Shown here one piece after another: positions 1 through 64,000 of a stretch of 64,000 bases of DNA; the stretch's first letter is position 1; each line of letters begins with the position of its first letter. The stretch spans positions 64,715-128,714 of the forward strand of contig JBGVNW010000056.1 in assembly GCA_045125935.1 (NCBI GenBank), read 5' to 3'. Under the pieces are notes generated by a model. It did no database searches, was not told where the DNA came from, and worked only from the letters and a program-made list of their open reading frames with translations. This stretch comes from Bacilli bacterium. GTDB taxonomy: Bacteria > Bacillota_I > Bacilli_A > RF39 > UBA660. A program made the translations under genes and the position numbers.

Positions 1-1175
1 AATACAATTCCACCGCTACAATTTGCTTCAATAATTGAATTGTACATTGATACTAGTGCATTGCCTTGCTCTTCCTCTGTCATGTTACCTTGATTAAATC
101 CTTTGTTTTTATCTATTGATGCTGGAGCTCTGCTTGTAGGAACACCGAATTCACTAATAATTACAGGTATACTATGATAATCACTTAATCTTTTTAAATA
201 TGCATAGTAGGTATTTATTGTGCCTGTTGAATCTACATAACTTGTCTTATCAGCTTCATAATTTAAATAATCAGGATAATATGGATATATGTGATATGAT
301 GCGAAAGTTCCACCAATAAAATCTTCAGAAAATTCTAACTCTTCCACATCAACTTTTGCGCACTTTTGAAAGTAGTTGGCAATTTTTTCTTCATGTGTTA
401 CCGGATCTGTAGTAGGCCAATTAGAAAAAGCAAGCAATCTTTGGTGACCATATTTTTCACTTTCATACTCAATAGATTGATCTCCAATATATGCAAGTAA
501 GCTAGAAAAAGCTGAGGCATTATCTTTAGCACTTAAATATTTTCCTTTGTATGGAGACACTTCATTTTTATTATTAGTATAGGCTACTGTTGTATCTTCC
601 CATTCTACTCCTAGGATGTAACCAATTACCCACTCTGAAATATTTTTAGCATATAATCCATTTGCATACGCATCATTTGGTAATATATATTTTCTACCAT
701 GAATAACATCAATCATTATTTTGGTATCAGCTAATAATTTATCACCAAATTCAGAGGAATAAGCATCTACTTTGGAATTTTGAATGTAATCATCTACCCA
801 AACACCATGAAGTAAGTATAATGGATTGTCATTATTTTTGTTATACTCATAAAATGCATCATAGAAATCTGGTGATAGAATTGTATAAACTCTAATTGTA
901 TTAGCACCCATTTCTTGAATTTGTTTAAACCATCTTTTATATGTATCTTTATCTATAGCATAATCAGTTGCAAAATATCCTGGAATTCCCGCTCCCATAT
1001 TTACACCTTTTATTGTATATGGTTCATTATTTACATAGATTGTGGTACTGTCACTTTTGGTAAATGAACTTGGAGTTTTATCTGTCTTTATGTATATACC
1101 AAAAACAAAATAAGCTAAAAATGAAAAAAACAATAGAATTATTAATGATACTATATATATTAAATATTTTTTCAT
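1..1175 (-). CDS. membrane-anchored TIM-barrel glycoside-hydrolase-like protein (N-terminal ~391 codons; C-terminus lies beyond window start)
   Basis: Own minus-strand translation from ATG at 1175, with RBS AGGTGGAG upstream. It begins MKKYLIYIVSLIILLFF (TM anchor), then YTIKGVNMGAGIPG, GANTIRVYT and ISEFGVPTS, which look like GH TIM-barrel strands. It stays open to position 1 and is absent from the ORF track because it runs off the edge. Confidence 0.5.
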   Translation of the reverse strand, partial: MKKYLIYIVSLIILLFFSFLAYFVFGIYIKTDKTPSSFTKSDSTTIYVNNEPYTIKGVNMGAGIPGYFATDYAIDKDTYKRWFKQIQEMGANTIRVYTILSPDFYDAFYEYNKNNDNPLYLLHGVWVDDYIQNSKVDAYSSEFGDKLLADTKIMIDVIHGRKYILPNDAYANGLYAKNISEWVIGYILGVEWEDTTVAYTNNKNEVSPYKGKYLSAKDNASAFSSLLAYIGDQSIEYESEKYGHQRLLAFSNWPTTDPVTHEEKIANYFQKCAKVDVEELEFSEDFIGGTFASYHIYPYYPDYLNYEADKTSYVDSTGTINTYYAYLKRLSDYHSIPVIISEFGVPTSRAPASIDKNKGFNQGNMTEEEQGNALVSMYNSIIEANCSGGIV

Positions 1176-1187
1176 TGCTCCACCTGC

Positions 1188-2606
1188 TTATTTATTATAT
1201 TTTTTATTTCTTGATTCATGGCAGTATTGTTTTAATGTCTCAATATTCTTATCCATCCAATCACCACGTTCTTTTATGGCATTTTTTAATTGTGTAATTG
1301 CTTCATCATAATTATTTGGAATAAAATGTGGAATAAGTGATGGTGATATAGAATTATAGCCCCAAACTAGAAAATTTCTTTCTATAGATGCACCTAAGTA
1401 TGCTACAGTCTCATCTATATAATTATTTAGATATTCTTCCGATAAATATGTTTGTCGCAATTCTTTATATCTTTTAATTACTCTATCAACAAATTTTGGA
1501 TCTTTCAGTAGCATTACATACCATATATTTTCTTGTAATTTAAAATGTTGATTATTATCTAATAAATCATTTTCATAATTATTATTTGCCGAATTAAAAT
1601 CCCATATATACATTTTATATTTTCCAGAAACATCTTTATATATATAAGTTGATGTAAAACCAATGTCATAGTTTTGAGTAAATTCATTAATAATGAAATA
1701 ATCTACAAAACTGTTGACGTCAATATAATCATCATATTCTTTATAGTCATATGAATATAATATTTTTTCAAATTTCGAGAAATCATCAGTTATATACTTC
1801 TTAGTTTCTTCTGTTAAATCCTCTTCTTTTGGATATTCAATTACTATTCCTAATTTTTTTTCTGGAGTGCTTCCTATTTGGTTAGTATATACAGAAAAAC
1901 TATTTAATGATTTTTTTTCATTTAAAACATTTACATCTACTTGCAGCAAATAACTAGTAACAATGCTATTTTGATTCTTTTTCGATATCATTGTTCTTGT
2001 CTTTTCACTTTGAGTAACCGCTTCTACTGCTACATATAGTCCTTGGTATTGATTATTTACATATAGTTCTGTAAATCTTGTTTTTGGAGCTTGTCCCATT
2101 ATTTCTTGACCTATGTTATACCACATATAATTCCTAATTAAACTTTTATCTATGAACGGTCCATGTAGTACCCAGTCACTTTCTTCTGGCATTCCGAGTA
2201 GTGATTTATCAATTTTTACATCTTGATCATCGACAAATTTTATTGAATAACCTTTTTTATCAAAGCCTAGAGATGATCGCCCTCTATATCTTATTCTCAC
2301 TTTTGATGAGGTACCATTTTCACCTAAAATAGTTACATTATCTCCACCATCATAGATATTTATATCGGCAATAATGTAATTTTCTTTATTTTTATCTTCT
2401 CCAGGTATTGTTTGATTATTGGTATTAATACTTATAATTGGTAAATGCGAACAGTTTTCTATTCCTGTACACATAGATTCATCAGCATTATCTTCTAAAT
2501 GTTGATGATATACATAATTTAACTCTTCTTGATAATATGAACCAAGAATTATTCCTCCTATAATAAGAACAAAAACAGTAAAAATAGTTATTACTTTGTA
2601 TTTCAT
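1188..2606 (-). CDS. CotH kinase family protein, N-terminal TM anchor
   Basis: 472-aa ORF. IRYRGRSSLGFDKKGYSIKF and WVLHGPFIDKSLIRNYMWYN resemble conserved CotH-family blocks. It sits next to VTC and DUF4956 genes, the usual CotH neighbourhood. Confidence 0.75.
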   Translation of the reverse strand: MKYKVITIFTVFVLIIGGIILGSYYQEELNYVYHQHLEDNADESMCTGIENCSHLPIISINTNNQTIPGEDKNKENYIIADINIYDGGDNVTILGENGTSSKVRIRYRGRSSLGFDKKGYSIKFVDDQDVKIDKSLLGMPEESDWVLHGPFIDKSLIRNYMWYNIGQEIMGQAPKTRFTELYVNNQYQGLYVAVEAVTQSEKTRTMISKKNQNSIVTSYLLQVDVNVLNEKKSLNSFSVYTNQIGSTPEKKLGIVIEYPKEEDLTEETKKYITDDFSKFEKILYSYDYKEYDDYIDVNSFVDYFIINEFTQNYDIGFTSTYIYKDVSGKYKMYIWDFNSANNNYENDLLDNNQHFKLQENIWYVMLLKDPKFVDRVIKRYKELRQTYLSEEYLNNYIDETVAYLGASIERNFLVWGYNSISPSLIPHFIPNNYDEAITQLKNAIKERGDWMDKNIETLKQYCHESRNKKYNK

Positions 2607-2608
2607 AA

Positions 2609-3286
2609 CTATCCACTTATTTCATCGTTTTGAACAACTAAATTAACATGTTCAACACCATTTAATTTATATAATTTTTCTGTAATACTTTCAGCTGTTT
2701 TTTGTTCTTTATCAAATAATTTTTTAGTAATTTCATAAATTAGTTCAATATTGTCAGTAGTTGTGTTTTTTACTCTCATAATTGCTTTTTTATTGAAATG
2801 ATTAAATATTGTTCCTTCAATTTTCTTTTCTAATGTTCTTGAGCCTCTAATTATTAGAAGAACTCTATTATCATTTTTGATTCTTCCGAAGAGTAACATA
2901 ATAATAAATACTGTGGCACTTCCAATTCCTGCTACTGTAAAGTCTCCTACTCCACAGCAAATACCTACAATAATTGCCCAGAAAATATAGGCTGTATCAC
3001 GACTATCTTTAATTGCTGTACGGAAACGAACGATAGATAAGGCACCAACCATACCTAAAGATAAGGCAACATTATTTCCGATTACAGTCATTACCATACT
3101 AGTTAAAACTGTTAGCATTACTAATGATACGTTAAATTTTCTACTATAAATTGTTCCTGAATGACTAATATAATATGATAAATAAATAGCAATTCCGATT
3201 ATTAATGCTGCTACTATTTGCATTATAATTTGTTGTACTGTTAATGATGCACTGTTTGATAAAATTTTATATAAATATTCTTTCAT
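2609..3286 (-). CDS. DUF4956-like polytopic membrane protein
   Basis: 225-aa ORF with several TM helices followed by a soluble C-terminal part. It contains SIVRFRTAIKDSRDTAYIFWAI and is tightly packed between the VTC and CotH genes. Confidence 0.6.
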   Translation of the reverse strand: MKEYLYKILSNSASLTVQQIIMQIVAALIIGIAIYLSYYISHSGTIYSRKFNVSLVMLTVLTSMVMTVIGNNVALSLGMVGALSIVRFRTAIKDSRDTAYIFWAIIVGICCGVGDFTVAGIGSATVFIIMLLFGRIKNDNRVLLIIRGSRTLEKKIEGTIFNHFNKKAIMRVKNTTTDNIELIYEITKKLFDKEQKTAESITEKLYKLNGVEHVNLVVQNDEISG

Positions 3287-3299
3287 TTTAACTCACTCC

Positions 3300-3998
3300 T
3301 TAAATATATGTGTAATTTAGGCTCACTGATCTGGCTAGACAATATTTACTTATTGATATTTGACTTTTATTAACATTAGCGATTATGTCTTTTATATAAC
3401 TTAGTAGAAATGTATTGTACTTAACTTCTAAGACAACATTAAACTTATTAAATACAGGATACATATTTAGATTCTCATCAAAAATATTAAAATTTGTTTC
3501 TGTTGCGATAATATTATGATCGAAGGTTATTCGCGTCTGATTATCTTTACAGACAAATGCTTTGCGGTCATATTGAACAACACACTTTGGTAGATATCCT
3601 TCTGTTATCATATAGGTATAACACTCATTTGCAAAATCGTCATTGTAATTTAATAAGCAATCATAATTACCTTTAATTAATTCTAAGGCATCTTTTTTAT
3701 TTACTTTTAAAGACCTCTTTAGTTGATGATCACCTTGTTTTTGTTTAATTTCTAACATTGCAAAATTATCATTCGGATCATAAACTCTTAGTCTTACTTT
3801 TCTTCTTATTTCAATGCCCATTTCTTTTTCGTGAAAATCCTTATTGTCAATCGTATCAAAATATAAACTTCTCACTATATAACCATTACTTGAATTGTGT
3901 TCATCCCCTGGTAATACCCTTTCAAAAAGATTGGAATATTGCTTGTACTCCAGTTGATTTAATAAATATTTTTTCTCTTGCCTTAATACTTGTCTCAT
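3300..3998 (-). CDS. VTC-domain (polyphosphate-polymerase-like) protein
   Basis: 232-aa ORF. RQEKKY, YIVRSLYFDT, RRKVRLRVY and LEIKQK resemble CYTH/VTC-type beta-tunnel motifs. It is the first gene of the VTC-DUF4956-CotH-GH string. Confidence 0.65.
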   Translation of the reverse strand: MRQVLRQEKKYLLNQLEYKQYSNLFERVLPGDEHNSSNGYIVRSLYFDTIDNKDFHEKEMGIEIRRKVRLRVYDPNDNFAMLEIKQKQGDHQLKRSLKVNKKDALELIKGNYDCLLNYNDDFANECYTYMITEGYLPKCVVQYDRKAFVCKDNQTRITFDHNIIATETNFNIFDENLNMYPVFNKFNVVLEVKYNTFLLSYIKDIIANVNKSQISISKYCLARSVSLNYTYI

Positions 3999-4176
3999 AC
4001 ACTCACCACTGCGCTACTATTATAGCTCTTTTAGATTTTTATGTCCATAAATAATATGTGTTTGTTTTCTTTTTATGAGCGGCATATTATGAGTGTTTGC
4101 TTTATTTTTATTATTTTACTAATTTAAAGACTGCTTTTCGAAATCTTCTGAATGGAATTCTATAAAATATTAAAAA

Positions 4177-4197
4177 AAGCAACTTTTACAGTTGCTT
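4177..4197 (-). terminator. intrinsic terminator downstream of 4342-4890 gene
   Basis: Stem aagcaact/agttgctt with a 5-nt loop, followed by a T7 run on the minus strand. Confidence 0.5.
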
Positions 4198-4341
4198 AAG
4201 TTTTTATTAATTTATATGTGTTTATATATTTCATTTTTTAAGAGTTAAAGTTATGTTATGAGTTGTTTTCTTATTCAATATTAATTATATATTTCAACCC
4301 ATTATAGTTAATTTTGAAGTTTAATATTATCTAATTATATT

Positions 4342-4890
4342 TTATGAAATAATACTTTTTATAATAAAACATATTGCATCAATTACAAATATTATTACTG
4401 TTATGTTAAATATTCTATTTACTTTTTTGTTTCCCAATTTCTTTATAATTTTTTCAAATAGTGGTTGTAAAATATATAAGAATAATACTCCTCCAAGACC
4501 AAATATTGTGCTAGGAAACAAAGCTATTCTGCCTTGAAAATCATATTTATACTTACTGTAATCCCATGACCATGATCCAGTTATGAATTCACATAGATAT
4601 GATGCTATTAACTCTATTATTGTTGCGATTATTGCGGACAGTATAAAGACTACTGGTATCATTAGAATTTTTCTTTTTAATGACTTATCTTTTATAAGAT
4701 GATAAATTAAAATGATAAATAATATGGCTCCTACTCCATATACAGGGCAGTATGGCCCAAACAAAACCCCACGATTAGAATATTCATGTCTCTTTATTAA
4801 TACTAATAAAATTTCAGATAACCAACCAATCATTGAATACATTAAGAAATATAAAAAGTATTTTTTTAACTCTATAGCTTTTATTTTCAT
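4342..4890 (-). CDS. small polytopic membrane protein (resembles the 'putative ABC-transporter type IV' family)
   Basis: The track ORF is 4342-4995, but a strong RBS (AGAGGAGG) precedes the internal ATG at 4890 (MKIKAIELKKYF...). It has about 6 TM helices and a GPYCPVYGVGA motif. Confidence 0.45.
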   Translation of the reverse strand: MKIKAIELKKYFLYFLMYSMIGWLSEILLVLIKRHEYSNRGVLFGPYCPVYGVGAILFIILIYHLIKDKSLKRKILMIPVVFILSAIIATIIELIASYLCEFITGSWSWDYSKYKYDFQGRIALFPSTIFGLGGVLFLYILQPLFEKIIKKLGNKKVNRIFNITVIIFVIDAICFIIKSIIS

Positions 4891-4981
4891 ACTATAACCT
4901 CCTCTTTTGATGTCAGTTATAGTATTTACATAATTTATAGAATTATTAAAAAAGCTTAATCTGATGAATGAAGTTACTTTT

Positions 4982-5609
<628 letters not shown>

Positions 5610-5620
5610 TTTTACCTCCA

Positions 5621-5650
5621 AAAAAAGAAAAGAAGTCCCCCTTCTTTTCT
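5621..5650 (-). promoter_or_regulatory. terminator-like hairpin in the upp leader, abutting the RBS
   Basis: On the minus strand: agaaaagaag-gggga-cttcttttct, then ttttt, then GGAGGT and the ATG. This is a 10-bp perfect stem plus a U-run, directly 5' of the ribosome-binding site. Confidence 0.45.
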
Positions 5651-5799
5651 AAATTCTATTATTAGATTTTGAAATGATTCTGTTCATAACAATCACTCTA
5701 TTGTTATTATATCATATATTACATAATTACTATAGATTTATTTTAGAATAACACAACTTAATTATTTACATATAATACTTTAGTTAGAAAGGAGATTTT

Positions 5800-6020
5800 A
5801 TGAAAAGAAAAATTAGTTTGTTTGTCATTGCGATAATTTTATTTATAATTTTAATAATTAGCGCATTATTTTTTGATTTTAATAAAGGTGATAATAAAAA
5901 TACAAAGGTTACAGTTGCGGAAGTTGCCCATACTATTTTCTATGCACCACAATATGTTGCAATTGAGAATGGATATTTCGAAGAATATGGTATTGATGTT
6001 AGTCTCGTATTGGCAAATGG
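5800..6020 (+). pseudogene. ABC substrate-binding protein (NMT1/SsuA-like), 5' fragment cut by the ICE
   Basis: RBS AGGAGA, then signal/TM MKRKISLFVIAIILFIIL, then VAHTIFYAPQYVAIENGYFEEYGIDVSLVLANG. The frame continues precisely at 31052. Confidence 0.85.
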
Positions 6021-6046
6021 TGTGAAGTCATAAAGTGTAATCAATT

Positions 6047-7606
6047 TTAATTGTTACTAAATTTATAATAAATATTTACTTCTCTATCTTTCGATACTGT
6101 TATTTTTTCTATTAATTGAAACATTAGTTCTCTGTCTGGTTTTTGATTTAGAAATTTTTCTGCAAGTTGTTTGGAGTTTATACTATTTAAATTTTTTTTG
6201 TTTTTTTGTTCTACCATCTTATCTAGTTTTTTATTTAAATCTTGTAATTCATTTTCTGTGTTTTTCGATAACATTATATATGTTTCTTCGCTAAGTATAC
6301 CCTTAAATTTATCTTCGTACAAACATTTAATTTTTCTTTCTAATTCTCTTTTTTCTTGTTCTAATTGTTTTTGGTTGCTAAAATCTTCTTCTTGTTTTCG
6401 ATATTGCTGTATTGTTTCTATGCCATCTATTATTTTACTTGTCTGAATTTTTCTACATTGAATTTCAATCAATTTTAGTATTTCTTTTTCAAGTATTTCA
6501 TACGAAATAAAATGTGATGTACAGAACTTATTTTTTGCATTCCTAGTATATCTATTACAATTCATAGTGTAGTGAATTTTATTTTTGTTTCTTTTATCTA
6601 TTCTTATTCCTAGTAGGCAACCACATTCTTCACAAAAGACTAGACCTTCTAATAATTGTTTTTCACGATCCGTTCTTAGATGTTTTCTTTTCTCAGGATG
6701 TGTATTTGCTAATTTATATTCTTCTTCAGTCACTATTGCTTGATGAGTGTTTTTTACTTCTATCCATTGACTCTTATCTAATACAATTCTTTTTTTTGAT
6801 TTATAATTCAATTTTGCTTGAACACCTTGAACCATATTTCCAGTATACATTTTATTTGCTAATATCTGATAAACTGAACTCGCTGTCCATACTTCTGGGT
6901 TTCTATACCTTTTTGCAATTTTTATATTTTTATAAATTATTGGTGTAATGGTATTTTCTTGATTTAATATATATGCTATTGTTTCATTACTTTTATTTTC
7001 TAGTGCTAAATCAAAAATTCTGCGTACTATTGGAGCTGTTTTTTCATCAATTATTAGTTTATGTTTATTGTTTGGGTCTCTCTTATATCCAAAAGCAGTG
7101 CTGCTTCCTAAAAATAAGCCTTGTTTTTTTCTATCTCTTAATATTGATCTTATTTTTTTTGAGTTGTCTTTACTTTGCATATCATTAAAAAGTGCTTTAA
7201 ATGGTGCTATGTCATTATTAGTACTGTCTATTGATGTATCTATATTATCTAATATTGAAACATATCTTACTTTCTTCATAGGAAAATATTGTTCTAAGTA
7301 GTACCCACTTTGAATATAATCCCTTCCTAATCTAGACAAATCTTTAGTTATAACCATATTGATTTTCCCGTCTTCTATGTCTGAAATCATTCTATTAAAA
7401 GAAGGTCTATCAAAAGTTGTTCCACTAAATCCATCATCAACATATTCTTTTGTTAATATTAAATTGTTATCTCTTATATATGATAATAATAAACTTCGTT
7501 GATTCATTACACTTTCACTTTCAGATTCTCTTTGTTTTTTTTCATCTTCTTTTGATAATCTAATATATATTGCTACTTTATAATTGTTATTATCAATGTT
7601 TAACAT
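6047..7606 (-). CDS. large serine recombinase (ICE integrase)
   Basis: 519 aa. The N-terminal resolvase domain has VAIYIRLSKEDE, VITKDLSRLGRD and NQRSLL. A recombinase/zinc-ribbon region follows (CEECGC...CNRY), then a C-terminal coiled coil. RBS GAAAGGAGA. The stop is 26 bp from the element end. Confidence 0.9.
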   Translation of the reverse strand: MLNIDNNNYKVAIYIRLSKEDEKKQRESESESVMNQRSLLLSYIRDNNLILTKEYVDDGFSGTTFDRPSFNRMISDIEDGKINMVITKDLSRLGRDYIQSGYYLEQYFPMKKVRYVSILDNIDTSIDSTNNDIAPFKALFNDMQSKDNSKKIRSILRDRKKQGLFLGSSTAFGYKRDPNNKHKLIIDEKTAPIVRRIFDLALENKSNETIAYILNQENTITPIIYKNIKIAKRYRNPEVWTASSVYQILANKMYTGNMVQGVQAKLNYKSKKRIVLDKSQWIEVKNTHQAIVTEEEYKLANTHPEKRKHLRTDREKQLLEGLVFCEECGCLLGIRIDKRNKNKIHYTMNCNRYTRNAKNKFCTSHFISYEILEKEILKLIEIQCRKIQTSKIIDGIETIQQYRKQEEDFSNQKQLEQEKRELERKIKCLYEDKFKGILSEETYIMLSKNTENELQDLNKKLDKMVEQKNKKNLNSINSKQLAEKFLNQKPDRELMFQLIEKITVSKDREVNIYYKFSNN

Positions 7607-7651
7607 TATTCTCCTTTCTGCATAACATTTTAAGTTAGCTTAATCTTACCA

Positions 7652-7756
7652 TTACTTTTTAGATTCTAAAAATCTACAAAAATATACTTTGATATATTCG
7701 AGCATTATATTTTCAATACTTTTATTTGTATTTGAAAAATGTTCTTTAAATATCAT
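7652..7756 (-). CDS. 34-aa ORF immediately upstream of the ICE recombinase
   Basis: Own translation MIFKEHFSNTNKSIENIMLEYIKVYFCRFLESKK, with strong RBS AAAGGAGGG. It is too short for the track. Confidence 0.3.
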   Translation of the reverse strand: MIFKEHFSNTNKSIENIMLEYIKVYFCRFLESKK

Positions 7757-7769
7757 AAAGCCCTCCTTT

Positions 7770-7955
7770 TTATTTATTGAGGTTTTTAATTCTGATTGTA
7801 ACTTTTGGTTTTTCTTTATTCATTTCTTCTATATCTAGTAATTTACTATTTATTATTGTATCTTTTACTATTCTGTTGGCTTCTCTTCTATTTTTTGCCT
7901 CTACTTCCATTTTATTTATTTGTGTTCGTTTTATTAACACTTCATATTTATTCAT
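7770..7955 (-). CDS. DpnD/PcfM-like small conjugative-element protein
   Basis: RBS GGAGGA precedes the internal ATG. MNKYEVLIKRTQINKMEVEAKNRREANRIV matches my recollection of the DpnD/PcfM pattern (K-Y/F-E-V...VEVEA...EA..IV). Confidence 0.45.
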   Translation of the reverse strand: MNKYEVLIKRTQINKMEVEAKNRREANRIVKDTIINSKLLDIEEMNKEKPKVTIRIKNLNK

Positions 7956-8267
7956 TTTTCCTCCATTATATTTCAAATTGTTTGAGCGATATTTTTCCTA
8001 TCTCCTCACTCAAGGAATTTATCAAACGACTAGCTGCTTACTAGTTCCATAAGTCATTGCCTCTTTGTGGAACACACAAAGCCGCTCCCATTGTTTTATT
8101 CTATGGCTAAGCGGAAGTATCATTATCACTATTACTTATCATCGCAATATTAGAAGCAATCTAATTTTATAGTCAGATATTTATCGCAAGCGTATCTACT
8201 AATGTGCTCCAAGTAATAGAATTGTGTTTGATAAATGAACATTAAATTTTCAAAGAACATCCATTTA

Positions 8268-8299
8268 CTAAAAATGGTGAGAGTTTTTTTGCTCTCACC
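8268..8299 (-). terminator. intrinsic terminator after the sigma-factor-like gene
   Basis: Stem ggtgagag (8276-8283) pairs with ctctcacc (8292-8299), followed by atttttag on the minus strand. Confidence 0.55.
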
Positions 8300-8330
8300 A
8301 TATACCTGACTAAAACTTAATTTGTGTAGT

Positions 8331-8822
8331 CTATTTTTTCATTTTTTTAATTATTTTTTCTAAAGCAATATCCACACTAAATTTTACAGCTCTTTTTGTG
8401 CATTTTTCTTCTCTTGCTATTTGTTCAAACGATTTATCTTCATAATAATACTTTTTTAATCGTCTTTTCTGAATTTCTGGTAGTTCATCAATATATTTTT
8501 TTAATCTTTCATTTATAATATTTTGCTCTGCAATTTCTTCTATTGAGGATGTGTTGTTCATCAAACTGTGAAAAATAATAATTTCTGATTCTTCCGTATT
8601 ATCCATAATTCTATAATCTCTGTGTAAATCATCTTTATTCATTTGTGATAAATCATGTAATTCAAATTCATTAAATGCATTATAAACTTCTATACTAATT
8701 TCAACATCTAGTAGCTTTCCTCTGCTGTCCTTAAATGATACACTATATTTATTACTCGATTCATCGCTATATAGCGTGTAAGGATTATCTTTGCTTTTTC
8801 TTCTTTTTGGACGTGTTCCCAT
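8331..8822 (-). CDS. sigma-70 region-4-type HTH protein (ICE regulator)
   Basis: RBS GGAGGAAA precedes MGTRPKRRKSKDNPYTLY at 8822. The C-terminus LPEIQKRRLKKYYYEDKSFEQIAREEKCTKRAVKFSVDIALEKI looks like a sigma region 4 HTH. Confidence 0.6.
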   Translation of the reverse strand: MGTRPKRRKSKDNPYTLYSDESSNKYSVSFKDSRGKLLDVEISIEVYNAFNEFELHDLSQMNKDDLHRDYRIMDNTEESEIIIFHSLMNNTSSIEEIAEQNIINERLKKYIDELPEIQKRRLKKYYYEDKSFEQIAREEKCTKRAVKFSVDIALEKIIKKMKK

Positions 8823-10254
8823 TTTATTTCCTCCAATCAATTTTTTTGATTGGAGATTTGGAGGGGCTCTACATTTGATACTCAGTTTTTTAGCAACAAA
8901 AAAAGTCAAATTTATTCTTAAATAAAATAAATTTGACTTTGTTATCGGTTAATTTGATGATTGTATATATAATTAATATATTGAACATAAGCACCGTACC
9001 AATTTTTAACAATGCTAAAAATTGTTAGAAGGTACTGCTTAATATCTAACTTCAAAATAAAATATGGGAATACTGTATTACAACAATTCTGTAAACAGAG
9101 TGCTATCCCCCTTTAGCACTGCCTTTGTGAATTATTATACTATTATTTCCATATTTTTCCAGTAAAAGTATATTGTGTCTTGATTTTTTAAATTTTAAAT
9201 TTATTGTAGATAAATTTAAAATTTCCCATAACCTTCCTGTTGTCTTGTTTTTTTATATTATAGTTTTGTGTTATTGGTACTTTTAATAGTACTTCTTTTA
9301 TTTTCTGAATAATTTATTTTATATGCTTTGTATGTAAGAATGATGTTTAGTTTTTGTAAGTTCATCATATTATGTATTATCATTCTTTTTATATTTTCAT
9401 AGTAAAGATTACTAAGTAATTGATAATAACAATTATTTAATTGTATTTAAACAGTAATTATTTTATTTATATATTCTAATTTTGATTTACATTTTGTGTT
9501 CAATAACTGCGTATGTGATTTTATTATATCTTCTATGTTTTTTGTATTTTTAGACAATACATACTTTATTTTGATAGTCTGCTATACGATGTAGATATTA
9601 TGTAAGAACTGTCTTCTAATACATGATTCAAATTTTCCCTTTCAAAAATTACATTATATATTAATAAAAAACGACTCTAAAAATATAATTAATTTATTTA
9701 TTTGTTTTTTATTAAGAATTACATTCTGAGTTTTTAGATTATTAAGTGTATTATTTATATCATCGTTCATTTGTACTTCCCCGCTCTCAAAGTAAAACAG
9801 CAATACAAAACAATTTGTATTGCTGTTTATGAGTAATTTAACTTATTTTTTATTACAGCATCATGTGCAGACTAAAACTAAATCAATGGATATTCGACTA
9901 TATTTTTTTGTTATATGCTATATTGAAAGCGAAATATTTGAATGTTATTTAAAGAAGCAATCAGTAAAGGCATTTTACAGTTATGTGATAAAAATAATAT
10001 AATATCTAAATAGACTTGACTAACTATAAACTATACCATCCACTACTTTCAAAGATACAATTAATAATAGAGTTAATAATTCTAGTACAGTTGTTATCTA
10101 TAAAATATATATAACTTTGAATATGAATCTAATTTTTTACACGAATTTATTCTTATCAGAACTTGATAATTAATCCTATAAACAAGCATTTATAATGAAC
10201 ATAATTACAATAGCGAAAAAACATTATGTTCATTAAATTATAGAAAATTAATGA

Positions 10255-10938
10255 CTAATTATTTTTACAGTATGTATCATAAAATTTCGATGGTAAAAAT
10301 AATTTTATATTAATTATAATCAATATAAAAATAGAAATAATATAAACAGAAAATGATATAGTAGATAAATTTTTAAACAACGATGCAAATATTATAAAAA
10401 TTGGAATCAAACTTAACAATTTTTTACTATTATTTAAACTAAACAAATTTAATGACAAAATAACTAATAATAGCATATTGATAGTAAACATCAAATCAAT
10501 AGCCATAATATAAATATAACTTGTAAATTCAATACTGGATTCAAATAATACAAAACAAGACAATACTACTAAATTAAGTATTACTCTCATTATAAAGATA
10601 TAAAATATAAAATTTGTTATTTCAAGCAACATCCATTTTTTTTTATTTATTCTGATCATTATATATTCAATAGTGTTATTTATGCTATCAACAAACACCT
10701 TAACAATAAGATATATTGTAATTAAATATGTCATTGCTTTTATTAAAATATCAAAAATATTTGCTTCGTTTATACTACCCAAACCTAAAATATAAGAATA
10801 TCGTTTTAAATCAAAATATGCTATAGCACTTCCATTTATGAAGATATATGTAAAAATAAATAGTAACTGCATTAAATAAAATTTTAATATACTACTTTTA
10901 AATTGCATTTTGTTTTTCAAAAATAAATATTTCATCAA
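10255..10938 (-). CDS. ABC-2-type permease-like membrane protein (LanG-like position)
   Basis: 227 aa with about 6 TM helices. It is the last gene of the ATPase-permease-permease string. Confidence 0.5.
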   Translation of the reverse strand: MMKYLFLKNKMQFKSSILKFYLMQLLFIFTYIFINGSAIAYFDLKRYSYILGLGSINEANIFDILIKAMTYLITIYLIVKVFVDSINNTIEYIMIRINKKKWMLLEITNFIFYIFIMRVILNLVVLSCFVLFESSIEFTSYIYIMAIDLMFTINMLLLVILSLNLFSLNNSKKLLSLIPIFIIFASLFKNLSTISFSVYIISIFILIIINIKLFLPSKFYDTYCKNN

Positions 10939-10943
10939 AACAC

Positions 10944-11702
10944 CTACTCATCAATTTTTATTTTATTAAATTTAATTAATAAATATATAAATAAAGCAAG
11001 TAATAAAAATAATAAACATATAAATATTATTGTATGAGATACTTCTAAATTAAAAGAAGCAAATTGAGCAGAAGTTAGATAATATTTAAAATTCAAACTC
11101 TTAATTGAAAAGTGACTAATTATATTTGATGATATGGGATGGCAATAATAAAGAGCCAAAATTATCAAGTAATATACATATCCAATTATTTTACCCCCAA
11201 ATTTATGTGCACAAATACCTATCAGCGACAGAATATTAATAATTATAAAATATTTTACTATGGTAAAGATACTATATGTTACATATGATATATTATAATA
11301 TTCAACATTTGAAAAGGTCATTAATCCAAAATATTTAAATGTAACAAATAATATTCCAATGACAATTGCTGATAAAAAGATTATAAAATTACCGATGGAT
11401 ATAGAAATTAAAAGTCTTTTTAAATAATCTATTTTATCATTAAATCGCAGTAGGGTCGAATAATCTTTATCAAATGATTCAAGAAATATACAAGACGATA
11501 CAAATACTATACTAATTAGTGGAAATAAAAATATTGAACTACTGATATAATTGAATAGAGCCTCAGAATAAGATATACTTGGTAAAATATTAAAAAAGCT
11601 AAAAAAACATGCCGAAAATATGGTTAAAAATATGATTTTAAATTTTTCCATATCTAAAATATACTTCACTCGAGAGAAATTAATTTTTATGCTATTTAAC
11701 AT
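10944..11702 (-). CDS. ABC-2-type permease-like membrane protein (LanE-like position)
   Basis: 252 aa with about 6 TM helices. Its start overlaps the end of the ATPase gene, suggesting translational coupling. Confidence 0.5.
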   Translation of the reverse strand: MLNSIKINFSRVKYILDMEKFKIIFLTIFSACFFSFFNILPSISYSEALFNYISSSIFLFPLISIVFVSSCIFLESFDKDYSTLLRFNDKIDYLKRLLISISIGNFIIFLSAIVIGILFVTFKYFGLMTFSNVEYYNISYVTYSIFTIVKYFIIINILSLIGICAHKFGGKIIGYVYYLIILALYYCHPISSNIISHFSIKSLNFKYYLTSAQFASFNLEVSHTIIFICLLFLLLALFIYLLIKFNKIKIDE

Positions 11703-12333
11703 TGTATTTTCTCAATTTACCAGACTCAAACATATATGTTTCATCCGCTAATTCCTTAATATCATCTTTAATATGACTCGTTATTATTATTATTTTATCT
11801 TCTTTTTTCATTTCTCTAAGTAATTTTTTTATCTTTTTTACTGAAACTTCATCGATTCCACTAAAAGCCTCGTCTAAAATTATAACTTGTGGATTTTCCA
11901 TAATCACTTGTGCTATGCCCAATTTTTGCTTCATTCCTAAAGAATATTCACCATATTTTTTATCTTTTTCTTGAAATAAGAAACATTTTTTTAGAGCTTT
12001 AAATATATCATTATCAGATATCTTATTTTGAATAGATGCTAATAATCTTAAATTTTCGTATCCTGTCAAATTCGGAATAAAATTAGGTCCTTCTATTAAT
12101 GCCCGTGTGTCCTTTGGAAATGAATTTGCCTTGATATAGTCAAAACCATCTTGTAAAATACAGCCATCTGTAGGTATATAAAAAGCACATAACATCTTTA
12201 AAAATACACTTTTACCTGAACCATTTGGTCCGATTATTCCATATATTTTTCCAGATTCAAAAGTGATGTTAACATTTTCAACAACTGTTACCTTTTTAAA
12301 CTTTTTTGTTAAATTTTTAACTTCAATCCTCAT
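11692..12333 (-). CDS. ABC transporter ATP-binding protein
   Basis: Walker A GPNGSGKS, signature YSLGMKQK, Walker B IILDEAFSGID and H-loop ITSH. 213 aa. Confidence 0.9.
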   Translation of the reverse strand: MRIEVKNLTKKFKKVTVVENVNITFESGKIYGIIGPNGSGKSVFLKMLCAFYIPTDGCILQDGFDYIKANSFPKDTRALIEGPNFIPNLTGYENLRLLASIQNKISDNDIFKALKKCFLFQEKDKKYGEYSLGMKQKLGIAQVIMENPQVIILDEAFSGIDEVSVKKIKKLLREMKKEDKIIIITSHIKDDIKELADETYMFESGKLRKYNVK

Positions 12334-12341
12334 ATTTCTCC

Positions 12342-13289
12342 CTATCTTTCACACATATTAATTAATTGTTCTTTATTGGCATAAGAACGTACTGCTATAA
12401 ATAGAGTTACAATAAACAGTACTATATTAAATCCCAGGTGTACATACATATTATCAATACCACTCCAAGTATATAAATTCATTAAATTGAAATTGTCTGG
12501 ATTAATTTCAAAATAATAATTACCTATATTACCAAATACTATAATACTAAAACACCATATAAAAAAAATAAATAGTTCGCTCTCTAATAAGGCAATAATA
12601 AAATTCTTAGTTCTACTTTGTACTATTAGGCCTATGTTTATATACAATCCCATTCCTAAAAATAATGTTAGAAAATAAATAAAAGGAAATGCTTTATTGT
12701 CAATGAATAATAAATTTGGTAGCACATAATTAAATCCAATATCTGCCGCAGGATTCATATTTCCTCCTGAAACAATAAAGGAAATTAAAAATGTTATCGC
12801 TATAATAATTGGAATAAAAAATATATTTTTATATGCTGTCTTAAATATATATTTTATGTATTGCCTGTAATTTTCACGTAAACAATAATTAGTGATTACC
12901 TTATTTTTAAATTCTCTTGATATTATATATACAAAAGGAAAAATCACTATTATTGGAATGAAAACTGGAAATAAAAAGCTTTCTTCAATAAAAAATTCAT
13001 CAAATGTATTATAGGTACTATTAGGCGGACTTCCGTATGAAACATATTTATTACACTCATCATCATTTAAATCAAAATCTTTATTTTTCTTTATAAGTTT
13101 CTCTTTCTCTGATTGAGTCGCTGAAGATAAATAAGTTTCACAAAGAGAGTACTGCTTATTTTCCCAAGACTGACCTTCTTTAGTGTCTTTTACTAATTTT
13201 CCCCAGCAAAGGACATAGTATATTATAAAAAGAACACACATAATTGCAACCAATTTACTACTAAAAATTAGATATTTTTTATATTTCAT
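12342..13289 (-). CDS. polytopic membrane protein with a large first extracytoplasmic loop (ABC-2-like accessory permease)
   Basis: 315 aa. TM1 is followed by a hydrophilic loop of about 80 aa and then about 5 TM helices. Confidence 0.45.
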   Translation of the reverse strand: MKYKKYLIFSSKLVAIMCVLFIIYYVLCWGKLVKDTKEGQSWENKQYSLCETYLSSATQSEKEKLIKKNKDFDLNDDECNKYVSYGSPPNSTYNTFDEFFIEESFLFPVFIPIIVIFPFVYIISREFKNKVITNYCLRENYRQYIKYIFKTAYKNIFFIPIIIAITFLISFIVSGGNMNPAADIGFNYVLPNLLFIDNKAFPFIYFLTLFLGMGLYINIGLIVQSRTKNFIIALLESELFIFFIWCFSIIVFGNIGNYYFEINPDNFNLMNLYTWSGIDNMYVHLGFNIVLFIVTLFIAVRSYANKEQLINMCER

Positions 13290-13342
13290 AAACTTTTCTC
13301 CTATTAAAGTAATAGAAATTATATTTCGCCTATTTTTTTAAT

Positions 13343-13744
13343 TTATTGGTCTAAATACCAAACACCACTGTGTCCAGCAGTGCATGGACTAAAAACGTCA
13401 TTTCTTATATATAAATTGTAAGCGTCAGCAGTATGAGTGCTGCCAGGATTATTTGACCAACTGCTAGTTGCACTATCAGAAACTTTTATCCAAGCTGATT
13501 CTCCACCTCTTTCAGATTCAACCATAACTTCAATTGTGTTACGATTGGAAGTACAACTATTTACTGTTCCTAAATTATAGTATGCCTGTGGACCAGAGCT
13601 TGTTTTTGTTTTGGGTCCTAATTGAGTTTCACCACTTAGTGCTTTTAATGTAATACTATAGTGGCCAGTAGTTGCAAAAGCTGAAATACCTGTTGCCAAA
13701 ATTGTGACTATTAATATTCCTAAAGTCAATTTAACATATTTCAT
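13343..13744 (-). CDS. small secreted protein of unknown function (~108-aa mature, 2 Cys)
   Basis: Sec-type signal MKYVKLTLGILIVTILATGISAFA. The mature part is Ser/Thr/Gly-rich with Cys at SCTSN and SPCTAG. It is the first gene of the cargo operon. Confidence 0.6.
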   Translation of the reverse strand: MKYVKLTLGILIVTILATGISAFATTGHYSITLKALSGETQLGPKTKTSSGPQAYYNLGTVNSCTSNRNTIEVMVESERGGESAWIKVSDSATSSWSNNPGSTHTADAYNLYIRNDVFSPCTAGHSGVWYLDQ

Positions 13745-13822
13745 TATTTTTCAACATCCTTTCACTTAGCGAGAATATAATTTCTATTAACTCTCGTATA
13801 TCATATTTTTTCTGCAATGTCA

Positions 13823-13856
13823 ATATTTTCCTAGATATAATATTTTCCTAGATATA
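13823..13856 (-). promoter_or_regulatory. perfect 17-bp tandem direct repeat x2 abutting the -35 of the cargo operon promoter
   Basis: atattttcctagatata occurs at 13823-13839 and again at 13840-13856. On the minus strand the repeats are followed by TTGACA, a 17-nt spacer, then TATACG preceded by TGa (extended -10), about 50 nt before the 13744 start. Confidence 0.55.
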
Positions 13857-14070
13857 ATACTTGTGAATAAAGGAAATAAGAAGCAATGCGTAAGAATTTT
13901 TTTGACAATTTATAATGAAGAAATAATATTTTACAATAACTTTATTTTGTATAATATTGTTTTAAAAGGATGTTTTAAGTTTTTTGCTAAAATATCTAAA
14001 AAATCAAATTTATAATTTTATTCTAATGATTCTGCTTCTTATTTTTAATCCATAATTATATACGTTTTAG

Positions 14071-15555
14071 CTAATTGTATATTATACCAAATCCGTAGAT
14101 ACTATTACTGTTTACATTATATTGATTTTTCTTTACTTCATTATCTAAATTTCCTTCTATTGTATAGATCGTATTATTTTTTACGAATTCTACTATGCCA
14201 ACATGATTTATTTTCCCATCACCTTCCCAATCAAAAAAAATTAAATCTCCAGCTTTAGGAATATACTTTGATGTTTTCCATTTTCCTTTACTTTTAAACC
14301 AATTTGCTCCTGTTTCACAAACTGAAAATTTTGGAATTGTTCCACTTTCTATATAACCAGCTTGATTTGCAACCCAACTAACAAATATCGCACACCATTC
14401 TACTCTTGACGAAAATCCATACCACGACCAATAAGGTTTTCCACCAACATTTCCAACTTGAGATAAAGCTATTTGTACTATATTTGAATTACTATTGGAT
14501 GTTCCATATATTAAAAACATCCATAAATTATTATATTTATCACTTAATAATTCAGCTATTTGTTTTTGTTGCTGAAAATTAAAATTGTATTTTTTTATTA
14601 TTTGGTCTAAAGATTTACTACTTATAGTTATATATAGAATTGTACTATTTTTATCATCTTTTATTTCTTCAGTTGTTATGTGTGTTATTTCATTTGTTTT
14701 CCAAAATATTTTTTTTAAAATTTCTGCTTGTGTGTCATTAAACGTAAGAAAAGCTATTTTATTATCACCATTGGATATCTTTGCAATATAAATTGATAAA
14801 ACTATTTTCCATTCTGCTTGATTATAATTTATTATGCATTCATCATGTTTAATAGATTGCTGTATATTTGAGATTTTTATTGATACCTCATTATTCAGTT
14901 CTCTTACCACATCACTTATAGTAATATTGTTCTTTTCAACATCTTCATTTGAAAAAAATATTCCAAAAACAGAGTTGCACAATAATCCTATTAGACAGCA
15001 AGCAATTATAATTATAGTCACTATCCATCCTCCTGCAATTAAAGTAGAAATCAATGCTTTTGTTCCTGCAATAATTCCTTTTATAGAAGATGCAGTAACT
15101 TTGATTGCCAACTTTACCCCTTGATATGTTTTTATAACAGTCAATCTTGCTAATTTAATTGCTTGTTGAGATGATTTAATACTTTCGGTTGCAACTTGTT
15201 GACTGGTTTTTATTCCTTTTGTAGTATTTTTTAATTTTCTTTTTTTAGTTAGTTTAGTCTTTACAGATTTAATTTTTGTTTTAGTTTTCACAATATTGCT
15301 TTTAGTAGTCTTAACTGCATCACTACTCTTTTGTTTTATTTTTCCAGTGCTTACTGCTACTGCATTTCCAGTATTCGTTATTTTATTAACTGCATATTCA
15401 TTGACATTTCTAGCTTCGTTAGTGGTTGCATTTTCACTCTTTTGTTTTAAATTAATAATGTTATCTTTTATTTTTTGAGTTGCAACAACTTGTTTATCAA
15501 GAGTCTTAATAGTACCTTTTATAACTTCTTTTGTCTTAATGTTAGACATAATCAT
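14071..15555 (-). CDS. conjugation peptidoglycan hydrolase (N-terminal coiled/TM region + C-terminal CHAP/NlpC-P60 domain)
   Basis: 494 aa. It has a TM segment GGWIVTIIIIACCLIGLL. The C-terminus has WCAIFVSWVANQAGY (catalytic Cys) and GDLIFFDW...INHVGIVE (His). Confidence 0.8.
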   Translation of the reverse strand: MIMSNIKTKEVIKGTIKTLDKQVVATQKIKDNIINLKQKSENATTNEARNVNEYAVNKITNTGNAVAVSTGKIKQKSSDAVKTTKSNIVKTKTKIKSVKTKLTKKRKLKNTTKGIKTSQQVATESIKSSQQAIKLARLTVIKTYQGVKLAIKVTASSIKGIIAGTKALISTLIAGGWIVTIIIIACCLIGLLCNSVFGIFFSNEDVEKNNITISDVVRELNNEVSIKISNIQQSIKHDECIINYNQAEWKIVLSIYIAKISNGDNKIAFLTFNDTQAEILKKIFWKTNEITHITTEEIKDDKNSTILYITISSKSLDQIIKKYNFNFQQQKQIAELLSDKYNNLWMFLIYGTSNSNSNIVQIALSQVGNVGGKPYWSWYGFSSRVEWCAIFVSWVANQAGYIESGTIPKFSVCETGANWFKSKGKWKTSKYIPKAGDLIFFDWEGDGKINHVGIVEFVKNNTIYTIEGNLDNEVKKNQYNVNSNSIYGFGIIYN

Positions 15556-17867
15556 TCTCCTGGTTTAGTAGTCATCAATTTATATAATTTAGTATTGCTA
15601 GGAAACTTATTTATAAATGGAACAAGAGAACTACCGTATCTTATTAGACCACATCCTGCATCAGAGTTAGTAATATAAGACATTTGCTCATCAGAAATAT
15701 TTAATAGTTTTGCTAATTCTTTTCGATCACTTGCTGCTTGATTAAGCATAACTATAAATTCACTATTAGATAACATAGTTGAGGCTTCTACTGATGACAA
15801 AAGGTATTCTACATTTTGAGTTATTGCTGTTGGATAAGCATTTCTCTTACGAAATTGCCTCCAAGCTGAGTTAAAAAATGTTGCTGAATATTCATTTTTA
15901 AATAGTACATGAATTTCATCAATAAAAATATGTGTTCTTTTTCCATTTCTATAATTATCTGATACTCTATTTATCATTGCATCTGTTATTACTAAGAGTC
16001 CCATGGTCTTTAATTGTTTACCTAATTTATAAATATCATAAGATATTATTCTACTATTAGTATCAACATTAGTTTCATGTGCAAACACATTCAGAGAACC
16101 ATTAGTAAATAATTCGAGTGATAAAGCAAGTTCACAAGCTTCTTTTTCTGGTTGTTCTAGCAATTTTTGTCTTAATGACATTAAAGTTGGTATAACACCT
16201 GCTCTATGATAATCATCGTAGACCAAAGCTGTACATCTATCTATGATAGATTTTTCTTTTGGCCCTAATCCCTTTTTATCAAGCTGTTCAAATAATGATA
16301 AAACAAACTCTGATTTATCAGCTATAGGATTAATACTATCTCCGTAACCATCAATCATATCCATGGCATTTATATGATCTTTACTACTTGCTGATATTAC
16401 GATTACTTCTCCACCCATTGCTTTAACTAAAGTTGAATATTCTCCCTCTGGATCGCAAATCAAAATATCGTCGTCTGTCGATAATGCTAAAAATGAAATT
16501 AATTCTTTAGCACTAAATGATTTACCACTACCAGGTACTCCTAATAAAAAAGAAGATTGATTTAAAAGATTTGATTTATTAACCATAATTAAATTATGAC
16601 TTATAGCATTTTCTCCATAATATATTCCGTCTTTGTCCATTATTTCTTGTACTCTGAAAGGATTTAAAACTGCTAGACTTTCAGTAGTCAATGTTCTTAA
16701 ATTCTTTATTTTTCTAACTCCTATTGGTAAAGCTGTATTAAGATCATTCATTTGTTGATATTTTAGTGGAGATATTTGACATAAATGCTTTCTTGCGGTC
16801 ATTAGTACAGTTTCTGTATCTGCCTCTAATTGTTCTTTTGTATCCGCAGTAATTACAAGTGTTAAATTAGCAAACATCATTCTTTGGTCTCTAGTAGTTA
16901 AATCATCTAAAAATTCCTTACTTTCCTTCCTTTGTTGTTCCATATCATAAGGAATAACTGCTGAAAAATTATTATTAGCATTTTGTTTTCTTTGCCAGTT
17001 AGCAATATTAGTTTCTACTCCTAGTAATCTATTTTCAACTTCTCTTACTGCCTCATCTGTTGGTATGGGAATAACATCAATACTCATCATCATATTTTGG
17101 TTCATATCTGTTAATTCTGCTATAAAACTGTCTCTGATATAACTAGCACATTCTTTTAAAAATAAAACTCTACCAAACCTTTTACCTATTTCAAAGTAAT
17201 CACTTTTAAATGAGAAACCATCAGGGCATATATAATCTTTAAAATTATGTCCTTTTTTCATTAAATCTTTTATATCTAAATTATAATTAACTTCTTCCCC
17301 TATTCTATAAAAATCATGCAGTATTCTTAATTTTTCTTTGGCATCTAATTCTATACATTTACTACCTAATTTAGCCAAGTGTGAAACAATATTATTTCCT
17401 ATTCTTCTAAAATAATTTTTAGCTTCTTCATAATTCTTTTTAACAACTGATACAGTTAAATATATTTCCCTAACCATGCCATTGCTCCCTATTGTTTTAT
17501 CTAATAGCATTTGATTATATTCCTGTCTATAAATATCTAAACCATCTTGTTTAAATGGTAATAATATTTCTTTTTCGAAATCTTTCTTATTTATTCTTCT
17601 TAATGCTACTGTTATCTTCGTTGTTGCTCCACTATCAAATGAATTTAATAATTCTGAATAATCTAAGAACATTGCCTCTTTATCTTCTTTTGATGCAACT
17701 GCATAATTAATATCACTAAATTTGTAAGTTAAGGCATATTTATTCTTACCTACTAAAAAAATACCATCTGTCCATATTCTTTGAATAGGTATTACTTGTT
17801 GAATGTTTTTAGGTATTAAAAAATCTTCTTTTTCCTGTCTTTGAATATTTTGTAGCGATTTTATCAT
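15552..17867 (-). CDS. VirB4-like conjugal transfer ATPase (CD1110-type)
   Basis: 771 aa. Walker A GVPGSGKS and Walker B-like HIFIDEIH. The N-terminus IQRIWTDGIF...YALTYKFSDINY is typical of Firmicutes VirB4/TcpF-like proteins. Confidence 0.85.
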   Translation of the reverse strand: MIKSLQNIQRQEKEDFLIPKNIQQVIPIQRIWTDGIFLVGKNKYALTYKFSDINYAVASKEDKEAMFLDYSELLNSFDSGATTKITVALRRINKKDFEKEILLPFKQDGLDIYRQEYNQMLLDKTIGSNGMVREIYLTVSVVKKNYEEAKNYFRRIGNNIVSHLAKLGSKCIELDAKEKLRILHDFYRIGEEVNYNLDIKDLMKKGHNFKDYICPDGFSFKSDYFEIGKRFGRVLFLKECASYIRDSFIAELTDMNQNMMMSIDVIPIPTDEAVREVENRLLGVETNIANWQRKQNANNNFSAVIPYDMEQQRKESKEFLDDLTTRDQRMMFANLTLVITADTKEQLEADTETVLMTARKHLCQISPLKYQQMNDLNTALPIGVRKIKNLRTLTTESLAVLNPFRVQEIMDKDGIYYGENAISHNLIMVNKSNLLNQSSFLLGVPGSGKSFSAKELISFLALSTDDDILICDPEGEYSTLVKAMGGEVIVISASSKDHINAMDMIDGYGDSINPIADKSEFVLSLFEQLDKKGLGPKEKSIIDRCTALVYDDYHRAGVIPTLMSLRQKLLEQPEKEACELALSLELFTNGSLNVFAHETNVDTNSRIISYDIYKLGKQLKTMGLLVITDAMINRVSDNYRNGKRTHIFIDEIHVLFKNEYSATFFNSAWRQFRKRNAYPTAITQNVEYLLSSVEASTMLSNSEFIVMLNQAASDRKELAKLLNISDEQMSYITNSDAGCGLIRYGSSLVPFINKFPSNTKLYKLMTTKPGE

Positions 17868-18225
17868 TATTTTTTAATTCCTCCTTTTCTTTATTTTCTA
17901 AGTATGATTTTATTGATTCATAATAAATATTTTGTGATTCAAACTTTAATTCTTTTGGTGTTAATACTTCCGATACTATAAATGCTATGATAAATTCTTC
18001 CATTGTCATTCCGTTATATTTTATAAAACCAAATGCTATAAACGGAAATGAAAAGAGTATACATAACCATGAAGTCAGTTCAACTCCTAAATACTCTATA
18101 AATGAATAATAACTTAAAATTGCGGCTCCACAGGCCAATATAGTAAATATAAATTGTCTCAAAGATAATCCAAAAAAGATATTTTCAGTATAATTTCTTA
18201 TTTCACGATTTATTTTTACTTCCAT
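17809..18225 (-). CDS. PrgI-family (VirB3-like) membrane protein
   Basis: 138 aa. MEVKINREIRNYTENIFFGLSLRQFIF followed by two TM helices. It overlaps the start of virB4. Confidence 0.65.
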   Translation of the reverse strand: MEVKINREIRNYTENIFFGLSLRQFIFTILACGAAILSYYSFIEYLGVELTSWLCILFSFPFIAFGFIKYNGMTMEEFIIAFIVSEVLTPKELKFESQNIYYESIKSYLENKEKEELKNNDKIATKYSKTGKRRFFNT

Positions 18226-19103
18226 TATCTATCTTCCCTTCTATAATTTCTATTTTTAACATTTCTATCAATGTACTCACATATTTCATTTGCTTTTGAT
18301 ATTGCTTTAAATAACTCTTGCGGTTTATTTTCTAAAATTTTAATCCAAGATTGTATGTAACTCTTATGATTGTCATAATGTTCATTTTTTGTTTGTATAT
18401 TTAATTTTTGCATAAGAAAAGAAGAACTAATTTCTGCAATCAATTCTTCTTTAGCATATGCTTCTTTGCTATTGCCAAAATTTCTATTTAGTCTTTTTTC
18501 ATTTCCTGTAGCATGACAGATTTCATGAAGTTGTGTGGCATAATAATAATACTTATCAAAGAATTTAGAAGATTTTGGTATAACTATTTCATCGTTTAAG
18601 GTATTGTAATATGCTCCATCTCCTTCTTCTCTATATTTTACATTGATATTCTTTATAATGTTTTTGATAATTTTTGATGGTTCAATTTTCGAATTGTTAA
18701 TAACTTCAATGTAATTATCTACTCCATCAATATATTTTGCGTTATATACATATGTACACCTTGCTATTATTTTAAAATCATTAACTTCTTCAGGGTGTTT
18801 TTCTATGTATTCGTTATATTCAGATAAATTATATTTTCTTTTATTCCTAATGTTATAACTACTCCAAAATTCAATTGGAACGCCTTTTCCCTTAGCAGAT
18901 TTATTTAATTTCCATCCTTTATTATTAATTTGTACAAATGTATACCATCTTGGATCTTCATATTTTTCTTTTGATGATATAAATGACAATAACAAGCTAT
19001 TTACCCCTTTATATTCAATATTAGTTATTCCATTAATATTTCTATTACTATACCATCCTTTTCTCCATGTTATTTCATCTTCTTTTAAACAAGCAACATA
19101 CAT
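18225..19103 (-). CDS. ArdC-like antirestriction protein (ssDNA-binding N-domain + zincin HExxH metallopeptidase)
   Basis: 292 aa with HEICHATG (HExxH). The N-terminal WRKGW/PIEFWS region resembles DUF1738. The annotated ATG lacks an RBS; AAGGAGG lies 47 nt upstream, in frame, with no stop in between, so the true start may be non-canonical. Confidence 0.65.
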   Translation of the reverse strand: MYVACLKEDEITWRKGWYSNRNINGITNIEYKGVNSLLLSFISSKEKYEDPRWYTFVQINNKGWKLNKSAKGKGVPIEFWSSYNIRNKRKYNLSEYNEYIEKHPEEVNDFKIIARCTYVYNAKYIDGVDNYIEVINNSKIEPSKIIKNIIKNINVKYREEGDGAYYNTLNDEIVIPKSSKFFDKYYYYATQLHEICHATGNEKRLNRNFGNSKEAYAKEELIAEISSSFLMQKLNIQTKNEHYDNHKSYIQSWIKILENKPQELFKAISKANEICEYIDRNVKNRNYRREDR

Positions 19104-19153
19104 TTCAATTAATTTTTGTCTACTTTTATTATTTATATTAACTCCTCCTTATC

Positions 19154-19990
19154 TCATAATCCCATCATTTCTCTTACTACTCTGTCTGATAATTTTATTG
19201 TTCCTACTAGAACCAACATATTAAAAATTAATTCTCCAGTATATTTCCATACTTGAGTTACTGCAGAAGCATTTATATCTACTACTGGTGGCGTTGTTGC
19301 AAATAATGAAAATATAATGCATGAAAGTACAATAATTGCTCCTTCTAAGCAAACTGCACAGTATGACTTTAAAAAGCTCATCCCTATATTCTGTGTCGTT
19401 TCTCCAGCAAAAGTTGATAAGGGTACTGGTGCTAGTGCTGTATATAAATACAATTTAAAGAATCTTCCATATACTGTTAGTATCATTATGAAAGATAAAA
19501 TTGTTACAAATAAGCCACCAATAAGTGTTACCGCCCATAGTGGAATTGATTCGAAAAATCCACAATTTTCTACTGCAGCAATTATTTCTTGTGGTAGTAT
19601 AGTCTTTGTTATAGTTCCAAGTCCCGATGTTTCCATAATGGTTGAAATAATACCTTGGCAGATTTTAAATATTGCTAAAAGTAAATCCATTCCATAAGTT
19701 ACAATTATTTTTGCAATTGCAAATCTTATAAATAATTTTAAAGCTTGTTCTGGTCTTTTTATATCCGTAATTGAACCACATGTTTTAATTACACCTACTA
19801 TAAAGAATAATACCAATAAAGCTAAGCCAATCGCTTGTAATGTTCCGTGAATACTTTTTATTGCATTCCATATTTCTCCACCCTTGAATGTTTCTGGTGT
19901 TTGAGTAATTAAATCCCATATTTCACATAATTTAGAATTCCATGTATCTAGTGCATTTTGCAAGTTTTCTATAATCCAATTATTACTCAA
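19154..19990 (-). CDS. VirB6-like polytopic membrane protein (CD0415/CD1112-type)
   Basis: 278 aa with about 6 TM helices, located between the Maff2 and ArdC genes as in Tn1549-like elements. Confidence 0.6.
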   Translation of the reverse strand: MSNNWIIENLQNALDTWNSKLCEIWDLITQTPETFKGGEIWNAIKSIHGTLQAIGLALLVLFFIVGVIKTCGSITDIKRPEQALKLFIRFAIAKIIVTYGMDLLLAIFKICQGIISTIMETSGLGTITKTILPQEIIAAVENCGFFESIPLWAVTLIGGLFVTILSFIMILTVYGRFFKLYLYTALAPVPLSTFAGETTQNIGMSFLKSYCAVCLEGAIIVLSCIIFSLFATTPPVVDINASAVTQVWKYTGELIFNMLVLVGTIKLSDRVVREMMGL

Positions 19991-20009
19991 TTATTTCATC
20001 TCCCTAAAT

Positions 20010-20333
20010 CTATTTTTGTCCAGTTATTAAATTTAATATTTCTTTAGAGAACATAATAATAATTCCACCAAGGAAAGTATTGAAACCGTTAGTTTTTTGA
20101 CTTGGATCATGACTCTGATATGACATTCCTATTTGAGTAAGACTGATAACTACTACAATTGTTCCTATTGCTCTTGTAACACTAAAAATAAAATCTGATA
20201 AATTATTAATTACTGTTAATGGATCATCTGCTGCATATACTGGAGTTACTGAATTTATAATAAGCGATATTATTGATATAAGCATTAATAATTTTCTCTT
20301 TTTTCTATCTTTTATATTCTTTTTATTTTTCAT
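20010..20333 (-). CDS. Maff2-family small membrane protein (pilin-like)
   Basis: 107 aa. A signal-like N-terminus ends PVYAADDPL, followed by two TM helices and SHDPSQKTNGF. Confidence 0.6.
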   Translation of the reverse strand: MKNKKNIKDRKKRKLLMLISIISLIINSVTPVYAADDPLTVINNLSDFIFSVTRAIGTIVVVISLTQIGMSYQSHDPSQKTNGFNTFLGGIIIMFSKEILNLITGQK

Positions 20334-22134
20334 TTTCTACCTCTTTTCTATTTAAATATTCTTCTATATTATCACTAGATATTAATTCATAATTATTCGC
20401 TATTTCTTCAATTTCTGTAAAATTTAAATCTTCTACGTTTCTATTAAATAAAATAGTTGCAATTGCATTTTCAGATGTGCCGTGTAAATATGGCTTAGCT
20501 TTTCTATCAGCTGTCTTTTTAATATTCTGATGTTTCAAAATATTATATTTTAAATCTATAATTGGTCGTTCTCCTCTTATAAAAAGAATAGCATACTTAT
20601 TATCAAGCATTCTTACCTCATCTGGTGTCATTAATTCTCTTCCACTAATTTGGTAGTTGGTTGAATAATTTCCATTTCTTCCGCTACTTTTACCATGCGT
20701 ATCAATATTTATTGTTTCCTTACCTAAAAGTTCGCTTATATATTTATGTGTTGATTGTTCCATTCCTCCTAAATACAAAAATTCATCACAATTACCAATA
20801 ATGCTTTCCCATTGTTTTTCAAAAAGTGATTTTAGTTGTGCTAAGTTTTGTAGAATTATACTTACTGATATAGCACGAGATCGCATTACACTTAATATTT
20901 GTGCAAAATCATCAGGTAAAGCAACATTTGCAAACTCATCCATTATAAAATGTACAGGAATTGGTAGACTTCCAAAATATTTATGATCTGCTAAAAAAAA
21001 CAACTGTTGAAACAGTTGCGTATAAAGTATACTTACTAAGAAATTGAAACTTGTATCATTATCGGGAATTATTGCAAATAAAGCAACCTTTTTTTCACCA
21101 ATAGATGGCAAATCCAATTCATCTGTTACAGTTAATAATTCTAGACTTTTTAAATTAAACTTTTCCAATCTAGAAGCAAGCGTTATTTGAATTGACTTTA
21201 GTGTCTTTGGTGAACCAGTATGATAGTCTCTATAATACTTTACAGCAATATGATTAGGTTCCTTACTTTCCAATCTGTTAAATAAAATATCTAATGGACT
21301 AATATAGTTTTCATCATCTTCTTTTACTTCTCCTGCTCTCAACAATTCCATAACCATTGAAAAATTCTGCTCATCTTCAGGTGCCTCATATTTTAAATAA
21401 AAAATTAATGATAATAACAACATGCTTGCTGACGTATCCCAAAACGGATCACTGCTTGATGAACCTTTAGGTGTAGTTGCCTTAAAAATATTTGTCACCA
21501 ATCTTTGAACATCATTATCATTTTTTAAATAAACAAATGGATTATAGCAATGGCTTTTTTCCATATTAATTAAATCTAATACTTTTACTTCATATCCTTC
21601 TTGTTCTAATAAATATCCTAATGATCTTATTATTTCTCCTTTTGGATCTAAAATTACAAATGACGTGTTAGCTTGCATAATATTTGGCTTGCAATAAAAT
21701 CTTGTTTTTCCTGCACCACTTCCTCCGCATACCAACACATTTAAATTTCTCATATGTTGTTTTGCATCCAATCCAATTGCAACATTTTTAGTAAGTAATT
21801 TGTTACTCACTTTAGGTTCTTGATAATATTTTTTATTTATTTCTTTTTTGTTTCCCCATTTTGCCGAGCCATATTCTTCACGTTTACGATAGTTTTTTCC
21901 CGATGATGTGTATATGCTAATATAAATTGTATAAGTAAAAATAGCTACTAATATATTTTTCAAGGTTTGTTTTTCAAATGTTATATTAAAAGGATTATTT
22001 AATATGTTAGAAAAATCCCTTATTATTTGTGGTAATCCTCCACTTAAGGAAGGAGTTATTAGTATTACACACCAGATGACAAAAATTAAACCTATTATAT
22101 AAATAATAATTAAATTTTTTTTATTGTCTAACAT
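20323..22134 (-). CDS. type IV coupling protein (VirD4/TraG family)
   Basis: Walker A CGGSGAGKT, Walker B-like HFIMDEFAN, and N-terminal TM helices. The track ORF extends to 22176; ATG 22134 (MLDNKKN) is the more likely start. Confidence 0.85.
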   Translation of the reverse strand: MLDNKKNLIIIYIIGLIFVIWCVILITPSLSGGLPQIIRDFSNILNNPFNITFEKQTLKNILVAIFTYTIYISIYTSSGKNYRKREEYGSAKWGNKKEINKKYYQEPKVSNKLLTKNVAIGLDAKQHMRNLNVLVCGGSGAGKTRFYCKPNIMQANTSFVILDPKGEIIRSLGYLLEQEGYEVKVLDLINMEKSHCYNPFVYLKNDNDVQRLVTNIFKATTPKGSSSSDPFWDTSASMLLLSLIFYLKYEAPEDEQNFSMVMELLRAGEVKEDDENYISPLDILFNRLESKEPNHIAVKYYRDYHTGSPKTLKSIQITLASRLEKFNLKSLELLTVTDELDLPSIGEKKVALFAIIPDNDTSFNFLVSILYTQLFQQLFFLADHKYFGSLPIPVHFIMDEFANVALPDDFAQILSVMRSRAISVSIILQNLAQLKSLFEKQWESIIGNCDEFLYLGGMEQSTHKYISELLGKETINIDTHGKSSGRNGNYSTNYQISGRELMTPDEVRMLDNKYAILFIRGERPIIDLKYNILKHQNIKKTADRKAKPYLHGTSENAIATILFNRNVEDLNFTEIEEIANNYELISSDNIEEYLNRKEVENEK

Positions 22135-22297
22135 ATTTATTTTTTGATATGCAATGCTTTTCATATATTTTTGCAAATTTCAAATATAGGTCATCGATTG
22201 CATCTGTATTTATAGCTTCTTTAATCTTATTGTTTCTAAGCTCATGTAATGTATTTATAATAATTCCAATTTCATATTTATCTAATTCTACTTTCAT
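22121..22297 (-). CDS. 58-aa hypothetical protein coupled between pcfB-like and T4CP genes
   Basis: Own translation MKVELDKYEIGIIINTLHELRNNKIKEAINTDAIDDLYLKFAKIYEKHCISKNKYVRQ. It has an ATGA start/stop overlap with the upstream gene, and its stop at 22121-22123 overlaps the T4CP start. Confidence 0.4.
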   Translation of the reverse strand: MKVELDKYEIGIIINTLHELRNNKIKEAINTDAIDDLYLKFAKIYEKHCISKNKYVRQ

Positions 22298-22974
22298 CTT
22301 ACTTTTCTCCTGCTTTTATTAGTTGTTTTATTTTTTATTACCTTTTTATTATTATCTAATTTGATTTCTTGCTCTGCTTTTATTTTTTTTATTTCTTTTC
22401 TTACAGAGGACTTGTTAAAATTAGAACCCTGTTCTAAATATTTTTTGTTCGTCGATGAATGCTCGGACAGAGGGCTTTTTTCCATCTTCGCAATTTGCGG
22501 GTTTGATAGTTTCTCATTATTCTGATTTAATGTTGTATTTTTTTCATTTCGATTATTATTAATTCTTGTAACTTCACTTTTGACCGTTGCCATATTAATT
22601 GTGGCTAATTTAAATCTATTTACTATTCTATTTATTTTTCCAGCATCTTCAGCTCTTACAATAATGTCTATCATTCCATCTGTATTAATATTCTTTTTAT
22701 CAACTATTGCACTAAATAAAACCCCATATCGTTTTGATTCCTCAGTAAACTTTTTAATATCTTCTTGTCTTATCGAAAATACTTTTAATTCTTTTCCTGA
22801 TTTTAACATATTCGAAAGTTTTGTTTTTCCTTTGATTTTTTGTTGATCTTTTGCTATAGCGTATAACATTACAGCAACATTTTTTGCACCACTTCCAGTA
22901 ATTTTTGCAGCCACTTCTATTCCTTGTAATGATATTCTAACTAATTGTTCTGCCGCATCACTTGATATGTTCAT
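22294..22974 (-). CDS. PcfB-family conjugation protein
   Basis: 226 aa. The N-terminus AEQLVRISLQGIEVAAKITGSGAKNVAVMLYAI is typical of PcfB. It lies immediately downstream of the relaxase. Confidence 0.55.
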   Translation of the reverse strand: MNISSDAAEQLVRISLQGIEVAAKITGSGAKNVAVMLYAIAKDQQKIKGKTKLSNMLKSGKELKVFSIRQEDIKKFTEESKRYGVLFSAIVDKKNINTDGMIDIIVRAEDAGKINRIVNRFKLATINMATVKSEVTRINNNRNEKNTTLNQNNEKLSNPQIAKMEKSPLSEHSSTNKKYLEQGSNFNKSSVRKEIKKIKAEQEIKLDNNKKVIKNKTTNKSRRKVR

Positions 22975-24319
22975 TTAATTTGATTACCTCCTCTTTATTT
23001 TCAAATATTTTTTCATCAACTTCTTTTAGTTGATTTTCTATTATAGGAATTCTTTGTTTTATTCCTTCACATAATTTTTTTATTTCTTTGTGTTTCTCTA
23101 TTGTGTATGATATGTTATTAATTTCATTTTGCAATTTCATTTTTTCATCTATCTCAGTTGCTGTTTTTATTTTTTCTAAAAGCTTATACCTTTTATCTTG
23201 TAAATCATTTATTCTTTTTAGATTATTATCTTTATAAAATAAGAACTGTTCATAAGTGTCAATTTTATTACTTACAAGTAGTCTTGTTTCTTTTGATATA
23301 ATTTCCATTTTATTTACTTCTAATCTTATAGAAGCAGGTAATGGTTTATTTGGCGTATATTTAGGAAAAACTTTTAGCAAGTAGCAATAATAAAAATATA
23401 ATCCTTTAATTCCGTTTGTTCTGTTTTTTACTATTGGTGGACATTTAGGTTTGAATTTAGATTTTTGAATTTCTATGTGTTTTTCTTTTCTTTTGTTCTG
23501 ATTCTTTTCTATTTTGTCACATATATTCTCTACACTATATTCTTCTCCAAAACTGCGTATAATTCTTATATTTCTTTTATATGGAGCTTTCCTTATACTT
23601 AACTTTCCTGCTCTATAAGTCAATTCATATTCCATTAATTTCAATAGTCTTTCGAAATCATTATATGATAATGCGTTTGAAATTGCATAATCAATATCTT
23701 TCTTTGCTAATGTATGGTAATTAGAATGTTCTATTGACTTTTGATAATAATTACCATAGTTTATTTTACTTTTTTTACATGTTTTTTCTTCTAATACATT
23801 TAGTCCATATTCTTCACATAGACAGTCTGATATATGCCTTAGCTCTGCATATGTTTCTCTTTTATCATAATATTTCTTTCCATCGTTAAATGATACTGAA
23901 TTAATTACAAAATGATTATGATAGTTATTTGTATTTAAATGAGTTGATACTACAACTTCAAATCTATCTCCCCACATTTCTTTAGCAAGTCTAATGCCTA
24001 TTTCATGTGCTACTTTCGGTGTTACTTCTCCCTCTTTGAAAGATTGAAATGCGTGAAATCCTAAGATTCCATCACATTTATTAAATCTTGTTTTTGTTAT
24101 TAACATTTCTTGATAAGCTATTTGTGGTGTACAATTTATTCCCGTGACATAAAATTGTTGTTCTGTTTTAAAATCAGATTTAGTGTAATTAATTACATTA
24201 TGAAGTGAAGCATATTCTTCTATGTTATATTTTTCTTTATCCGTTTTATTTGTGTCTGTTGTGTATTTTAAGGTAGTGTCTAATCTTTTTGTTATCTTCC
24301 ATATTCCAACTACTGCCAT
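22958..24319 (-). CDS. relaxase/mobilisation nuclease (MobA/VirD2-type)
   Basis: 453 aa. HAFQSF and VSTHLNTNNYHNHFVINSV form a histidine-triad-type motif. The C-terminus is a coiled coil. Confidence 0.8.
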   Translation of the reverse strand: MAVVGIWKITKRLDTTLKYTTDTNKTDKEKYNIEEYASLHNVINYTKSDFKTEQQFYVTGINCTPQIAYQEMLITKTRFNKCDGILGFHAFQSFKEGEVTPKVAHEIGIRLAKEMWGDRFEVVVSTHLNTNNYHNHFVINSVSFNDGKKYYDKRETYAELRHISDCLCEEYGLNVLEEKTCKKSKINYGNYYQKSIEHSNYHTLAKKDIDYAISNALSYNDFERLLKLMEYELTYRAGKLSIRKAPYKRNIRIIRSFGEEYSVENICDKIEKNQNKRKEKHIEIQKSKFKPKCPPIVKNRTNGIKGLYFYYCYLLKVFPKYTPNKPLPASIRLEVNKMEIISKETRLLVSNKIDTYEQFLFYKDNNLKRINDLQDKRYKLLEKIKTATEIDEKMKLQNEINNISYTIEKHKEIKKLCEGIKQRIPIIENQLKEVDEKIFENKEEVIKLNEHIK

Positions 24320-24340
24320 TTTATATCCTGTTGTTTACTA

Positions 24341-24670
24341 TTATTTTTTAGATAGTAAATAATGTTGTTTTATTTCTAATATTAAATCATTCCATTTTTG
24401 GGCTTCTATTTCATAATAATCTAGATTAATTTTATCTGTATTATTCGCTATTTCAACAATTCTATTTAAGTTACTACTTATTGAAGACATTTTTTCTAAT
24501 ACTTTATAAAATTCTTTTGGTGGTGACTCCTTGGGTTCATATCCCAGTATTAAACATCTTATATATGGTGCTTCTTTCATACCTACTTTTGCGCATTTCC
24601 TTCGTAACTCTTCATTCTCTAAATAGTCTAACCATATTTGTTTTTTTATTTTTCTTCGTCTGTTTCCCAT
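24341..24670 (-). CDS. MobC-like relaxosome accessory protein
   Basis: 109 aa, directly upstream of the relaxase. SNLNRIVEIAN resembles the MobC GxNLNQIAR motif. Confidence 0.6.
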   Translation of the reverse strand: MGNRRRKIKKQIWLDYLENEELRRKCAKVGMKEAPYIRCLILGYEPKESPPKEFYKVLEKMSSISSNLNRIVEIANNTDKINLDYYEIEAQKWNDLILEIKQHYLLSKK

Positions 24671-24799
24671 TTAGTTTTCCTTCCTTTTAATATTTTTTTC
24701 TATTTCATTAATTCTATTTATTTGTAACATACTCATAATCGATAATCCTGATAGACCTCCAATTACAAGTCCAAACATAAAAAATAATAGTTCTTTCAT
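24671..24799 (-). CDS. 42-aa single-TM protein
   Basis: Own translation MKELLFFMFGLVIGGLSGLSIMSMLQINRINEIEKNIKRKEN, with strong RBS AAAGGAGGAAA. Its stop abuts the mobC ATG. Confidence 0.45.
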   Translation of the reverse strand: MKELLFFMFGLVIGGLSGLSIMSMLQINRINEIEKNIKRKEN

Positions 24800-24822
24800 A
24801 TTGTGATTTCCTCCTTTCTTTA

Positions 24823-24857
24823 ACTAAAAAGACCAATACTCTTATGTATTAGTCTTT
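24823..24857 (-). terminator. intrinsic terminator after the HEPN-like gene
   Basis: Stem aaagaccaatac/gtattagtcttt (1 mismatch) with a 6-nt loop, followed by a T-run on the minus strand. Confidence 0.6.
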
Positions 24858-24879
24858 AATCTTTTATTAATTTTAATAG

Positions 24880-25467
24880 TTATAATTGATTTAATAAGCT
24901 TTTCCAATCTTTTTCCATCTCTTCTACCCAATCAAGTATCATTAACGGTTGTATCATTGAATATACGCTTTTTATATAATGATATGTTTCTTCAATCATT
25001 TCCTCGACCTCATCAGTTTCTATGATAAAATCTTCCATTACTTTACTTGGTTTAGAAAAATATTCTTTATCTGAATGGGCAAAATACTTATCACGTAATC
25101 CTCTTATATTATTTACTGTGTTTATTTTTGTTTCCAGGTACTTTTTTAACTTATTCAATTTTTTTACTAGTTCTTCTATGTTTTCAAAATGTTTTTGATT
25201 GTTCTTGCACATTTCAATCATTGAAAATATATTCTTTTTTTCTTTTTCTGTAAACAATTTGTAGGCTTGCATAATAAACGAGTAAATTAATGCATTAATA
25301 GTAGTCACAAAAACATATGGATATTTATTTACTTTATTTAATGATCCATTAATGTCATTTTTCATCATTTTATACAACTTAAATGTATTTCTTAATTCTA
25401 TTACTTGCTTTAAATATTGTAATAATTCTTGTTCTAATTTCGATTTATCGATCACATTTATCACCAA
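24880..25467 (-). CDS. stand-alone HEPN-like (Rx4-6H) protein, Abi-type candidate
   Basis: 195 aa and all-helical by composition. LRDKYFAHSD gives R-x5-H. The gene has its own promoter (TTATAAT about 10 nt upstream) and its own terminator. The start codon is uncertain (TTG 25467 or GTG 25455). Confidence 0.45.
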   Translation of the reverse strand: MVINVIDKSKLEQELLQYLKQVIELRNTFKLYKMMKNDINGSLNKVNKYPYVFVTTINALIYSFIMQAYKLFTEKEKKNIFSMIEMCKNNQKHFENIEELVKKLNKLKKYLETKINTVNNIRGLRDKYFAHSDKEYFSKPSKVMEDFIIETDEVEEMIEETYHYIKSVYSMIQPLMILDWVEEMEKDWKSLLNQL

Positions 25468-25588
25468 GAAATATTATAACATACTACTTACTGCTGCTTA
25501 TTAATTTTTAGGGGATTGGGGATTTCCCCATATTGAATTTTGTGGGAGTAAAAATTCAGTGCTTGCTATAACAAGCAGTGTTATTTTA

Positions 25589-26554
25589 CTATCTATCAAA
25601 TTTGTTCTTTTCTGATAATAATTTATTTCTTTTAATTAATACTTCTCGTAAAAAATCATTAAAATCTTTTCCTATTGGTGGATGAATTATTTTTACGTCA
25701 TAATCCTTATTTAAGACACTTTGTAATGCTATAGATGCATTTTTACCGGCCATATCCGTATCAAAATGTATTATTATTTCTTTTATATTTTTATTTCTTT
25801 TTAAATAATTTTCAACTGCTATTGGAATTTTACTATTAAATAAATCTTTTGATGGTTGATATATTCCAGCTAAGGATATTAAATTTTCATTATACCATTC
25901 TTTTTTTGATAACTTCATTAATGTAGCATAGCTTAATAAATCTATGGCACTTTCAAAGAGGTGTATTTTGTTATTCGTATTATGAGATTTTAGTCTAAAT
26001 GAATATGCTTTATCACTTCCGTATGCATCTTGCATAAATCTTTTTTCTCCAGTTGACCTTATCCCTGCATATTTAGGTATTTTATTATCATCCAATCCAA
26101 CAAATACTACGTTATGATTTTCTTTTTGTTCATATATTAATTCGCTATCAATACAGTGGTATATAATTTCTTCATCTATTCCTCTTTTAATTAAATAATT
26201 TATCACTCTATCATTGTTATAATTTTTTTTAGGTAAAACCAATTTATTAGGCTTTTCTTTTTTTATTACTTTCTGAGATATTATACTATTAGTTTTTTTA
26301 CTCTTAACTTTGCCAATCGCTTCCATAAATGAATATCCTTTTACTTTAATTAAGTAATCTACTGCACTTTTTCCGCCTATTCCTTTAGAAAACCAATACC
26401 ACATACCATTGCTTATTCTCAGGCTATCATGAGTTTTAGTACAGTAAGTATTTTTACTCACCTGGACTAATTCGTCTGGTTCATATATTTTTAAATAATT
26501 GTATAAATCAATTTTTTTTGCTGTTTCTATTTCTTCTTTTGAATAATAAGTCAT
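25589..26554 (-). CDS. DUF3991/Toprim-domain primase-like protein
   Basis: 321 aa. The N-terminus LRISNGMWYWFSKGIGGKSAVDYL is DUF3991-like. The C-terminal Toprim has HLFESAIDLLS and IIHFDTDMAGKNA. Confidence 0.7.
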   Translation of the reverse strand: MTYYSKEEIETAKKIDLYNYLKIYEPDELVQVSKNTYCTKTHDSLRISNGMWYWFSKGIGGKSAVDYLIKVKGYSFMEAIGKVKSKKTNSIISQKVIKKEKPNKLVLPKKNYNNDRVINYLIKRGIDEEIIYHCIDSELIYEQKENHNVVFVGLDDNKIPKYAGIRSTGEKRFMQDAYGSDKAYSFRLKSHNTNNKIHLFESAIDLLSYATLMKLSKKEWYNENLISLAGIYQPSKDLFNSKIPIAVENYLKRNKNIKEIIIHFDTDMAGKNASIALQSVLNKDYDVKIIHPPIGKDFNDFLREVLIKRNKLLSEKNKFDR

Positions 26555-26641
26555 TTACATTTCCTCCTTTATAATTGCAAAAGAGAGATTTATTTTAATC
26601 CCTCTTTTGTCTATGAAACATTGACTTATTTAGATAAGTTA

Positions 26642-27001
26642 CTATCTTTCTTGTTCTTGGTCAGATTTATTTTTTTCATTTGATCTAGAACTTAAAAATG
26701 TAACTTTTTCTGTTACAACATTAATCATATTAAATTTTTCTCCGCTTTTTGTTTCTTTTAGTTTTGATTGCATTCTTCCCTTTATTCCAATTATGTCCCC
26801 TTTCTTACAATAACTAGCAGTATTTTCCGCAATACTTTCAAATGCAATACAATCAAAAAAATCAGTTTCATATACTCCTTCTGAATTTTTAAAACTTCTT
26901 GGTACTGCAATTTTTAGATTTGCGTATTTCTTTCCATTCTCATTTTTAATTATTTCTATGTCTTGCGTAAGTCTTCCAACTAAAACTATTTGATTTAACA
27001 T
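26642..27001 (-). CDS. ssb: single-stranded DNA-binding protein
   Basis: 119 aa. MLNQIVLVGRLTQDIE... is an OB fold with a short acidic tail. Confidence 0.8.
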   Translation of the reverse strand: MLNQIVLVGRLTQDIEIIKNENGKKYANLKIAVPRSFKNSEGVYETDFFDCIAFESIAENTASYCKKGDIIGIKGRMQSKLKETKSGEKFNMINVVTEKVTFLSSRSNEKNKSDQEQER

Positions 27002-27019
27002 TTTATCACTTTCCTTTCA

Positions 27020-27655
27020 TTAATTTTGTTCGCAAATAAATACTAGTTGTTTAGTTTTATCATTCATATCACAAGTTATTAATATTAATCTTGATTTACT
27101 ATTAGAAATATTTAATGATATTTTTCCTGTTTTATTTATAGAATACATATTTGTAACTTTATATGAATATTTATAATTGTTGTAGTAAATATTAACTACA
27201 TCTTCTTTTTCTAATTCTATTAGATTATTGAAAAAAGCTGTTCTTCCAGTTCCCGAATGACCAGCTAAAATCATATTTCCCTTTGCAACATCTGGCATAT
27301 CTGATTCTTTTAATAACTCAATATTTTTATCTACATTATTTAATTTAGAATTCTTTGAATAGAGACCTTCTTTTAAATTTATTTTAGGGATTTCAATAAC
27401 TGCTATATAATTCTCGTTGCTTTCTGTTGTTTTTTGTTCTTTATCACTAACAATATTATCTTCATTGCTAATTACTGGTAAGGATTTTATTTTCACATTA
27501 ATAAATTCTTCAATCTTTTTTTCATTTTTTGCTGCAACAATATTAATAGATAGTAAATTAAATATATAAATAAATATTCCAATTGTTATCAATAGAAAAC
27601 CAGTTATGATTATAATTCTATTTTTTATTATTGTCTTTTTTTCTTTTAATTCCAT
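27020..27655 (-). CDS. sortase-family transpeptidase
   Basis: N-terminal TM, ILAGHSGTG (His) and LILITCD (TLxTC-type Cys). The track ORF starts at 27673; ATG 27655 is the more likely start. Confidence 0.75.
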   Translation of the reverse strand: MELKEKKTIIKNRIIIITGFLLITIGIFIYIFNLLSINIVAAKNEKKIEEFINVKIKSLPVISNEDNIVSDKEQKTTESNENYIAVIEIPKINLKEGLYSKNSKLNNVDKNIELLKESDMPDVAKGNMILAGHSGTGRTAFFNNLIELEKEDVVNIYYNNYKYSYKVTNMYSINKTGKISLNISNSKSRLILITCDMNDKTKQLVFICEQN

Positions 27656-29135
27656 ATATAATTGTGCCACCACCTACTAAAATGAAAATTGAGCAAATTA
27701 TTTCTACAGTATGCATATCATAAGTTAATGTGTCAGGCACTTCTACTTCTTTTTTCTTATCTTTCATATTAGCTTTTATTACTTTGCCATCTTCTGTTAC
27801 AGAAAAATACATTTTTTCGGGTTTTATCTCATAATTTTCTGGTGCCTCACGTTCTAATATATAATAGTCTCCATACTCTATATTTTTTATGATAATTTGT
27901 CCATTATTATCTGTTTTACCTGCAAATATAATTTCATTATTTTCGACATTATATATTTCAATTAATGTATTTGGTAATCCAACATCTGTAGAAAAGTCTG
28001 TCTTAGTGAACACTAATTCTGATTTAATTATTTCATTTTGTAACTGAATTGATTCTTTAACTTTCTTTCCATCTATTGTAAATTTATAATCATCGTGTAA
28101 TTTATATCCTTCTTTACTTTTAATTTGGTGCAAACGGTAATTTCCAAACCCTAAATAAATTGAAGCTTCTCCATTTTCATCAGTTATTAATGTTGTTATT
28201 AATTCATTTGTAGTATCATTATATAATTCAAATTCTGCATTTTCCTCTGATTTATAAATACCATCATTTGATGAACCATATTCTTTTTTTAATTTAAATT
28301 CTGTTGAAATATTTACATTTAATTTTCCACTAATAAATGTTGGATCTCCTCTACTCATACATTTTTGATTAGAGCCATCATAAATTAATGGTTGATTGTT
28401 GTTATTCTTTGCGATCAAATCTATTGTGCCTTCGTAACCTTTTTTAGCTTTAATTATCAGTGTGTTTTCTTCTACTATTAAATCTATTGAATCATTAGAT
28501 CTTACCTCAAAGTATTTTGACAAAACTTTATTAGTATCTTCCAGTTTTACTGTTTCGCCGTTTTTTATAGAAACTTTCTGATTATTAAAACTTACTGTTT
28601 TCCCATGATTAGCAACTAAATTTTTTATTTCATTTATTTTACTATCATATCTATCAATTCTAGTTAACGTACTGTCGCCTTGTTCTACTGGATAAGGGGT
28701 ACTAACTTTATCTGTTATTTCCCAAATTAGCAGTTGCGTTGCTGCATACCAATCTAAATCTGTATGCTCTCCATAACCATATCCATAATATGCTATTAAT
28801 TCTATCTTTTCTATTTCCTCTAAAGTTAAGTTTGTCATATTTAATTTGTCGTCTATTGAATCGTATCCTACAACAGGAGAACCATCTTTAAAATGAACGT
28901 GTGCTTGTATGCAATAAACCACACTATTATCACTACTTCTCCTAATTACATTTTCTCCTGTACTTAACCAAGCAGTTAAGTCCGAATATTTTGTTGTTGC
29001 TACATAGTAAGTATAGCTATAATCAACATAAAGTGTATCACTTATTGTTTTTGCATTAGTTATTATAGGCATTGATGTAACTGTTACTACAGCTACTAAT
29101 AAACTTTTAAACAATTTTTTTATTTTATTTTTCAT
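27618..29135 (-). CDS. surface adhesin with Cna-B/SpaA-type repeats and C-terminal anchor
   Basis: 505 aa with a signal peptide. Two blocks are of the type TDENGEASIYLGFGNYRLHQIKSKEGY and TDNNGQIIIKNIEYGDYYILEREAPENY. The C-terminus has VPDTLTY, a hydrophobic helix and KRKKDNNKK. Confidence 0.75.
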   Translation of the reverse strand: MKNKIKKLFKSLLVAVVTVTSMPIITNAKTISDTLYVDYSYTYYVATTKYSDLTAWLSTGENVIRRSSDNSVVYCIQAHVHFKDGSPVVGYDSIDDKLNMTNLTLEEIEKIELIAYYGYGYGEHTDLDWYAATQLLIWEITDKVSTPYPVEQGDSTLTRIDRYDSKINEIKNLVANHGKTVSFNNQKVSIKNGETVKLEDTNKVLSKYFEVRSNDSIDLIVEENTLIIKAKKGYEGTIDLIAKNNNNQPLIYDGSNQKCMSRGDPTFISGKLNVNISTEFKLKKEYGSSNDGIYKSEENAEFELYNDTTNELITTLITDENGEASIYLGFGNYRLHQIKSKEGYKLHDDYKFTIDGKKVKESIQLQNEIIKSELVFTKTDFSTDVGLPNTLIEIYNVENNEIIFAGKTDNNGQIIIKNIEYGDYYILEREAPENYEIKPEKMYFSVTEDGKVIKANMKDKKKEVEVPDTLTYDMHTVEIICSIFILVGGGTIIYGIKRKKDNNKK

Positions 29136-29176
29136 GCTATCAGTCCTTTCTAAATAATTAATAAAAAAACATCAAA

Positions 29177-29893
29177 TTATTGATGTTCTGTTTGAATATT
29201 CAAATTGTTAAACTGACTTAGATAATATTTTGTGCCATCAACATATACTTTTACCCAACAGCCTACTGTGTTGAGGTATTTTCCACTAGTATACCCATAA
29301 TTAGTCACAAAACCATAAGTCTTATTTATTCTTTCTGCTTCACTCTTGCATTGTTCAATATCCTTAAAGCTTATTTCTTCACCATCGTAAAGAATTGCAT
29401 TCTCATATTCATATTGACTAATACCTAATATTTCCCATGCTGTTTTTTGTAGTTCTACTCTTGTTGTTGAATTTTCCAATTCATTATTTTCATAATTATC
29501 TTTCATGTTATTATTTTCGGCACTAACTATTACATTGTAATTCTCAGATTCATTATTATTAACTTTAGTCTCATCATCTAACTTTTCCTTAAGATTTTTT
29601 GAATCAGAAAAATTATGATTTAAACTTATGCTATCTTCACTTTCCACAGTTTCTTTAATTATTGATGAGCTGATTTCTGGTTTTTCCACAACTTCTGTAG
29701 ATAACTCTTCACTTTCTGAAGAAGTAATTTCAATAATTATTTCTTCTTTAAAATTTTCACTTTTACTTATTGATTTAGTATTCTGTTTAATTTCATCTTT
29801 TGTACAATTGCTTTCCTGAATTAAATTTTTGTTATTGATTAAAAACAAAAGTACAATTAATAGTATACTTGTAATAAAAATTATTTTTTTCAT
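29177..29893 (-). CDS. secreted/anchored protein with acidic low-complexity region, unknown function
   Basis: RBS AGGAAG precedes MKKIIFITSILLIVLLFL. An E/S-rich linker follows, then a C-terminal globular domain of about 100 aa. Confidence 0.45.
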   Translation of the reverse strand: MKKIIFITSILLIVLLFLINNKNLIQESNCTKDEIKQNTKSISKSENFKEEIIIEITSSESEELSTEVVEKPEISSSIIKETVESEDSISLNHNFSDSKNLKEKLDDETKVNNNESENYNVIVSAENNNMKDNYENNELENSTTRVELQKTAWEILGISQYEYENAILYDGEEISFKDIEQCKSEAERINKTYGFVTNYGYTSGKYLNTVGCWVKVYVDGTKYYLSQFNNLNIQTEHQ

Positions 29894-30046
29894 AATATCA
29901 ACTTCCTTTCTCGGAAGCAGATTAACATAATTTTTATATTTTTTCACTTATATAAATTTATATTTCTTTTTTTAGTTAGTAATATATAGTTAGTATATAA
30001 ATAAGGGAGGATTGTAAGGAGGGATTTTATGGAAAAGATACTCCCA

Positions 30047-30979
30047 CTACCTTTCCATTCTATTTTTATTTTTTTGTCGATTACTAAAATCAATTACAGC
30101 ATTAATAATATAATTTTCTATTTCCATCTCATTTTTTAAATTATTTGGTAGTACATTTTGTAATTTTCTTCTACTTACTTTTATTTTAGGAATTTGATTA
30201 GGTTTTTCTTCAGAAAATATTTTTTCAATTATATCTTCTGTTAAATTATTTTGTTGGCTTAGTTCTTTTAATTTAATAGACTGCGAAAGCGATGGGGTTA
30301 TGTCGTTATACTCAATTAGTGAAAATAAATATTCTTGCTCTTTTTCTTTTAAATACGATAATTCTACAGCAGGTCGAAATGCTATAATTTCATTATCTAC
30401 TAATTCTAATATTTTGGGTATTAAATTTGTTAATCGGATGTATCGATAAACTTGTACTCTGCTATCATTCTTATCTTTTCCTATTTTCTTGGCACTATCT
30501 AACTTTGTTTCCAGTGGGTACAAAGTTAAATCACTTCTTCTCCCTTGTCTATTCAATGCTTCCATTTTCATTTTGTATGCAAAGGCTTTCTCGCTTGGTA
30601 ATATCTTCTCACGTTGGAGATTACTATCAACCATAATAACAGTTGCAGCATCATCAGTTAATTCTTTAATAATACATGGTATCTTTTCTAATTTTGCAAG
30701 TTTGCTTGCTTTCATTCTTCGATGTCCAGATATCATTTCATATGTACCATCGTTATTACTACGTATTATAGTTGGAACTAAGACCCCATGTTCTTTTATG
30801 CTTTGTGCTAACTTCATAAGGTCATCATCTTCTTTTACTTTAAACGGATGGTTCTTAAAATTACTAATTTGAGAAATTGGTATTTCTACAATTTTTTCTC
30901 TTACTTCATCATTATTGTTATCTATAAAAAAATCATCTAATAACGAAGTTGTTTGATTATCTATGTTATCTACCTCCAA
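30047..30979 (-). CDS. ParB/Spo0J-like nuclease-domain protein
   Basis: 310 aa. NHPFKV and GVLVPTIIRSNNDGTYEMISGHRRMKASKLA are ParB N-domain boxes. Confidence 0.8.
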   Translation of the reverse strand: MEVDNIDNQTTSLLDDFFIDNNNDEVREKIVEIPISQISNFKNHPFKVKEDDDLMKLAQSIKEHGVLVPTIIRSNNDGTYEMISGHRRMKASKLAKLEKIPCIIKELTDDAATVIMVDSNLQREKILPSEKAFAYKMKMEALNRQGRRSDLTLYPLETKLDSAKKIGKDKNDSRVQVYRYIRLTNLIPKILELVDNEIIAFRPAVELSYLKEKEQEYLFSLIEYNDITPSLSQSIKLKELSQQNNLTEDIIEKIFSEEKPNQIPKIKVSRRKLQNVLPNNLKNEMEIENYIINAVIDFSNRQKNKNRMER

Positions 30980-31051
30980 AAAAGCTTATCATTTTATTTG
31001 ATAAGCATATTTCACTTAATTTGTTATGCATACACTTTATCTATTCACAGG

Positions 31052-31823
31052 CGCCGATAAGGTCACTGCTGCTGTATTGTCTGGAGACGCTGATATCGGC
31101 TTTTCTGGAAGTGAGGCCACTATTTATGTTTACAATGGTGGAGAAGAAGACTATTTAAAGACATTTGCACAATTAACACAAAAAGATGGATCATTTTTAG
31201 TATCTAGAGAGAAAATTGATAATTTTACTTTAGATGATTTAAAGGGAAAAACAATTATTGCAGGACGTGCTTATGGTATGCCTGAAATGACTCTTAAATA
31301 TGCCTTAAAACAAAATGGTATTAATCCTGATGAAGAATTGGTATTAGATACATCTGTTGCATTTGCAGCTATGAGTGGTGCTTTTATTGGAGGACAAGGT
31401 GATTTTGTCTCATTATTTGAACCAAATGCATTAGAGCTTGAAAAAAACGGCTATGGATATGTAGTTGCATCAATTGGTGAATTAGGTGGAGTTGTTCCAT
31501 ATACATCATACTCTGCTAGAATTAGTTATATTGAAGAAAATGAGGAGTTAATTTCTAATTTTACTAAAGCAATTCAAAAAGGAATTGACTATGTACATAA
31601 TCATTCTGACAGAGAAGTTGCGGAAGTTATATTAAATCAATTTCCTGATACATCATTAAATGATTTAGAAAAAGTAATTGCTCGATATAGAGAAATTGAA
31701 GCATGGCCTACTACTACAACATTTAATGAGGAGTCATTTGATCATCTTCAAGATATAATGCTTGATTATGGAGCAATTGATGAAAAGGTTCCTTATAGTA
31801 AGTTGATTTATAATGAAAAATAA
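31052..31823 (+). pseudogene. ABC substrate-binding protein, 3' fragment
   Basis: It continues ...ANG|ADKVTAAVLSGDADIGFSGSEA in the same frame. 221 nt (5800-6020) plus 772 nt gives 993 nt, or 331 codons. Confidence 0.85.
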
Positions 31824-32228
31824 ATTGCTTAGTATTAATAATTTGGGGAAATTTTATTATAGTAAAAAAGATGAAGTTGAAGCAATTCGTGATGTAAGTT
31901 TTGATATATTTGAAAATGAATTTATCTCAATTGTTGGGCCAAGTGGTTGTGGAAAATCAACTATTCTATCAATTCTTGGTAACTTAGAAGATAAAACTAA
32001 TGGAGATGTTACTTTCTATAAGGATTTAACAATTGGTTATATGTTACAAGATGATTGTTTGTTTTTTTGGAGAACAATTCTTGATAATTGTCTTATTGGA
32101 TTAGAAATTAATAATAATTTGACTATCGAAAATATTGAATATGTTATTTCTTTACTAAAAACATATGGTCTTTATGATTTTAAGGATAAATATCCCTCTA
32201 GTTTATCTGGAGGTATGAGACAAAGAGT
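31813..32228 (+). pseudogene. ABC importer ATPase, fragment 1 of 3 (Walker A to LSGGMRQRV)
   Basis: GPSGCGKST (Walker A) and LSGGMRQRV (signature), then a break. The track ORF reads on into element DNA. Confidence 0.9.
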
Positions 32229-32308
32229 TCTACGAATACTGTATACACACGGGATAATTACTTACAAGTGGCTTATAACCCTTATAAATAATGGAAAAGA
32301 GGTATATT

Positions 32309-32707
32309 ATGTTATTAGATAAAAATTCAAAAAAAGTTATAGACTTAATTCAAAAGTATGATAATTTAAGTGATATTGATAAAATTAGATTAGCAATCCA
32401 TTTACTAGAAAATAAAAATTTCAATGTAAATTTTAATGTAAGAGATATGATTATTTTGTTAAAACAAGTTTTAAATGTATTAGATCCAAATTATACTAAA
32501 GTAATAACTAATTTTAGCAAATATAAACATTTATTATTTTTTTCAGCCAAGTATTTAGAACTTAATGAAAAAGAAAAAAAGCATTTCTCTGTTGAAATGA
32601 TATTTAATATCTATGAAAATGATTTTAAAGATAAAGTTATTAATGATGAAATAAATAGTCATTTATTAGTTTATGATTATTGTTATTCTCTAATTAATAA
32701 TGAGTAA
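32309..32707 (+). CDS. hypothetical protein
   Basis: RBS AAGAGG precedes the ATG at 32309. 132 aa, helical, with no recognisable motifs. Confidence 0.4.
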   Translation: MLLDKNSKKVIDLIQKYDNLSDIDKIRLAIHLLENKNFNVNFNVRDMIILLKQVLNVLDPNYTKVITNFSKYKHLLFFSAKYLELNEKEKKHFSVEMIFNIYENDFKDKVINDEINSHLLVYDYCYSLINNE

Positions 32708-32710
32708 AAT

Positions 32711-32742
32711 AAATCCCTAATAGGCATTATTAGGGATTTTTT
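32711..32742. terminator. bidirectional intrinsic terminator between convergent genes
   Basis: 12-bp perfect stem aaatccctaata/tattagggattt with a 5-nt loop, flanked by an A-run and a T-run. Confidence 0.7.
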
Positions 32743-32762
32743 GAATTAAACCTATATACTCA

Positions 32763-33716
32763 TTAATCAAGTACACACTCAATAATATATCTAGGTCTCG
32801 CTTTAGTTTCCTTATATATTTTACCAATATATTCTCCAATCACACCAAGACATAGAGTTTGAATACCACCTATTAACCAAATTGAACAAACAATAAACGT
32901 CCAACCAGATACCGTATTACCAATTAATTTCATAATAACAGAATAAATCAAAACTACAAAACTAAGTATTAAAATAATAAAACCGATTGAAGTAATCATT
33001 CTTAAAGGTTTTATACTAAATGAAGTTATTCCATCAATAGCAAACGCTAACATTTTCTTTAACGGATATTTAGATTCACCTGCTACTCTTTCGCTTCGCT
33101 CGTAGTAAGCTATATCAGTTTTATATCCAACTTGAGGAACTATACCTCTTAAGAATAAATTAACTTCTTTAAACTCACTTAAACCTTCTAAAGCTCTTTT
33201 ACTCATTAAACGACAGTCTGCATGATTAAATACAACTTCAACGCCCATAATGTTCATTAATTTATAAAAAGCTTCTGCAGTAAACTTTTTAAAAAACGTA
33301 TCTTTTTTTCTTGAACTTCTAACACCATAAACAACATCAGCACCGGCATTATATTTTTTTATCATATCATCCATTACATTAATATCATCTTGTAAATCAG
33401 CATCCATACTAATACAGATATCTGCATGATTTTTTGCATACATTAAACCTGCAAGCAAGGCATTTTGATGTCCTCTGTTTCTAGTTAAATTAATTCCTAC
33501 GTACATATGATTTTCTTTATGTATCTTAGTTATAATTTCCCACGTTTTATCCTTAGAACCGTCATTAACTAAAACCACTTTACTATTTTCACTAATTAAA
33601 CCTTCTTCCATTAAACTACTCATTTTTTTATCAAGTTCTTTTTTTGTTAGTGGTAGTGCTTCTTCTTCGTTATAACAAGGTATAACTAAATTTAATACTA
33701 AATTATTTTTCTTCAT
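32763..33716 (-). CDS. GT2 polyprenol-phosphate glycosyltransferase (GtrB/CsbB-like)
   Basis: 317 aa. IPCYNEEEAL, VLVNDGSKDKT and SMDADLQDD (DxD), plus two C-terminal TM helices. This is the classic GtrB architecture. Confidence 0.8.
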   Translation of the reverse strand: MKKNNLVLNLVIPCYNEEEALPLTKKELDKKMSSLMEEGLISENSKVVLVNDGSKDKTWEIITKIHKENHMYVGINLTRNRGHQNALLAGLMYAKNHADICISMDADLQDDINVMDDMIKKYNAGADVVYGVRSSRKKDTFFKKFTAEAFYKLMNIMGVEVVFNHADCRLMSKRALEGLSEFKEVNLFLRGIVPQVGYKTDIAYYERSERVAGESKYPLKKMLAFAIDGITSFSIKPLRMITSIGFIILILSFVVLIYSVIMKLIGNTVSGWTFIVCSIWLIGGIQTLCLGVIGEYIGKIYKETKARPRYIIECVLD

Positions 33717-35772
33717 TTACTTCTTCCTTCTTTCTAAATAACACTATAACTTCCATGCCTAATGTTAATATCATTATTGTCATATATTCTAGATAAGTAT
33801 AAATTCCTCTTTCTTCATTATTTACTACTTCAAACATCAAATCACCAGTTTCTTCATTTCCATTCACTTCTAAAATACCATTCGGATAATAATCAAATTT
33901 TCCTTTATATGCGATATAAACTTCTAAATCACTTGTACTATCCGAACTTAATCTTAATGTATAACTACCACCTTCATAAGTTTTATCTAAATAAAAATCT
34001 GTATATTTTTTATCTTTCAAATCATTTTTTTTAAATTCTTTTTCATACACAACTTCATTTTTAGTTATTAACTCCAACTTATAAGTTGCATCATCTATTT
34101 CATTAACTTTAAATTTTAATCTTATTTTATTAAAACTATCATATAAATCTAATGTTTGGGTGATAACCGTTTCTTTATTTAAAGAAATATACTTAACCTT
34201 GTTTACACTGTCTTTTGCTACTATATTTTCTTTATAACTAATACCTGTATATTTATTAAAACTAAAAGCAAATAATGCTAAAGTTAAGACTAGTATAATA
34301 CATTTAAAGTATTTATAAAATTTGAATTTCTCATAATTGGTATTTAAAGTATCATAAGAACATGTACCTATTAGTATTAACCACGGTAAGAATGATAAAC
34401 CATATCGTGGACATACTTCCCAAACAAGATAGAAAAATACTGCTCCAAACAAGCTAATTGCTATAATTGATTTCTTACCACTTTTATAAATATTAATAAG
34501 AGATATTATTGCCATAAACATAACTACTATTTTAGAGAACTGTAATAAATAATTTATAACAATATTTTTATCTTCTAATAAATAAGAATAAGACGGATTA
34601 AAGTCATTAACTAATTCTAAATATTTTTGATAACTATAATCTCCTTTACCCCAAACAGAAACTAATTTAACTACTAATAATTTCACTGTTCCAAATGGAC
34701 CTAAATCACTCAATCTATTTTTTATTTCTTTAATATTTAAATCTGTTCTTTCTGAAACGTTTGAGGCACTACTACTTAGGTTATAATCATCTTGGGAATA
34801 ATATCCATAACTTTTTTCGTTAACTCCCATCATAATCCAATGTGTCATTGGAAATTCTTTATCAACATTAACATTTGTGAAAAATTTATTCTCAATAGTA
34901 TCAATACAAGTTATTGTTAATATTGCCCCAATTATTATTGGTGCAAACTTCTTTAACACTATTAATATCTTTTTAGTAAATATTAAATATACAAAATATG
35001 CTACTAGTATAAATATTGCAACAGCCCTTATCTTATAACCAATTATTGCGATGATACCGATCAATAAGCCATATAGAACGTTAGATTTTAAATTTTTTTC
35101 GTCTTTTGTTTTAACTATTAAATAAATTAAAATACTGGCAAATGGTAACATTAATACATCTGTATAGTAATATGATACATATAAATAAAAGATTGGAGAT
35201 AATACACATATAAATAAACTTAATAAGCCTTTATTGAGATCCCAAACTTTATTAACAGTTTTATAAGTAAATAATGACATAACAGAAATACATATTGTAC
35301 TTAGTAAAGAAAATAAAATTTGATTGCTAATAGGAATAATCTTTTGTAACCCATATAAAATAATTAATAAAAATCTATTATTAGGATAAACAGAATAGTA
35401 AACATTATTTAATATCGAATCTGTATCATTTAAACTATTTATTTCGGTTAAAATATGTATTAAATCAACTTGAGGAATACTACTAATTACAAAAGCACTT
35501 ATAAGTAATAAGATAAATTGCAATCCTAATAAAATACCTACTATTATTTTCTTTTTCTTATTATCAAGTTTGGTAATAACCTTATATAATTTATTTAATA
35601 AAAGTAAATATATAATTGAACCAACAATTAAAACTAACGGATTTAAATAATAATAACTACGATTAGTATAGAAAAATATCGCTCCTATTAAAGAAATAGA
35701 AAAACATATTATGGTAAAAATTAACAAGAAATTATTAACAAAATTAAACATTTTATTTACTAGATTTTTCAT
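33703..35772 (-). CDS. large polytopic membrane protein with C-terminal extracytoplasmic domain (GT-C/GtrC-like glycosyl acceptor transferase candidate)
   Basis: 689 aa. More than 12 TM helices over about 470 aa, then a soluble domain of about 180 aa and a final TM. It overlaps both neighbours, suggesting translational coupling. Confidence 0.55.
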   Translation of the reverse strand: MKNLVNKMFNFVNNFLLIFTIICFSISLIGAIFFYTNRSYYYLNPLVLIVGSIIYLLLLNKLYKVITKLDNKKKKIIVGILLGLQFILLLISAFVISSIPQVDLIHILTEINSLNDTDSILNNVYYSVYPNNRFLLIILYGLQKIIPISNQILFSLLSTICISVMSLFTYKTVNKVWDLNKGLLSLFICVLSPIFYLYVSYYYTDVLMLPFASILIYLIVKTKDEKNLKSNVLYGLLIGIIAIIGYKIRAVAIFILVAYFVYLIFTKKILIVLKKFAPIIIGAILTITCIDTIENKFFTNVNVDKEFPMTHWIMMGVNEKSYGYYSQDDYNLSSSASNVSERTDLNIKEIKNRLSDLGPFGTVKLLVVKLVSVWGKGDYSYQKYLELVNDFNPSYSYLLEDKNIVINYLLQFSKIVVMFMAIISLINIYKSGKKSIIAISLFGAVFFYLVWEVCPRYGLSFLPWLILIGTCSYDTLNTNYEKFKFYKYFKCIILVLTLALFAFSFNKYTGISYKENIVAKDSVNKVKYISLNKETVITQTLDLYDSFNKIRLKFKVNEIDDATYKLELITKNEVVYEKEFKKNDLKDKKYTDFYLDKTYEGGSYTLRLSSDSTSDLEVYIAYKGKFDYYPNGILEVNGNEETGDLMFEVVNNEERGIYTYLEYMTIMILTLGMEVIVLFRKKEEVNEEK

Positions 35773-36226
35773 AACTATCCTTCTTAAAAACTATTAATTT
35801 GCTTAATAAATAGTTTACTACAATTACTAATATCTGACTTACCAGTTTAAATATTTTATCATTACCTTTTAATATAGTTACAAACACAAACATTATTACC
35901 ATATCAAGTAAAAGCGTTGATACTCTTGCGCCGGTAAAAGTAATAAATTCTTTAAATTTATTTTTATTTTTACTATTAAATACAAATTCTCTATTTGTAA
36001 AATACGCAAATAAAACTCCAGCTATCCACGAAAAAAGATTTGCTATCTGTAACTCCACACTAACATTAGGATTTAATATAGTCAAACTCAACATATAATA
36101 AACAATTAAACTAATTAATGTAGTTAAAATTCCGAAGATTAAATAATTAATAATTTCCTTATATTTTTGATACAATTCTTTCACATACATCACCACAAAT
36201 AAATCTACATAATAATATTTTATCAT
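35753..36226 (-). CDS. GtrA-family flippase-like membrane protein
   Basis: About 145-157 aa with 4 TM helices. FTGARVSTLLLDM and NYLLSKLIVFK resemble GtrA-family features. The start may be ATG 36190. Confidence 0.65.
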   Translation of the reverse strand: MIKYYYVDLFVVMYVKELYQKYKEIINYLIFGILTTLISLIVYYMLSLTILNPNVSVELQIANLFSWIAGVLFAYFTNREFVFNSKNKNKFKEFITFTGARVSTLLLDMVIMFVFVTILKGNDKIFKLVSQILVIVVNYLLSKLIVFKKDSYEKSSK

Positions 36227-36247
36227 AAATTTCTATAATTAACTATT

Positions 36248-36934
36248 TTAACCTTCAAAAATAGAATCATATTTTTTATAATAATCATCATAGATCCAAT
36301 CCACTTGATGAAAATAAAAAGGTAACTGTTTTTTATCAATTTCACTATGTGGCAAAAATATATTATATAAATTGCTTTTGCGATTACTTATTACCTTAAT
36401 ATAAAATTTTTCTATTTCTTTAATATCTTTAGAATTGCTTAAACTTTTTGATTCTAAAAATAAATTTGCTTTTTGTAATGAATGATAAATATTATTTGTG
36501 TCTTGTTTAGCATAATAGCGAGTATTATAAACTAAATTTGCTAAAAACATTTTCTTAAAACCATTCAAAAATATTTCTGGACATTCATGAAAATCGGCAA
36601 CAACAAATAGTTCTTTATTATAGTTATTTTTTAAAGTTTGTTCTAATATAATTAGAAGTTCATTATGATTTATTGTATACGTATCCCTAACATAACCTAT
36701 ATACTTATCTAATATAGATATAAGATTTTCTTCTAAAGTAATTTCATTTTTTTCATAAAGTAATTTAGAATTTAATTTTATAGTACCTTTTTTTATTTTT
36801 TTAATAAGTCTATGTAATACTTCTAAACTTAATAATTTATATACTTCACCACTGCAACTATAGATCCACAATAGCAAATGTTTCTTCATTCGCTTTATTT
36901 GTATTGTATCTTTATTCAAGTAATCTCTTTGCAT
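36248..36934 (-). CDS. hypothetical protein (228 aa), first gene of the gtr-like operon
   Basis: The long ORF is co-directional with and close to the gtrA-like gene. No motifs recognised. Confidence 0.4.
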   Translation of the reverse strand: MQRDYLNKDTIQIKRMKKHLLLWIYSCSGEVYKLLSLEVLHRLIKKIKKGTIKLNSKLLYEKNEITLEENLISILDKYIGYVRDTYTINHNELLIILEQTLKNNYNKELFVVADFHECPEIFLNGFKKMFLANLVYNTRYYAKQDTNNIYHSLQKANLFLESKSLSNSKDIKEIEKFYIKVISNRKSNLYNIFLPHSEIDKKQLPFYFHQVDWIYDDYYKKYDSIFEG

Positions 36935-37057
36935 TTAAATTTTTCTTTCAATAGTTTTATTTTTACTGCAATTAAATTATAACACAAATCAGCAAAAAAC
37001 AGTCTTTAAATAAGCAAATTCTTAATATTTTTATTTTAAATGGGAAAATTATTATAG

Positions 37058-37495
37058 GTGGTAGCTATGATAGATTTTCAAAGATTAAAAGATATTAGAG
37101 AAGATAATGATATAAATCAAGAAACAATGTCACAAATACTTGGTGTACCTCGTTCTACTTATTCAATGTGGGAACTAGGTATAAGTGTTATTCCTTTAAA
37201 ACCTTTATGTGACTTTTCAGATTATTTTAATATTACTTTAGATTATGCTTTAAATAAGACTAGTAAGAATTTAATTAAAGGTTTAGATTTACAAGTTCTT
37301 GCTAATAATATGAAAGAAATTAGAAAGAAAAATAATTTATCACAAGAAAATATAGCAGATATTCTTAATGTTACTCAAAGTTGTATAGTTAAATATGAAA
37401 AAGGTAGAGTTTATATATCGACAGAAAACTTATATAAATTTGCTAAAGAATTTAAAATCTCTATAAATGAATTATGTGGAAAAACAAAAAAATAG
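37058..37495 (+). CDS. XRE-family regulator with two tandem HTH domains
   Basis: INQETMSQILGVPRSTYSMWELG and LSQENIADILNVTQSCIVKYEKG. Confidence 0.75.
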   Translation: MVAMIDFQRLKDIREDNDINQETMSQILGVPRSTYSMWELGISVIPLKPLCDFSDYFNITLDYALNKTSKNLIKGLDLQVLANNMKEIRKKNNLSQENIADILNVTQSCIVKYEKGRVYISTENLYKFAKEFKISINELCGKTKK

Positions 37496-37523
37496 TATGA
37501 AAATTTAGATCATACTATTTTTT
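37492..37523 (+). terminator. intrinsic terminator
   Basis: Stem atagtatga/tcatactat with a 9-nt loop, followed by ttttt. Confidence 0.65.
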
Positions 37524-37580
37524 ATGACGGAATGACAGATAAAAGTGGGTACCCATAAACTCCTGTCATTCTGTCATTTT

Positions 37581-38069
37581 TTATTTTTCTTTATTATTTT
37601 TTATATAAAATTCTTTTGCAAATTTTGAAGTATGTTTTATATTAGAATATATCATTAATCTATTAAATAATTGTGTAATCGCTAATAAACAAAATAATGC
37701 AATAATTATATAAATATTTTGGGTTATGTTTTCATTTATTTCTCTTAAGAAGATAACAGCTAGAAATCCAAGACCACTTAATATGATTGTTATTGCAGTT
37801 GCATCTCTAAATCCCCTTATCATTTTATCAGTTTCATTTTTTTCAGATTTTAAACCATCTACATCCCAATGCATAATTGATACTACATCAACAATTAAGA
37901 ATAATATTATAGCTATCCAATATAATCCATACATTAAATTAGTTCTTAATATTAATGTTAAAGTAAATATTATTGCCGTTAATATATCTACAATAATAGT
38001 TATAGTATTTATTACTTTATCATCAACATGAATAATTTTATAAGTAATTTTATCTATTATCTTCTTCAT
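37581..38069 (-). CDS. membrane protein (4 TM) co-transcribed with the repressor
   Basis: MKKIIDKITYKIIH starts at 38069 and overlaps the 3' end of the XRE gene by about 20 nt. Confidence 0.45.
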   Translation of the reverse strand: MKKIIDKITYKIIHVDDKVINTITIIVDILTAIIFTLTLILRTNLMYGLYWIAIILFLIVDVVSIMHWDVDGLKSEKNETDKMIRGFRDATAITIILSGLGFLAVIFLREINENITQNIYIIIALFCLLAITQLFNRLMIYSNIKHTSKFAKEFYIKNNKEK

Positions 38070-38571
38070 TTTTATCTTTCTCCCTTTCTCTAAAGTCATC
38101 TACATTAGTATTTAATAGTAATCTTTCAATTTCTTTAGCAGTTTTAATTTGATATTCTGTATCTTCTACTGTTTGTTCCATTATTTCTCTTTCTTGTGGT
38201 GATAAATTTTCATCTTTTAATTTTTCTTCAAAAGATTTAATTAGTTTTTCCCAAGTTCTTATGCTTCCTGAAGTATTAGCAAGTGCTTCTTGTATTTCTT
38301 CTCCTTTAAGACTTTTATAATAACTTTTCAAAAAAGGATTTAAATCTGTGACTTGAAAACCTAAACCTGCAGCATACATTAAATCATTATAATTTATTCC
38401 GATATGTTGACTAATTTTTCTTAATATTTTAGGATTAGGAACCTCTCTTTCTCCTGATTCAATTCTTGATATATCTGAATGACTTACTTTTGCAAGTTCG
38501 GCTAATTGTCTCATAGAAAGATTCTTTTCTTCACGACCTTTTTTTATTAGTTCTCCAACCTTTGTTGTCAT
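38050..38571 (-). CDS. XRE-family repressor with extended C-terminal helical domain
   Basis: RBS AAAGGAG precedes MTTKVGELIKKGREEKNLSMRQLAELAKVSHSDISRIESGE. Confidence 0.75.
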   Translation of the reverse strand: MTTKVGELIKKGREEKNLSMRQLAELAKVSHSDISRIESGEREVPNPKILRKISQHIGINYNDLMYAAGLGFQVTDLNPFLKSYYKSLKGEEIQEALANTSGSIRTWEKLIKSFEEKLKDENLSPQEREIMEQTVEDTEYQIKTAKEIERLLLNTNVDDFREREKDKNEEDNR

Positions 38572-38594
38572 ACGAATTACTCCTTTCACAAACG

Positions 38595-38623
38595 ATTATA
38601 ACACTTATGGAGCAAAATTGCAA
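38595..38623 (-). promoter_or_regulatory. near-consensus sigma-A promoter for the repressor gene
   Basis: On the minus strand: TTGCAA (38623-38618), a 17-nt spacer, then TATAAT (38600-38595). Confidence 0.6.
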
Positions 38624-38652
38624 CATTTTTAAAGAAATTGGTGCTAAAATGC

Positions 38653-38680
38653 TTGACATACATTTTTGATATGCTATAAT
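38653..38680 (+). promoter_or_regulatory. near-consensus sigma-A promoter for the rightward (replication/mobilization/recombinase) operon
   Basis: TTGACA (38653-38658), a 16-nt spacer ending in TGc, then TATAAT (38675-38680). It is followed by the inverted repeat GTTGCAC-N15-GTGCAAC (38689-38717). Confidence 0.6.
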
Positions 38681-38894
38681 GGTGTTAAGTTGCACCAGAG
38701 ATAAAAACAAGTGCAACGAAAAATTGTTCTTTGAAAATTTAGTCTTTGTGGAAATCGCCGATATGCTATAAAGTAAAAAAATGCAAGGCTAGATATCTCT
38801 ATTGGCATGAGAGTTGTTGGTATTACTAAAACCATCCATAGATAGATTGCTTAACAAGTATCTATAAACATCAATTAAGAAAGCGAGGTAATAA

Positions 38895-39125
38895 ATGAAT
38901 CCAAACGAAATATTAAAAGTAATTTCAAAACAATGGTGTTCTCTTGAAGATTTAAAAAAATTAACAGGTTTAGGAAAAAATAATTTATTAAAATTAAAAC
39001 GAGATATTAAAAACAATTTAAATAATAACTCTATTCCTAATAAATTACTTCCTATGAATGAAGTTGTTAAATATCTAAATATTGATATAGATTATTTAAA
39101 AAAACTTGATAGAAAGGAGGAATAA
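38895..39125 (+). CDS. small HTH-like protein (regulator or excision-directionality candidate)
   Basis: 76 aa. CSLEDLKKLTGLGKNNLLKLKRDIKN is HTH-like. It is the first ORF of the rightward operon, and its stop abuts the RBS of the next gene. Confidence 0.4.
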   Translation: MNPNEILKVISKQWCSLEDLKKLTGLGKNNLLKLKRDIKNNLNNNSIPNKLLPMNEVVKYLNIDIDYLKKLDRKEE

Positions 39126-39126
39126 A

Positions 39127-40080
39127 ATGCTAACGATAAGTGAAGTTAAAAAAAATTACACAAAAAAAGATTTCATAGTTGATAGCTTTATGAAATCTAG
39201 TGGGATATACTGTTTAGTTGCAAGACCTAAAGTCGGCAAGTCATTATTCGGACTACAACTTGCTGACTCAATCGCAAACGGAACAACATTTCTAGGATTT
39301 AAAACAAATCCATCTCCTGTCTTATATATTAGCACAGAAATGAGTTCAATGCAAATATGTGAGCGAATTGAAAAGATGAATTTACACTTTACTGATGATA
39401 ATTTTTTCATAGAAGATCAAGCATCAAAAGATAGAAAACTTAATCATATGGACTTACAATTAGTTTTTCAAGACTTTGCTCTTAATCATAATGGTAAGTT
39501 TATTATAGTTGATATGTTTACTGGTGTTGATGTTAATAATGGTTATGATTTAAATAATTATCAAGATATAAATCAATATGTATTTCCAAAATATAGAGAG
39601 TTATGTCAAAAATATGGATTTACAATATTATTAATTCATCATTTAAATAAGAATAATACTTCATTAGGAAGTACTGCTATAGATGGTGCTGTTGATGGAA
39701 TAATCACTCTAAAAAAAGATAATAATTATCCAAACAAATTATTTTTAAAATACGACAGCAGAGATTATCCAGAGATGGAATTAGTTTTAAAAAGAAATGA
39801 CAATTTAATATATGAAATATCAGAACTAGAAAAAACAGATTTACCACAAGAAATAAAATTATTTTTAAATTATGCAATTAGAAAAAAAGAATTTGAATTT
39901 ACAGCTAGTGAGATTGTGAGTACTCTAAACTTAATGATTGAACCATCAGCATTTGGAAGATTATTAAGTAATCATTTAGATGTTCTTGAAAAAGAAGGAC
40001 TTTATATTACTGATGCGAGAAAATCTGATAAAAGAAGAAAACATGCATTGTATGAAGAACCAATATTTGAAAATGAATAA
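39127..40080 (+). CDS. RecA-fold AAA ATPase (RepA/DnaB-C-terminal-like)
   Basis: RBS AGGAGGAA precedes the ATG at 39127. Walker A ARPKVGKS and Walker B-like FIIVDMF, followed by LLIHHLNK. Confidence 0.6.
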   Translation: MLTISEVKKNYTKKDFIVDSFMKSSGIYCLVARPKVGKSLFGLQLADSIANGTTFLGFKTNPSPVLYISTEMSSMQICERIEKMNLHFTDDNFFIEDQASKDRKLNHMDLQLVFQDFALNHNGKFIIVDMFTGVDVNNGYDLNNYQDINQYVFPKYRELCQKYGFTILLIHHLNKNNTSLGSTAIDGAVDGIITLKKDNNYPNKLFLKYDSRDYPEMELVLKRNDNLIYEISELEKTDLPQEIKLFLNYAIRKKEFEFTASEIVSTLNLMIEPSAFGRLLSNHLDVLEKEGLYITDARKSDKRRKHALYEEPIFENE

Positions 40081-40324
40081 TTTTCATAAAAGTTTTTGTT
40101 AACTTTTTTCTAAAAAGTTATATAAGTAAAAAATGAGTGTGGCACGTTTTGTTGCTTTAGCAATGAAAGTGGCGATAACGAATATTTTTACAATTATTAA
40201 ATGTAGTTTATCTACTTTTAATAATTCATTAAATAATAAGTATCTAGTAGATAGTTATTATTTAATCTTGTTTATAGCATTTGCCTTTACGATTAGTTTA
40301 GGCATTTGTGAAGAACAAGCATAA

Positions 40325-40394
40325 GGGGTCTTTAGGGGAATCACCTAAACTCACGATTGGGCTATGCCCTAGTGAGATAGGTCTAAAAGACCTC
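40325..40394 (+). promoter_or_regulatory. candidate oriT: long imperfect compound hairpin upstream of the MobV gene
   Basis: The outer stem is ggggtctttag (40325-40335) with ctaaaagacctc (40383-40394). The inner stems are ctcac (40350-40354) with gtgag (40372-40376), and gggc (40359-40362) with gccc (40366-40369). It ends 36 bp before the mob start. Confidence 0.35.
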
Positions 40395-40429
40395 TTTTAC
40401 AAAGATGCAATAACGAAAGGAGGCAAAAA

Positions 40430-41869
40430 ATGTATGACGGAAATCAAGTTGTTCGAGTAGTAAGTAAATATAAAAAACATGATGCTTATAATATTGGAGT
40501 TGAAATGAGTGAAAGAAAAGGAACAGGAAATTATGATAAAGAAAGAACACAATTTAATGTTGAATATGTTTCACTTAATGAAAAAAATTTATATCAAGAA
40601 ATAAAACAAACGCTAAAAAATAGGAATATTGAATTTAATGATAAACCCTCTACCAATATGTTTAATGGAATAACATTCTCAAGTGGACCTGAATTTTTTG
40701 AAACACTTGGAATGAAATTTGTAGATAGTGGTAGAACTTATCATGAAGGTAAAAAGAAAGGTCAAATTGTAAAAATACCAGAGATCAAATCTAAAGAAGA
40801 TATACCTAAAACTGTATCATATTATTTTGATTCTTGTATGGACTTTCTAAAAGATTATGTTGGTGAAGAAAATATCCTTTTAGCACAAATTCATTATGAT
40901 GAAGATACACCTCATCTTCAAGTATATTTTCTACCTATTGTTGATACTGTAAAAAGAAAACAATATGTAAAAGACAAAGATGGTAATGTTGTTAAAGAAA
41001 AACATGTAAATGCTAATGGAAATATAAATTATACACCTAAACTACTTCGAGATGAAAATGGTAAAATTATATATTCAGAAGTTAAAGGAAAATTTCTAAA
41101 TTGTGATGAGTTTTGGAAACAACGAGGTGGTCAATATTCTTTTGGTAAATTACAAGATGAGTTTAATGATTTTATAACAAAACGAGGTTTTAATTTATAT
41201 CGTGGAGATATTGGAAGTAAAGTAGAAAATCAAACTAAAACTGAGTGGCAAATTAAAGAATTAAATGCCGAATTAGAAGAATTAAAGCAAGAAAAAGAAA
41301 ATGTATTAAGAGTAATAGAAAACTCTAAAAATGGGCTTGAAACAGCTAATAAATCTAATGATAAAGATACTCTACTAAATCCCACTAAAAGAAAACTTGG
41401 AGGATATAAAGAAGAAGATGTAAATAAGATTATTGATTATACCAAAGACTTAAAAAAACAAGTTGTTGTTTTAAACACAGATAATAAAAATAAAGATATT
41501 GAAATAAACAAATTATTAAAAGAAAATAATACTTTTAGAAACAATAAGGAACTCATAAAAAGAAATGAGCTTATTAAAGAACAAAAATCTACTATTAAGG
41601 AACAAAAACAGGAAATAAATAGATTAAATGATGTTATTGATATATTGAATAATCAAATAGAAAATTTACAAGCAAAATTTGATAAATTCAAAGAAAAAAT
41701 GTATAACTTCTGCAATAAAATTTGCAGAGCATTGGCTCATAAGATTGGACTTCATTATGATAAAGATGATGATATTAATTACTATGAAATGGAAAGTTAT
41801 GCATATGACATCAATAGAAAATACGATAAAGAAAAAGATAAATCTGATGATTTTGAAATTGGAATGTAA
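40430..41869 (+). CDS. MobV-family (Mob/Pre) relaxase
   Basis: 479 aa. AQIHYDEDTPHLQVYFLPI is the HxDE...PH motif of Mob_Pre relaxases. The C-terminus is a long coiled coil. Confidence 0.8.
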   Translation: MYDGNQVVRVVSKYKKHDAYNIGVEMSERKGTGNYDKERTQFNVEYVSLNEKNLYQEIKQTLKNRNIEFNDKPSTNMFNGITFSSGPEFFETLGMKFVDSGRTYHEGKKKGQIVKIPEIKSKEDIPKTVSYYFDSCMDFLKDYVGEENILLAQIHYDEDTPHLQVYFLPIVDTVKRKQYVKDKDGNVVKEKHVNANGNINYTPKLLRDENGKIIYSEVKGKFLNCDEFWKQRGGQYSFGKLQDEFNDFITKRGFNLYRGDIGSKVENQTKTEWQIKELNAELEELKQEKENVLRVIENSKNGLETANKSNDKDTLLNPTKRKLGGYKEEDVNKIIDYTKDLKKQVVVLNTDNKNKDIEINKLLKENNTFRNNKELIKRNELIKEQKSTIKEQKQEINRLNDVIDILNNQIENLQAKFDKFKEKMYNFCNKICRALAHKIGLHYDKDDDINYYEMESYAYDINRKYDKEKDKSDDFEIGM

Positions 41870-42097
41870 TTAATAAATTCTCTCTCTTAAACTATAAGTA
41901 GCAATAACTATATATAAAATATAAATATTATAAATTTTAAAAAAATTGAAAAATGTACCAAAATTTTATCCCTAAGTATAAAGAAGTAAAAACGAAAGTG
42001 AGGATTGATATTATGAATAAAACAAAGTACAAAAATAATAAACATTACTGCTATATTAGTTTAAAATCACACTTTAAATAATATATTTAAATTAGAG

Positions 42098-42238
42098 GTG
42101 AGCTTTATAAATATAGTCTATAATGTTAAAGAAGTAGTAAATAAAACTATAACCGATAACGATTTAAAAGAGATTATAAATAAAAAGTTGTTAAATATTA
42201 TATTATTTATGGAAACTTGCACAAATGAGTGTAATTAA
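42098..42238 (+). CDS. possible 46-aa ORF upstream of the IME recombinase
   Basis: Own translation from GTG: VSFINIVYNVKEVVNKTITDNDLKEIINKKLLNIILFMETCTNECN. The RBS-like AGAGGTG overlaps the start codon, so the start is doubtful. Confidence 0.2.
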   Translation: MSFINIVYNVKEVVNKTITDNDLKEIINKKLLNIILFMETCTNECN

Positions 42239-42309
42239 ATGGTATAATTGTATTGGTTATAAGTTTAACTTGATAAGTAATTATTGCCTTAAGTTAGGAG
42301 GTAATAGTT

Positions 42310-43923
42310 ATGAATGAAATGGAGAGTGTTAGAGAGAAGATATTATTAAGAGTTGTTATTTATTTAAGATTATCAAATGAAGATAGAGATAAAATTAATA
42401 AAGATGATGATAGTGAATCTATTAAAAATCAAAGAAATATGTTGCTAGATTATATCGATAAAAATCCACAATTTATGTTGGTTGATGAATATTGTGATGA
42501 AGATTTATCGGGGGCTGGTACTTATAGACCTGAATTTGAAAGATTAATTAGAGATTGTGAAAATGGGAAAATTGATGTAGTTTTATGTAAAAGCCAATCT
42601 AGATTTTCAAGAGATATGGAAATCGTTGAAAAGTATATTAACAATAAATTCAAAGAATGGAATATAAGATTTATCGGTTTATCTGATAATGCTGATACTG
42701 ACAATAGCGGTAATAAAAAATCAAGACAAATAAATGGATTAGTTAATGAATGGTATTTAGAAGATGTTTCAGATAATATTAGAAGTGCTTTTAATTCAAA
42801 AATGAAGCAAGGAGAATTCATTTCTCCTTTCGCCTCATTTGGTTATGAAGTATCTAAAGAAGATAATAACAAGTTAGTTGTTGATCCTGTTGCTAGTGAA
42901 GTTGTTAAAGAAATATACGATTTATATTTAAAAGGTATGGGATTTACTGGAATAGCTCATTACTTAAATGATAAAAATATTCCTTGCCCCTCTCTTTATA
43001 AATATAGAAAAGGTATTAAATTAAATGTAATTAGTAATAGACCTAGAGAGGAAATTAAATGGAATACAAATGCTATTAAAACAATATTAAAAAATGAATT
43101 ATATTTAGGACATTTAATTCAAGGAAAAAGAACTACCGTTAGTTATAAAAATCATAAAGTAATTAATAAACCTGAAGATAAATGGATTCGTAGAGAAAAT
43201 ATGCACGAAGCTATAATTGATGAGGAAACATTTGCAAAAGTTCAAATTGCTTTGAAAGAAAGAACAAAACCTATGAAATCAACAGGAATTGTTCATAACT
43301 TCTCTGGCAAAGTATTTTGTAAAGAATGTGGTCGCTATATGAGAAAAAAGAATTCTTCTAAACATGAATATCTTGTATGTTCTAATAACAGAGATGGTTA
43401 CAATGATTGTATAAATAAAGCAGCGATTAGGTATGATGCTTTAGAGGAATTAGTATTAAGTCATATTAATAAAAAAGTTAAAAAGTTTTATGATTTAAAT
43501 ATTTTAGAAACAGAATCTTTGAAAAAAGAAAATAATAAGTTCACTAAAAGAATTAATTTATTAACAAAACAAAAAGAGACCATAGTTAATCAAATGGCAA
43601 AGACTAAAAATTATTTAAAAAATCTTTATGAAGATAAAGTTAATGGAATAATTAATGCAGAACAATTTAAAGAATTAATTACTAATTATAATAATGATGA
43701 TGAAAAGTTAAAAGACCAATTAAAATCTATTGAAAATGAGATTAACTATTATACACTAAAAGAATCTTCAAATAAAAATACAAAAGAATTATTTAATAAA
43801 TATCAACAATTAGAAAAATTAAACAGAGTTATAGTAGATGAATTTGTAGATAAAATCTATATCGGCAAAATCAATGAAGAAACAAATACAAGAGATATTG
43901 AAATTAAATGGAATTTTGAATAA
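42310..43923 (+). CDS. large serine recombinase (IME integrase)
   Basis: 537 aa with RBS AGGAGG. VVIYLRLSNEDRD, NQRNML and LCKSQSRFSRD form the resolvase domain. A zinc-ribbon region (CKECGRY...CSNN) and a C-terminal coiled coil follow. Confidence 0.9.
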   Translation: MNEMESVREKILLRVVIYLRLSNEDRDKINKDDDSESIKNQRNMLLDYIDKNPQFMLVDEYCDEDLSGAGTYRPEFERLIRDCENGKIDVVLCKSQSRFSRDMEIVEKYINNKFKEWNIRFIGLSDNADTDNSGNKKSRQINGLVNEWYLEDVSDNIRSAFNSKMKQGEFISPFASFGYEVSKEDNNKLVVDPVASEVVKEIYDLYLKGMGFTGIAHYLNDKNIPCPSLYKYRKGIKLNVISNRPREEIKWNTNAIKTILKNELYLGHLIQGKRTTVSYKNHKVINKPEDKWIRRENMHEAIIDEETFAKVQIALKERTKPMKSTGIVHNFSGKVFCKECGRYMRKKNSSKHEYLVCSNNRDGYNDCINKAAIRYDALEELVLSHINKKVKKFYDLNILETESLKKENNKFTKRINLLTKQKETIVNQMAKTKNYLKNLYEDKVNGIINAEQFKELITNYNNDDEKLKDQLKSIENEINYYTLKESSNKNTKELFNKYQQLEKLNRVIVDEFVDKIYIGKINEETNTRDIEIKWNFE

Positions 43924-44056
43924 AATTCAAAAATAAAAAAGGAAATTCAAAACTTTTGTAGAATAATATAAGTGAGAGGTTATACACTTCTATAACCTTT
44001 TGCTTAATACATATTTTAATACATATTAAAAATATATAGTAAAGGATGGTGAATAA

Positions 44057-44914
44057 ATGAAACAAGATAATATGCATTTAATTAATAAAATATTTAACAA
44101 TGAAACAATTAGAACTATTTGGGATAAGGATGAAGAAAAATATTATATTAGTATCGTTGATATTGTTGGTGTTTTAGCTGATAGTAAAGAACCTAGAAAA
44201 TATTGGAATTGGTTAAAAAATAAGTTATTAAAAGAAGAAAATTTTGAAACGTCTAGTATTACTAGACAGTTGAAATTAAAAGCTACTGACGGTAAATATC
44301 GTATGACTGATGTTTGTGATATTGAAGGTATGTTTAGAATAATTGAATCTGTGCCTAGTAAAAATGCTGAACCTATAAAACAATGGTTAGCTCATTTAGG
44401 TAAAGAAAGAATTGATGAAGTGTTTGACCCATCATTAACAATGCAAAGAGCAATAGATACATATCGTGCTAAAGGTTATGATGAGGCATGGATTTCTAAA
44501 AGAATTAAAGGCATTCAAGAAAGAAAAAGATTAACTGATGTTTGGAAAGATGGAGGCGTTGAAAAAACTCGCGAATATGCAATGCTTACTAATGAAATAT
44601 ATAAAAGTTGGTCAGGTATGAAAGCAAATGAATACAAACAATTTAAAGGAATTAGAAAAGAATCTTTACGAGATAATATGACTGATATAGAAGTTCTACT
44701 TACTGATTTAGGCGAAATCGCTACTCGTGATATAGCAGAATCTGAACATCCACAAGGATTTAAAGAAAATATGAAAGTAGCTCGTAAAGGTGGACAAGTT
44801 GCTAATGATGCTAGAAAATCTTATGAGAAAGCAATTAAAAAATCGGCTATATCAAATCAAAATGCTTTAAATTATCAATATATAGATGATAAAAAACAAA
44901 TAGAAAATAAATAA
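44057..44914 (+). CDS. Bro-N-domain protein
   Basis: 285 aa. FNNETIRTIWDKDEEKYYISIVDIVGVLADSKEPRKYW fits the Bro-N pattern. It lies between the recombinase and the right end. Confidence 0.55.
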   Translation: MKQDNMHLINKIFNNETIRTIWDKDEEKYYISIVDIVGVLADSKEPRKYWNWLKNKLLKEENFETSSITRQLKLKATDGKYRMTDVCDIEGMFRIIESVPSKNAEPIKQWLAHLGKERIDEVFDPSLTMQRAIDTYRAKGYDEAWISKRIKGIQERKRLTDVWKDGGVEKTREYAMLTNEIYKSWSGMKANEYKQFKGIRKESLRDNMTDIEVLLTDLGEIATRDIAESEHPQGFKENMKVARKGGQVANDARKSYEKAIKKSAISNQNALNYQYIDDKKQIENK

Positions 44915-45049
44915 CTCTGTTCCCGACAATTTGTCGGAAAGTAATAAAAATCTTAAAAATACAAGTTAAACATAAAAAAGCGAAATTTTAAAAGCCTTAT
45001 TTTTCAAGGCTTTGATAAGGTATTAGTGTCTACATTATATTCGTAGAGT

Positions 45050-45211
45050 TGCTTTAATTAGGACACTAGCAATGAAACCGGATATATTACTTTTGGATGA
45101 GCCAATGTCTGCGTTAGATTCTCAGTCAAGACTTGCAATTAGTGATGACATATATAAAATTATCAAAAAAGAAGGTAAAACTGCTGTTATGGTTACACAT
45201 GATATTGCTGA
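45050..45211 (+). pseudogene. ABC importer ATPase, fragment 2 of 3 (Walker B to H-loop)
   Basis: ALIRTLAMKPDILLLDEPMSALD...GKTAVMVTHDIAE. It is only 162 nt and is bounded by two different elements. Confidence 0.9.
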
Positions 45212-45261
45212 GACAATCTTCTTAATTAACATAAATGTTTTATAAAAAAAAAGAAGATTTC

Positions 45262-46800
45262 TTATTCTTCGTAAAATTTTATATTTATTATTTCGACCTT
45301 ACCTTTTACTTTATCTCTATCTTTATTTACTACAACTATTTCTTCTATAAAATTTGTTAAAAAATCAAATTTTTCTTTATTAGATAGATATTTCCAATGT
45401 TCTTTTATTGTTTTGGGAATTTTTACATTATCTTTATTTTGTTTAGGTAATATAACTTTTTCCAATCTATCAATTTCTTCTTTTAATCTTTGACTTTTCT
45501 TATTTAATTCATCAGTCATATATTTTAATTGTTTATCAGTTATTTTATTTATCATGAATAAGTCCATTACTTCTTTCTTTTTTGCGGATGTTTGGCCAAG
45601 AAATTTTTTTAAAGTTTTTAATTCTTCTATTTCAGCATCATTTTCTTTAATTTCAACTTTGTCTATTTCAGTTAATGCTTCAATATTATTTATATAATTC
45701 ATAAATGCTTTCTCTACTTTAGAATGACTCATCCCCAAACAGATGCATAATTTCTTTTCTCTATTAATACATCGATAGCTATTGAAGACCATTTTTGTTC
45801 CGTCTTTTTTATTTTTATTTGTCCTACTACTGGTTAATTTTTTTCCACAAAGTCCACAAACTAGTGTTCCACAATAATAAACGTCTTCCTTAGGAAGATT
45901 GGTACGATGTGACTTTTTTATTTTATGAATTTTCTCTTGAACTTGATACCATGTTTTTTTAGAAATGATTGGTTTATGTTTTCCATCTGTAATAAGTTCA
46001 TCTTCTTTTCCTATATGATATCTTACTTTTCCTATATATGTAGGATTAGTTAAAATGAGACGAATTGTTTTAGGTACCCATATACTATTAATAGTATATT
46101 TTTTACCTGTTTTACGTTGTTTTACTACTCTACCGGCATTTTTAGTAGGAATTTTTTCCGCATTTAAAATATTACATATTTCTGTAAAGCTTTTGCCTTC
46201 TATATACATTTTAAAAATACGTTTTACTATTTTCGCTTCAGCTTGATTAATTGTCTGCTCTTTTTCATGTATTTTACGATTATAGCCATAACATGTTGTG
46301 GCACAAGCTAGTGTATAACCTTGTTTTACTTTTTCCTCAAGTGCTACTTTTATTCTTTCAATTGTTTGTTCTCTTTCTAGCTGCGCTACTGCACCATTAA
46401 TTCTGACTGAAAATCTGCCTGTTGCGGTAGAAACATCTACTGTTCCTCCAGCTAGTGTAAATACTTGTATTCCATATTGCTGTATTAATTCAATTATATT
46501 TTCCGTATCTTTGCTATCACGTGTTAATCTGTCAAATTTATATAATACAACTACATCAATTTCTTTTTTTTGAATATCATTGATTAGTCTTTTTACCGCT
46601 GGTCTATCTTTAATATTTTTTCCACTTTTACCTTCATCGGCATATATATCAAATATTTTAAAGCCTTGCTGCTTGGCAAATTTACTTAAATTTTCTTTTT
46701 GTGCAGAAACAGAATATCCTTCTTTTACTTGTTTTTCAGTTGATACACGTATGTATAAACCAGCATTTATTAATTTTTCTGTAATAATAGATTCCTCCAA
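45262..46800 (-). CDS. large serine recombinase (mini-element integrase)
   Basis: 512 aa. AGLYIRVSTEKQ, YSVSAQ and VLYKFDRLTRD form the resolvase domain. A Cys-rich zinc ribbon (CGLCGKK...CINREKKLC) and a coiled coil follow. The TTG start lies 4 nt after the stop of the 32-aa ORF. Confidence 0.9.
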   Translation of the reverse strand: MEESIITEKLINAGLYIRVSTEKQVKEGYSVSAQKENLSKFAKQQGFKIFDIYADEGKSGKNIKDRPAVKRLINDIQKKEIDVVVLYKFDRLTRDSKDTENIIELIQQYGIQVFTLAGGTVDVSTATGRFSVRINGAVAQLEREQTIERIKVALEEKVKQGYTLACATTCYGYNRKIHEKEQTINQAEAKIVKRIFKMYIEGKSFTEICNILNAEKIPTKNAGRVVKQRKTGKKYTINSIWVPKTIRLILTNPTYIGKVRYHIGKEDELITDGKHKPIISKKTWYQVQEKIHKIKKSHRTNLPKEDVYYCGTLVCGLCGKKLTSSRTNKNKKDGTKMVFNSYRCINREKKLCICLGMSHSKVEKAFMNYINNIEALTEIDKVEIKENDAEIEELKTLKKFLGQTSAKKKEVMDLFMINKITDKQLKYMTDELNKKSQRLKEEIDRLEKVILPKQNKDNVKIPKTIKEHWKYLSNKEKFDFLTNFIEEIVVVNKDRDKVKGKVEIINIKFYEE

Positions 46801-46804
46801 ACTT

Positions 46805-46903
46805 TTATTTCTTTAGCATTTTAGGTATTGATGTTTTCCAAAAAAATTCTATCATTTTGATTTGAAGTTTTTTAGGAAGAATAATTTTATCTTTATTTTT
46901 CAT
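46805..46903 (-). CDS. 32-aa ORF translationally coupled to the recombinase
   Basis: Own translation MKNKDKIILPKKLQIKMIEFFWKTSIPKMLKK, with RBS AGGTGA. Confidence 0.35.
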   Translation of the reverse strand: MKNKDKIILPKKLQIKMIEFFWKTSIPKMLKK

Positions 46904-46992
46904 TTTTCACCTACTTAATTTTATGTGGTGATTTTTAATAAATTGTAAAAAAACAGTTCTTTTATTTAGAACTGTTTAATACTATTTAAAAA

Positions 46993-48486
46993 TTAATTTT
47001 CTTCTGGAATATCTTCTTCGTCGTTATCTTCATCTTTCTTGCTATCTATATATATTTTAGTACTTATTCCAGCTACTGCGGCTAAGCCTATACCTTCTAA
47101 AAATGGACCTGTTTCAATTTTTCTTGTTCCTGGTTTTTCATTTATTCTAGGTATTACATAATCGTTTTCGCTAGTTTTACTAGTTGTTGTATTTTCATAG
47201 CTACTTGCAATTTTACTTAGGCTTCCTGCTAAAGCCATTGAATTTTTATTGAAACTTTCTGTTGGGCTTTGAGTAGTTGTCTGATTATCAGTTAAATTAT
47301 TTGCTATAAAATTATTTATTTTTTCTCCTAGTAAAGTCAGGTTATTAGTGTTATTAGTTGTTGTTTGTGTTTGAGTTGTTTGAGTATTATCACTAAATGA
47401 GAAAGTTGAACTTATATTTGACTTTATTTCTGAAATTTTCTCAGTAGCTGGATTATTTGTGAGTGTATCTTTTATTTCTGAAAGTTTTTCAGTAACCGGA
47501 TTATCAATAATTGCGTCTTTTATAACGTCTGTAAGTGATTTTTCGGTGCTTGCACTTACAGATGTTAAACTAGTCGGTACTGATAAAGTTGTTTGGCCAC
47601 CATTTGATTGACTGGCACTAATCATTGTTTTTCCTGTTGTATGTGAACTAATACATGCTTCATCATTGCAGTATCCAACATGATGATATTCTCCATCCTC
47701 ATGCCATGCTGTATAGATATCATACCAAACCTCTACATCGCCTTCTGCAGTTCCTTTGAGCTCTCCTTTTCTGACCATTTCTGCCATCCCGCATAGGTCT
47801 ACTACCATTCCTGTTCCAAGGCTTGTTTCAACAAGATCCCCTTTTCTGTACTCAGCAGCTTGCTCAGTTCCGTCCATATGGGGAATATCTGCAGCGACCA
47901 TGACGTAGTCACCATACATATATACTCCGTCTTCTCGTATCCAGAAATCTAAATCAATTCCTTGTTTTCTCATAAGTGTTGCTAAGTTACTTGGATCTAA
48001 GTCACACCAAGTTTCTTTAGTTAATCTACCATCTGCGCCATAATATTTAATACTTCCTACGGCCGCAGTAAGAAAATTAGAATCCCATTTTGGATTTACT
48101 CCATATTTTTCGTAATATTCATCTAATGTATAATTTATTCTTTCTTTATCCAAATTATATCTTCTTGCGGTATTAGGATCTGCAATAATTATTGCATCAT
48201 CACCCAAAATTACTTTTCCATCATTGTACTTTTCAAGTTCTCTAGTTATAACACTAATTGTATTTTGCATTTGTTCTACTGCCGAAGATACTACATCACC
48301 TTTTTCTATATAAGGAATACCTCGATTGTAGCCTGAACTATTAATTCTAGAAATTCCGCGTTCGATTTTCTTTGATATATCTTCAAGGATGTCTTGGGCA
48401 TCTTCAAGTTTTTCTATTCCTTGTTCTACATAAGCAGGTATATAAACTATTTGATCCTTATTTATCAAATTGATTACACTATTCAT
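46993..48486 (-). CDS. 497-aa multi-domain protein: helical N-terminus, central globular domain, Thr/Ser/Asn-rich linker, C-terminal TM + acidic tail
   Basis: It has no Sec signal. The N-terminal ~95 aa are helical. The central region (about 100-290) has VAADIPH...GDLVETSLGTGMVVDLCG...VEVWYDIY, faintly like a 3D/double-psi-barrel fold. TTQTQTTTNNTNN is low complexity. The TM is GPFLEGIGLAAVAGISTKIY, followed by DEDNDEEDIPEEN. Confidence 0.6.
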   Translation of the reverse strand: MNSVINLINKDQIVYIPAYVEQGIEKLEDAQDILEDISKKIERGISRINSSGYNRGIPYIEKGDVVSSAVEQMQNTISVITRELEKYNDGKVILGDDAIIIADPNTARRYNLDKERINYTLDEYYEKYGVNPKWDSNFLTAAVGSIKYYGADGRLTKETWCDLDPSNLATLMRKQGIDLDFWIREDGVYMYGDYVMVAADIPHMDGTEQAAEYRKGDLVETSLGTGMVVDLCGMAEMVRKGELKGTAEGDVEVWYDIYTAWHEDGEYHHVGYCNDEACISSHTTGKTMISASQSNGGQTTLSVPTSLTSVSASTEKSLTDVIKDAIIDNPVTEKLSEIKDTLTNNPATEKISEIKSNISSTFSFSDNTQTTQTQTTTNNTNNLTLLGEKINNFIANNLTDNQTTTQSPTESFNKNSMALAGSLSKIASSYENTTTSKTSENDYVIPRINEKPGTRKIETGPFLEGIGLAAVAGISTKIYIDSKKDEDNDEEDIPEEN

Positions 48487-48499
48487 AGTTATCTTCTCC

Positions 48500-48802
48500 T
48501 TACAATTCTTTCTCTTCTTGACTTCTTAACCATGCCATATATTCTTCATATTGTGCTTGGGCATTTGCTCTTATTGTTGTAGTTACACCGTCATTTATTT
48601 GGCTACACTTTTGAACTTGAGTTTTTAATAAATCAAGTTCTGCATCAAGTGAGGAGTTGATATCACCAAATTGTAAATTATTACAATTTAAAAGACTCAT
48701 GGCATTATCAATGCCACTTTTTACATTATTAAACATCTCTATTGCATTATCTATTTCTGAACAACCTGCTTCTACTGCTGCTAAATCAACATACTGTGCC
48801 AT
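48500..48802 (-). CDS. WXG100-like ~100-aa helical-hairpin protein (motif degenerate: QFGD)
   Basis: 100 aa with two predicted helices either side of NLQFGDINSSL. It lies 13 nt upstream of the 497-aa gene. Confidence 0.5.
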   Translation of the reverse strand: MAQYVDLAAVEAGCSEIDNAIEMFNNVKSGIDNAMSLLNCNNLQFGDINSSLDAELDLLKTQVQKCSQINDGVTTTIRANAQAQYEEYMAWLRSQEEKEL

Positions 48803-48826
48803 TTTATCACATCCTTATATACTTAC

Positions 48827-48856
48827 TTTATTATTCTTTATTATTCTTTATTATTA
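48827..48856. repeat. 10-bp tandem repeat x3 in the 5' leader of the WXG100-like gene
   Basis: tttattattc, tttattattc, tttattatta. It sits between the putative promoter (TTGACC on the minus strand) and the RBS. Confidence 0.6.
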
Positions 48857-48977
48857 TTTTAACATTTTTATGGTCAAGTGAAAATATTTAATTTTTATTT
48901 GTTATATTTAAGTGTAAATTTTAACTAAATTGTTTCTATTTTGACATTTTGGTTATGCTTATAAAAACTATTGGTGA

Positions 48978-49149
48978 GGCTATAAGTATGTCAGATAAAA
49001 TTGTTGTTTTATCTAAGAGGCCAGCTATTGTAAAGAACATTTATGAAATTGAATTAGATAATAAATCTACTCCTATTAATAATCGTAGTTCTAAAAACTT
49101 TTCTTCATACTATGAAGCGATTTGGAGGGATTTAGATGTCCATATCTAG
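48978..49149 (+). pseudogene. ABC importer ATPase, fragment 3 of 3 (C-terminal)
   Basis: AISMSDKIVVLSKRPAIVKNIYEI... The fragments of 416, 162 and 172 nt sum to 750 nt, or 250 codons. Confidence 0.9.
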
Positions 49150-49924
49150 AGAAAAATATTTAAAAAAATTACGCAAAGAAACTTTTTTAGTTAGCTTATT
49201 TAGATTTTTATTAATATTGGTATTTATTGTTGGATGGGAAGTTTTAGCTAGAATTGGAGTTATTAATACTTTTACATTTTCTTCACCTAGTCGGGTTATA
49301 GAAACTATTATCGATTTGGTTAAACAAGGTAATTTATTTTCACATATTGGTGTTACTATATATGAAACCTTACTTAGTTTTTTTCTAGCTACAGTAATTG
49401 GATTAGGTGTTGGAACTTTATTATGGAGTAGTCCATTAGTTTCAAGAATTGTTGATCCATATCTAACAATACTTAATTCTCTTCCTAAAGTTGCACTTGG
49501 ACCACTTATAATTATTTGGGTTGGTGCTAGTACTAATTCAATCATATTTATGTCTTTACTTATTAGTACATTTATTACTATTATTAATATTTATAATGGT
49601 TTTAATAGTACTGATAAGAGCTATATAACATTATTGAAAAGTTTTGGTGCTAGTAAATGGCAAATATTTCGAAAGGTTGTTTTCCCAAGTAATTATGCTA
49701 CTATTATTAGTGCTTTGAAAGTCAATATTTCAATGAATTTAATTGGAGTTATTATGGGAGAATTACTCGTCTCTAAAGAAGGAATTGGATATTTGATTAT
49801 GTATGGATCACAAGTATTTAATATTGATTTAGTTATTACTGGAGTATTTATTTTAGGAATTATTTCTTATTTAATGTATTATGTCATTAATAAATTAGAA
49901 CTGTTTGTTTTAAGGTATAAATAA
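49136..49924 (+). CDS. ABC importer permease (NitT/TauT family)
   Basis: 262 aa with 6 TM helices and an EAA-like loop (ITLLKSFGASKWQIFRKVVFP). Its start overlaps the stop of the ATPase gene. Confidence 0.85.
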   Translation: MSISREKYLKKLRKETFLVSLFRFLLILVFIVGWEVLARIGVINTFTFSSPSRVIETIIDLVKQGNLFSHIGVTIYETLLSFFLATVIGLGVGTLLWSSPLVSRIVDPYLTILNSLPKVALGPLIIIWVGASTNSIIFMSLLISTFITIINIYNGFNSTDKSYITLLKSFGASKWQIFRKVVFPSNYATIISALKVNISMNLIGVIMGELLVSKEGIGYLIMYGSQVFNIDLVITGVFILGIISYLMYYVINKLELFVLRYK

Positions 49925-49963
49925 AAAGAGGTTTTGAATTAAAAGTTCATTTAACCTCTTTTT
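49923..49963. terminator. bidirectional intrinsic terminator
   Basis: 11-bp stem aaaaagaggtt/aacctcttttt between the convergent permease and WXG-cluster genes. Confidence 0.7.
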
Positions 49964-49969
49964 TTATAT

Positions 49970-51124
49970 TTAAACTGTTAGTTTATATGTTTCATCAGAA
50001 CTTGCGAAAGCTTGTCTATCAGTATTTTCTGTTCCGTTATATACATTTGTCATATCTCTTATAGAATATCCCCCACTATTTAACTCAGCATATGATCTGT
50101 AATTTAATACAATACCAGCTTCTGAACCTCGGGCTTCTGCTACTACGAAACGATTATTTTCTGGATCGTTTTCTATAATCATACCAACATGCCCACTACT
50201 TACCATTACATCACCAGGTTGGGCTTCTGACCAATTCTGATATGCTATGCTTTCTCCAACATAGTTAAAGTCAGTAACTGGTCTCCATTGAAATCTATTA
50301 GGCGTTCCCTTATCTACACAGTAAGAGGTCCATGGATTACAATCTACTCCGTTCATTACATATGCTGTGCTTACATACGGATTTGAGTTTGTTCCTTGGT
50401 GTTTATAGTCGAGTTTAACACCTTTATCAGCTGCTAGTTTCAATAAGGTTAGCGCAGTATTTACTGCTGCTTCTCTTCCAGTATATGTATTTTGAATTGT
50501 ATTTAATATACTTGTGATGTATTGAAAACCTGAGCCCTCTACGACATTTCCGTTTTCATCAACTTGGTTGTAGAATGAATCTAGAGTTGCATTTCCTTTA
50601 AGTTGTATTAATAAATTTTTACCTGCCGCTTTTTCTTCAGCAGTAAGTATATGGTCATATGCTGCCAATAGTTCACTAATACCTGTTACATAATTGAATT
50701 CAACATTGTAATTTACTAACGTAGTAGACGTTCCTACTGGTGTAACTTGAGCTAATATTCCCTCTATTTGAGTCCTTAAATTTTGATTTTCTTGTTCTAA
50801 TTGACTAATTTGGCTCTGGATAGAAGCTCTCTCACTAGCATTCTTTTCATTATCAGGAATACACATTAATTGAAATTTTAGTTTGGCTATTTGTTCCTTA
50901 TTTTGTTTATACTTATTCAGTAAATCTAATGCATCGAAGAAGCCACTTAATTTTGCTCTTTCTGCATTTAATTTGTTTACAACATTAGATAGTGCTGAAA
51001 CTAGTGCTGTTGCAGCTGATCCAGACCAAATTAAATCAAATGCAATATTTCCAATACTTTTTTGTGTACTTTCTAAATTAGTAGATTCATTTTTTCCATT
51101 TGTGGCAGTTTGACTATAACTCAT
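49970..51124 (-). CDS. WXG-type N-terminal domain fused to an NlpC/P60 peptidoglycan endopeptidase
   Basis: 384 aa with no Sec signal. It has FDLIWSGSAATAL (WxG), then a coiled coil. The C-terminus has GVDCNPWTSYC (Cys) and GDVMVSSGHVGMII (His). Confidence 0.7.
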   Translation of the reverse strand: MSYSQTATNGKNESTNLESTQKSIGNIAFDLIWSGSAATALVSALSNVVNKLNAERAKLSGFFDALDLLNKYKQNKEQIAKLKFQLMCIPDNEKNASERASIQSQISQLEQENQNLRTQIEGILAQVTPVGTSTTLVNYNVEFNYVTGISELLAAYDHILTAEEKAAGKNLLIQLKGNATLDSFYNQVDENGNVVEGSGFQYITSILNTIQNTYTGREAAVNTALTLLKLAADKGVKLDYKHQGTNSNPYVSTAYVMNGVDCNPWTSYCVDKGTPNRFQWRPVTDFNYVGESIAYQNWSEAQPGDVMVSSGHVGMIIENDPENNRFVVAEARGSEAGIVLNYRSYAELNSGGYSIRDMTNVYNGTENTDRQAFASSDETYKLTV

Positions 51125-51141
51125 AATGTATTTCTCCTAAC

Positions 51142-51408
51142 TTATTGATTTTCAGCCGTGTTTACAATTTCGATTAACATGTTTTCAATATTTTTCATTT
51201 TATTATGATATTCTTTTCCATCCGCAACTAAATCATTAGTTACATTTGTAAATCCATCAGCAGCATTTCCTTTCCAGTACTCATTTAATGTTTTAACCTC
51301 TTGTTGTATTGAATCCATAATATCAATTGCATCATTGTTTAACTGAGTCATTTTAGCTCCCCAGGCTTGTAAAACGTCTTTTTCAATGTATGTATACGGA
51401 TCATTCAT
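51142..51408 (-). CDS. WXG100 (ESAT-6/EsxA-like) protein
   Basis: 88 aa from the ATG at 51408, after AAGGAGGA. It has a central EYWKGNAADGF, a canonical WxG followed by AAxxF. Confidence 0.75.
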   Translation of the reverse strand: MNDPYTYIEKDVLQAWGAKMTQLNNDAIDIMDSIQQEVKTLNEYWKGNAADGFTNVTNDLVADGKEYHNKMKNIENMLIEIVNTAENQ

Positions 51409-51412
51409 TTTA

Positions 51413-51706
51413 TTATCCTCCTTGAGTATAAGCTTGCTCATGTTCAGCAGCACATCTTGCTTTTTCTTTTAACTTCATTACATTATAAGAAAGCTTTAAT
51501 GATCTATTGTTATGGATTGTCATATATCCGTTACAGGTATTATTGAATGCTTCTTTCATAGCAGTATCTTTCCATGATGGCGAACTGTAAATATTATCGA
51601 TTAGACTTTGAATTTCCTCTAATTTACTATTGTAATTATCAATTAAATTTGTTAATCTTGTCGCGCTTGCTGTCATCTCTTCTGGAACGTGTTTATATTT
51701 ACCCAA
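51413..51706 (-). CDS. WXG100-like small helical protein (SWKD variant)
   Basis: About 97 aa from TTG 51706, with RBS AGGAGA 7 nt upstream. The alternative ATG is 51676. It has a central SPSWKDTAMKEAF. Confidence 0.5.
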   Translation of the reverse strand: MGKYKHVPEEMTASATRLTNLIDNYNSKLEEIQSLIDNIYSSPSWKDTAMKEAFNNTCNGYMTIHNNRSLKLSYNVMKLKEKARCAAEHEQAYTQGG

Positions 51707-51761
51707 AAAATCATCTCCTAGAAAAAAAACTTTTTGTAAGCATGTTATAAAAAGTTTTAAA

Positions 51762-52043
51762 TTATTCAGTTTCCATTGTATTCGCAATGGCAATTATATC
51801 GTTTGCTGATTTTATAACTTGTCCATATGTTAGTTTGAACATACTTCTAAATTGATCTAATTCAGCTCTTAACTCTGCTGGTTTTCTATTTCCTTGATAA
51901 ACTGCTGTATCAACATTATCAATTTTTTCTATTTCTCTTGAAACGTTATTTAGTAATGATTCTAATTCATTTGCGATTGTTTTCATTCTTGTTGCTTTTG
52001 CCCTAGCTTCCGCAGGGTTAACTATCATTCTTCCGTCTGCCAT
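51762..52043 (-). CDS. WXG100-like small helical protein (YQG variant)
   Basis: 93 aa with RBS GGGAGG. It is a helix-turn-helix hairpin with a central AVYQGN. Confidence 0.55.
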   Translation of the reverse strand: MADGRMIVNPAEARAKATRMKTIANELESLLNNVSREIEKIDNVDTAVYQGNRKPAELRAELDQFRSMFKLTYGQVIKSANDIIAIANTMETE

Positions 52044-52063
52044 GTATATAACCTCCCTATTTA

Positions 52064-52381
52064 TTATTCTAGTGGATTTCCACTATTAATTCTACTTTGA
52101 AGATATGCTTCATCACTATCAATATTTTGTGCGCGATTTTTCATTAATTCTGCACATTCATTAAAAGTTGTTTCATATTTTAAATACTCTCCTTTTTGTG
52201 CCTGAAAAGTATTTAAGAAATCTGAAGATAATCCTCCTTTAAATTGTGATGATCCTGCAAAGTCTTCTACTAGTGAATATAATGTACGTATTAAGCTACC
52301 ATAATCACCAGAATTACTATCCATTGTAGTTGACCAATTTCTCATTTGATCTGTGTCGTGACTTACTATTCCTGTCGCCAT
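52064..52381 (-). CDS. WXG100-like small helical protein (FKG variant)
   Basis: 105 aa with RBS GAGGAGG and a central SQFKGGLSSDF. Confidence 0.5.
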   Translation of the reverse strand: MATGIVSHDTDQMRNWSTTMDSNSGDYGSLIRTLYSLVEDFAGSSQFKGGLSSDFLNTFQAQKGEYLKYETTFNECAELMKNRAQNIDSDEAYLQSRINSGNPLE

Positions 52382-52460
52382 ATTTAAACCTCCTCTATTT
52401 TTTTATTATATCATCATATCATTTTATAAAAAACATTATTTACAAAAGATTACACTTAAT

Positions 52461-53576
52461 TTACTTATATCCATATCTATTTCCAGTTTCAGTTATCATA
52501 TTATCACTATATGATGTAGAGCCATTAGATCTATAGAACAGATAATCATGATTTCTTACTCCTGATAAGCAATCTGAAACGGCTTTACTTACAGTTTCTG
52601 TATAATTACCGTTTAACCTACTTTCGTAACTTCCTGAGTCATAAACAGCAAATTGTCCTGGTGCAGTTATTTGTTGAATTGGATTTCTAGAATATTTATT
52701 TACCCAATTAGATGTTTCACATCTGTTTAAAATTGTTGTTGTTACTGCTAACGCATCATCATAAGTACCATCACTTTCAGCAGCTACTACAGCACAAATC
52801 ATATCATAATCTGTACTTGATACTTCATATTTTAAATTTCCTGTTGTGACTTGAAATCCTTGATCAGTATTATTGTGATATACACTTAAATCAAGATCAG
52901 AATTAGAGTCTCCTGGCGATATAACAACGTTACCATAAGAGCTTATTTGTCCTAGTTCTGGATATACTACTGATGGTGACTGATAAACTGTCCTTTCAGT
53001 AATTTCACCACTTACATCACCTGTTTTTTGTGTGTTAGGATTTGTATTTACATATTCTGATGCCAGTATTGCTGCTGATTTAAATGTCCCTGTTGACACT
53101 GATTCCTCCGCATTATTACTTTTAATACCACTAATTAGGCCTGCTGCAAGTGTTACTGGTGTTGTTAGTCCATCAATAAAATCACCGGTAACTTCTTCTA
53201 AAGCATTGGCTATTTTTTTTGATGGGCTTAATATAGCTGCACTATACGATGTTGTTAAAAAATCCCCAACTTTTTCTGTTATTCTGTTTAAAGAAAATAC
53301 ACCGGTATCCGTACTAATATCATCTTGATCTAATGTTGCTATTCCATTGGTATAATCAGCTATATTTTTTGAAACATTTTTCATATCTGAGGCAATTGTT
53401 TTTAAATTACTACGTAATGTATTTCCTGCAGATGAAACGTCCATTCCATCATAATCACGTGCTTGTTTAATAATTGTATTCAACTGTCCTACTGAATCGT
53501 CCAACTGATCAGATAATGTTTTTAATTGATTAGATAAACTTGACAATTCATTAACGTCTGTAATTTCAGTCTGCAT
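52461..53576 (-). CDS. helical N-terminal (LXG-like?) domain fused to an SleB/CwlJ-type cell-wall hydrolase domain
   Basis: 371 aa with no Sec signal. The N-terminal ~100 aa are helical. The C-terminus has MICAVVAAESDGTYDDALAVTTTILNR...ITAPGQFAVY, typical of the Hydrolase_2 (SleB/CwlJ) family. Confidence 0.6.
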   Translation of the reverse strand: MQTEITDVNELSSLSNQLKTLSDQLDDSVGQLNTIIKQARDYDGMDVSSAGNTLRSNLKTIASDMKNVSKNIADYTNGIATLDQDDISTDTGVFSLNRITEKVGDFLTTSYSAAILSPSKKIANALEEVTGDFIDGLTTPVTLAAGLISGIKSNNAEESVSTGTFKSAAILASEYVNTNPNTQKTGDVSGEITERTVYQSPSVVYPELGQISSYGNVVISPGDSNSDLDLSVYHNNTDQGFQVTTGNLKYEVSSTDYDMICAVVAAESDGTYDDALAVTTTILNRCETSNWVNKYSRNPIQQITAPGQFAVYDSGSYESRLNGNYTETVSKAVSDCLSGVRNHDYLFYRSNGSTSYSDNMITETGNRYGYK

Positions 53577-53733
53577 TATATATACTCACCTCTATTATTT
53601 TTATTATAGCATAAATTATCATTATAATAAAAGGTCTTTTTAGTTTTACATTGATTTTACATATCTATTTAAAACATAAAAGACTCATGTTGAAAATAAG
53701 ATATTATACTTAATTTCCGTATGAGTCCTGTTT

Positions 53734-54666
53734 TTATTTTTTTCTAATAACTGTTCCTGTTTTTCCTTCTAATGCTAATCTTGCTTTTTTTAGGGATGTA
53801 ATCATTGCATATCCAGTTGTAGTTTTAGAAGCAAAATCAATACATGCTTCTACTTTTGGTAACATACTTCCTTCAGCAAACTCTTTTGCTGCTATAAATT
53901 CCTTTGCCTCTTTTATTGTCATAGTACGGAGTTTTTGTTCATCTTCTTCTTTATAATTTATAGCAACTTGATCTACTGCTGTTAATATTAGTAGTACATC
54001 GGCTTTTAAATCAATTGCTAAACGTGCACTTGTACGATCTTTGTCAATTACAGCATCAACGCCTTTGTAACCGTTACGATATTTAATAACTGGAATTCCG
54101 CCGCCTCCACAAGCAATAACAATGTTTCCTTTATTAATTAGATCTTTAATTGTTTTTATTTCTACTATTTTTTGTGGTTTTGGACTTGGTACAACTCGAC
54201 GATATCCACGACCTGCATCTTCTTTCATTGTATAACCTTTTTCGGCACTTAACTTATCTGCTTCTTCTTTAGTATAGAATGTACCAATTGGTTTAGTTGG
54301 ATTTTTGAAAGCAGGATCTTCTTTATCAACTTCTACTTGAGTAACTACGGTTAAACAGTTTCGACGCATTCCTCTTTTTAAAATTTCTCTTTGTATTGAT
54401 TGTTGTAAATGATATCCAATATATCCTTGACTCATTGCTCCACATTCAGCAAATGGCATTTCTGGAGATTCAATTTCTTGATGTGAAACTTCCATAGCCA
54501 AATTAATCATTCCAACTTGTGGTCCATTTCCGTGTGTTACGATTACTCTGTTACCGGCCTCAACTAAATCAACAATATTTTTGGCAGTGGTTTTTACTAA
54601 CTCTAATTGTTCTTCGGGAGTATTTCCTAAAGCATTTCCTCCTAATGCAATTACAATTTTTTTCAT
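53734..54666 (-). CDS. arcC: carbamate kinase
   Basis: RBS AGAGAGGA precedes MKKIVIALGGNALG. It also has THGNGPQVG and ACGGGGIPV. Confidence 0.85.
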   Translation of the reverse strand: MKKIVIALGGNALGNTPEEQLELVKTTAKNIVDLVEAGNRVIVTHGNGPQVGMINLAMEVSHQEIESPEMPFAECGAMSQGYIGYHLQQSIQREILKRGMRRNCLTVVTQVEVDKEDPAFKNPTKPIGTFYTKEEADKLSAEKGYTMKEDAGRGYRRVVPSPKPQKIVEIKTIKDLINKGNIVIACGGGGIPVIKYRNGYKGVDAVIDKDRTSARLAIDLKADVLLILTAVDQVAINYKEEDEQKLRTMTIKEAKEFIAAKEFAEGSMLPKVEACIDFASKTTTGYAMITSLKKARLALEGKTGTVIRKK

Positions 54667-54823
54667 TTTAATTCCTCTCTTATTCTTATGTATTTTATAT
54701 TTTGAGTATATCATATGGAGTTTTTTTAGTAAATTGTTTATTAATGTATTTGACATAGATTGTTCTGTTGAAAAGTTTGATATTTTTATATGTTGTTAGG
54801 TGGTTGGAATAAAAAAAACAAGA

Positions 54824-55696
54824 TTAGTCTTCTTGTATTTTTTGGGGACTTATATTTGAAAATAATTTCATGTGTTTTTTAGTTGCAAAGTACTCTTCCC
54901 GTTCTCTTTTTAGTGCCTCACTTTTTTCCCATTCCTTTGGATAATATATTTTACTTTGCTCTAGTTCATAATTTCTTTCCGCTAGTTCTGGAATGTTTAC
55001 GCCAAAAAGTAGCATATCAAGTATTTCAATATAACTTGCCAACTCACATCTTGATTCATCAATTTGTTCTTTATGAAATTCTAAATATTTAGGTTCCATT
55101 TCACTTATCTTTTGTGAATTAATTATTTGCATATTGAAATTATCTTTAAACCAACTACTCTTTAGAATTCTTTTTGTTAAGCCGTCTACTAAATATAATT
55201 CACCATTAATATCAACTTCAATAAATGGTCTTGATTTATCTATTTGTATTCCCCTAGTTGGTGATATATAAGTAGCTTCTATAAAATTTACTTCTTCAAA
55301 AACAGACGAAATAGCTCTATTAACATCATAAACACAATATCGACCTACCTTTACAGGTGGCCTAGCTAGAAACAATGTTACTGGAATATAATGTGCAGCG
55401 GCTGGTATTTTGTGACGTAATTTATCTTTCATCCATAGAGGGATGCCACAGATATTTGGGTGCTCCTGATAACAGTAGTGTTCTTGATCATCTACTATAG
55501 ATAGATTTTCCCAATCTAGAGATTGCTTTGTTGGATCGATTTGTTCTCTATACACTAAAGCATCCATTATTGTTGCTTGAATTGCCTCTTTTTCTAAAGG
55601 TGGCAAATTGGGATGTTCAGCAATATAATCTAATATGTGCCAACATCTATAAAACACTTCGTTAGTTATTACTTCATAATCTACTAAATTTTTCAT
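54824..55696 (-). CDS. hypothetical protein (290 aa)
   Basis: Long ORF lying 11 nt downstream of the methyltransferase-like gene. No motifs recognised. Confidence 0.4.
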   Translation of the reverse strand: MKNLVDYEVITNEVFYRCWHILDYIAEHPNLPPLEKEAIQATIMDALVYREQIDPTKQSLDWENLSIVDDQEHYCYQEHPNICGIPLWMKDKLRHKIPAAAHYIPVTLFLARPPVKVGRYCVYDVNRAISSVFEEVNFIEATYISPTRGIQIDKSRPFIEVDINGELYLVDGLTKRILKSSWFKDNFNMQIINSQKISEMEPKYLEFHKEQIDESRCELASYIEILDMLLFGVNIPELAERNYELEQSKIYYPKEWEKSEALKREREEYFATKKHMKLFSNISPQKIQED

Positions 55697-55707
55697 ATTA
55701 TCACCAT

Positions 55708-56886
55708 TTATTTAAAGAATATTTTAGGATGATTGTCTGATTGAATCACGGTTCTTGCCCTAGTCATGTTCATGTGTATATTTCTTAAGCGATTCATGTC
55801 AATTGCTTCATTAGATTCAACCTTATCTATGTTATTGGCATACCATCCCAATAAAGTATTTCTAAAATCTGGAAGTTCTACTAGATGATATAAATCTTCA
55901 TAACTTTTAATTTTAGTTTCTTCAACTAGATCTTTAGCAATTTTATCTGTCAAGAAATTATGTCCTGGTAAATTAGCAAGTGACCTTTCTGGTATAGTGG
56001 CGTTGTTTTGTCCTTCAACACAATCTGCCCTTGTTGCAGCAATCAGAATTCCTGTTTGTATATCATATTGTAATTCATCTTCTAGCCAGTAGGAGAATTT
56101 TACAGTTGGATTTGCTTTTTCTATTTCTAAGCATCTCAAGTATGGATATATCATATCGATTGTGTCATACCAAATATCGACATTTACATGATTAAATACT
56201 GATAAATCTGCTGTTTTTAAGTAATCGATTCCATCTGAACATACTGTCTGAACTTTTTCACAATTTTCAAATTGTGGAAGAATGTAAGTAGTAAAAAGAG
56301 CAAGTACATCCTGATTATTATCAACAACAGTTATACTTGTAACATCTTCTTTTCTTGATAACATGTATGCTACATACCCTAAACCACAACCTAATAATAG
56401 TACATTTCCCGTTGCTTCATTGATAAATTGTTCAAATGATTGAATCTCATTTGGTTCAACGGTCATCCAACAAGTAGTTTTTTCACCTTCAACTAGTCCT
56501 GGAAAACGTAGACTTTTATCACAAACAAAATAGCTATTAACTTGGCGCATTGTCGCTAAATCTCTTTTTTTTGTTCCTAATTTAGTAATAATGCCCGGTC
56601 TTATTATTCTTCTTTTTGATAACTTAAAGTTATTAGATGCTACATTGGGAACATTAATATTTTTTAAGTATGGGTTTGCCATTATTTCTTCTCTTGTCAT
56701 AGTTTTAATTTCTGACTTATGTAAATTTGGCCTTTTGGCAGCTTTGGACATTTTTTCAAGTTCGGCCAGTGTCATCTCACCATTATCAACCATCCCATTG
56801 AACATATCATATAAAATTAATTCTTCTTCTAAAATGCTTTGAATTATGTCTTGAACTTCACGCATTTTTCTTGTATTTGCAATCAT
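55708..56886 (-). CDS. class I SAM-methyltransferase-fold protein (spermidine-synthase-like) with ~150-aa N-terminal extension
   Basis: VLLLGCGLGYVAYML (motif I), ITVVDNNQDV (acidic motif II) and VNVDIW (motif IV-like). Confidence 0.5.
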   Translation of the reverse strand: MIANTRKMREVQDIIQSILEEELILYDMFNGMVDNGEMTLAELEKMSKAAKRPNLHKSEIKTMTREEIMANPYLKNINVPNVASNNFKLSKRRIIRPGIITKLGTKKRDLATMRQVNSYFVCDKSLRFPGLVEGEKTTCWMTVEPNEIQSFEQFINEATGNVLLLGCGLGYVAYMLSRKEDVTSITVVDNNQDVLALFTTYILPQFENCEKVQTVCSDGIDYLKTADLSVFNHVNVDIWYDTIDMIYPYLRCLEIEKANPTVKFSYWLEDELQYDIQTGILIAATRADCVEGQNNATIPERSLANLPGHNFLTDKIAKDLVEETKIKSYEDLYHLVELPDFRNTLLGWYANNIDKVESNEAIDMNRLRNIHMNMTRARTVIQSDNHPKIFFK

Positions 56887-57263
56887 TTAATCATCCCCTT
56901 TTTTGTCGCTATATTATACTATATTATGTTGTAGATGTCAATTTTACACTTACCACTGACTACAAGAAAAATGAATATAAGTTAATTAAAGAGTATAATG
57001 ATTTGAAATTTGTATATAAAAAGTTAGCTTGATAATTTAGTTATGATAGAAAAGAAGTATTTTGTAAATTTGTGTATAATTTGGAGATTTTCACAATTTA
57101 AAAGGAATGATGAAAAGTTCATTCCTTACGATTAGATTTTTATAACAATTTGCTGAAAAGATAAATATCATTACTAGATTAGTATTTAAAATAACAACCT
57201 TTTTATTAACTGGAATTTAATCAGTTGTTTATATTATATTTTCTTTTTTTATTTATAGGAAGT

Positions 57264-57304
57264 AAAAGTGCCGTTATTGTTTTTGTAACAGTATCGGCAC
57301 TTTT
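57264..57304 (-). terminator. terminator-like hairpin after the sulfotransferase gene
   Basis: 10-bp stem aaaagtgccg/cggcactttt with a long 21-nt loop. Confidence 0.4.
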
Positions 57305-57309
57305 TATTA

Positions 57310-59034
57310 TTAAAACCAAATATCTTCAAAACTGTATTTAAATACACGGTAAGCATATTTCTTTGATGTGTAATTAAATTGTTTTATCAATTTACCATTT
57401 TCATCATATTCAGCGTAGCAATTACTCTTTCCAGATGAAGTAACATGATTATTATCGATATCTTGGACACTTGAAACAATTGATGAATATGCAACATCAA
57501 ATTCTTCAACTAATTCATACGTATTTTCATTCTCATCTACTAAATATTTATAGTATTTTGATGTTTCACCTTCTGCAAAAGTTCCAACGCCAGGATATTC
57601 TTCCCAAGGAAAATCTTCTCTTGTGTTACTTGCTCCATAGTTGTTATTATACATTTCTAAGTAATATTGTCCCTCTTCTAATGAAGAATCATCTAAATAC
57701 GTGATAGTATGTTGTCCAGCTTGATTTACGAAATCTCCTACTTTTTCTAAAACTAGTGATTCATATTCTGTTCCCTCGCATACTTTTTCATCTGCTATAA
57801 GATATTTAATGCTCGGTTCTTCATAAATATTTTCTACATATATAATTGTACTTATTTCTCTTCCTGATAAAACAATATCATTTTTTCCTTCAACCATGCT
57901 TAAACTGTTTAAATGTATCCAGTCTAATCCTGTTCCACCGTATGTATTTGTTCCTGATGAAGGCATGGTAGCAGTTTCATAAATTTCTGGCAGAAGTTCT
58001 TTCATATCAATTATTTCTTCAACTGTTCCTGTTTCTAGATCTAAACTTACAACTAAATCTTCAATTGTTTTGTCTTCTTCCTTTTTACTGTTAACTAGAA
58101 TCAATAATTTATTGTTTTCTTCATCTAATATATAATCATGATGCATTGTATACCCATTTAGAGCATATTTCTTTTCAATTCTTCCTAATCGATCAATTAT
58201 TGCAATATCATTTGTATCATAGCTATATAATAATTTGTCATCATAAAAGATGATTCTATCACTTCGATAATCACTTAAAACTAAGTCTGCTCGAAGAATA
58301 CCATTATTATCATAAATATAATTATTGGCATTGAATGCTTTATCTAGACCAAATAAAACGAATAATCCTTCACTTAGTTCTTCTTCACTTTCCCCATCGA
58401 TACTCTCAAGAATTGTGTCACTTTCACAGTTTACACTTGTCATGTCAATTGTAAATGTATTAGTTACTTTTTCACTGTCTTTATTCTTTCCAGTTATTTT
58501 AATTGTATTTATTTCTCCTGGAACTAAGCCAATTATTTGATAACTATGCTCTGTTGTATAATCAGAGTCTGTTCCATTATTTAATGTTTTTGTAAAATCA
58601 GGGATATTGTCATTGTCAACTGAAATTGTATATGTTATTTTTAGTTCTTCTTCTGTTGTAAAGTATACATTTAATCCTAAATTATTAGTTCCATATGGAT
58701 TTAATATTAATAGAGGCTCATCAAATGTATATTCATTTTCTAGTAGTTTTGTGATTTTCTCATCAATTACTTCTTGATAATTACTGTTATATGGCAAAAT
58801 ATTATCGTTTTTAATTACTTCGTAAATGTTTTCACCAAGATTGTCAGATAGTTCAACTGTAGTATTTTCTCTTACCCATTCAATCTTTTGCAAATTCTCT
58901 TTCAATATATTTTTTGATATTTCTTTGTAGATATTAGTTGCAAATACAGATAAGACAACTATTGCAATAATAACTAATATTTTCTTCTTATACTTCTGTA
59001 ATTTCTTTTTCATTTTTTCTTCCTTTCGTGTCAA
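57310..59034 (-). CDS. aryl-sulfate sulfotransferase (ASST)-like beta-propeller protein, TM-anchored
   Basis: 574 aa. An N-terminal TM and Ig-like region are followed by MHHDYILDEE, LDWIHLNSL and NQAGQHTITYL, reminiscent of ASST-family blocks. Confidence 0.5.
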   Translation of the reverse strand: MTRKEEKMKKKLQKYKKKILVIIAIVVLSVFATNIYKEISKNILKENLQKIEWVRENTTVELSDNLGENIYEVIKNDNILPYNSNYQEVIDEKITKLLENEYTFDEPLLILNPYGTNNLGLNVYFTTEEELKITYTISVDNDNIPDFTKTLNNGTDSDYTTEHSYQIIGLVPGEINTIKITGKNKDSEKVTNTFTIDMTSVNCESDTILESIDGESEEELSEGLFVLFGLDKAFNANNYIYDNNGILRADLVLSDYRSDRIIFYDDKLLYSYDTNDIAIIDRLGRIEKKYALNGYTMHHDYILDEENNKLLILVNSKKEEDKTIEDLVVSLDLETGTVEEIIDMKELLPEIYETATMPSSGTNTYGGTGLDWIHLNSLSMVEGKNDIVLSGREISTIIYVENIYEEPSIKYLIADEKVCEGTEYESLVLEKVGDFVNQAGQHTITYLDDSSLEEGQYYLEMYNNNYGASNTREDFPWEEYPGVGTFAEGETSKYYKYLVDENENTYELVEEFDVAYSSIVSSVQDIDNNHVTSSGKSNCYAEYDENGKLIKQFNYTSKKYAYRVFKYSFEDIWF

Positions 59035-59141
59035 TCTTACTAAGAGTATATGTCATTAAAATTAAAAAAACATTAAATACTTCATTTAAATATTTAATGT
59101 TTCCTATTTATATTATTAACATTTTAGTTAAGATTTTCTTA

Positions 59142-60329
59142 TTAATTTTTGCCAAACGCAGTAAATGATAGCATTAAGCCTCCACAAATATTTGCAGAAT
59201 GTTCATCATAACCATATTCTCCAAAAGTAAATGCAGTTATAAATGGTACTCCTTTTGCTTCTTTTACTAATTGTTCGTGGACCTCTTCTAATCTATCACC
59301 AATTGCAAGTTTTCTTCCACCACAATGAATTAGGATATATGCAGCAGCATCAGTATATAGTTGCTTTCTAGTTTCTTTTAATGTTTTACCTGTTGCATCA
59401 ATTAGTTCATCAACTGTCGCTTCTAGTTGGATAATAGCTGTTCCAGGTACAACTTTATTTCCTAGAGTAATTGTATCATCGGTTGTAGTCTTAGTTCCCA
59501 TATCATTTCCAAACATCGGATGACGAATCACTGTTAGATTACCCAATGGATCTTTTACTCCCAATGGTTTTGTTGTTGATGCTTCTAATAACTTACTTCC
59601 TTTTAAATTAGATGGCGATATATTAGTCCAATTTGAGTATTTACGTAAAGCAGATATTCCATCGATACTTACTAAAATTCTTGAGTCTTTTACTTCTGTA
59701 ATAAGTCCAATATTATTTGTTTCACGATAGTCGCCAGTATATGTTGTGACTATTTCATTATCTGTATAGAAGAAAGCTACTGCTACTCCATCTGATATTA
59801 CTTTGTCATTGCATATTACTTTCCAATTACCAGAAACATTATCATCAGCTGCACTTCCTCCAAACATTGGAACACGTCCAATAACATCTTGAATTCCCAT
59901 TAGATATTCTTCTTCTTCTTTTGGACTTGCAACCATATAAAAGTATGCTGGGGCCCTAGTTGTTTTTGCATTTTCAACAGCTTCAATAGCAACTTTACGA
60001 CCGATTGCTCTTGGATCTTTTCCAGCTTCATGACAGGCAACACCAACAGTCATATGCTTGTCATCTAAAGTCATCATTCCAGCAAATCCCGCTTCGGATG
60101 CTATAATTCCATCCTCTACTATTAATCCACCACTACTAGTACAACCAATAATTGGAATGTCAGTAATATTTCTAAGTCCTTTAATTAGTGCTTTTATATC
60201 ATTTTTTTCCGAAGTGTATAAAAATCCAATTTTGGCATTTGATAAATCCTTGGTTGCTTTTTTTGCAGTTTCTAGTCCTGTTGCAAAACTGTCTGGATTA
60301 ACACTATAACCAACTTTTGACCTTAACAT
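59142..60329 (-). CDS. FIST-domain protein
   Basis: 395 aa. IGCTSSGG, GGSAADD and FGEYG are typical of FIST_N/FIST_C. Confidence 0.6.
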   Translation of the reverse strand: MLRSKVGYSVNPDSFATGLETAKKATKDLSNAKIGFLYTSEKNDIKALIKGLRNITDIPIIGCTSSGGLIVEDGIIASEAGFAGMMTLDDKHMTVGVACHEAGKDPRAIGRKVAIEAVENAKTTRAPAYFYMVASPKEEEEYLMGIQDVIGRVPMFGGSAADDNVSGNWKVICNDKVISDGVAVAFFYTDNEIVTTYTGDYRETNNIGLITEVKDSRILVSIDGISALRKYSNWTNISPSNLKGSKLLEASTTKPLGVKDPLGNLTVIRHPMFGNDMGTKTTTDDTITLGNKVVPGTAIIQLEATVDELIDATGKTLKETRKQLYTDAAAYILIHCGGRKLAIGDRLEEVHEQLVKEAKGVPFITAFTFGEYGYDEHSANICGGLMLSFTAFGKN

Positions 60330-60349
60330 ACTGATCCCTTCTCTTTCTT

Positions 60350-61504
60350 TTACTTATATGCTTCTTGATAAATTTTAATTATATCTTCAACAGTTACTTC
60401 TCTTGGATTTCCTCCAGTACAAGCATCATTAATTGCTTGTTTTGCAAGTGTTGGTATCATTTCTTCTGGAATACCAATTTCTTGTAATGTTTGAGGAATA
60501 TTTAATTTCTTAGATAGTTCTTTAACGGCTTCTACAACTTTATTAACAGCTGCATCACCAGTTAGTCCTGCCATATCTAATCCAAAAGCATTTCCCATAT
60601 TTACATATAATTCTGGGCATACTGCTCCATTAAACTTTAAAACGTGTGGCAATAATAAAGCATTAGCTACACCGTGCGGAGTATCAAAGTATGCACCTAG
60701 TGAGTGAGCCATTGAATGCACTATTCCAAGTCCTACATTGGAAAATCCCATTCCTGCAATATATTGTGCATATGCAACATTATCAACAGCAGTTTTATCC
60801 TTATCATTTGCAGCTTTTTCTAAGTTCTTATATATTAATGCCATTGAATTTAGGTGGAACATATCTGGTATTAACCATCCTGCCTTTGTTATATATCCCT
60901 CCATAGCATGAGTTAATGCATCCATACCTGTTGAGGCAGCTATTGCTTGAGGCATTCCTTGCATTAAATCTGGGTCGATAATTGCTACTGCTGGAATGTC
61001 ATGAACGTCTACACAAACCATTTTCTTAACTCTGGTTTCATCTGTTATAACATAATTAATTGTTACTTCTGCAGCAGTTCCTGCAGTAGTAGGTAATGCA
61101 ATAATTGGTAGACATTTATTTTTAGTTGGAGCTACACCATCTAAACTTACAACATCAGAAAATTCTGGATTTGTAAGAATAATCCCTACTGCTTTAGCAG
61201 TATCAATTGAACTTCCTCCACCTACTGCTACAATTACATCAACAGCTTCGCTCTTAGCTAATTCAACACATTCTTTTACAATTGTTACTGTTGGATTTGG
61301 TTTAACTTTATCAAATACAACATAATTTATTGAGTCTTTATCAAGATAATCTGTAACCATCTTTAAAACTCCTGATTTTACAATACCTTCGTCAGTTACA
61401 ACTAAGGCCTTTTTAAAATTCCTACTTTTAATTTCTGTAGATACATTTTCTCTTGCACCACGTCCAAAGTAAGAAGTTTCATTTAAAACTATTCTATTTA
61501 CCAT
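60350..61504 (-). CDS. iron-containing (group III) alcohol dehydrogenase
   Basis: RBS GGGAGG precedes MVNRIVLNETSYFGRGA. It has GGGSSIDTAKA and metal-binding histidines in HSMAHSLG...HGVANA. Confidence 0.85.
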   Translation of the reverse strand: MVNRIVLNETSYFGRGARENVSTEIKSRNFKKALVVTDEGIVKSGVLKMVTDYLDKDSINYVVFDKVKPNPTVTIVKECVELAKSEAVDVIVAVGGGSSIDTAKAVGIILTNPEFSDVVSLDGVAPTKNKCLPIIALPTTAGTAAEVTINYVITDETRVKKMVCVDVHDIPAVAIIDPDLMQGMPQAIAASTGMDALTHAMEGYITKAGWLIPDMFHLNSMALIYKNLEKAANDKDKTAVDNVAYAQYIAGMGFSNVGLGIVHSMAHSLGAYFDTPHGVANALLLPHVLKFNGAVCPELYVNMGNAFGLDMAGLTGDAAVNKVVEAVKELSKKLNIPQTLQEIGIPEEMIPTLAKQAINDACTGGNPREVTVEDIIKIYQEAYK

Positions 61505-61608
61505 CACTCTAGCCTCCCTATTATCGTAATTATAGCATAGTTTAATATAAAAAAAAAGAGCAATTTTGAAGTGCACTCCTTTTTGGACACTTCGTTTTAT
61601 GCTCTTAT

Positions 61609-62613
61609 TTAATTTAGTTTGTCTTGTGATTTAGAGTTTAATGTTAAATCGGCTCTTCTTCCATCTAAGTATGCATAATATCCTGCCGCTGCAATCATTG
61701 TGGCATTATCTGTACAGTATTTCATCGGTGGAATTGATAATTCAACATTTAATTCATCAGCTAAATTTTGCATTGCCGTGCGCAATCCTTGATTTGCTGC
61801 CACTCCACCAGCTACAATTACTGTTTTGATATTTTTATCAATTATAGCTTTTCTAATTTTTGTTATAATTGACTCTATTGCTACAGACTGAAATGATGCT
61901 GCTAAATCTTCTTTGTTTAATTCTCTTCCTCGTTGCTCTTCATTATGTGCTAAATTTATAACAGCACTTTTTAATCCACTAAATGAGAAGTTATAACTAT
62001 CATCTTTTAACGGAACAGGTAATTTATATGTTTTATTACCAGTAGCAGCCATTTTGTCTAACTTAGGTCCACCTGGATATTCAAGATTTATTACTCGTGC
62101 TACTTTATCATAACATTCTCCAATGGCATCATCTAATGTTCCACCTAACTTATTAAACTTATAGTGTTCTGGCATTTCTATTATTTCAGTATGTCCACCA
62201 CTTACCACTAGAGCTAATAATGGGAAAGACAATTCTTTTACTAGGCTATTAGCATATATATGTCCTGCTATATGATGTACTGGAATTAATGGTTTATTAT
62301 GAATAAAAGATAATGTTTTAGCAGCTTCTAGACCAATTAGTAATGAACCAATTAACCCCGGACCATATGTTATAGCTATCGCATCTATATCATCCATTGT
62401 CATATTGGCCTTACTCAAACACTCTTCTAAAACAATTGTTATATTTTTTACATGATGTCTACTAGCAATTTCAGGTACAACACCGCCATAGTCTTTGTGG
62501 ATATCTATTTGAGAAGAAATTACTGTTGCTATTTCTTCTGTTCCACTTTTTACTATTGATGCACTTGTTTCATCGCAACTACTTTCTATTCCTAATATAT
62601 ATATATCTTTCAT
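61609..62613 (-). CDS. tsaD: tRNA N6-threonylcarbamoyladenosine synthesis protein TsaD
   Basis: ILGIESSCDETS, SRHH, SGGHT and GPGLIGSLLIG. Confidence 0.95.
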   Translation of the reverse strand: MKDIYILGIESSCDETSASIVKSGTEEIATVISSQIDIHKDYGGVVPEIASRHHVKNITIVLEECLSKANMTMDDIDAIAITYGPGLIGSLLIGLEAAKTLSFIHNKPLIPVHHIAGHIYANSLVKELSFPLLALVVSGGHTEIIEMPEHYKFNKLGGTLDDAIGECYDKVARVINLEYPGGPKLDKMAATGNKTYKLPVPLKDDSYNFSFSGLKSAVINLAHNEEQRGRELNKEDLAASFQSVAIESIITKIRKAIIDKNIKTVIVAGGVAANQGLRTAMQNLADELNVELSIPPMKYCTDNATMIAAAGYYAYLDGRRADLTLNSKSQDKLN

Positions 62614-63012
62614 TTACTTCACTCTTTCCATTAAAATGCCATTTTTCCCATTGTAATAATTTTCTCGAATAGCTTGTTTTGTAAATCCTAATTCTTCATA
62701 CACCCTAATTGCTGGAAAATTATCTTCTCTAACCTCTAAAGTAATATTTTTATCCACAAGTTCGATCATTTTCTTGAGTAGTTTTTTTCCTTTTCCACAA
62801 TTTCTGTGGGAAACTTCTATCTCAAATTGATTGATTTCTGCTCTTTCATAAATATCACTATAGTAAATATAGCCAATTATTGTATTTTCTTCCTTTAGAA
62901 TTAGATATTTTCCAAATGGGTTTATGCTTAATTCTTGTTCTACAGTAGATTTTGATAATAAATTATTTTCATCTATATCATCAATATTTTTTCTTGTTAT
63001 TTCAGTAATCAC
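62614..63012 (-). CDS. rimI: ribosomal-protein-alanine N-acetyltransferase (GNAT)
   Basis: 132-aa GNAT (HRNCGKGKKLL, NFPAIRVYEELGF) in the conserved tsaB-rimI-tsaD context. Confidence 0.75.
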   Translation of the reverse strand: MITEITRKNIDDIDENNLLSKSTVEQELSINPFGKYLILKEENTIIGYIYYSDIYERAEINQFEIEVSHRNCGKGKKLLKKMIELVDKNITLEVREDNFPAIRVYEELGFTKQAIRENYYNGKNGILMERVK

Positions 63013-63632
63013 GATAGTTTGCTTTCTTCTGCTTCTGTTAATTTTAAATATTCAGGATTAACAGCATGCGGATTAATTGCTTCTTTATCTTTAAATGCCA
63101 TCACTATTCTCAAAATATTAGGATTATATTCTTCTATTGTATTTTCTAATTCAAATTCATCATTTGTGATAATTGTATATTCTTTATCTGCAAGCTTTTC
63201 TAATAACTCTGTCATTTTTATATGTTTTGGTTTTATTATTGTTTCATTATCTTTACTGTATGCAGCACCAAATACATATCCTCTTCTTGCATCTAATATT
63301 GGAACACGAATCATTTCACTATCGCTTGATATGCTCATTGCCTCTAAGGCAGAAATTACTGTTATTGGAATATTTAGACTCCAAGCATATACTTTAGCAA
63401 TGGTAATACCAATTCTTATTCCTGTAAAAGATCCTGGACCATTTACTACAATTATTTTATCAATATCTTTTGGCGTAATATTACTTTCGGTAAATAATGA
63501 TGCTATTTCTGGTAAGGCCTCTTCTGATAGACTGTGTCCAAATTCTTTTTTTACTTCACATAAAATCTTTTCATCTGCTACAATTCCAGCATATAGATAA
63601 CTAGATGAGGTATCTATATATAAAATTCTCAT
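63009..63632 (-). CDS. tsaB: tRNA t6A synthesis protein TsaB
   Basis: MRILYIDTSS and NGPGSFTGIRIGITIAK. Confidence 0.9.
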   Translation of the reverse strand: MRILYIDTSSSYLYAGIVADEKILCEVKKEFGHSLSEEALPEIASLFTESNITPKDIDKIIVVNGPGSFTGIRIGITIAKVYAWSLNIPITVISALEAMSISSDSEMIRVPILDARRGYVFGAAYSKDNETIIKPKHIKMTELLEKLADKEYTIITNDEFELENTIEEYNPNILRIVMAFKDKEAINPHAVNPEYLKLTEAEESKLS

Positions 63633-64000
63633 AATACTGCCTCACATAATTCTTCATATTTTTTACCATATGGAGTAATTGTAATTGTTCTTTTGTCTTC
63701 ATCTTCGCCTGATGTTTTAAATTTAATTTCTAATCTTTTTTCTGGCAAATAATCTGGAATCATGTCTGCCCATTCAATTATTGTAATACCTTTTTTAGTG
63801 TAGTATTCTTCAATACCTAAATCACCTACTTTTCCATCTAAACGATATACATCCATATGATATAGCGGTAATTCACCTGTAGTATATTCTTTTATAATAT
63901 TGAATGTTGGGGAAGTTATTTCTTCTTCTACTTCTAATGCTTTAGCAAAACCTTTTGTAAAGATTGTTTTACCAGTTCCTAAATCTCCGATTAAACAAAT
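63629..64000 (-). CDS. tsaE: tRNA t6A synthesis ATPase TsaE (C-terminal part; N-terminus beyond window end)
   Basis: The minus frame is open to 64000. It has GDLGTGKT (P-loop), SPTFNII and LYHMDVYRL. Confidence 0.85.
   Translation of the reverse strand: MCLIGDLGTGKTIFTKGFAKALEVEEEITSPTFNIIKEYTTGELPLYHMDVYRLDGKVGDLGIEEYYTKKGITIIEWADMIPDYLPEKRLEIKFKTSGEDEDKRTITITPYGKKYEELCEAVL

Follow-up and report, generated by a model that had tools for sequence, protein, structure and literature searches.

Six genes on the minus strand (A to F), at positions 49970 to 53576 of the 64-kb stretch of DNA analyzed here (the window), are best explained as a type VII secretion system (T7SS) substrate module with peptidoglycan-hydrolase cargo, whose target leans to the producer's own wall; we give this reading a probability of roughly 0.65. 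If true, wall hydrolases would be T7SS cargo in a lineage of gut Bacilli. To our knowledge, no peptidoglycan hydrolase has been demonstrated as T7SS cargo in Bacillota, the 2023 and 2026 reviews included. An earlier note on this DNA had proposed a six-gene cluster, and the open reading frames (ORFs) were confirmed at these positions; the ORF extents held for A, B, C, and F, while the starts of D and E had to be reset from orthologues. The genes form a compact operon with intergenic gaps of 79, 20, 55, 4, and 17 bp in order from A to F, and an AGGAG-type ribosome-binding site precedes each of them. A promoter-like extended -10 box (TGCTATAAT; positions 53603 to 53611, minus strand) was predicted from the sequence 27 nt upstream of the start codon of A, and a hairpin with T-runs on both sides (positions 49925 to 49965; RNAfold, -14.1 kcal/mol for a 75-nt stretch), lying between F and a convergent ABC permease gene, is likely a bidirectional terminator. 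Another predicted hairpin with a T-run (~53680 to 53730), 3' of the upstream amino-acid-kinase gene, suggests that this gene and the operon are separate transcription units. All six genes are under purifying selection, with dN/dS values against three relatives of 0.04 to 0.30, similar to those of housekeeping neighbors. These values, together with the same cassette gene order in more than 12 independent loci, indicate that A to F are genes rather than chance ORFs.

Gene A (371 aa; positions 52461 to 53576, minus strand) encodes a WXG100-like hairpin, a disordered linker, and a SleB/CwlJ-type (Hydrolase_2) hydrolase, and its AF2 model has a pLDDT of 69. The N-terminal domain (residues 1 to 88; positions 53313 to 53576, minus strand), recognized by alignment, Foldseek, and NCBIfam, is a helical hairpin with an invariant Y42-D43-G turn and a near-invariant end motif, (F/L)-D-x-D-D-(F/I), in the alignment. 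Foldseek comparison of the AF2 model retrieved Staphylococcus aureus EsxA (2vs0; TMt, 0.77; probability, 0.99) and PE25 (4kxr_A; TMt, 0.75), and the NCBIfam model ESAT6_2 was matched at an E value of 8.7e-4. The C-terminal hydrolase domain (residues about 213 to 368; positions 52473 to 52940, minus strand) has an invariant E267 within the aligned motif AAESD..YDDALAV..TILNRC. Gene A itself matched Pfam Hydrolase_2 (E, 7.9e-5) and TIGR02869 SleB (E, 3.6e-4), both under the curated cutoffs, and Hydrolase_2 was matched in 29 of 32 A homologues (best E, 2.8e-6), which, with the EsxA-like fold, bears out the proposed helical N terminus joined to a SleB-CwlJ-type hydrolase.

Gene F (384 aa; positions 49970 to 51124, minus strand; AF2 pLDDT, 82.6), for which 82 homologue clusters were found, encodes a long WxG helical N-domain, a short linker, and an NlpC/P60-type Cys-His peptidase. 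Residues W33, C262, and H312 are invariant, W33 (in W33-S-G) across 29 homologues. Its targeting-type N-terminal domain (residues 1 to 129, helices 3 to 126; positions 50738 to 51124, minus strand) was matched by Foldseek to PPE41 (4w4k_B; probability, 1.0), and the C-terminal NlpC/P60/CHAP-like catalytic domain (residues about 206 to 366; positions 50027 to 50509, minus strand), recognized by profile and fold, to the NlpC/P60 domain of the Clostridioides difficile autolysin Acd24020 (7cfl; probability, 1.0; TMt, 0.66), with further Foldseek matches of F to Cg1735 and PcsB. In addition, the C-domain profile retrieved the NlpC/P60 structure 8er5 (E, 0.007), and some F homologues carry precomputed PF05257 or PF00877 matches. 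The invariant W33 and Cys-His pair and the autolysin fold match agree with the earlier description of F as a WSG-bearing N-domain fused to an NlpC/P60 endopeptidase. The more distant homologues of F occur singly, with no small partner genes beside them, which counts against a substrate module.

The four small proteins between A and F are predicted to be divergent WXG100-like hairpin proteins, WXG100 being the top Pfam and NCBIfam match for each, with all scores under the curated cutoffs. Gene B (105 aa; positions 52064 to 52381, minus strand; dN/dS, 0.04 to 0.19) has an F47-K-G turn and a near-invariant C-terminal tail, I-D-S-D-E-A..L...I, and matched EsxA (3zbh; profile E, 0.002) and Pfam WXG100 (E, 0.009). 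Gene C (93 aa; positions 51762 to 52043, minus strand), with a Y49-Q-G turn, matched Pfam WXG100 (E, 1.2e-4) and the WXG100 structure 3gvm (profile E, 0.03), and hhalign aligned it to E with the turn motifs in register (E, 5e-4). Gene D (97 aa; positions 51413 to 51706, minus strand), the most divergent of the hairpin proteins, has a W45-K-D turn and starts, according to its orthologues, at a TTG at 51706, superseding a 126-aa ORF. Its Pfam WXG100 match has an E value of 0.0057, 7 of 12 orthologues matched the same family (best E, 6.6e-4), and the D and B HMMs matched each other (E, about 3e-6); its profile gave no significant match to PDB sequences. Gene E (88 aa; positions 51142 to 51408, minus strand), whose orthologues place the start at an ATG at 51408 in place of a 103-aa GTG ORF, is of canonical WXG100 type, with W-K-G-N-A-A-D-G-F and, across orthologues, W-x-G-N-[AS]-A; it matched TIGR03930 (E, 6.7e-7) and Pfam WXG100 (E, 4.9e-5), both under the curated cutoffs, and its profile retrieved the ESAT-6-like structure 4i0x (E, 0.006). 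The turn motifs quoted in the earlier note (FKG, YQG, WKD, WKGNAADGF, and the WSG of F) are thus all present and conserved across orthologues. That note had called the small proteins WXG100/Lap-like and one large protein LXG-like; the best family match and the EsxA/ESAT-6 profile matches favor the WXG100 part, while no operon protein matched LXG (PF04740) or the Lap families (DUF3130/DUF3958) at an E value of ≤1, and the Lap and LXG labels were dropped.

No N-terminal hydrophobic signal segment was found in A to F (highest Kyte-Doolittle mean over 12 residues within the first 37, ≤1.03), in line with the expected lack of Sec signals, as judged from this hydrophobicity scan alone. In the mechanism that we propose, A, with a SleB-like domain that would cleave glycan strands, and F, a putative NlpC/P60 peptide-stem endopeptidase, would both be made without a Sec signal. 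Proteins B to E, probably as the pairs B/C and D/E, may bundle with the WXG-type N-domains of A and F into an elongated helical complex, which would be recognized and exported by an EssC-type ATPase whose gene would lie elsewhere in the genome; the exported hydrolase domains would then cut the presumed target, the cell wall. Export of a helical domain with helpers has been established for EsaD/EsxBCD and Tel/Lap (PMC13492133, PMC13444075). These T7SSb pre-secretion complexes, S. aureus EsaD with EsxB/EsxC/EsxD and Streptococcus intermedius Tel (LXG) with Lap1/Lap2 (PMC13492133, PMC10801868, PMC9600955), share with the present operon a helical N-domain ahead of a C-terminal enzyme, two to four adjacent WXG100-like hairpins of ~100 aa, the lack of a Sec signal, and the operon arrangement. 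However, their payloads are nucleases, NADases, a lipid II phosphatase, or membrane toxins rather than peptidoglycan hydrolases, and the present operon has no immunity gene, DUF4176, or EsaE chaperone, its N-domains and helpers match no LXG, DUF3130, or DUF3958 model, its four helpers are common to two effectors, and no EssC lies nearby.

Metagenome-assembled genomes from uncultured gut Bacilli ("Candidatus Coprovivens" and allies) share the conserved cassette, in most cases at an unchanged chromosomal position, and related genomes keep similar genes beside a type VII motor. At locus L025, F-like NlpC/P60, CHAP, and LysM-Hydrolase_2 genes adjoin a 1,510-aa FtsK_SpoIIIE protein, and at L027, L029, L031, and L032, EssC is accompanied by a YukD-like protein of 79 to 88 aa, two to four WXG100 genes, and CHAP, LysM-Hydrolase_2, or M23 hydrolases, the M23 hydrolase having its own WxG N-domain; in L031, the entire T7SS locus consists of eight genes between nusG and rpsF. 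The HMM of the A hydrolase domain matched LysM proteins adjoining EssC in L027, L025, and L031 (E, 1e-53 to 1e-70; BLAST identity, 48 to 51%); over the EssC-adjacent copies, the identity of this domain is 48 to 60%. The HMMs of B and C matched two different EssC-adjacent WXG100 proteins of L027 (E, 2e-6 and 3e-5), and that of E matched WXG proteins adjoining EssC in L031 and L032. The F N-domain HMM matched a CHAP protein adjoining EssC (L025, 11703 to 12644; E, 1.4e-13) and a Peptidase_C39_2 protein in L007 (E, 1e-17); near EssC in relatives, this type of N-domain carries CHAP, Peptidase_C39-like, or NlpC/P60 payloads. Such linkage of homologous hydrolase domains and the F-type N-domain to EssC, YukD-like, and WXG100-pair genes supports the substrate reading and suggests that the lineage probably exports wall hydrolases by type VII secretion. 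The core proposal of helpers with hydrolase payloads is therefore supported by the WXG100 matches, the EsxA, PE25, and PPE41 folds, and the EssC linkage.

The T7SSb frame in which that proposal had been set did not survive, as EsaA, EssA, and EssB were found at none of the relatives' EssC loci and most of their EssC proteins lack FHA domains; distant homologues of this EssC combine FHA with FtsK domains, and NCBI gives one of them the name EssC. The loci look like a pared-down T7SS variant (Garrett et al. 2024, PMC11217815). Among the described T7SSc-j variants, T7SSg in particular comprises TsgA1/A2, TsgB, FHA-less TsgC, and TsgL (Garrett, Higginson and Palmer 2024, PMC11217815), and the likeness in gene content extends to an FHA-less EssC, a YukD-like protein directly downstream, a WXG100 pair, and no EsaA/EssA/EssB. 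In contrast to T7SSc-j, the surroundings of the relatives' EssC loci showed no DUF5050 protein, kinase, phosphatase, or EspG-like component, and those variants have as candidate substrates nucleases, Rhs proteins, and lipases, accompanied by immunity genes, but no wall hydrolases (PMC11217815).

Within the 64-kb window, neither EssC, EsaA, or EssB nor a YukD-like gene or core WXG100 pair was found, and none of 8,000 scored candidates in the EssC homologue list was attributed to its contig, a weak indication. The cassette may accordingly be an orphan in a genome without a T7SS, its products being exported otherwise (e.g., by holin-like release or subpopulation lysis), cytoplasmic, or decaying, which we judge unlikely. 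Next to the same ABC operon, L007 has a second WXG cluster that is missing from the window, and gain and loss of T7SS genes are conceivable, given that the FHA-type EssC of L084, the closest EssC-bearing relative by housekeeping genes, lies on a recombinase-associated island; as L084 is itself without the cassette, EssC presence in this genome is not inferable by phylogeny. However, six intact genes with low dN/dS across genus-level divergence argue against decay, and the same module architecture adjoins EssC in six relatives. We know of no role for WXG-type N-domains beyond T7SS targeting.

The claim that no secretion machinery lies nearby stands for T7SS core genes but not otherwise, since the window contains a conjugative type IV element (about 6 to 31 kb) with VirB4-like, VirD4, and relaxase genes and its own CHAP hydrolase. 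Together with the SleB/CwlJ type of the A domain, this element raises the alternative that the hydrolases belong to a mobile element (a type IV system or prophage lysis cassette) or are intracellular sporulation/germination enzymes, an alternative that we regard as very improbable. As a discrete insertion, the element interrupts an ABC substrate-binding-protein gene about 19 kb from the cassette; it has a hydrolase of its own and is unrelated to the A-F operon, and relatives without it have the cassette at the same site. Moreover, comparison with 50,697 phage and 72,556 plasmid records gave no relative of F and one weak match to A, so that the cassette is neither phage nor plasmid borne, and A has an EsxA-like hairpin in place of the N-terminal peptidoglycan-binding domain of SleB.

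Outside the cluster, gene G (100 aa; positions 48500 to 48802, minus strand), a small helical protein without significant WXG100 match by Pfam or HMM comparison, is paired with gene H (497 aa; positions 46993 to 48486, minus strand), which has a helical N-region, a payload (residues about 139 to 275) without Pfam or PDB match, a region rich in Ser/Thr, and a hydrophobic segment at the C terminus. The pair comes directly after F in the closest relative (L005/L006), whereas H in the window is found within a split ABC ATPase gene, together with a serine recombinase. Proteins of L001 and L017 (619 and 624 aa) join the H payload to an F-type N-domain, and the F N-domain HMM matched these proteins at E values of 1e-30 to 1e-33. 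G and H are a probable third helper-effector module, in which the position of G suggests a helper role.

As to the target, we lean slightly to the producer's own wall (autolysin-type remodeling, cell separation, or wall opening for secretion), with antagonism against neighboring bacteria a close second. Three observations favor the own wall: an immunity gene is missing, the B-C-D-E-F core keeps one chromosomal position throughout the lineage, and the catalytic domains are better conserved than the targeting domains. As the earlier note had it, no immunity-like gene follows A or F, the next gene after F, at 45 bp, being the convergent ABC permease; nor was one found beside any of roughly 20 hydrolase genes examined. 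Against a self-directed role, A is truncated (L005) or absent in some relatives, A and F paralogue numbers vary, and the F-type N-domain is shuffled among at least four payload types, all of which are features of polymorphic effector arrays. In Bacillota, antibacterial toxins make up the majority of the large T7SS substrates characterized. By the same T7SS route, A and F could be antibacterial effectors degrading neighboring Gram-positive walls, the producer being protected by its wall chemistry or by tight regulation and not by a dedicated immunity protein; this is a minority reading, if the foremost of the alternatives, and the extra G-H module moving with a serine recombinase fits it. However, A homologues share about 60% identity in the C-domain and about 35 to 40% in the N-domain, the reverse of the usual polymorphic-toxin pattern, the fixed-site core is under strong purifying selection, and T7SS and T6SS toxins known to target the wall are encoded next to immunity genes (PMC13444075).

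Precedents exist for both targets. In Mycobacterium abscessus, EatA, with TapA1/TapA2, is an ESX-4-secreted endo-D-arabinanase and hence a cell-envelope glycosidase proven as T7SS cargo (PMC13444075); NlpC/P60 payloads are predicted for Actinomycetota T7SS toxins (PMC13444075, PMC13492133), and the SigM regulon operons (PMC13491425) are a further comparison. Such systems share with ours the T7SS helical bundle, small Tap/Lap-like partners, and an envelope-cutting enzyme, with NlpC/P60 among the predicted payloads, and favor the antibacterial reading, but they belong to another phylum and T7SS type (T7SSa/ESX-4), and their loci have a cognate inhibitor/immunity protein, EatI, with no counterpart here. 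For the self-directed role, the model is S. aureus EssH, a CHAP peptidoglycan hydrolase required for T7SSb secretion (PMC13059805, PMC10765036) and thought to open the wall for machinery or substrates. It likewise ties a wall hydrolase to type VII secretion, although EssH has a Sec signal peptide, no WXG domain, and no small helper genes and is an accessory factor, not a substrate. The wall hydrolases PcsB, CwlO, RipA, and Cg1735, which are regulated through coiled coils, resemble F in placing a CHAP or NlpC/P60 domain after a long helical N-domain; they carry Sec or Tat signals, and FtsEX or partners outside the membrane control them, whereas F lacks a signal peptide and has a conserved WxG turn and small WXG partner genes.

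The six closely spaced open reading frames read in the earlier note as one minus-strand cluster (genes A to F, window 53576 to 49970) stood up to reanalysis, with the starts of D (TTG, 51706) and E (ATG, 51408) corrected by orthologue alignment. Each of the six genes is preceded by an AGGAG-type ribosome-binding site, the intergenic gaps from A to F are 79, 20, 55, 4, and 17 bp, and an extended -10 box (TGCTATAAT, 53611-53603, minus strand) lies upstream of A in a window of ~27% G+C. The amino-acid-kinase gene preceding A has a hairpin and a T-run at its end, and a hairpin with T-runs lies between F and the convergent ABC permease gene. Wall hydrolases can be controlled by RNA, the cyclic-di-AMP type riboswitch being one example; an Rfam search of 46.8-54 kb returned zero matches, riboswitches included, in or upstream of the operon. 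All six proteins lack an N-terminal stretch hydrophobic enough for a signal peptide, as expected from the earlier note, which had seen no Sec signal. An exact look-up in public assemblies gave no record of A or F.

The four small proteins B, C, D, and E (105, 93, 97, and 88 aa, respectively) are predicted from their matches to be helical and to form helix-turn-helix hairpins. Their proposed WXG100 status was upheld in part, since WXG100 was the top Pfam/NCBIfam family for each of them, but all four fell below the curated cut-offs (16.7 to 24.0 bits versus 27.3 for Pfam PF06013, and 19 to 29.4 bits versus 44.85 for TIGR03930). The W-x-G turn of E has an invariant G and a W in at least 90% of orthologues, while the corresponding motifs are F-x-G in B, Y-x-G in C, and W-x-D in D, and such turn-motif variants occur among Lap/Esx-like helpers (PMC11217815). 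In profile-profile alignments, the F-K-G, Y-Q-G, and W-x-G turns fall at matching positions. Moreover, among the family profiles (11 or 12 orthologues each), that of B matched EsxA structures (3zbh, E 0.002), that of E matched ESAT-6-like proteins (4i0x, E 0.006), and that of C matched a WXG100 structure more weakly (3gvm, E 0.03), all three aligning end to end with EsxA/ESAT-6 structures. The D profile had no significant match in the PDB, nor was its profile-profile comparison with E significant; the D and B HMMs match each other, and 7 of the 12 D orthologues match Pfam WXG100, so D is tied to this family only via B and weak Pfam matches. Membership of these proteins in the Lap families was rejected, as DUF3130 and DUF3958 had no match to B to E at E ≤ 1.

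The large proteins A (371 aa) and F (384 aa) both join a hairpin-type N-domain to a putative hydrolase C-domain. In the AF2 model of F (pLDDT 82.6), helices spanning residues 3-126 make up a long hairpin whose W-S-G turn contains an invariant Trp; a short linker and a compact alpha/beta domain follow. Foldseek matched the N-domain to PPE41 of PE25-PPE41 (probability 1.0), a type VII substrate pair, and the NlpC/P60-type assignment was borne out by a match of the C-domain to the NlpC/P60 domain of the Clostridioides difficile autolysin Acd24020 (probability 1.0, TMt 0.66). Cys262 and His312, a papain-like catalytic pair, are invariant across 29 homologues, and the F profile matched 8er5 in the PDB (E 0.007); F itself has zero Pfam matches, with PF05257 or PF00877 found in 8 of 82 homologues. 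In A, residues 1-88 make a helical hairpin whose Y-D-G turn is invariant, and Foldseek retrieved for it Staphylococcus aureus EsxA (TMt 0.77), PE25, and other WXG100 structures. This N-domain closes with a near-invariant acidic motif, (F/L)DxDD(F/I), which reads F-D-x-D-D-F in most A homologues and L-D-Q-D-D-I in the window copy; that it acts as an export signal, in the manner of FxxxD in Lap1, is speculation. A Ser/Asn/Gly-rich linker, disordered in the AF2 model, leads to a well-conserved C-domain (AAESD...YDDALAV...TILNRC) with E267 invariant in the alignment. Against Pfam Hydrolase_2 (PF07486), A reached 23.7 bits (cut-off, 27), with a weak match to TIGR02869 SleB, and 29 of 32 A homologues matched Hydrolase_2 at E ≤ 0.01 (best, 2.8e-6). 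A sequence-profile search of the C-domain against the PDB gave coiled-coil noise only, and hairpin matches swamped the Foldseek output for the whole A model, leaving the hydrolase fold without independent support. An LXG-like effector, as had been proposed, was not recovered: PF04740 had no match to A or F at E ≤ 1, and compared with the LXG family their N-domains are shorter (~88 and ~129 aa, respectively), with Y-D-G and W-S-G turns.

Homologue clusters numbered 82 for F and 102 for A, nearly all of them metagenomic. In a scan of one genome per species, F relatives were confined to metagenome-assembled genomes, labelled uncultured Bacilli or "Candidatus Coprovivens" (Bacilli incertae sedis in NCBI), apart from two whose labels are evidently wrong. 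More than a dozen loci, with identities of 30-96%, share an order of zero to two copies of A, then B-C-D-E, then one to three copies of F; the cassette usually abuts the same ABC permease gene at its 3' end. B-C-D-E-F is constant across these loci, and A is missing from some. In the closest relative (loci L005/L006), A is cut to 155 aa (8186-8653): the hydrolase domain is gone, and the hairpin is left with a portion of the linker. The other genes of this cassette are intact. More distant F homologues (~40% identity) stand alone. The dN/dS values of the cassette against three relatives were 0.04-0.30, compared with 0.04-0.08 for the neighbouring FIST gene and 0.18-0.21 for the permease. Given intact genes and strong purifying selection, we argue that the cassette is in use.

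A conjugative element of ~25 kb (6021-31035) splits an ABC substrate-binding-protein gene into two pieces (5905-6021 and 31035-31817) and encodes a serine recombinase (6047-7606), a CHAP hydrolase (14071-15555), a VirB4-like ATPase (15552-17867), VirD4 (20323-22176), a MobA/VirD2 relaxase (22958-24319), a thioester/SpaA adhesin (27618-29135), and ParB (30047-30979), in addition to ArdC and a Toprim protein. A pemK RNA motif inside it (8047-8126, minus strand; 38 bits, E 0.0027) was the only Rfam match above the gathering score in the window. The ATPase gene of this ABC operon lies in three pieces (31819-32238, 45042-45218, and 48952-49146). The first insertion (32.2-45.0 kb) carries genes for a glycosyltransferase, PMT_2, GtrA, HTH regulators, AAA_25, a Mob_Pre relaxase, a serine recombinase (42310-43923), and a Bro-N protein; the second (45.2-48.95 kb) carries another serine recombinase (45262-46800) and the gene pair G-H. 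No direct repeats of at least 10 bp were found at the three ABC-operon insertion junctions. Two mobile origins of the A-F cassette were considered and rejected. For a phage or plasmid origin, F had no relative in either collection, and A had one weak match, to an Aerococcus phage protein; for a tie to the conjugative element, the latter interrupts the substrate-binding-protein gene as a discrete insertion, and relatives carry the cassette without it.

The genes G (100 aa) and H (497 aa), at 46993-48802, sit with the recombinase inside the ATPase gene; in the closest relative the pair directly follows F, and it looks like a third helper-plus-effector module. The central domain of H (residues ~139-275) had no Pfam or PDB match, and in 619- and 624-aa proteins of L001 and L017 a domain of this type is fused to an F-type N-domain; H ends in a hydrophobic segment. 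A guess from sequence that its payload is a 3D/DPBB-type lytic transglycosylase found no Pfam or PDB support and was dropped.

Homologous modules in relatives adjoin EssC, the motor ATPase of type VII secretion (T7SS). In L025, a locus of a Bacilli genome bin, an F-like NlpC/P60 gene stands between two small genes and three further ones, with a CHAP gene and then a LysM-Hydrolase_2 gene next in line; the gene directly after these encodes a 1510-aa FtsK_SpoIIIE protein, whose more distant homologues combine FHA and FtsK like EssC, one of them being named EssC by NCBI. Five more loci of this EssC clade (L027, L029, L031, L032, and L033) have the same pattern: EssC, a 79-88-aa protein directly downstream with a weak YukD match (E 2.6e-4), two to four WXG100-like genes, and one to three hydrolases of the CHAP, LysM-Hydrolase_2, or Peptidase_M23 type. 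The L031 locus (4653-12798), which is apparently a complete minimal T7SS locus, comprises eight genes between nusG and rpsF-ssb-rpsR, encoding EssC (1501 aa), the 79-aa protein, four small WXG-like proteins, a Peptidase_M23 protein with a WxG N-domain, and a LysM-Hydrolase_2 protein. The hydrolase domain of A is 48-60% identical to the EssC-adjacent LysM proteins (HMM E 1e-53 to 1e-70), and the F N-domain HMM retrieved the CHAP protein adjoining EssC in L025 (E 1.4e-13), a protein beside the L033 cluster (E 1.4e-15), Peptidase_C39-like proteins from a second WXG cluster that L007 has beside the cassette (E 1e-17), and also proteins with the H-type payload. In addition, the B and C HMMs matched the first and second genes, respectively, of the EssC-adjacent WXG100 pair. 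WxG turns occur in the EssC-adjacent hydrolases with an F-type N-domain and in the M23 protein, and none of the EssC-adjacent hydrolases inspected has a signal peptide. These matches show direct homology between the window operon and the EssC-adjacent modules. The T7SSb frame of the earlier note fits these relatives poorly: no EsaA, EssA, or EssB Pfam families were found among the genes flanking EssC in five of them, and EssC of the L025 clade had no FHA match, FHA being present in EssC of the L084 clade. The second cluster of L007 (16011-19157; also in L008), on the far side of the ABC operon from the cassette, consists of four WXG100-like genes and, after them, two Peptidase_C39_2 genes, one with an F-type N-domain. 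Two of the four WXG100-like genes share 52-69% identity with WXG100 genes that adjoin EssC in other relatives. The cluster lies in L007 between the substrate-binding-protein gene and upp and is absent from the window.

The EssC linkage belongs to these six loci and not to the window, in which the only large secretion ATPases are those of the conjugative element, in agreement with the earlier reading that it holds no EssC. A metagenome scan with EssC yielded no locus with both the cassette and EssC, and the contigs of the EssC homologues had no length in common with those of the A and F homologues. By housekeeping genes, the nearest EssC-bearing relative is L084 (TsaD, 72%; FIST, 70%), which shares the window synteny tsaE-tsaB-rimI-tsaD-FIST...permease-ATPase. 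The cassette is absent from L084, and the EssC of this relative, an FHA-type protein accompanied by different, unannotated substrates, is encoded on an island that is associated with a serine recombinase and inserted in the same ABC operon. Given this location, T7SS genes are mobile in the group, and thus their presence is not inferable from relatedness. The island (L084, 7554-17283; L092, 1842-11968; L076, 3931-10978) lies between the ABC ATPase gene and the substrate-binding-protein gene pieces and encodes the FHA-type EssC (1519 aa), a YukD-like protein, three small helical proteins, a serine recombinase, and two paralogous 330-410-aa proteins without a Pfam match. In L084 it occupies the integration hotspot that is also used in the window, and the island may represent a T7SS mobilised by a serine recombinase.

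Counting both hypotheses on the target of the hydrolases, export of the operon products by a T7SS is the best-supported step, with a probability of roughly 65 to 70%, and the target is less clear than the export route. The absence of immunity-like genes, already noticed for A and F, extended to every hydrolase examined, which favours a self-directed role (autolysis, cell separation, or wall opening), as do the fixed chromosomal position of the core cassette and the stronger conservation of the catalytic than of the targeting domains. Antagonism against other bacteria, a close second, is favoured by the shuffling of the F N-domain onto many payloads, the varying paralogue numbers, and the mobility of the G-H module. 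If the self-directed role is carried further, a minimal T7SS could be a dedicated Sec-independent exporter of the cells' own peptidoglycan hydrolases in this lineage of uncultured, low-GC gut Bacilli, a proposal that we consider tentative and rather unlikely. Such a system would comprise an FHA-less EssC, a YukD-like protein, and WXG100 proteins, without EsaA, EssA, and EssB; at least five catalytic types (SleB-like, NlpC/P60, CHAP, C39-like, and M23) would have gained a WXG-type N-domain and would share sets of four small helpers without immunity genes, and the window operon would be a satellite cargo locus. The T7SS would then be a housekeeping autolysin exporter, not a toxin or virulence system.

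In Bacillota, the large type VII substrates characterised so far are, to our knowledge, toxins that have immunity partners. Export with the aid of helper proteins has been established for the helical-domain effectors EsaD (with EsxB/C/D) and Tel (with Lap proteins) (PMC13492133, PMC10801868), and pared-down T7SS variants have been described around TsxA, TsxB, and TsxC, with nuclease, Rhs, and lipase candidates (PMC11217815). EatA, a glycosidase acting on the cell envelope, is proven cargo of ESX-4 and has an immunity protein (PMC13444075), and NlpC/P60 payloads have been predicted in Actinomycetota (PMC13444075; PMC13491425). For Bacillota, the 2023 and 2026 T7SS reviews (2026, PMC13492133) include no peptidoglycan-hydrolase cargo, their only wall hydrolases being EssH, a helper that depends on Sec, and CHAP genes of unexplained role at certain loci; how substrates pass the thick wall and whether CHAP proteins at T7SS loci are functionally tied to secretion are listed as open in the latter (PMC13492133). 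No literature report of a T7SS in Coprovivens or RFN20 was found. Compared with known helper-effector export, the logic of the operon is familiar, whereas its hydrolase payloads without immunity genes are new; also new are the sharing of four helpers by two effectors and a lineage whose main T7SS-linked cargo appears to be hydrolases. The operon and its relatives offer a clean natural case in which several hydrolase classes bear a secretion tag and dedicated WXG helpers without immunity genes, and in the relatives these hydrolases adjoin an unusually small T7SS gene set. If EssC exports enzymes of the A and F types, the T7SS cargo of Bacillota would extend to peptidoglycan hydrolases, with a tractable model for four helpers serving two effectors, and the case would point, in reduced-genome gut bacteria, either to wall-degrading weapons of a new class or to an autolysin pathway that does not need Sec.

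Two further features lie towards the left end of the window. The uracil phosphoribosyltransferase gene (4982-5621) appears to be split into two overlapping open reading frames (5262-5621 and 4982-5260), each corresponding to half of the L007 orthologue at 79-86% identity, which reflects either a frameshift or an assembly error. At 1188-3998, genes for a CotH kinase-like protein (472 aa), a DUF4956 protein, and a VTC-domain protein are present and are unrelated to the operon.
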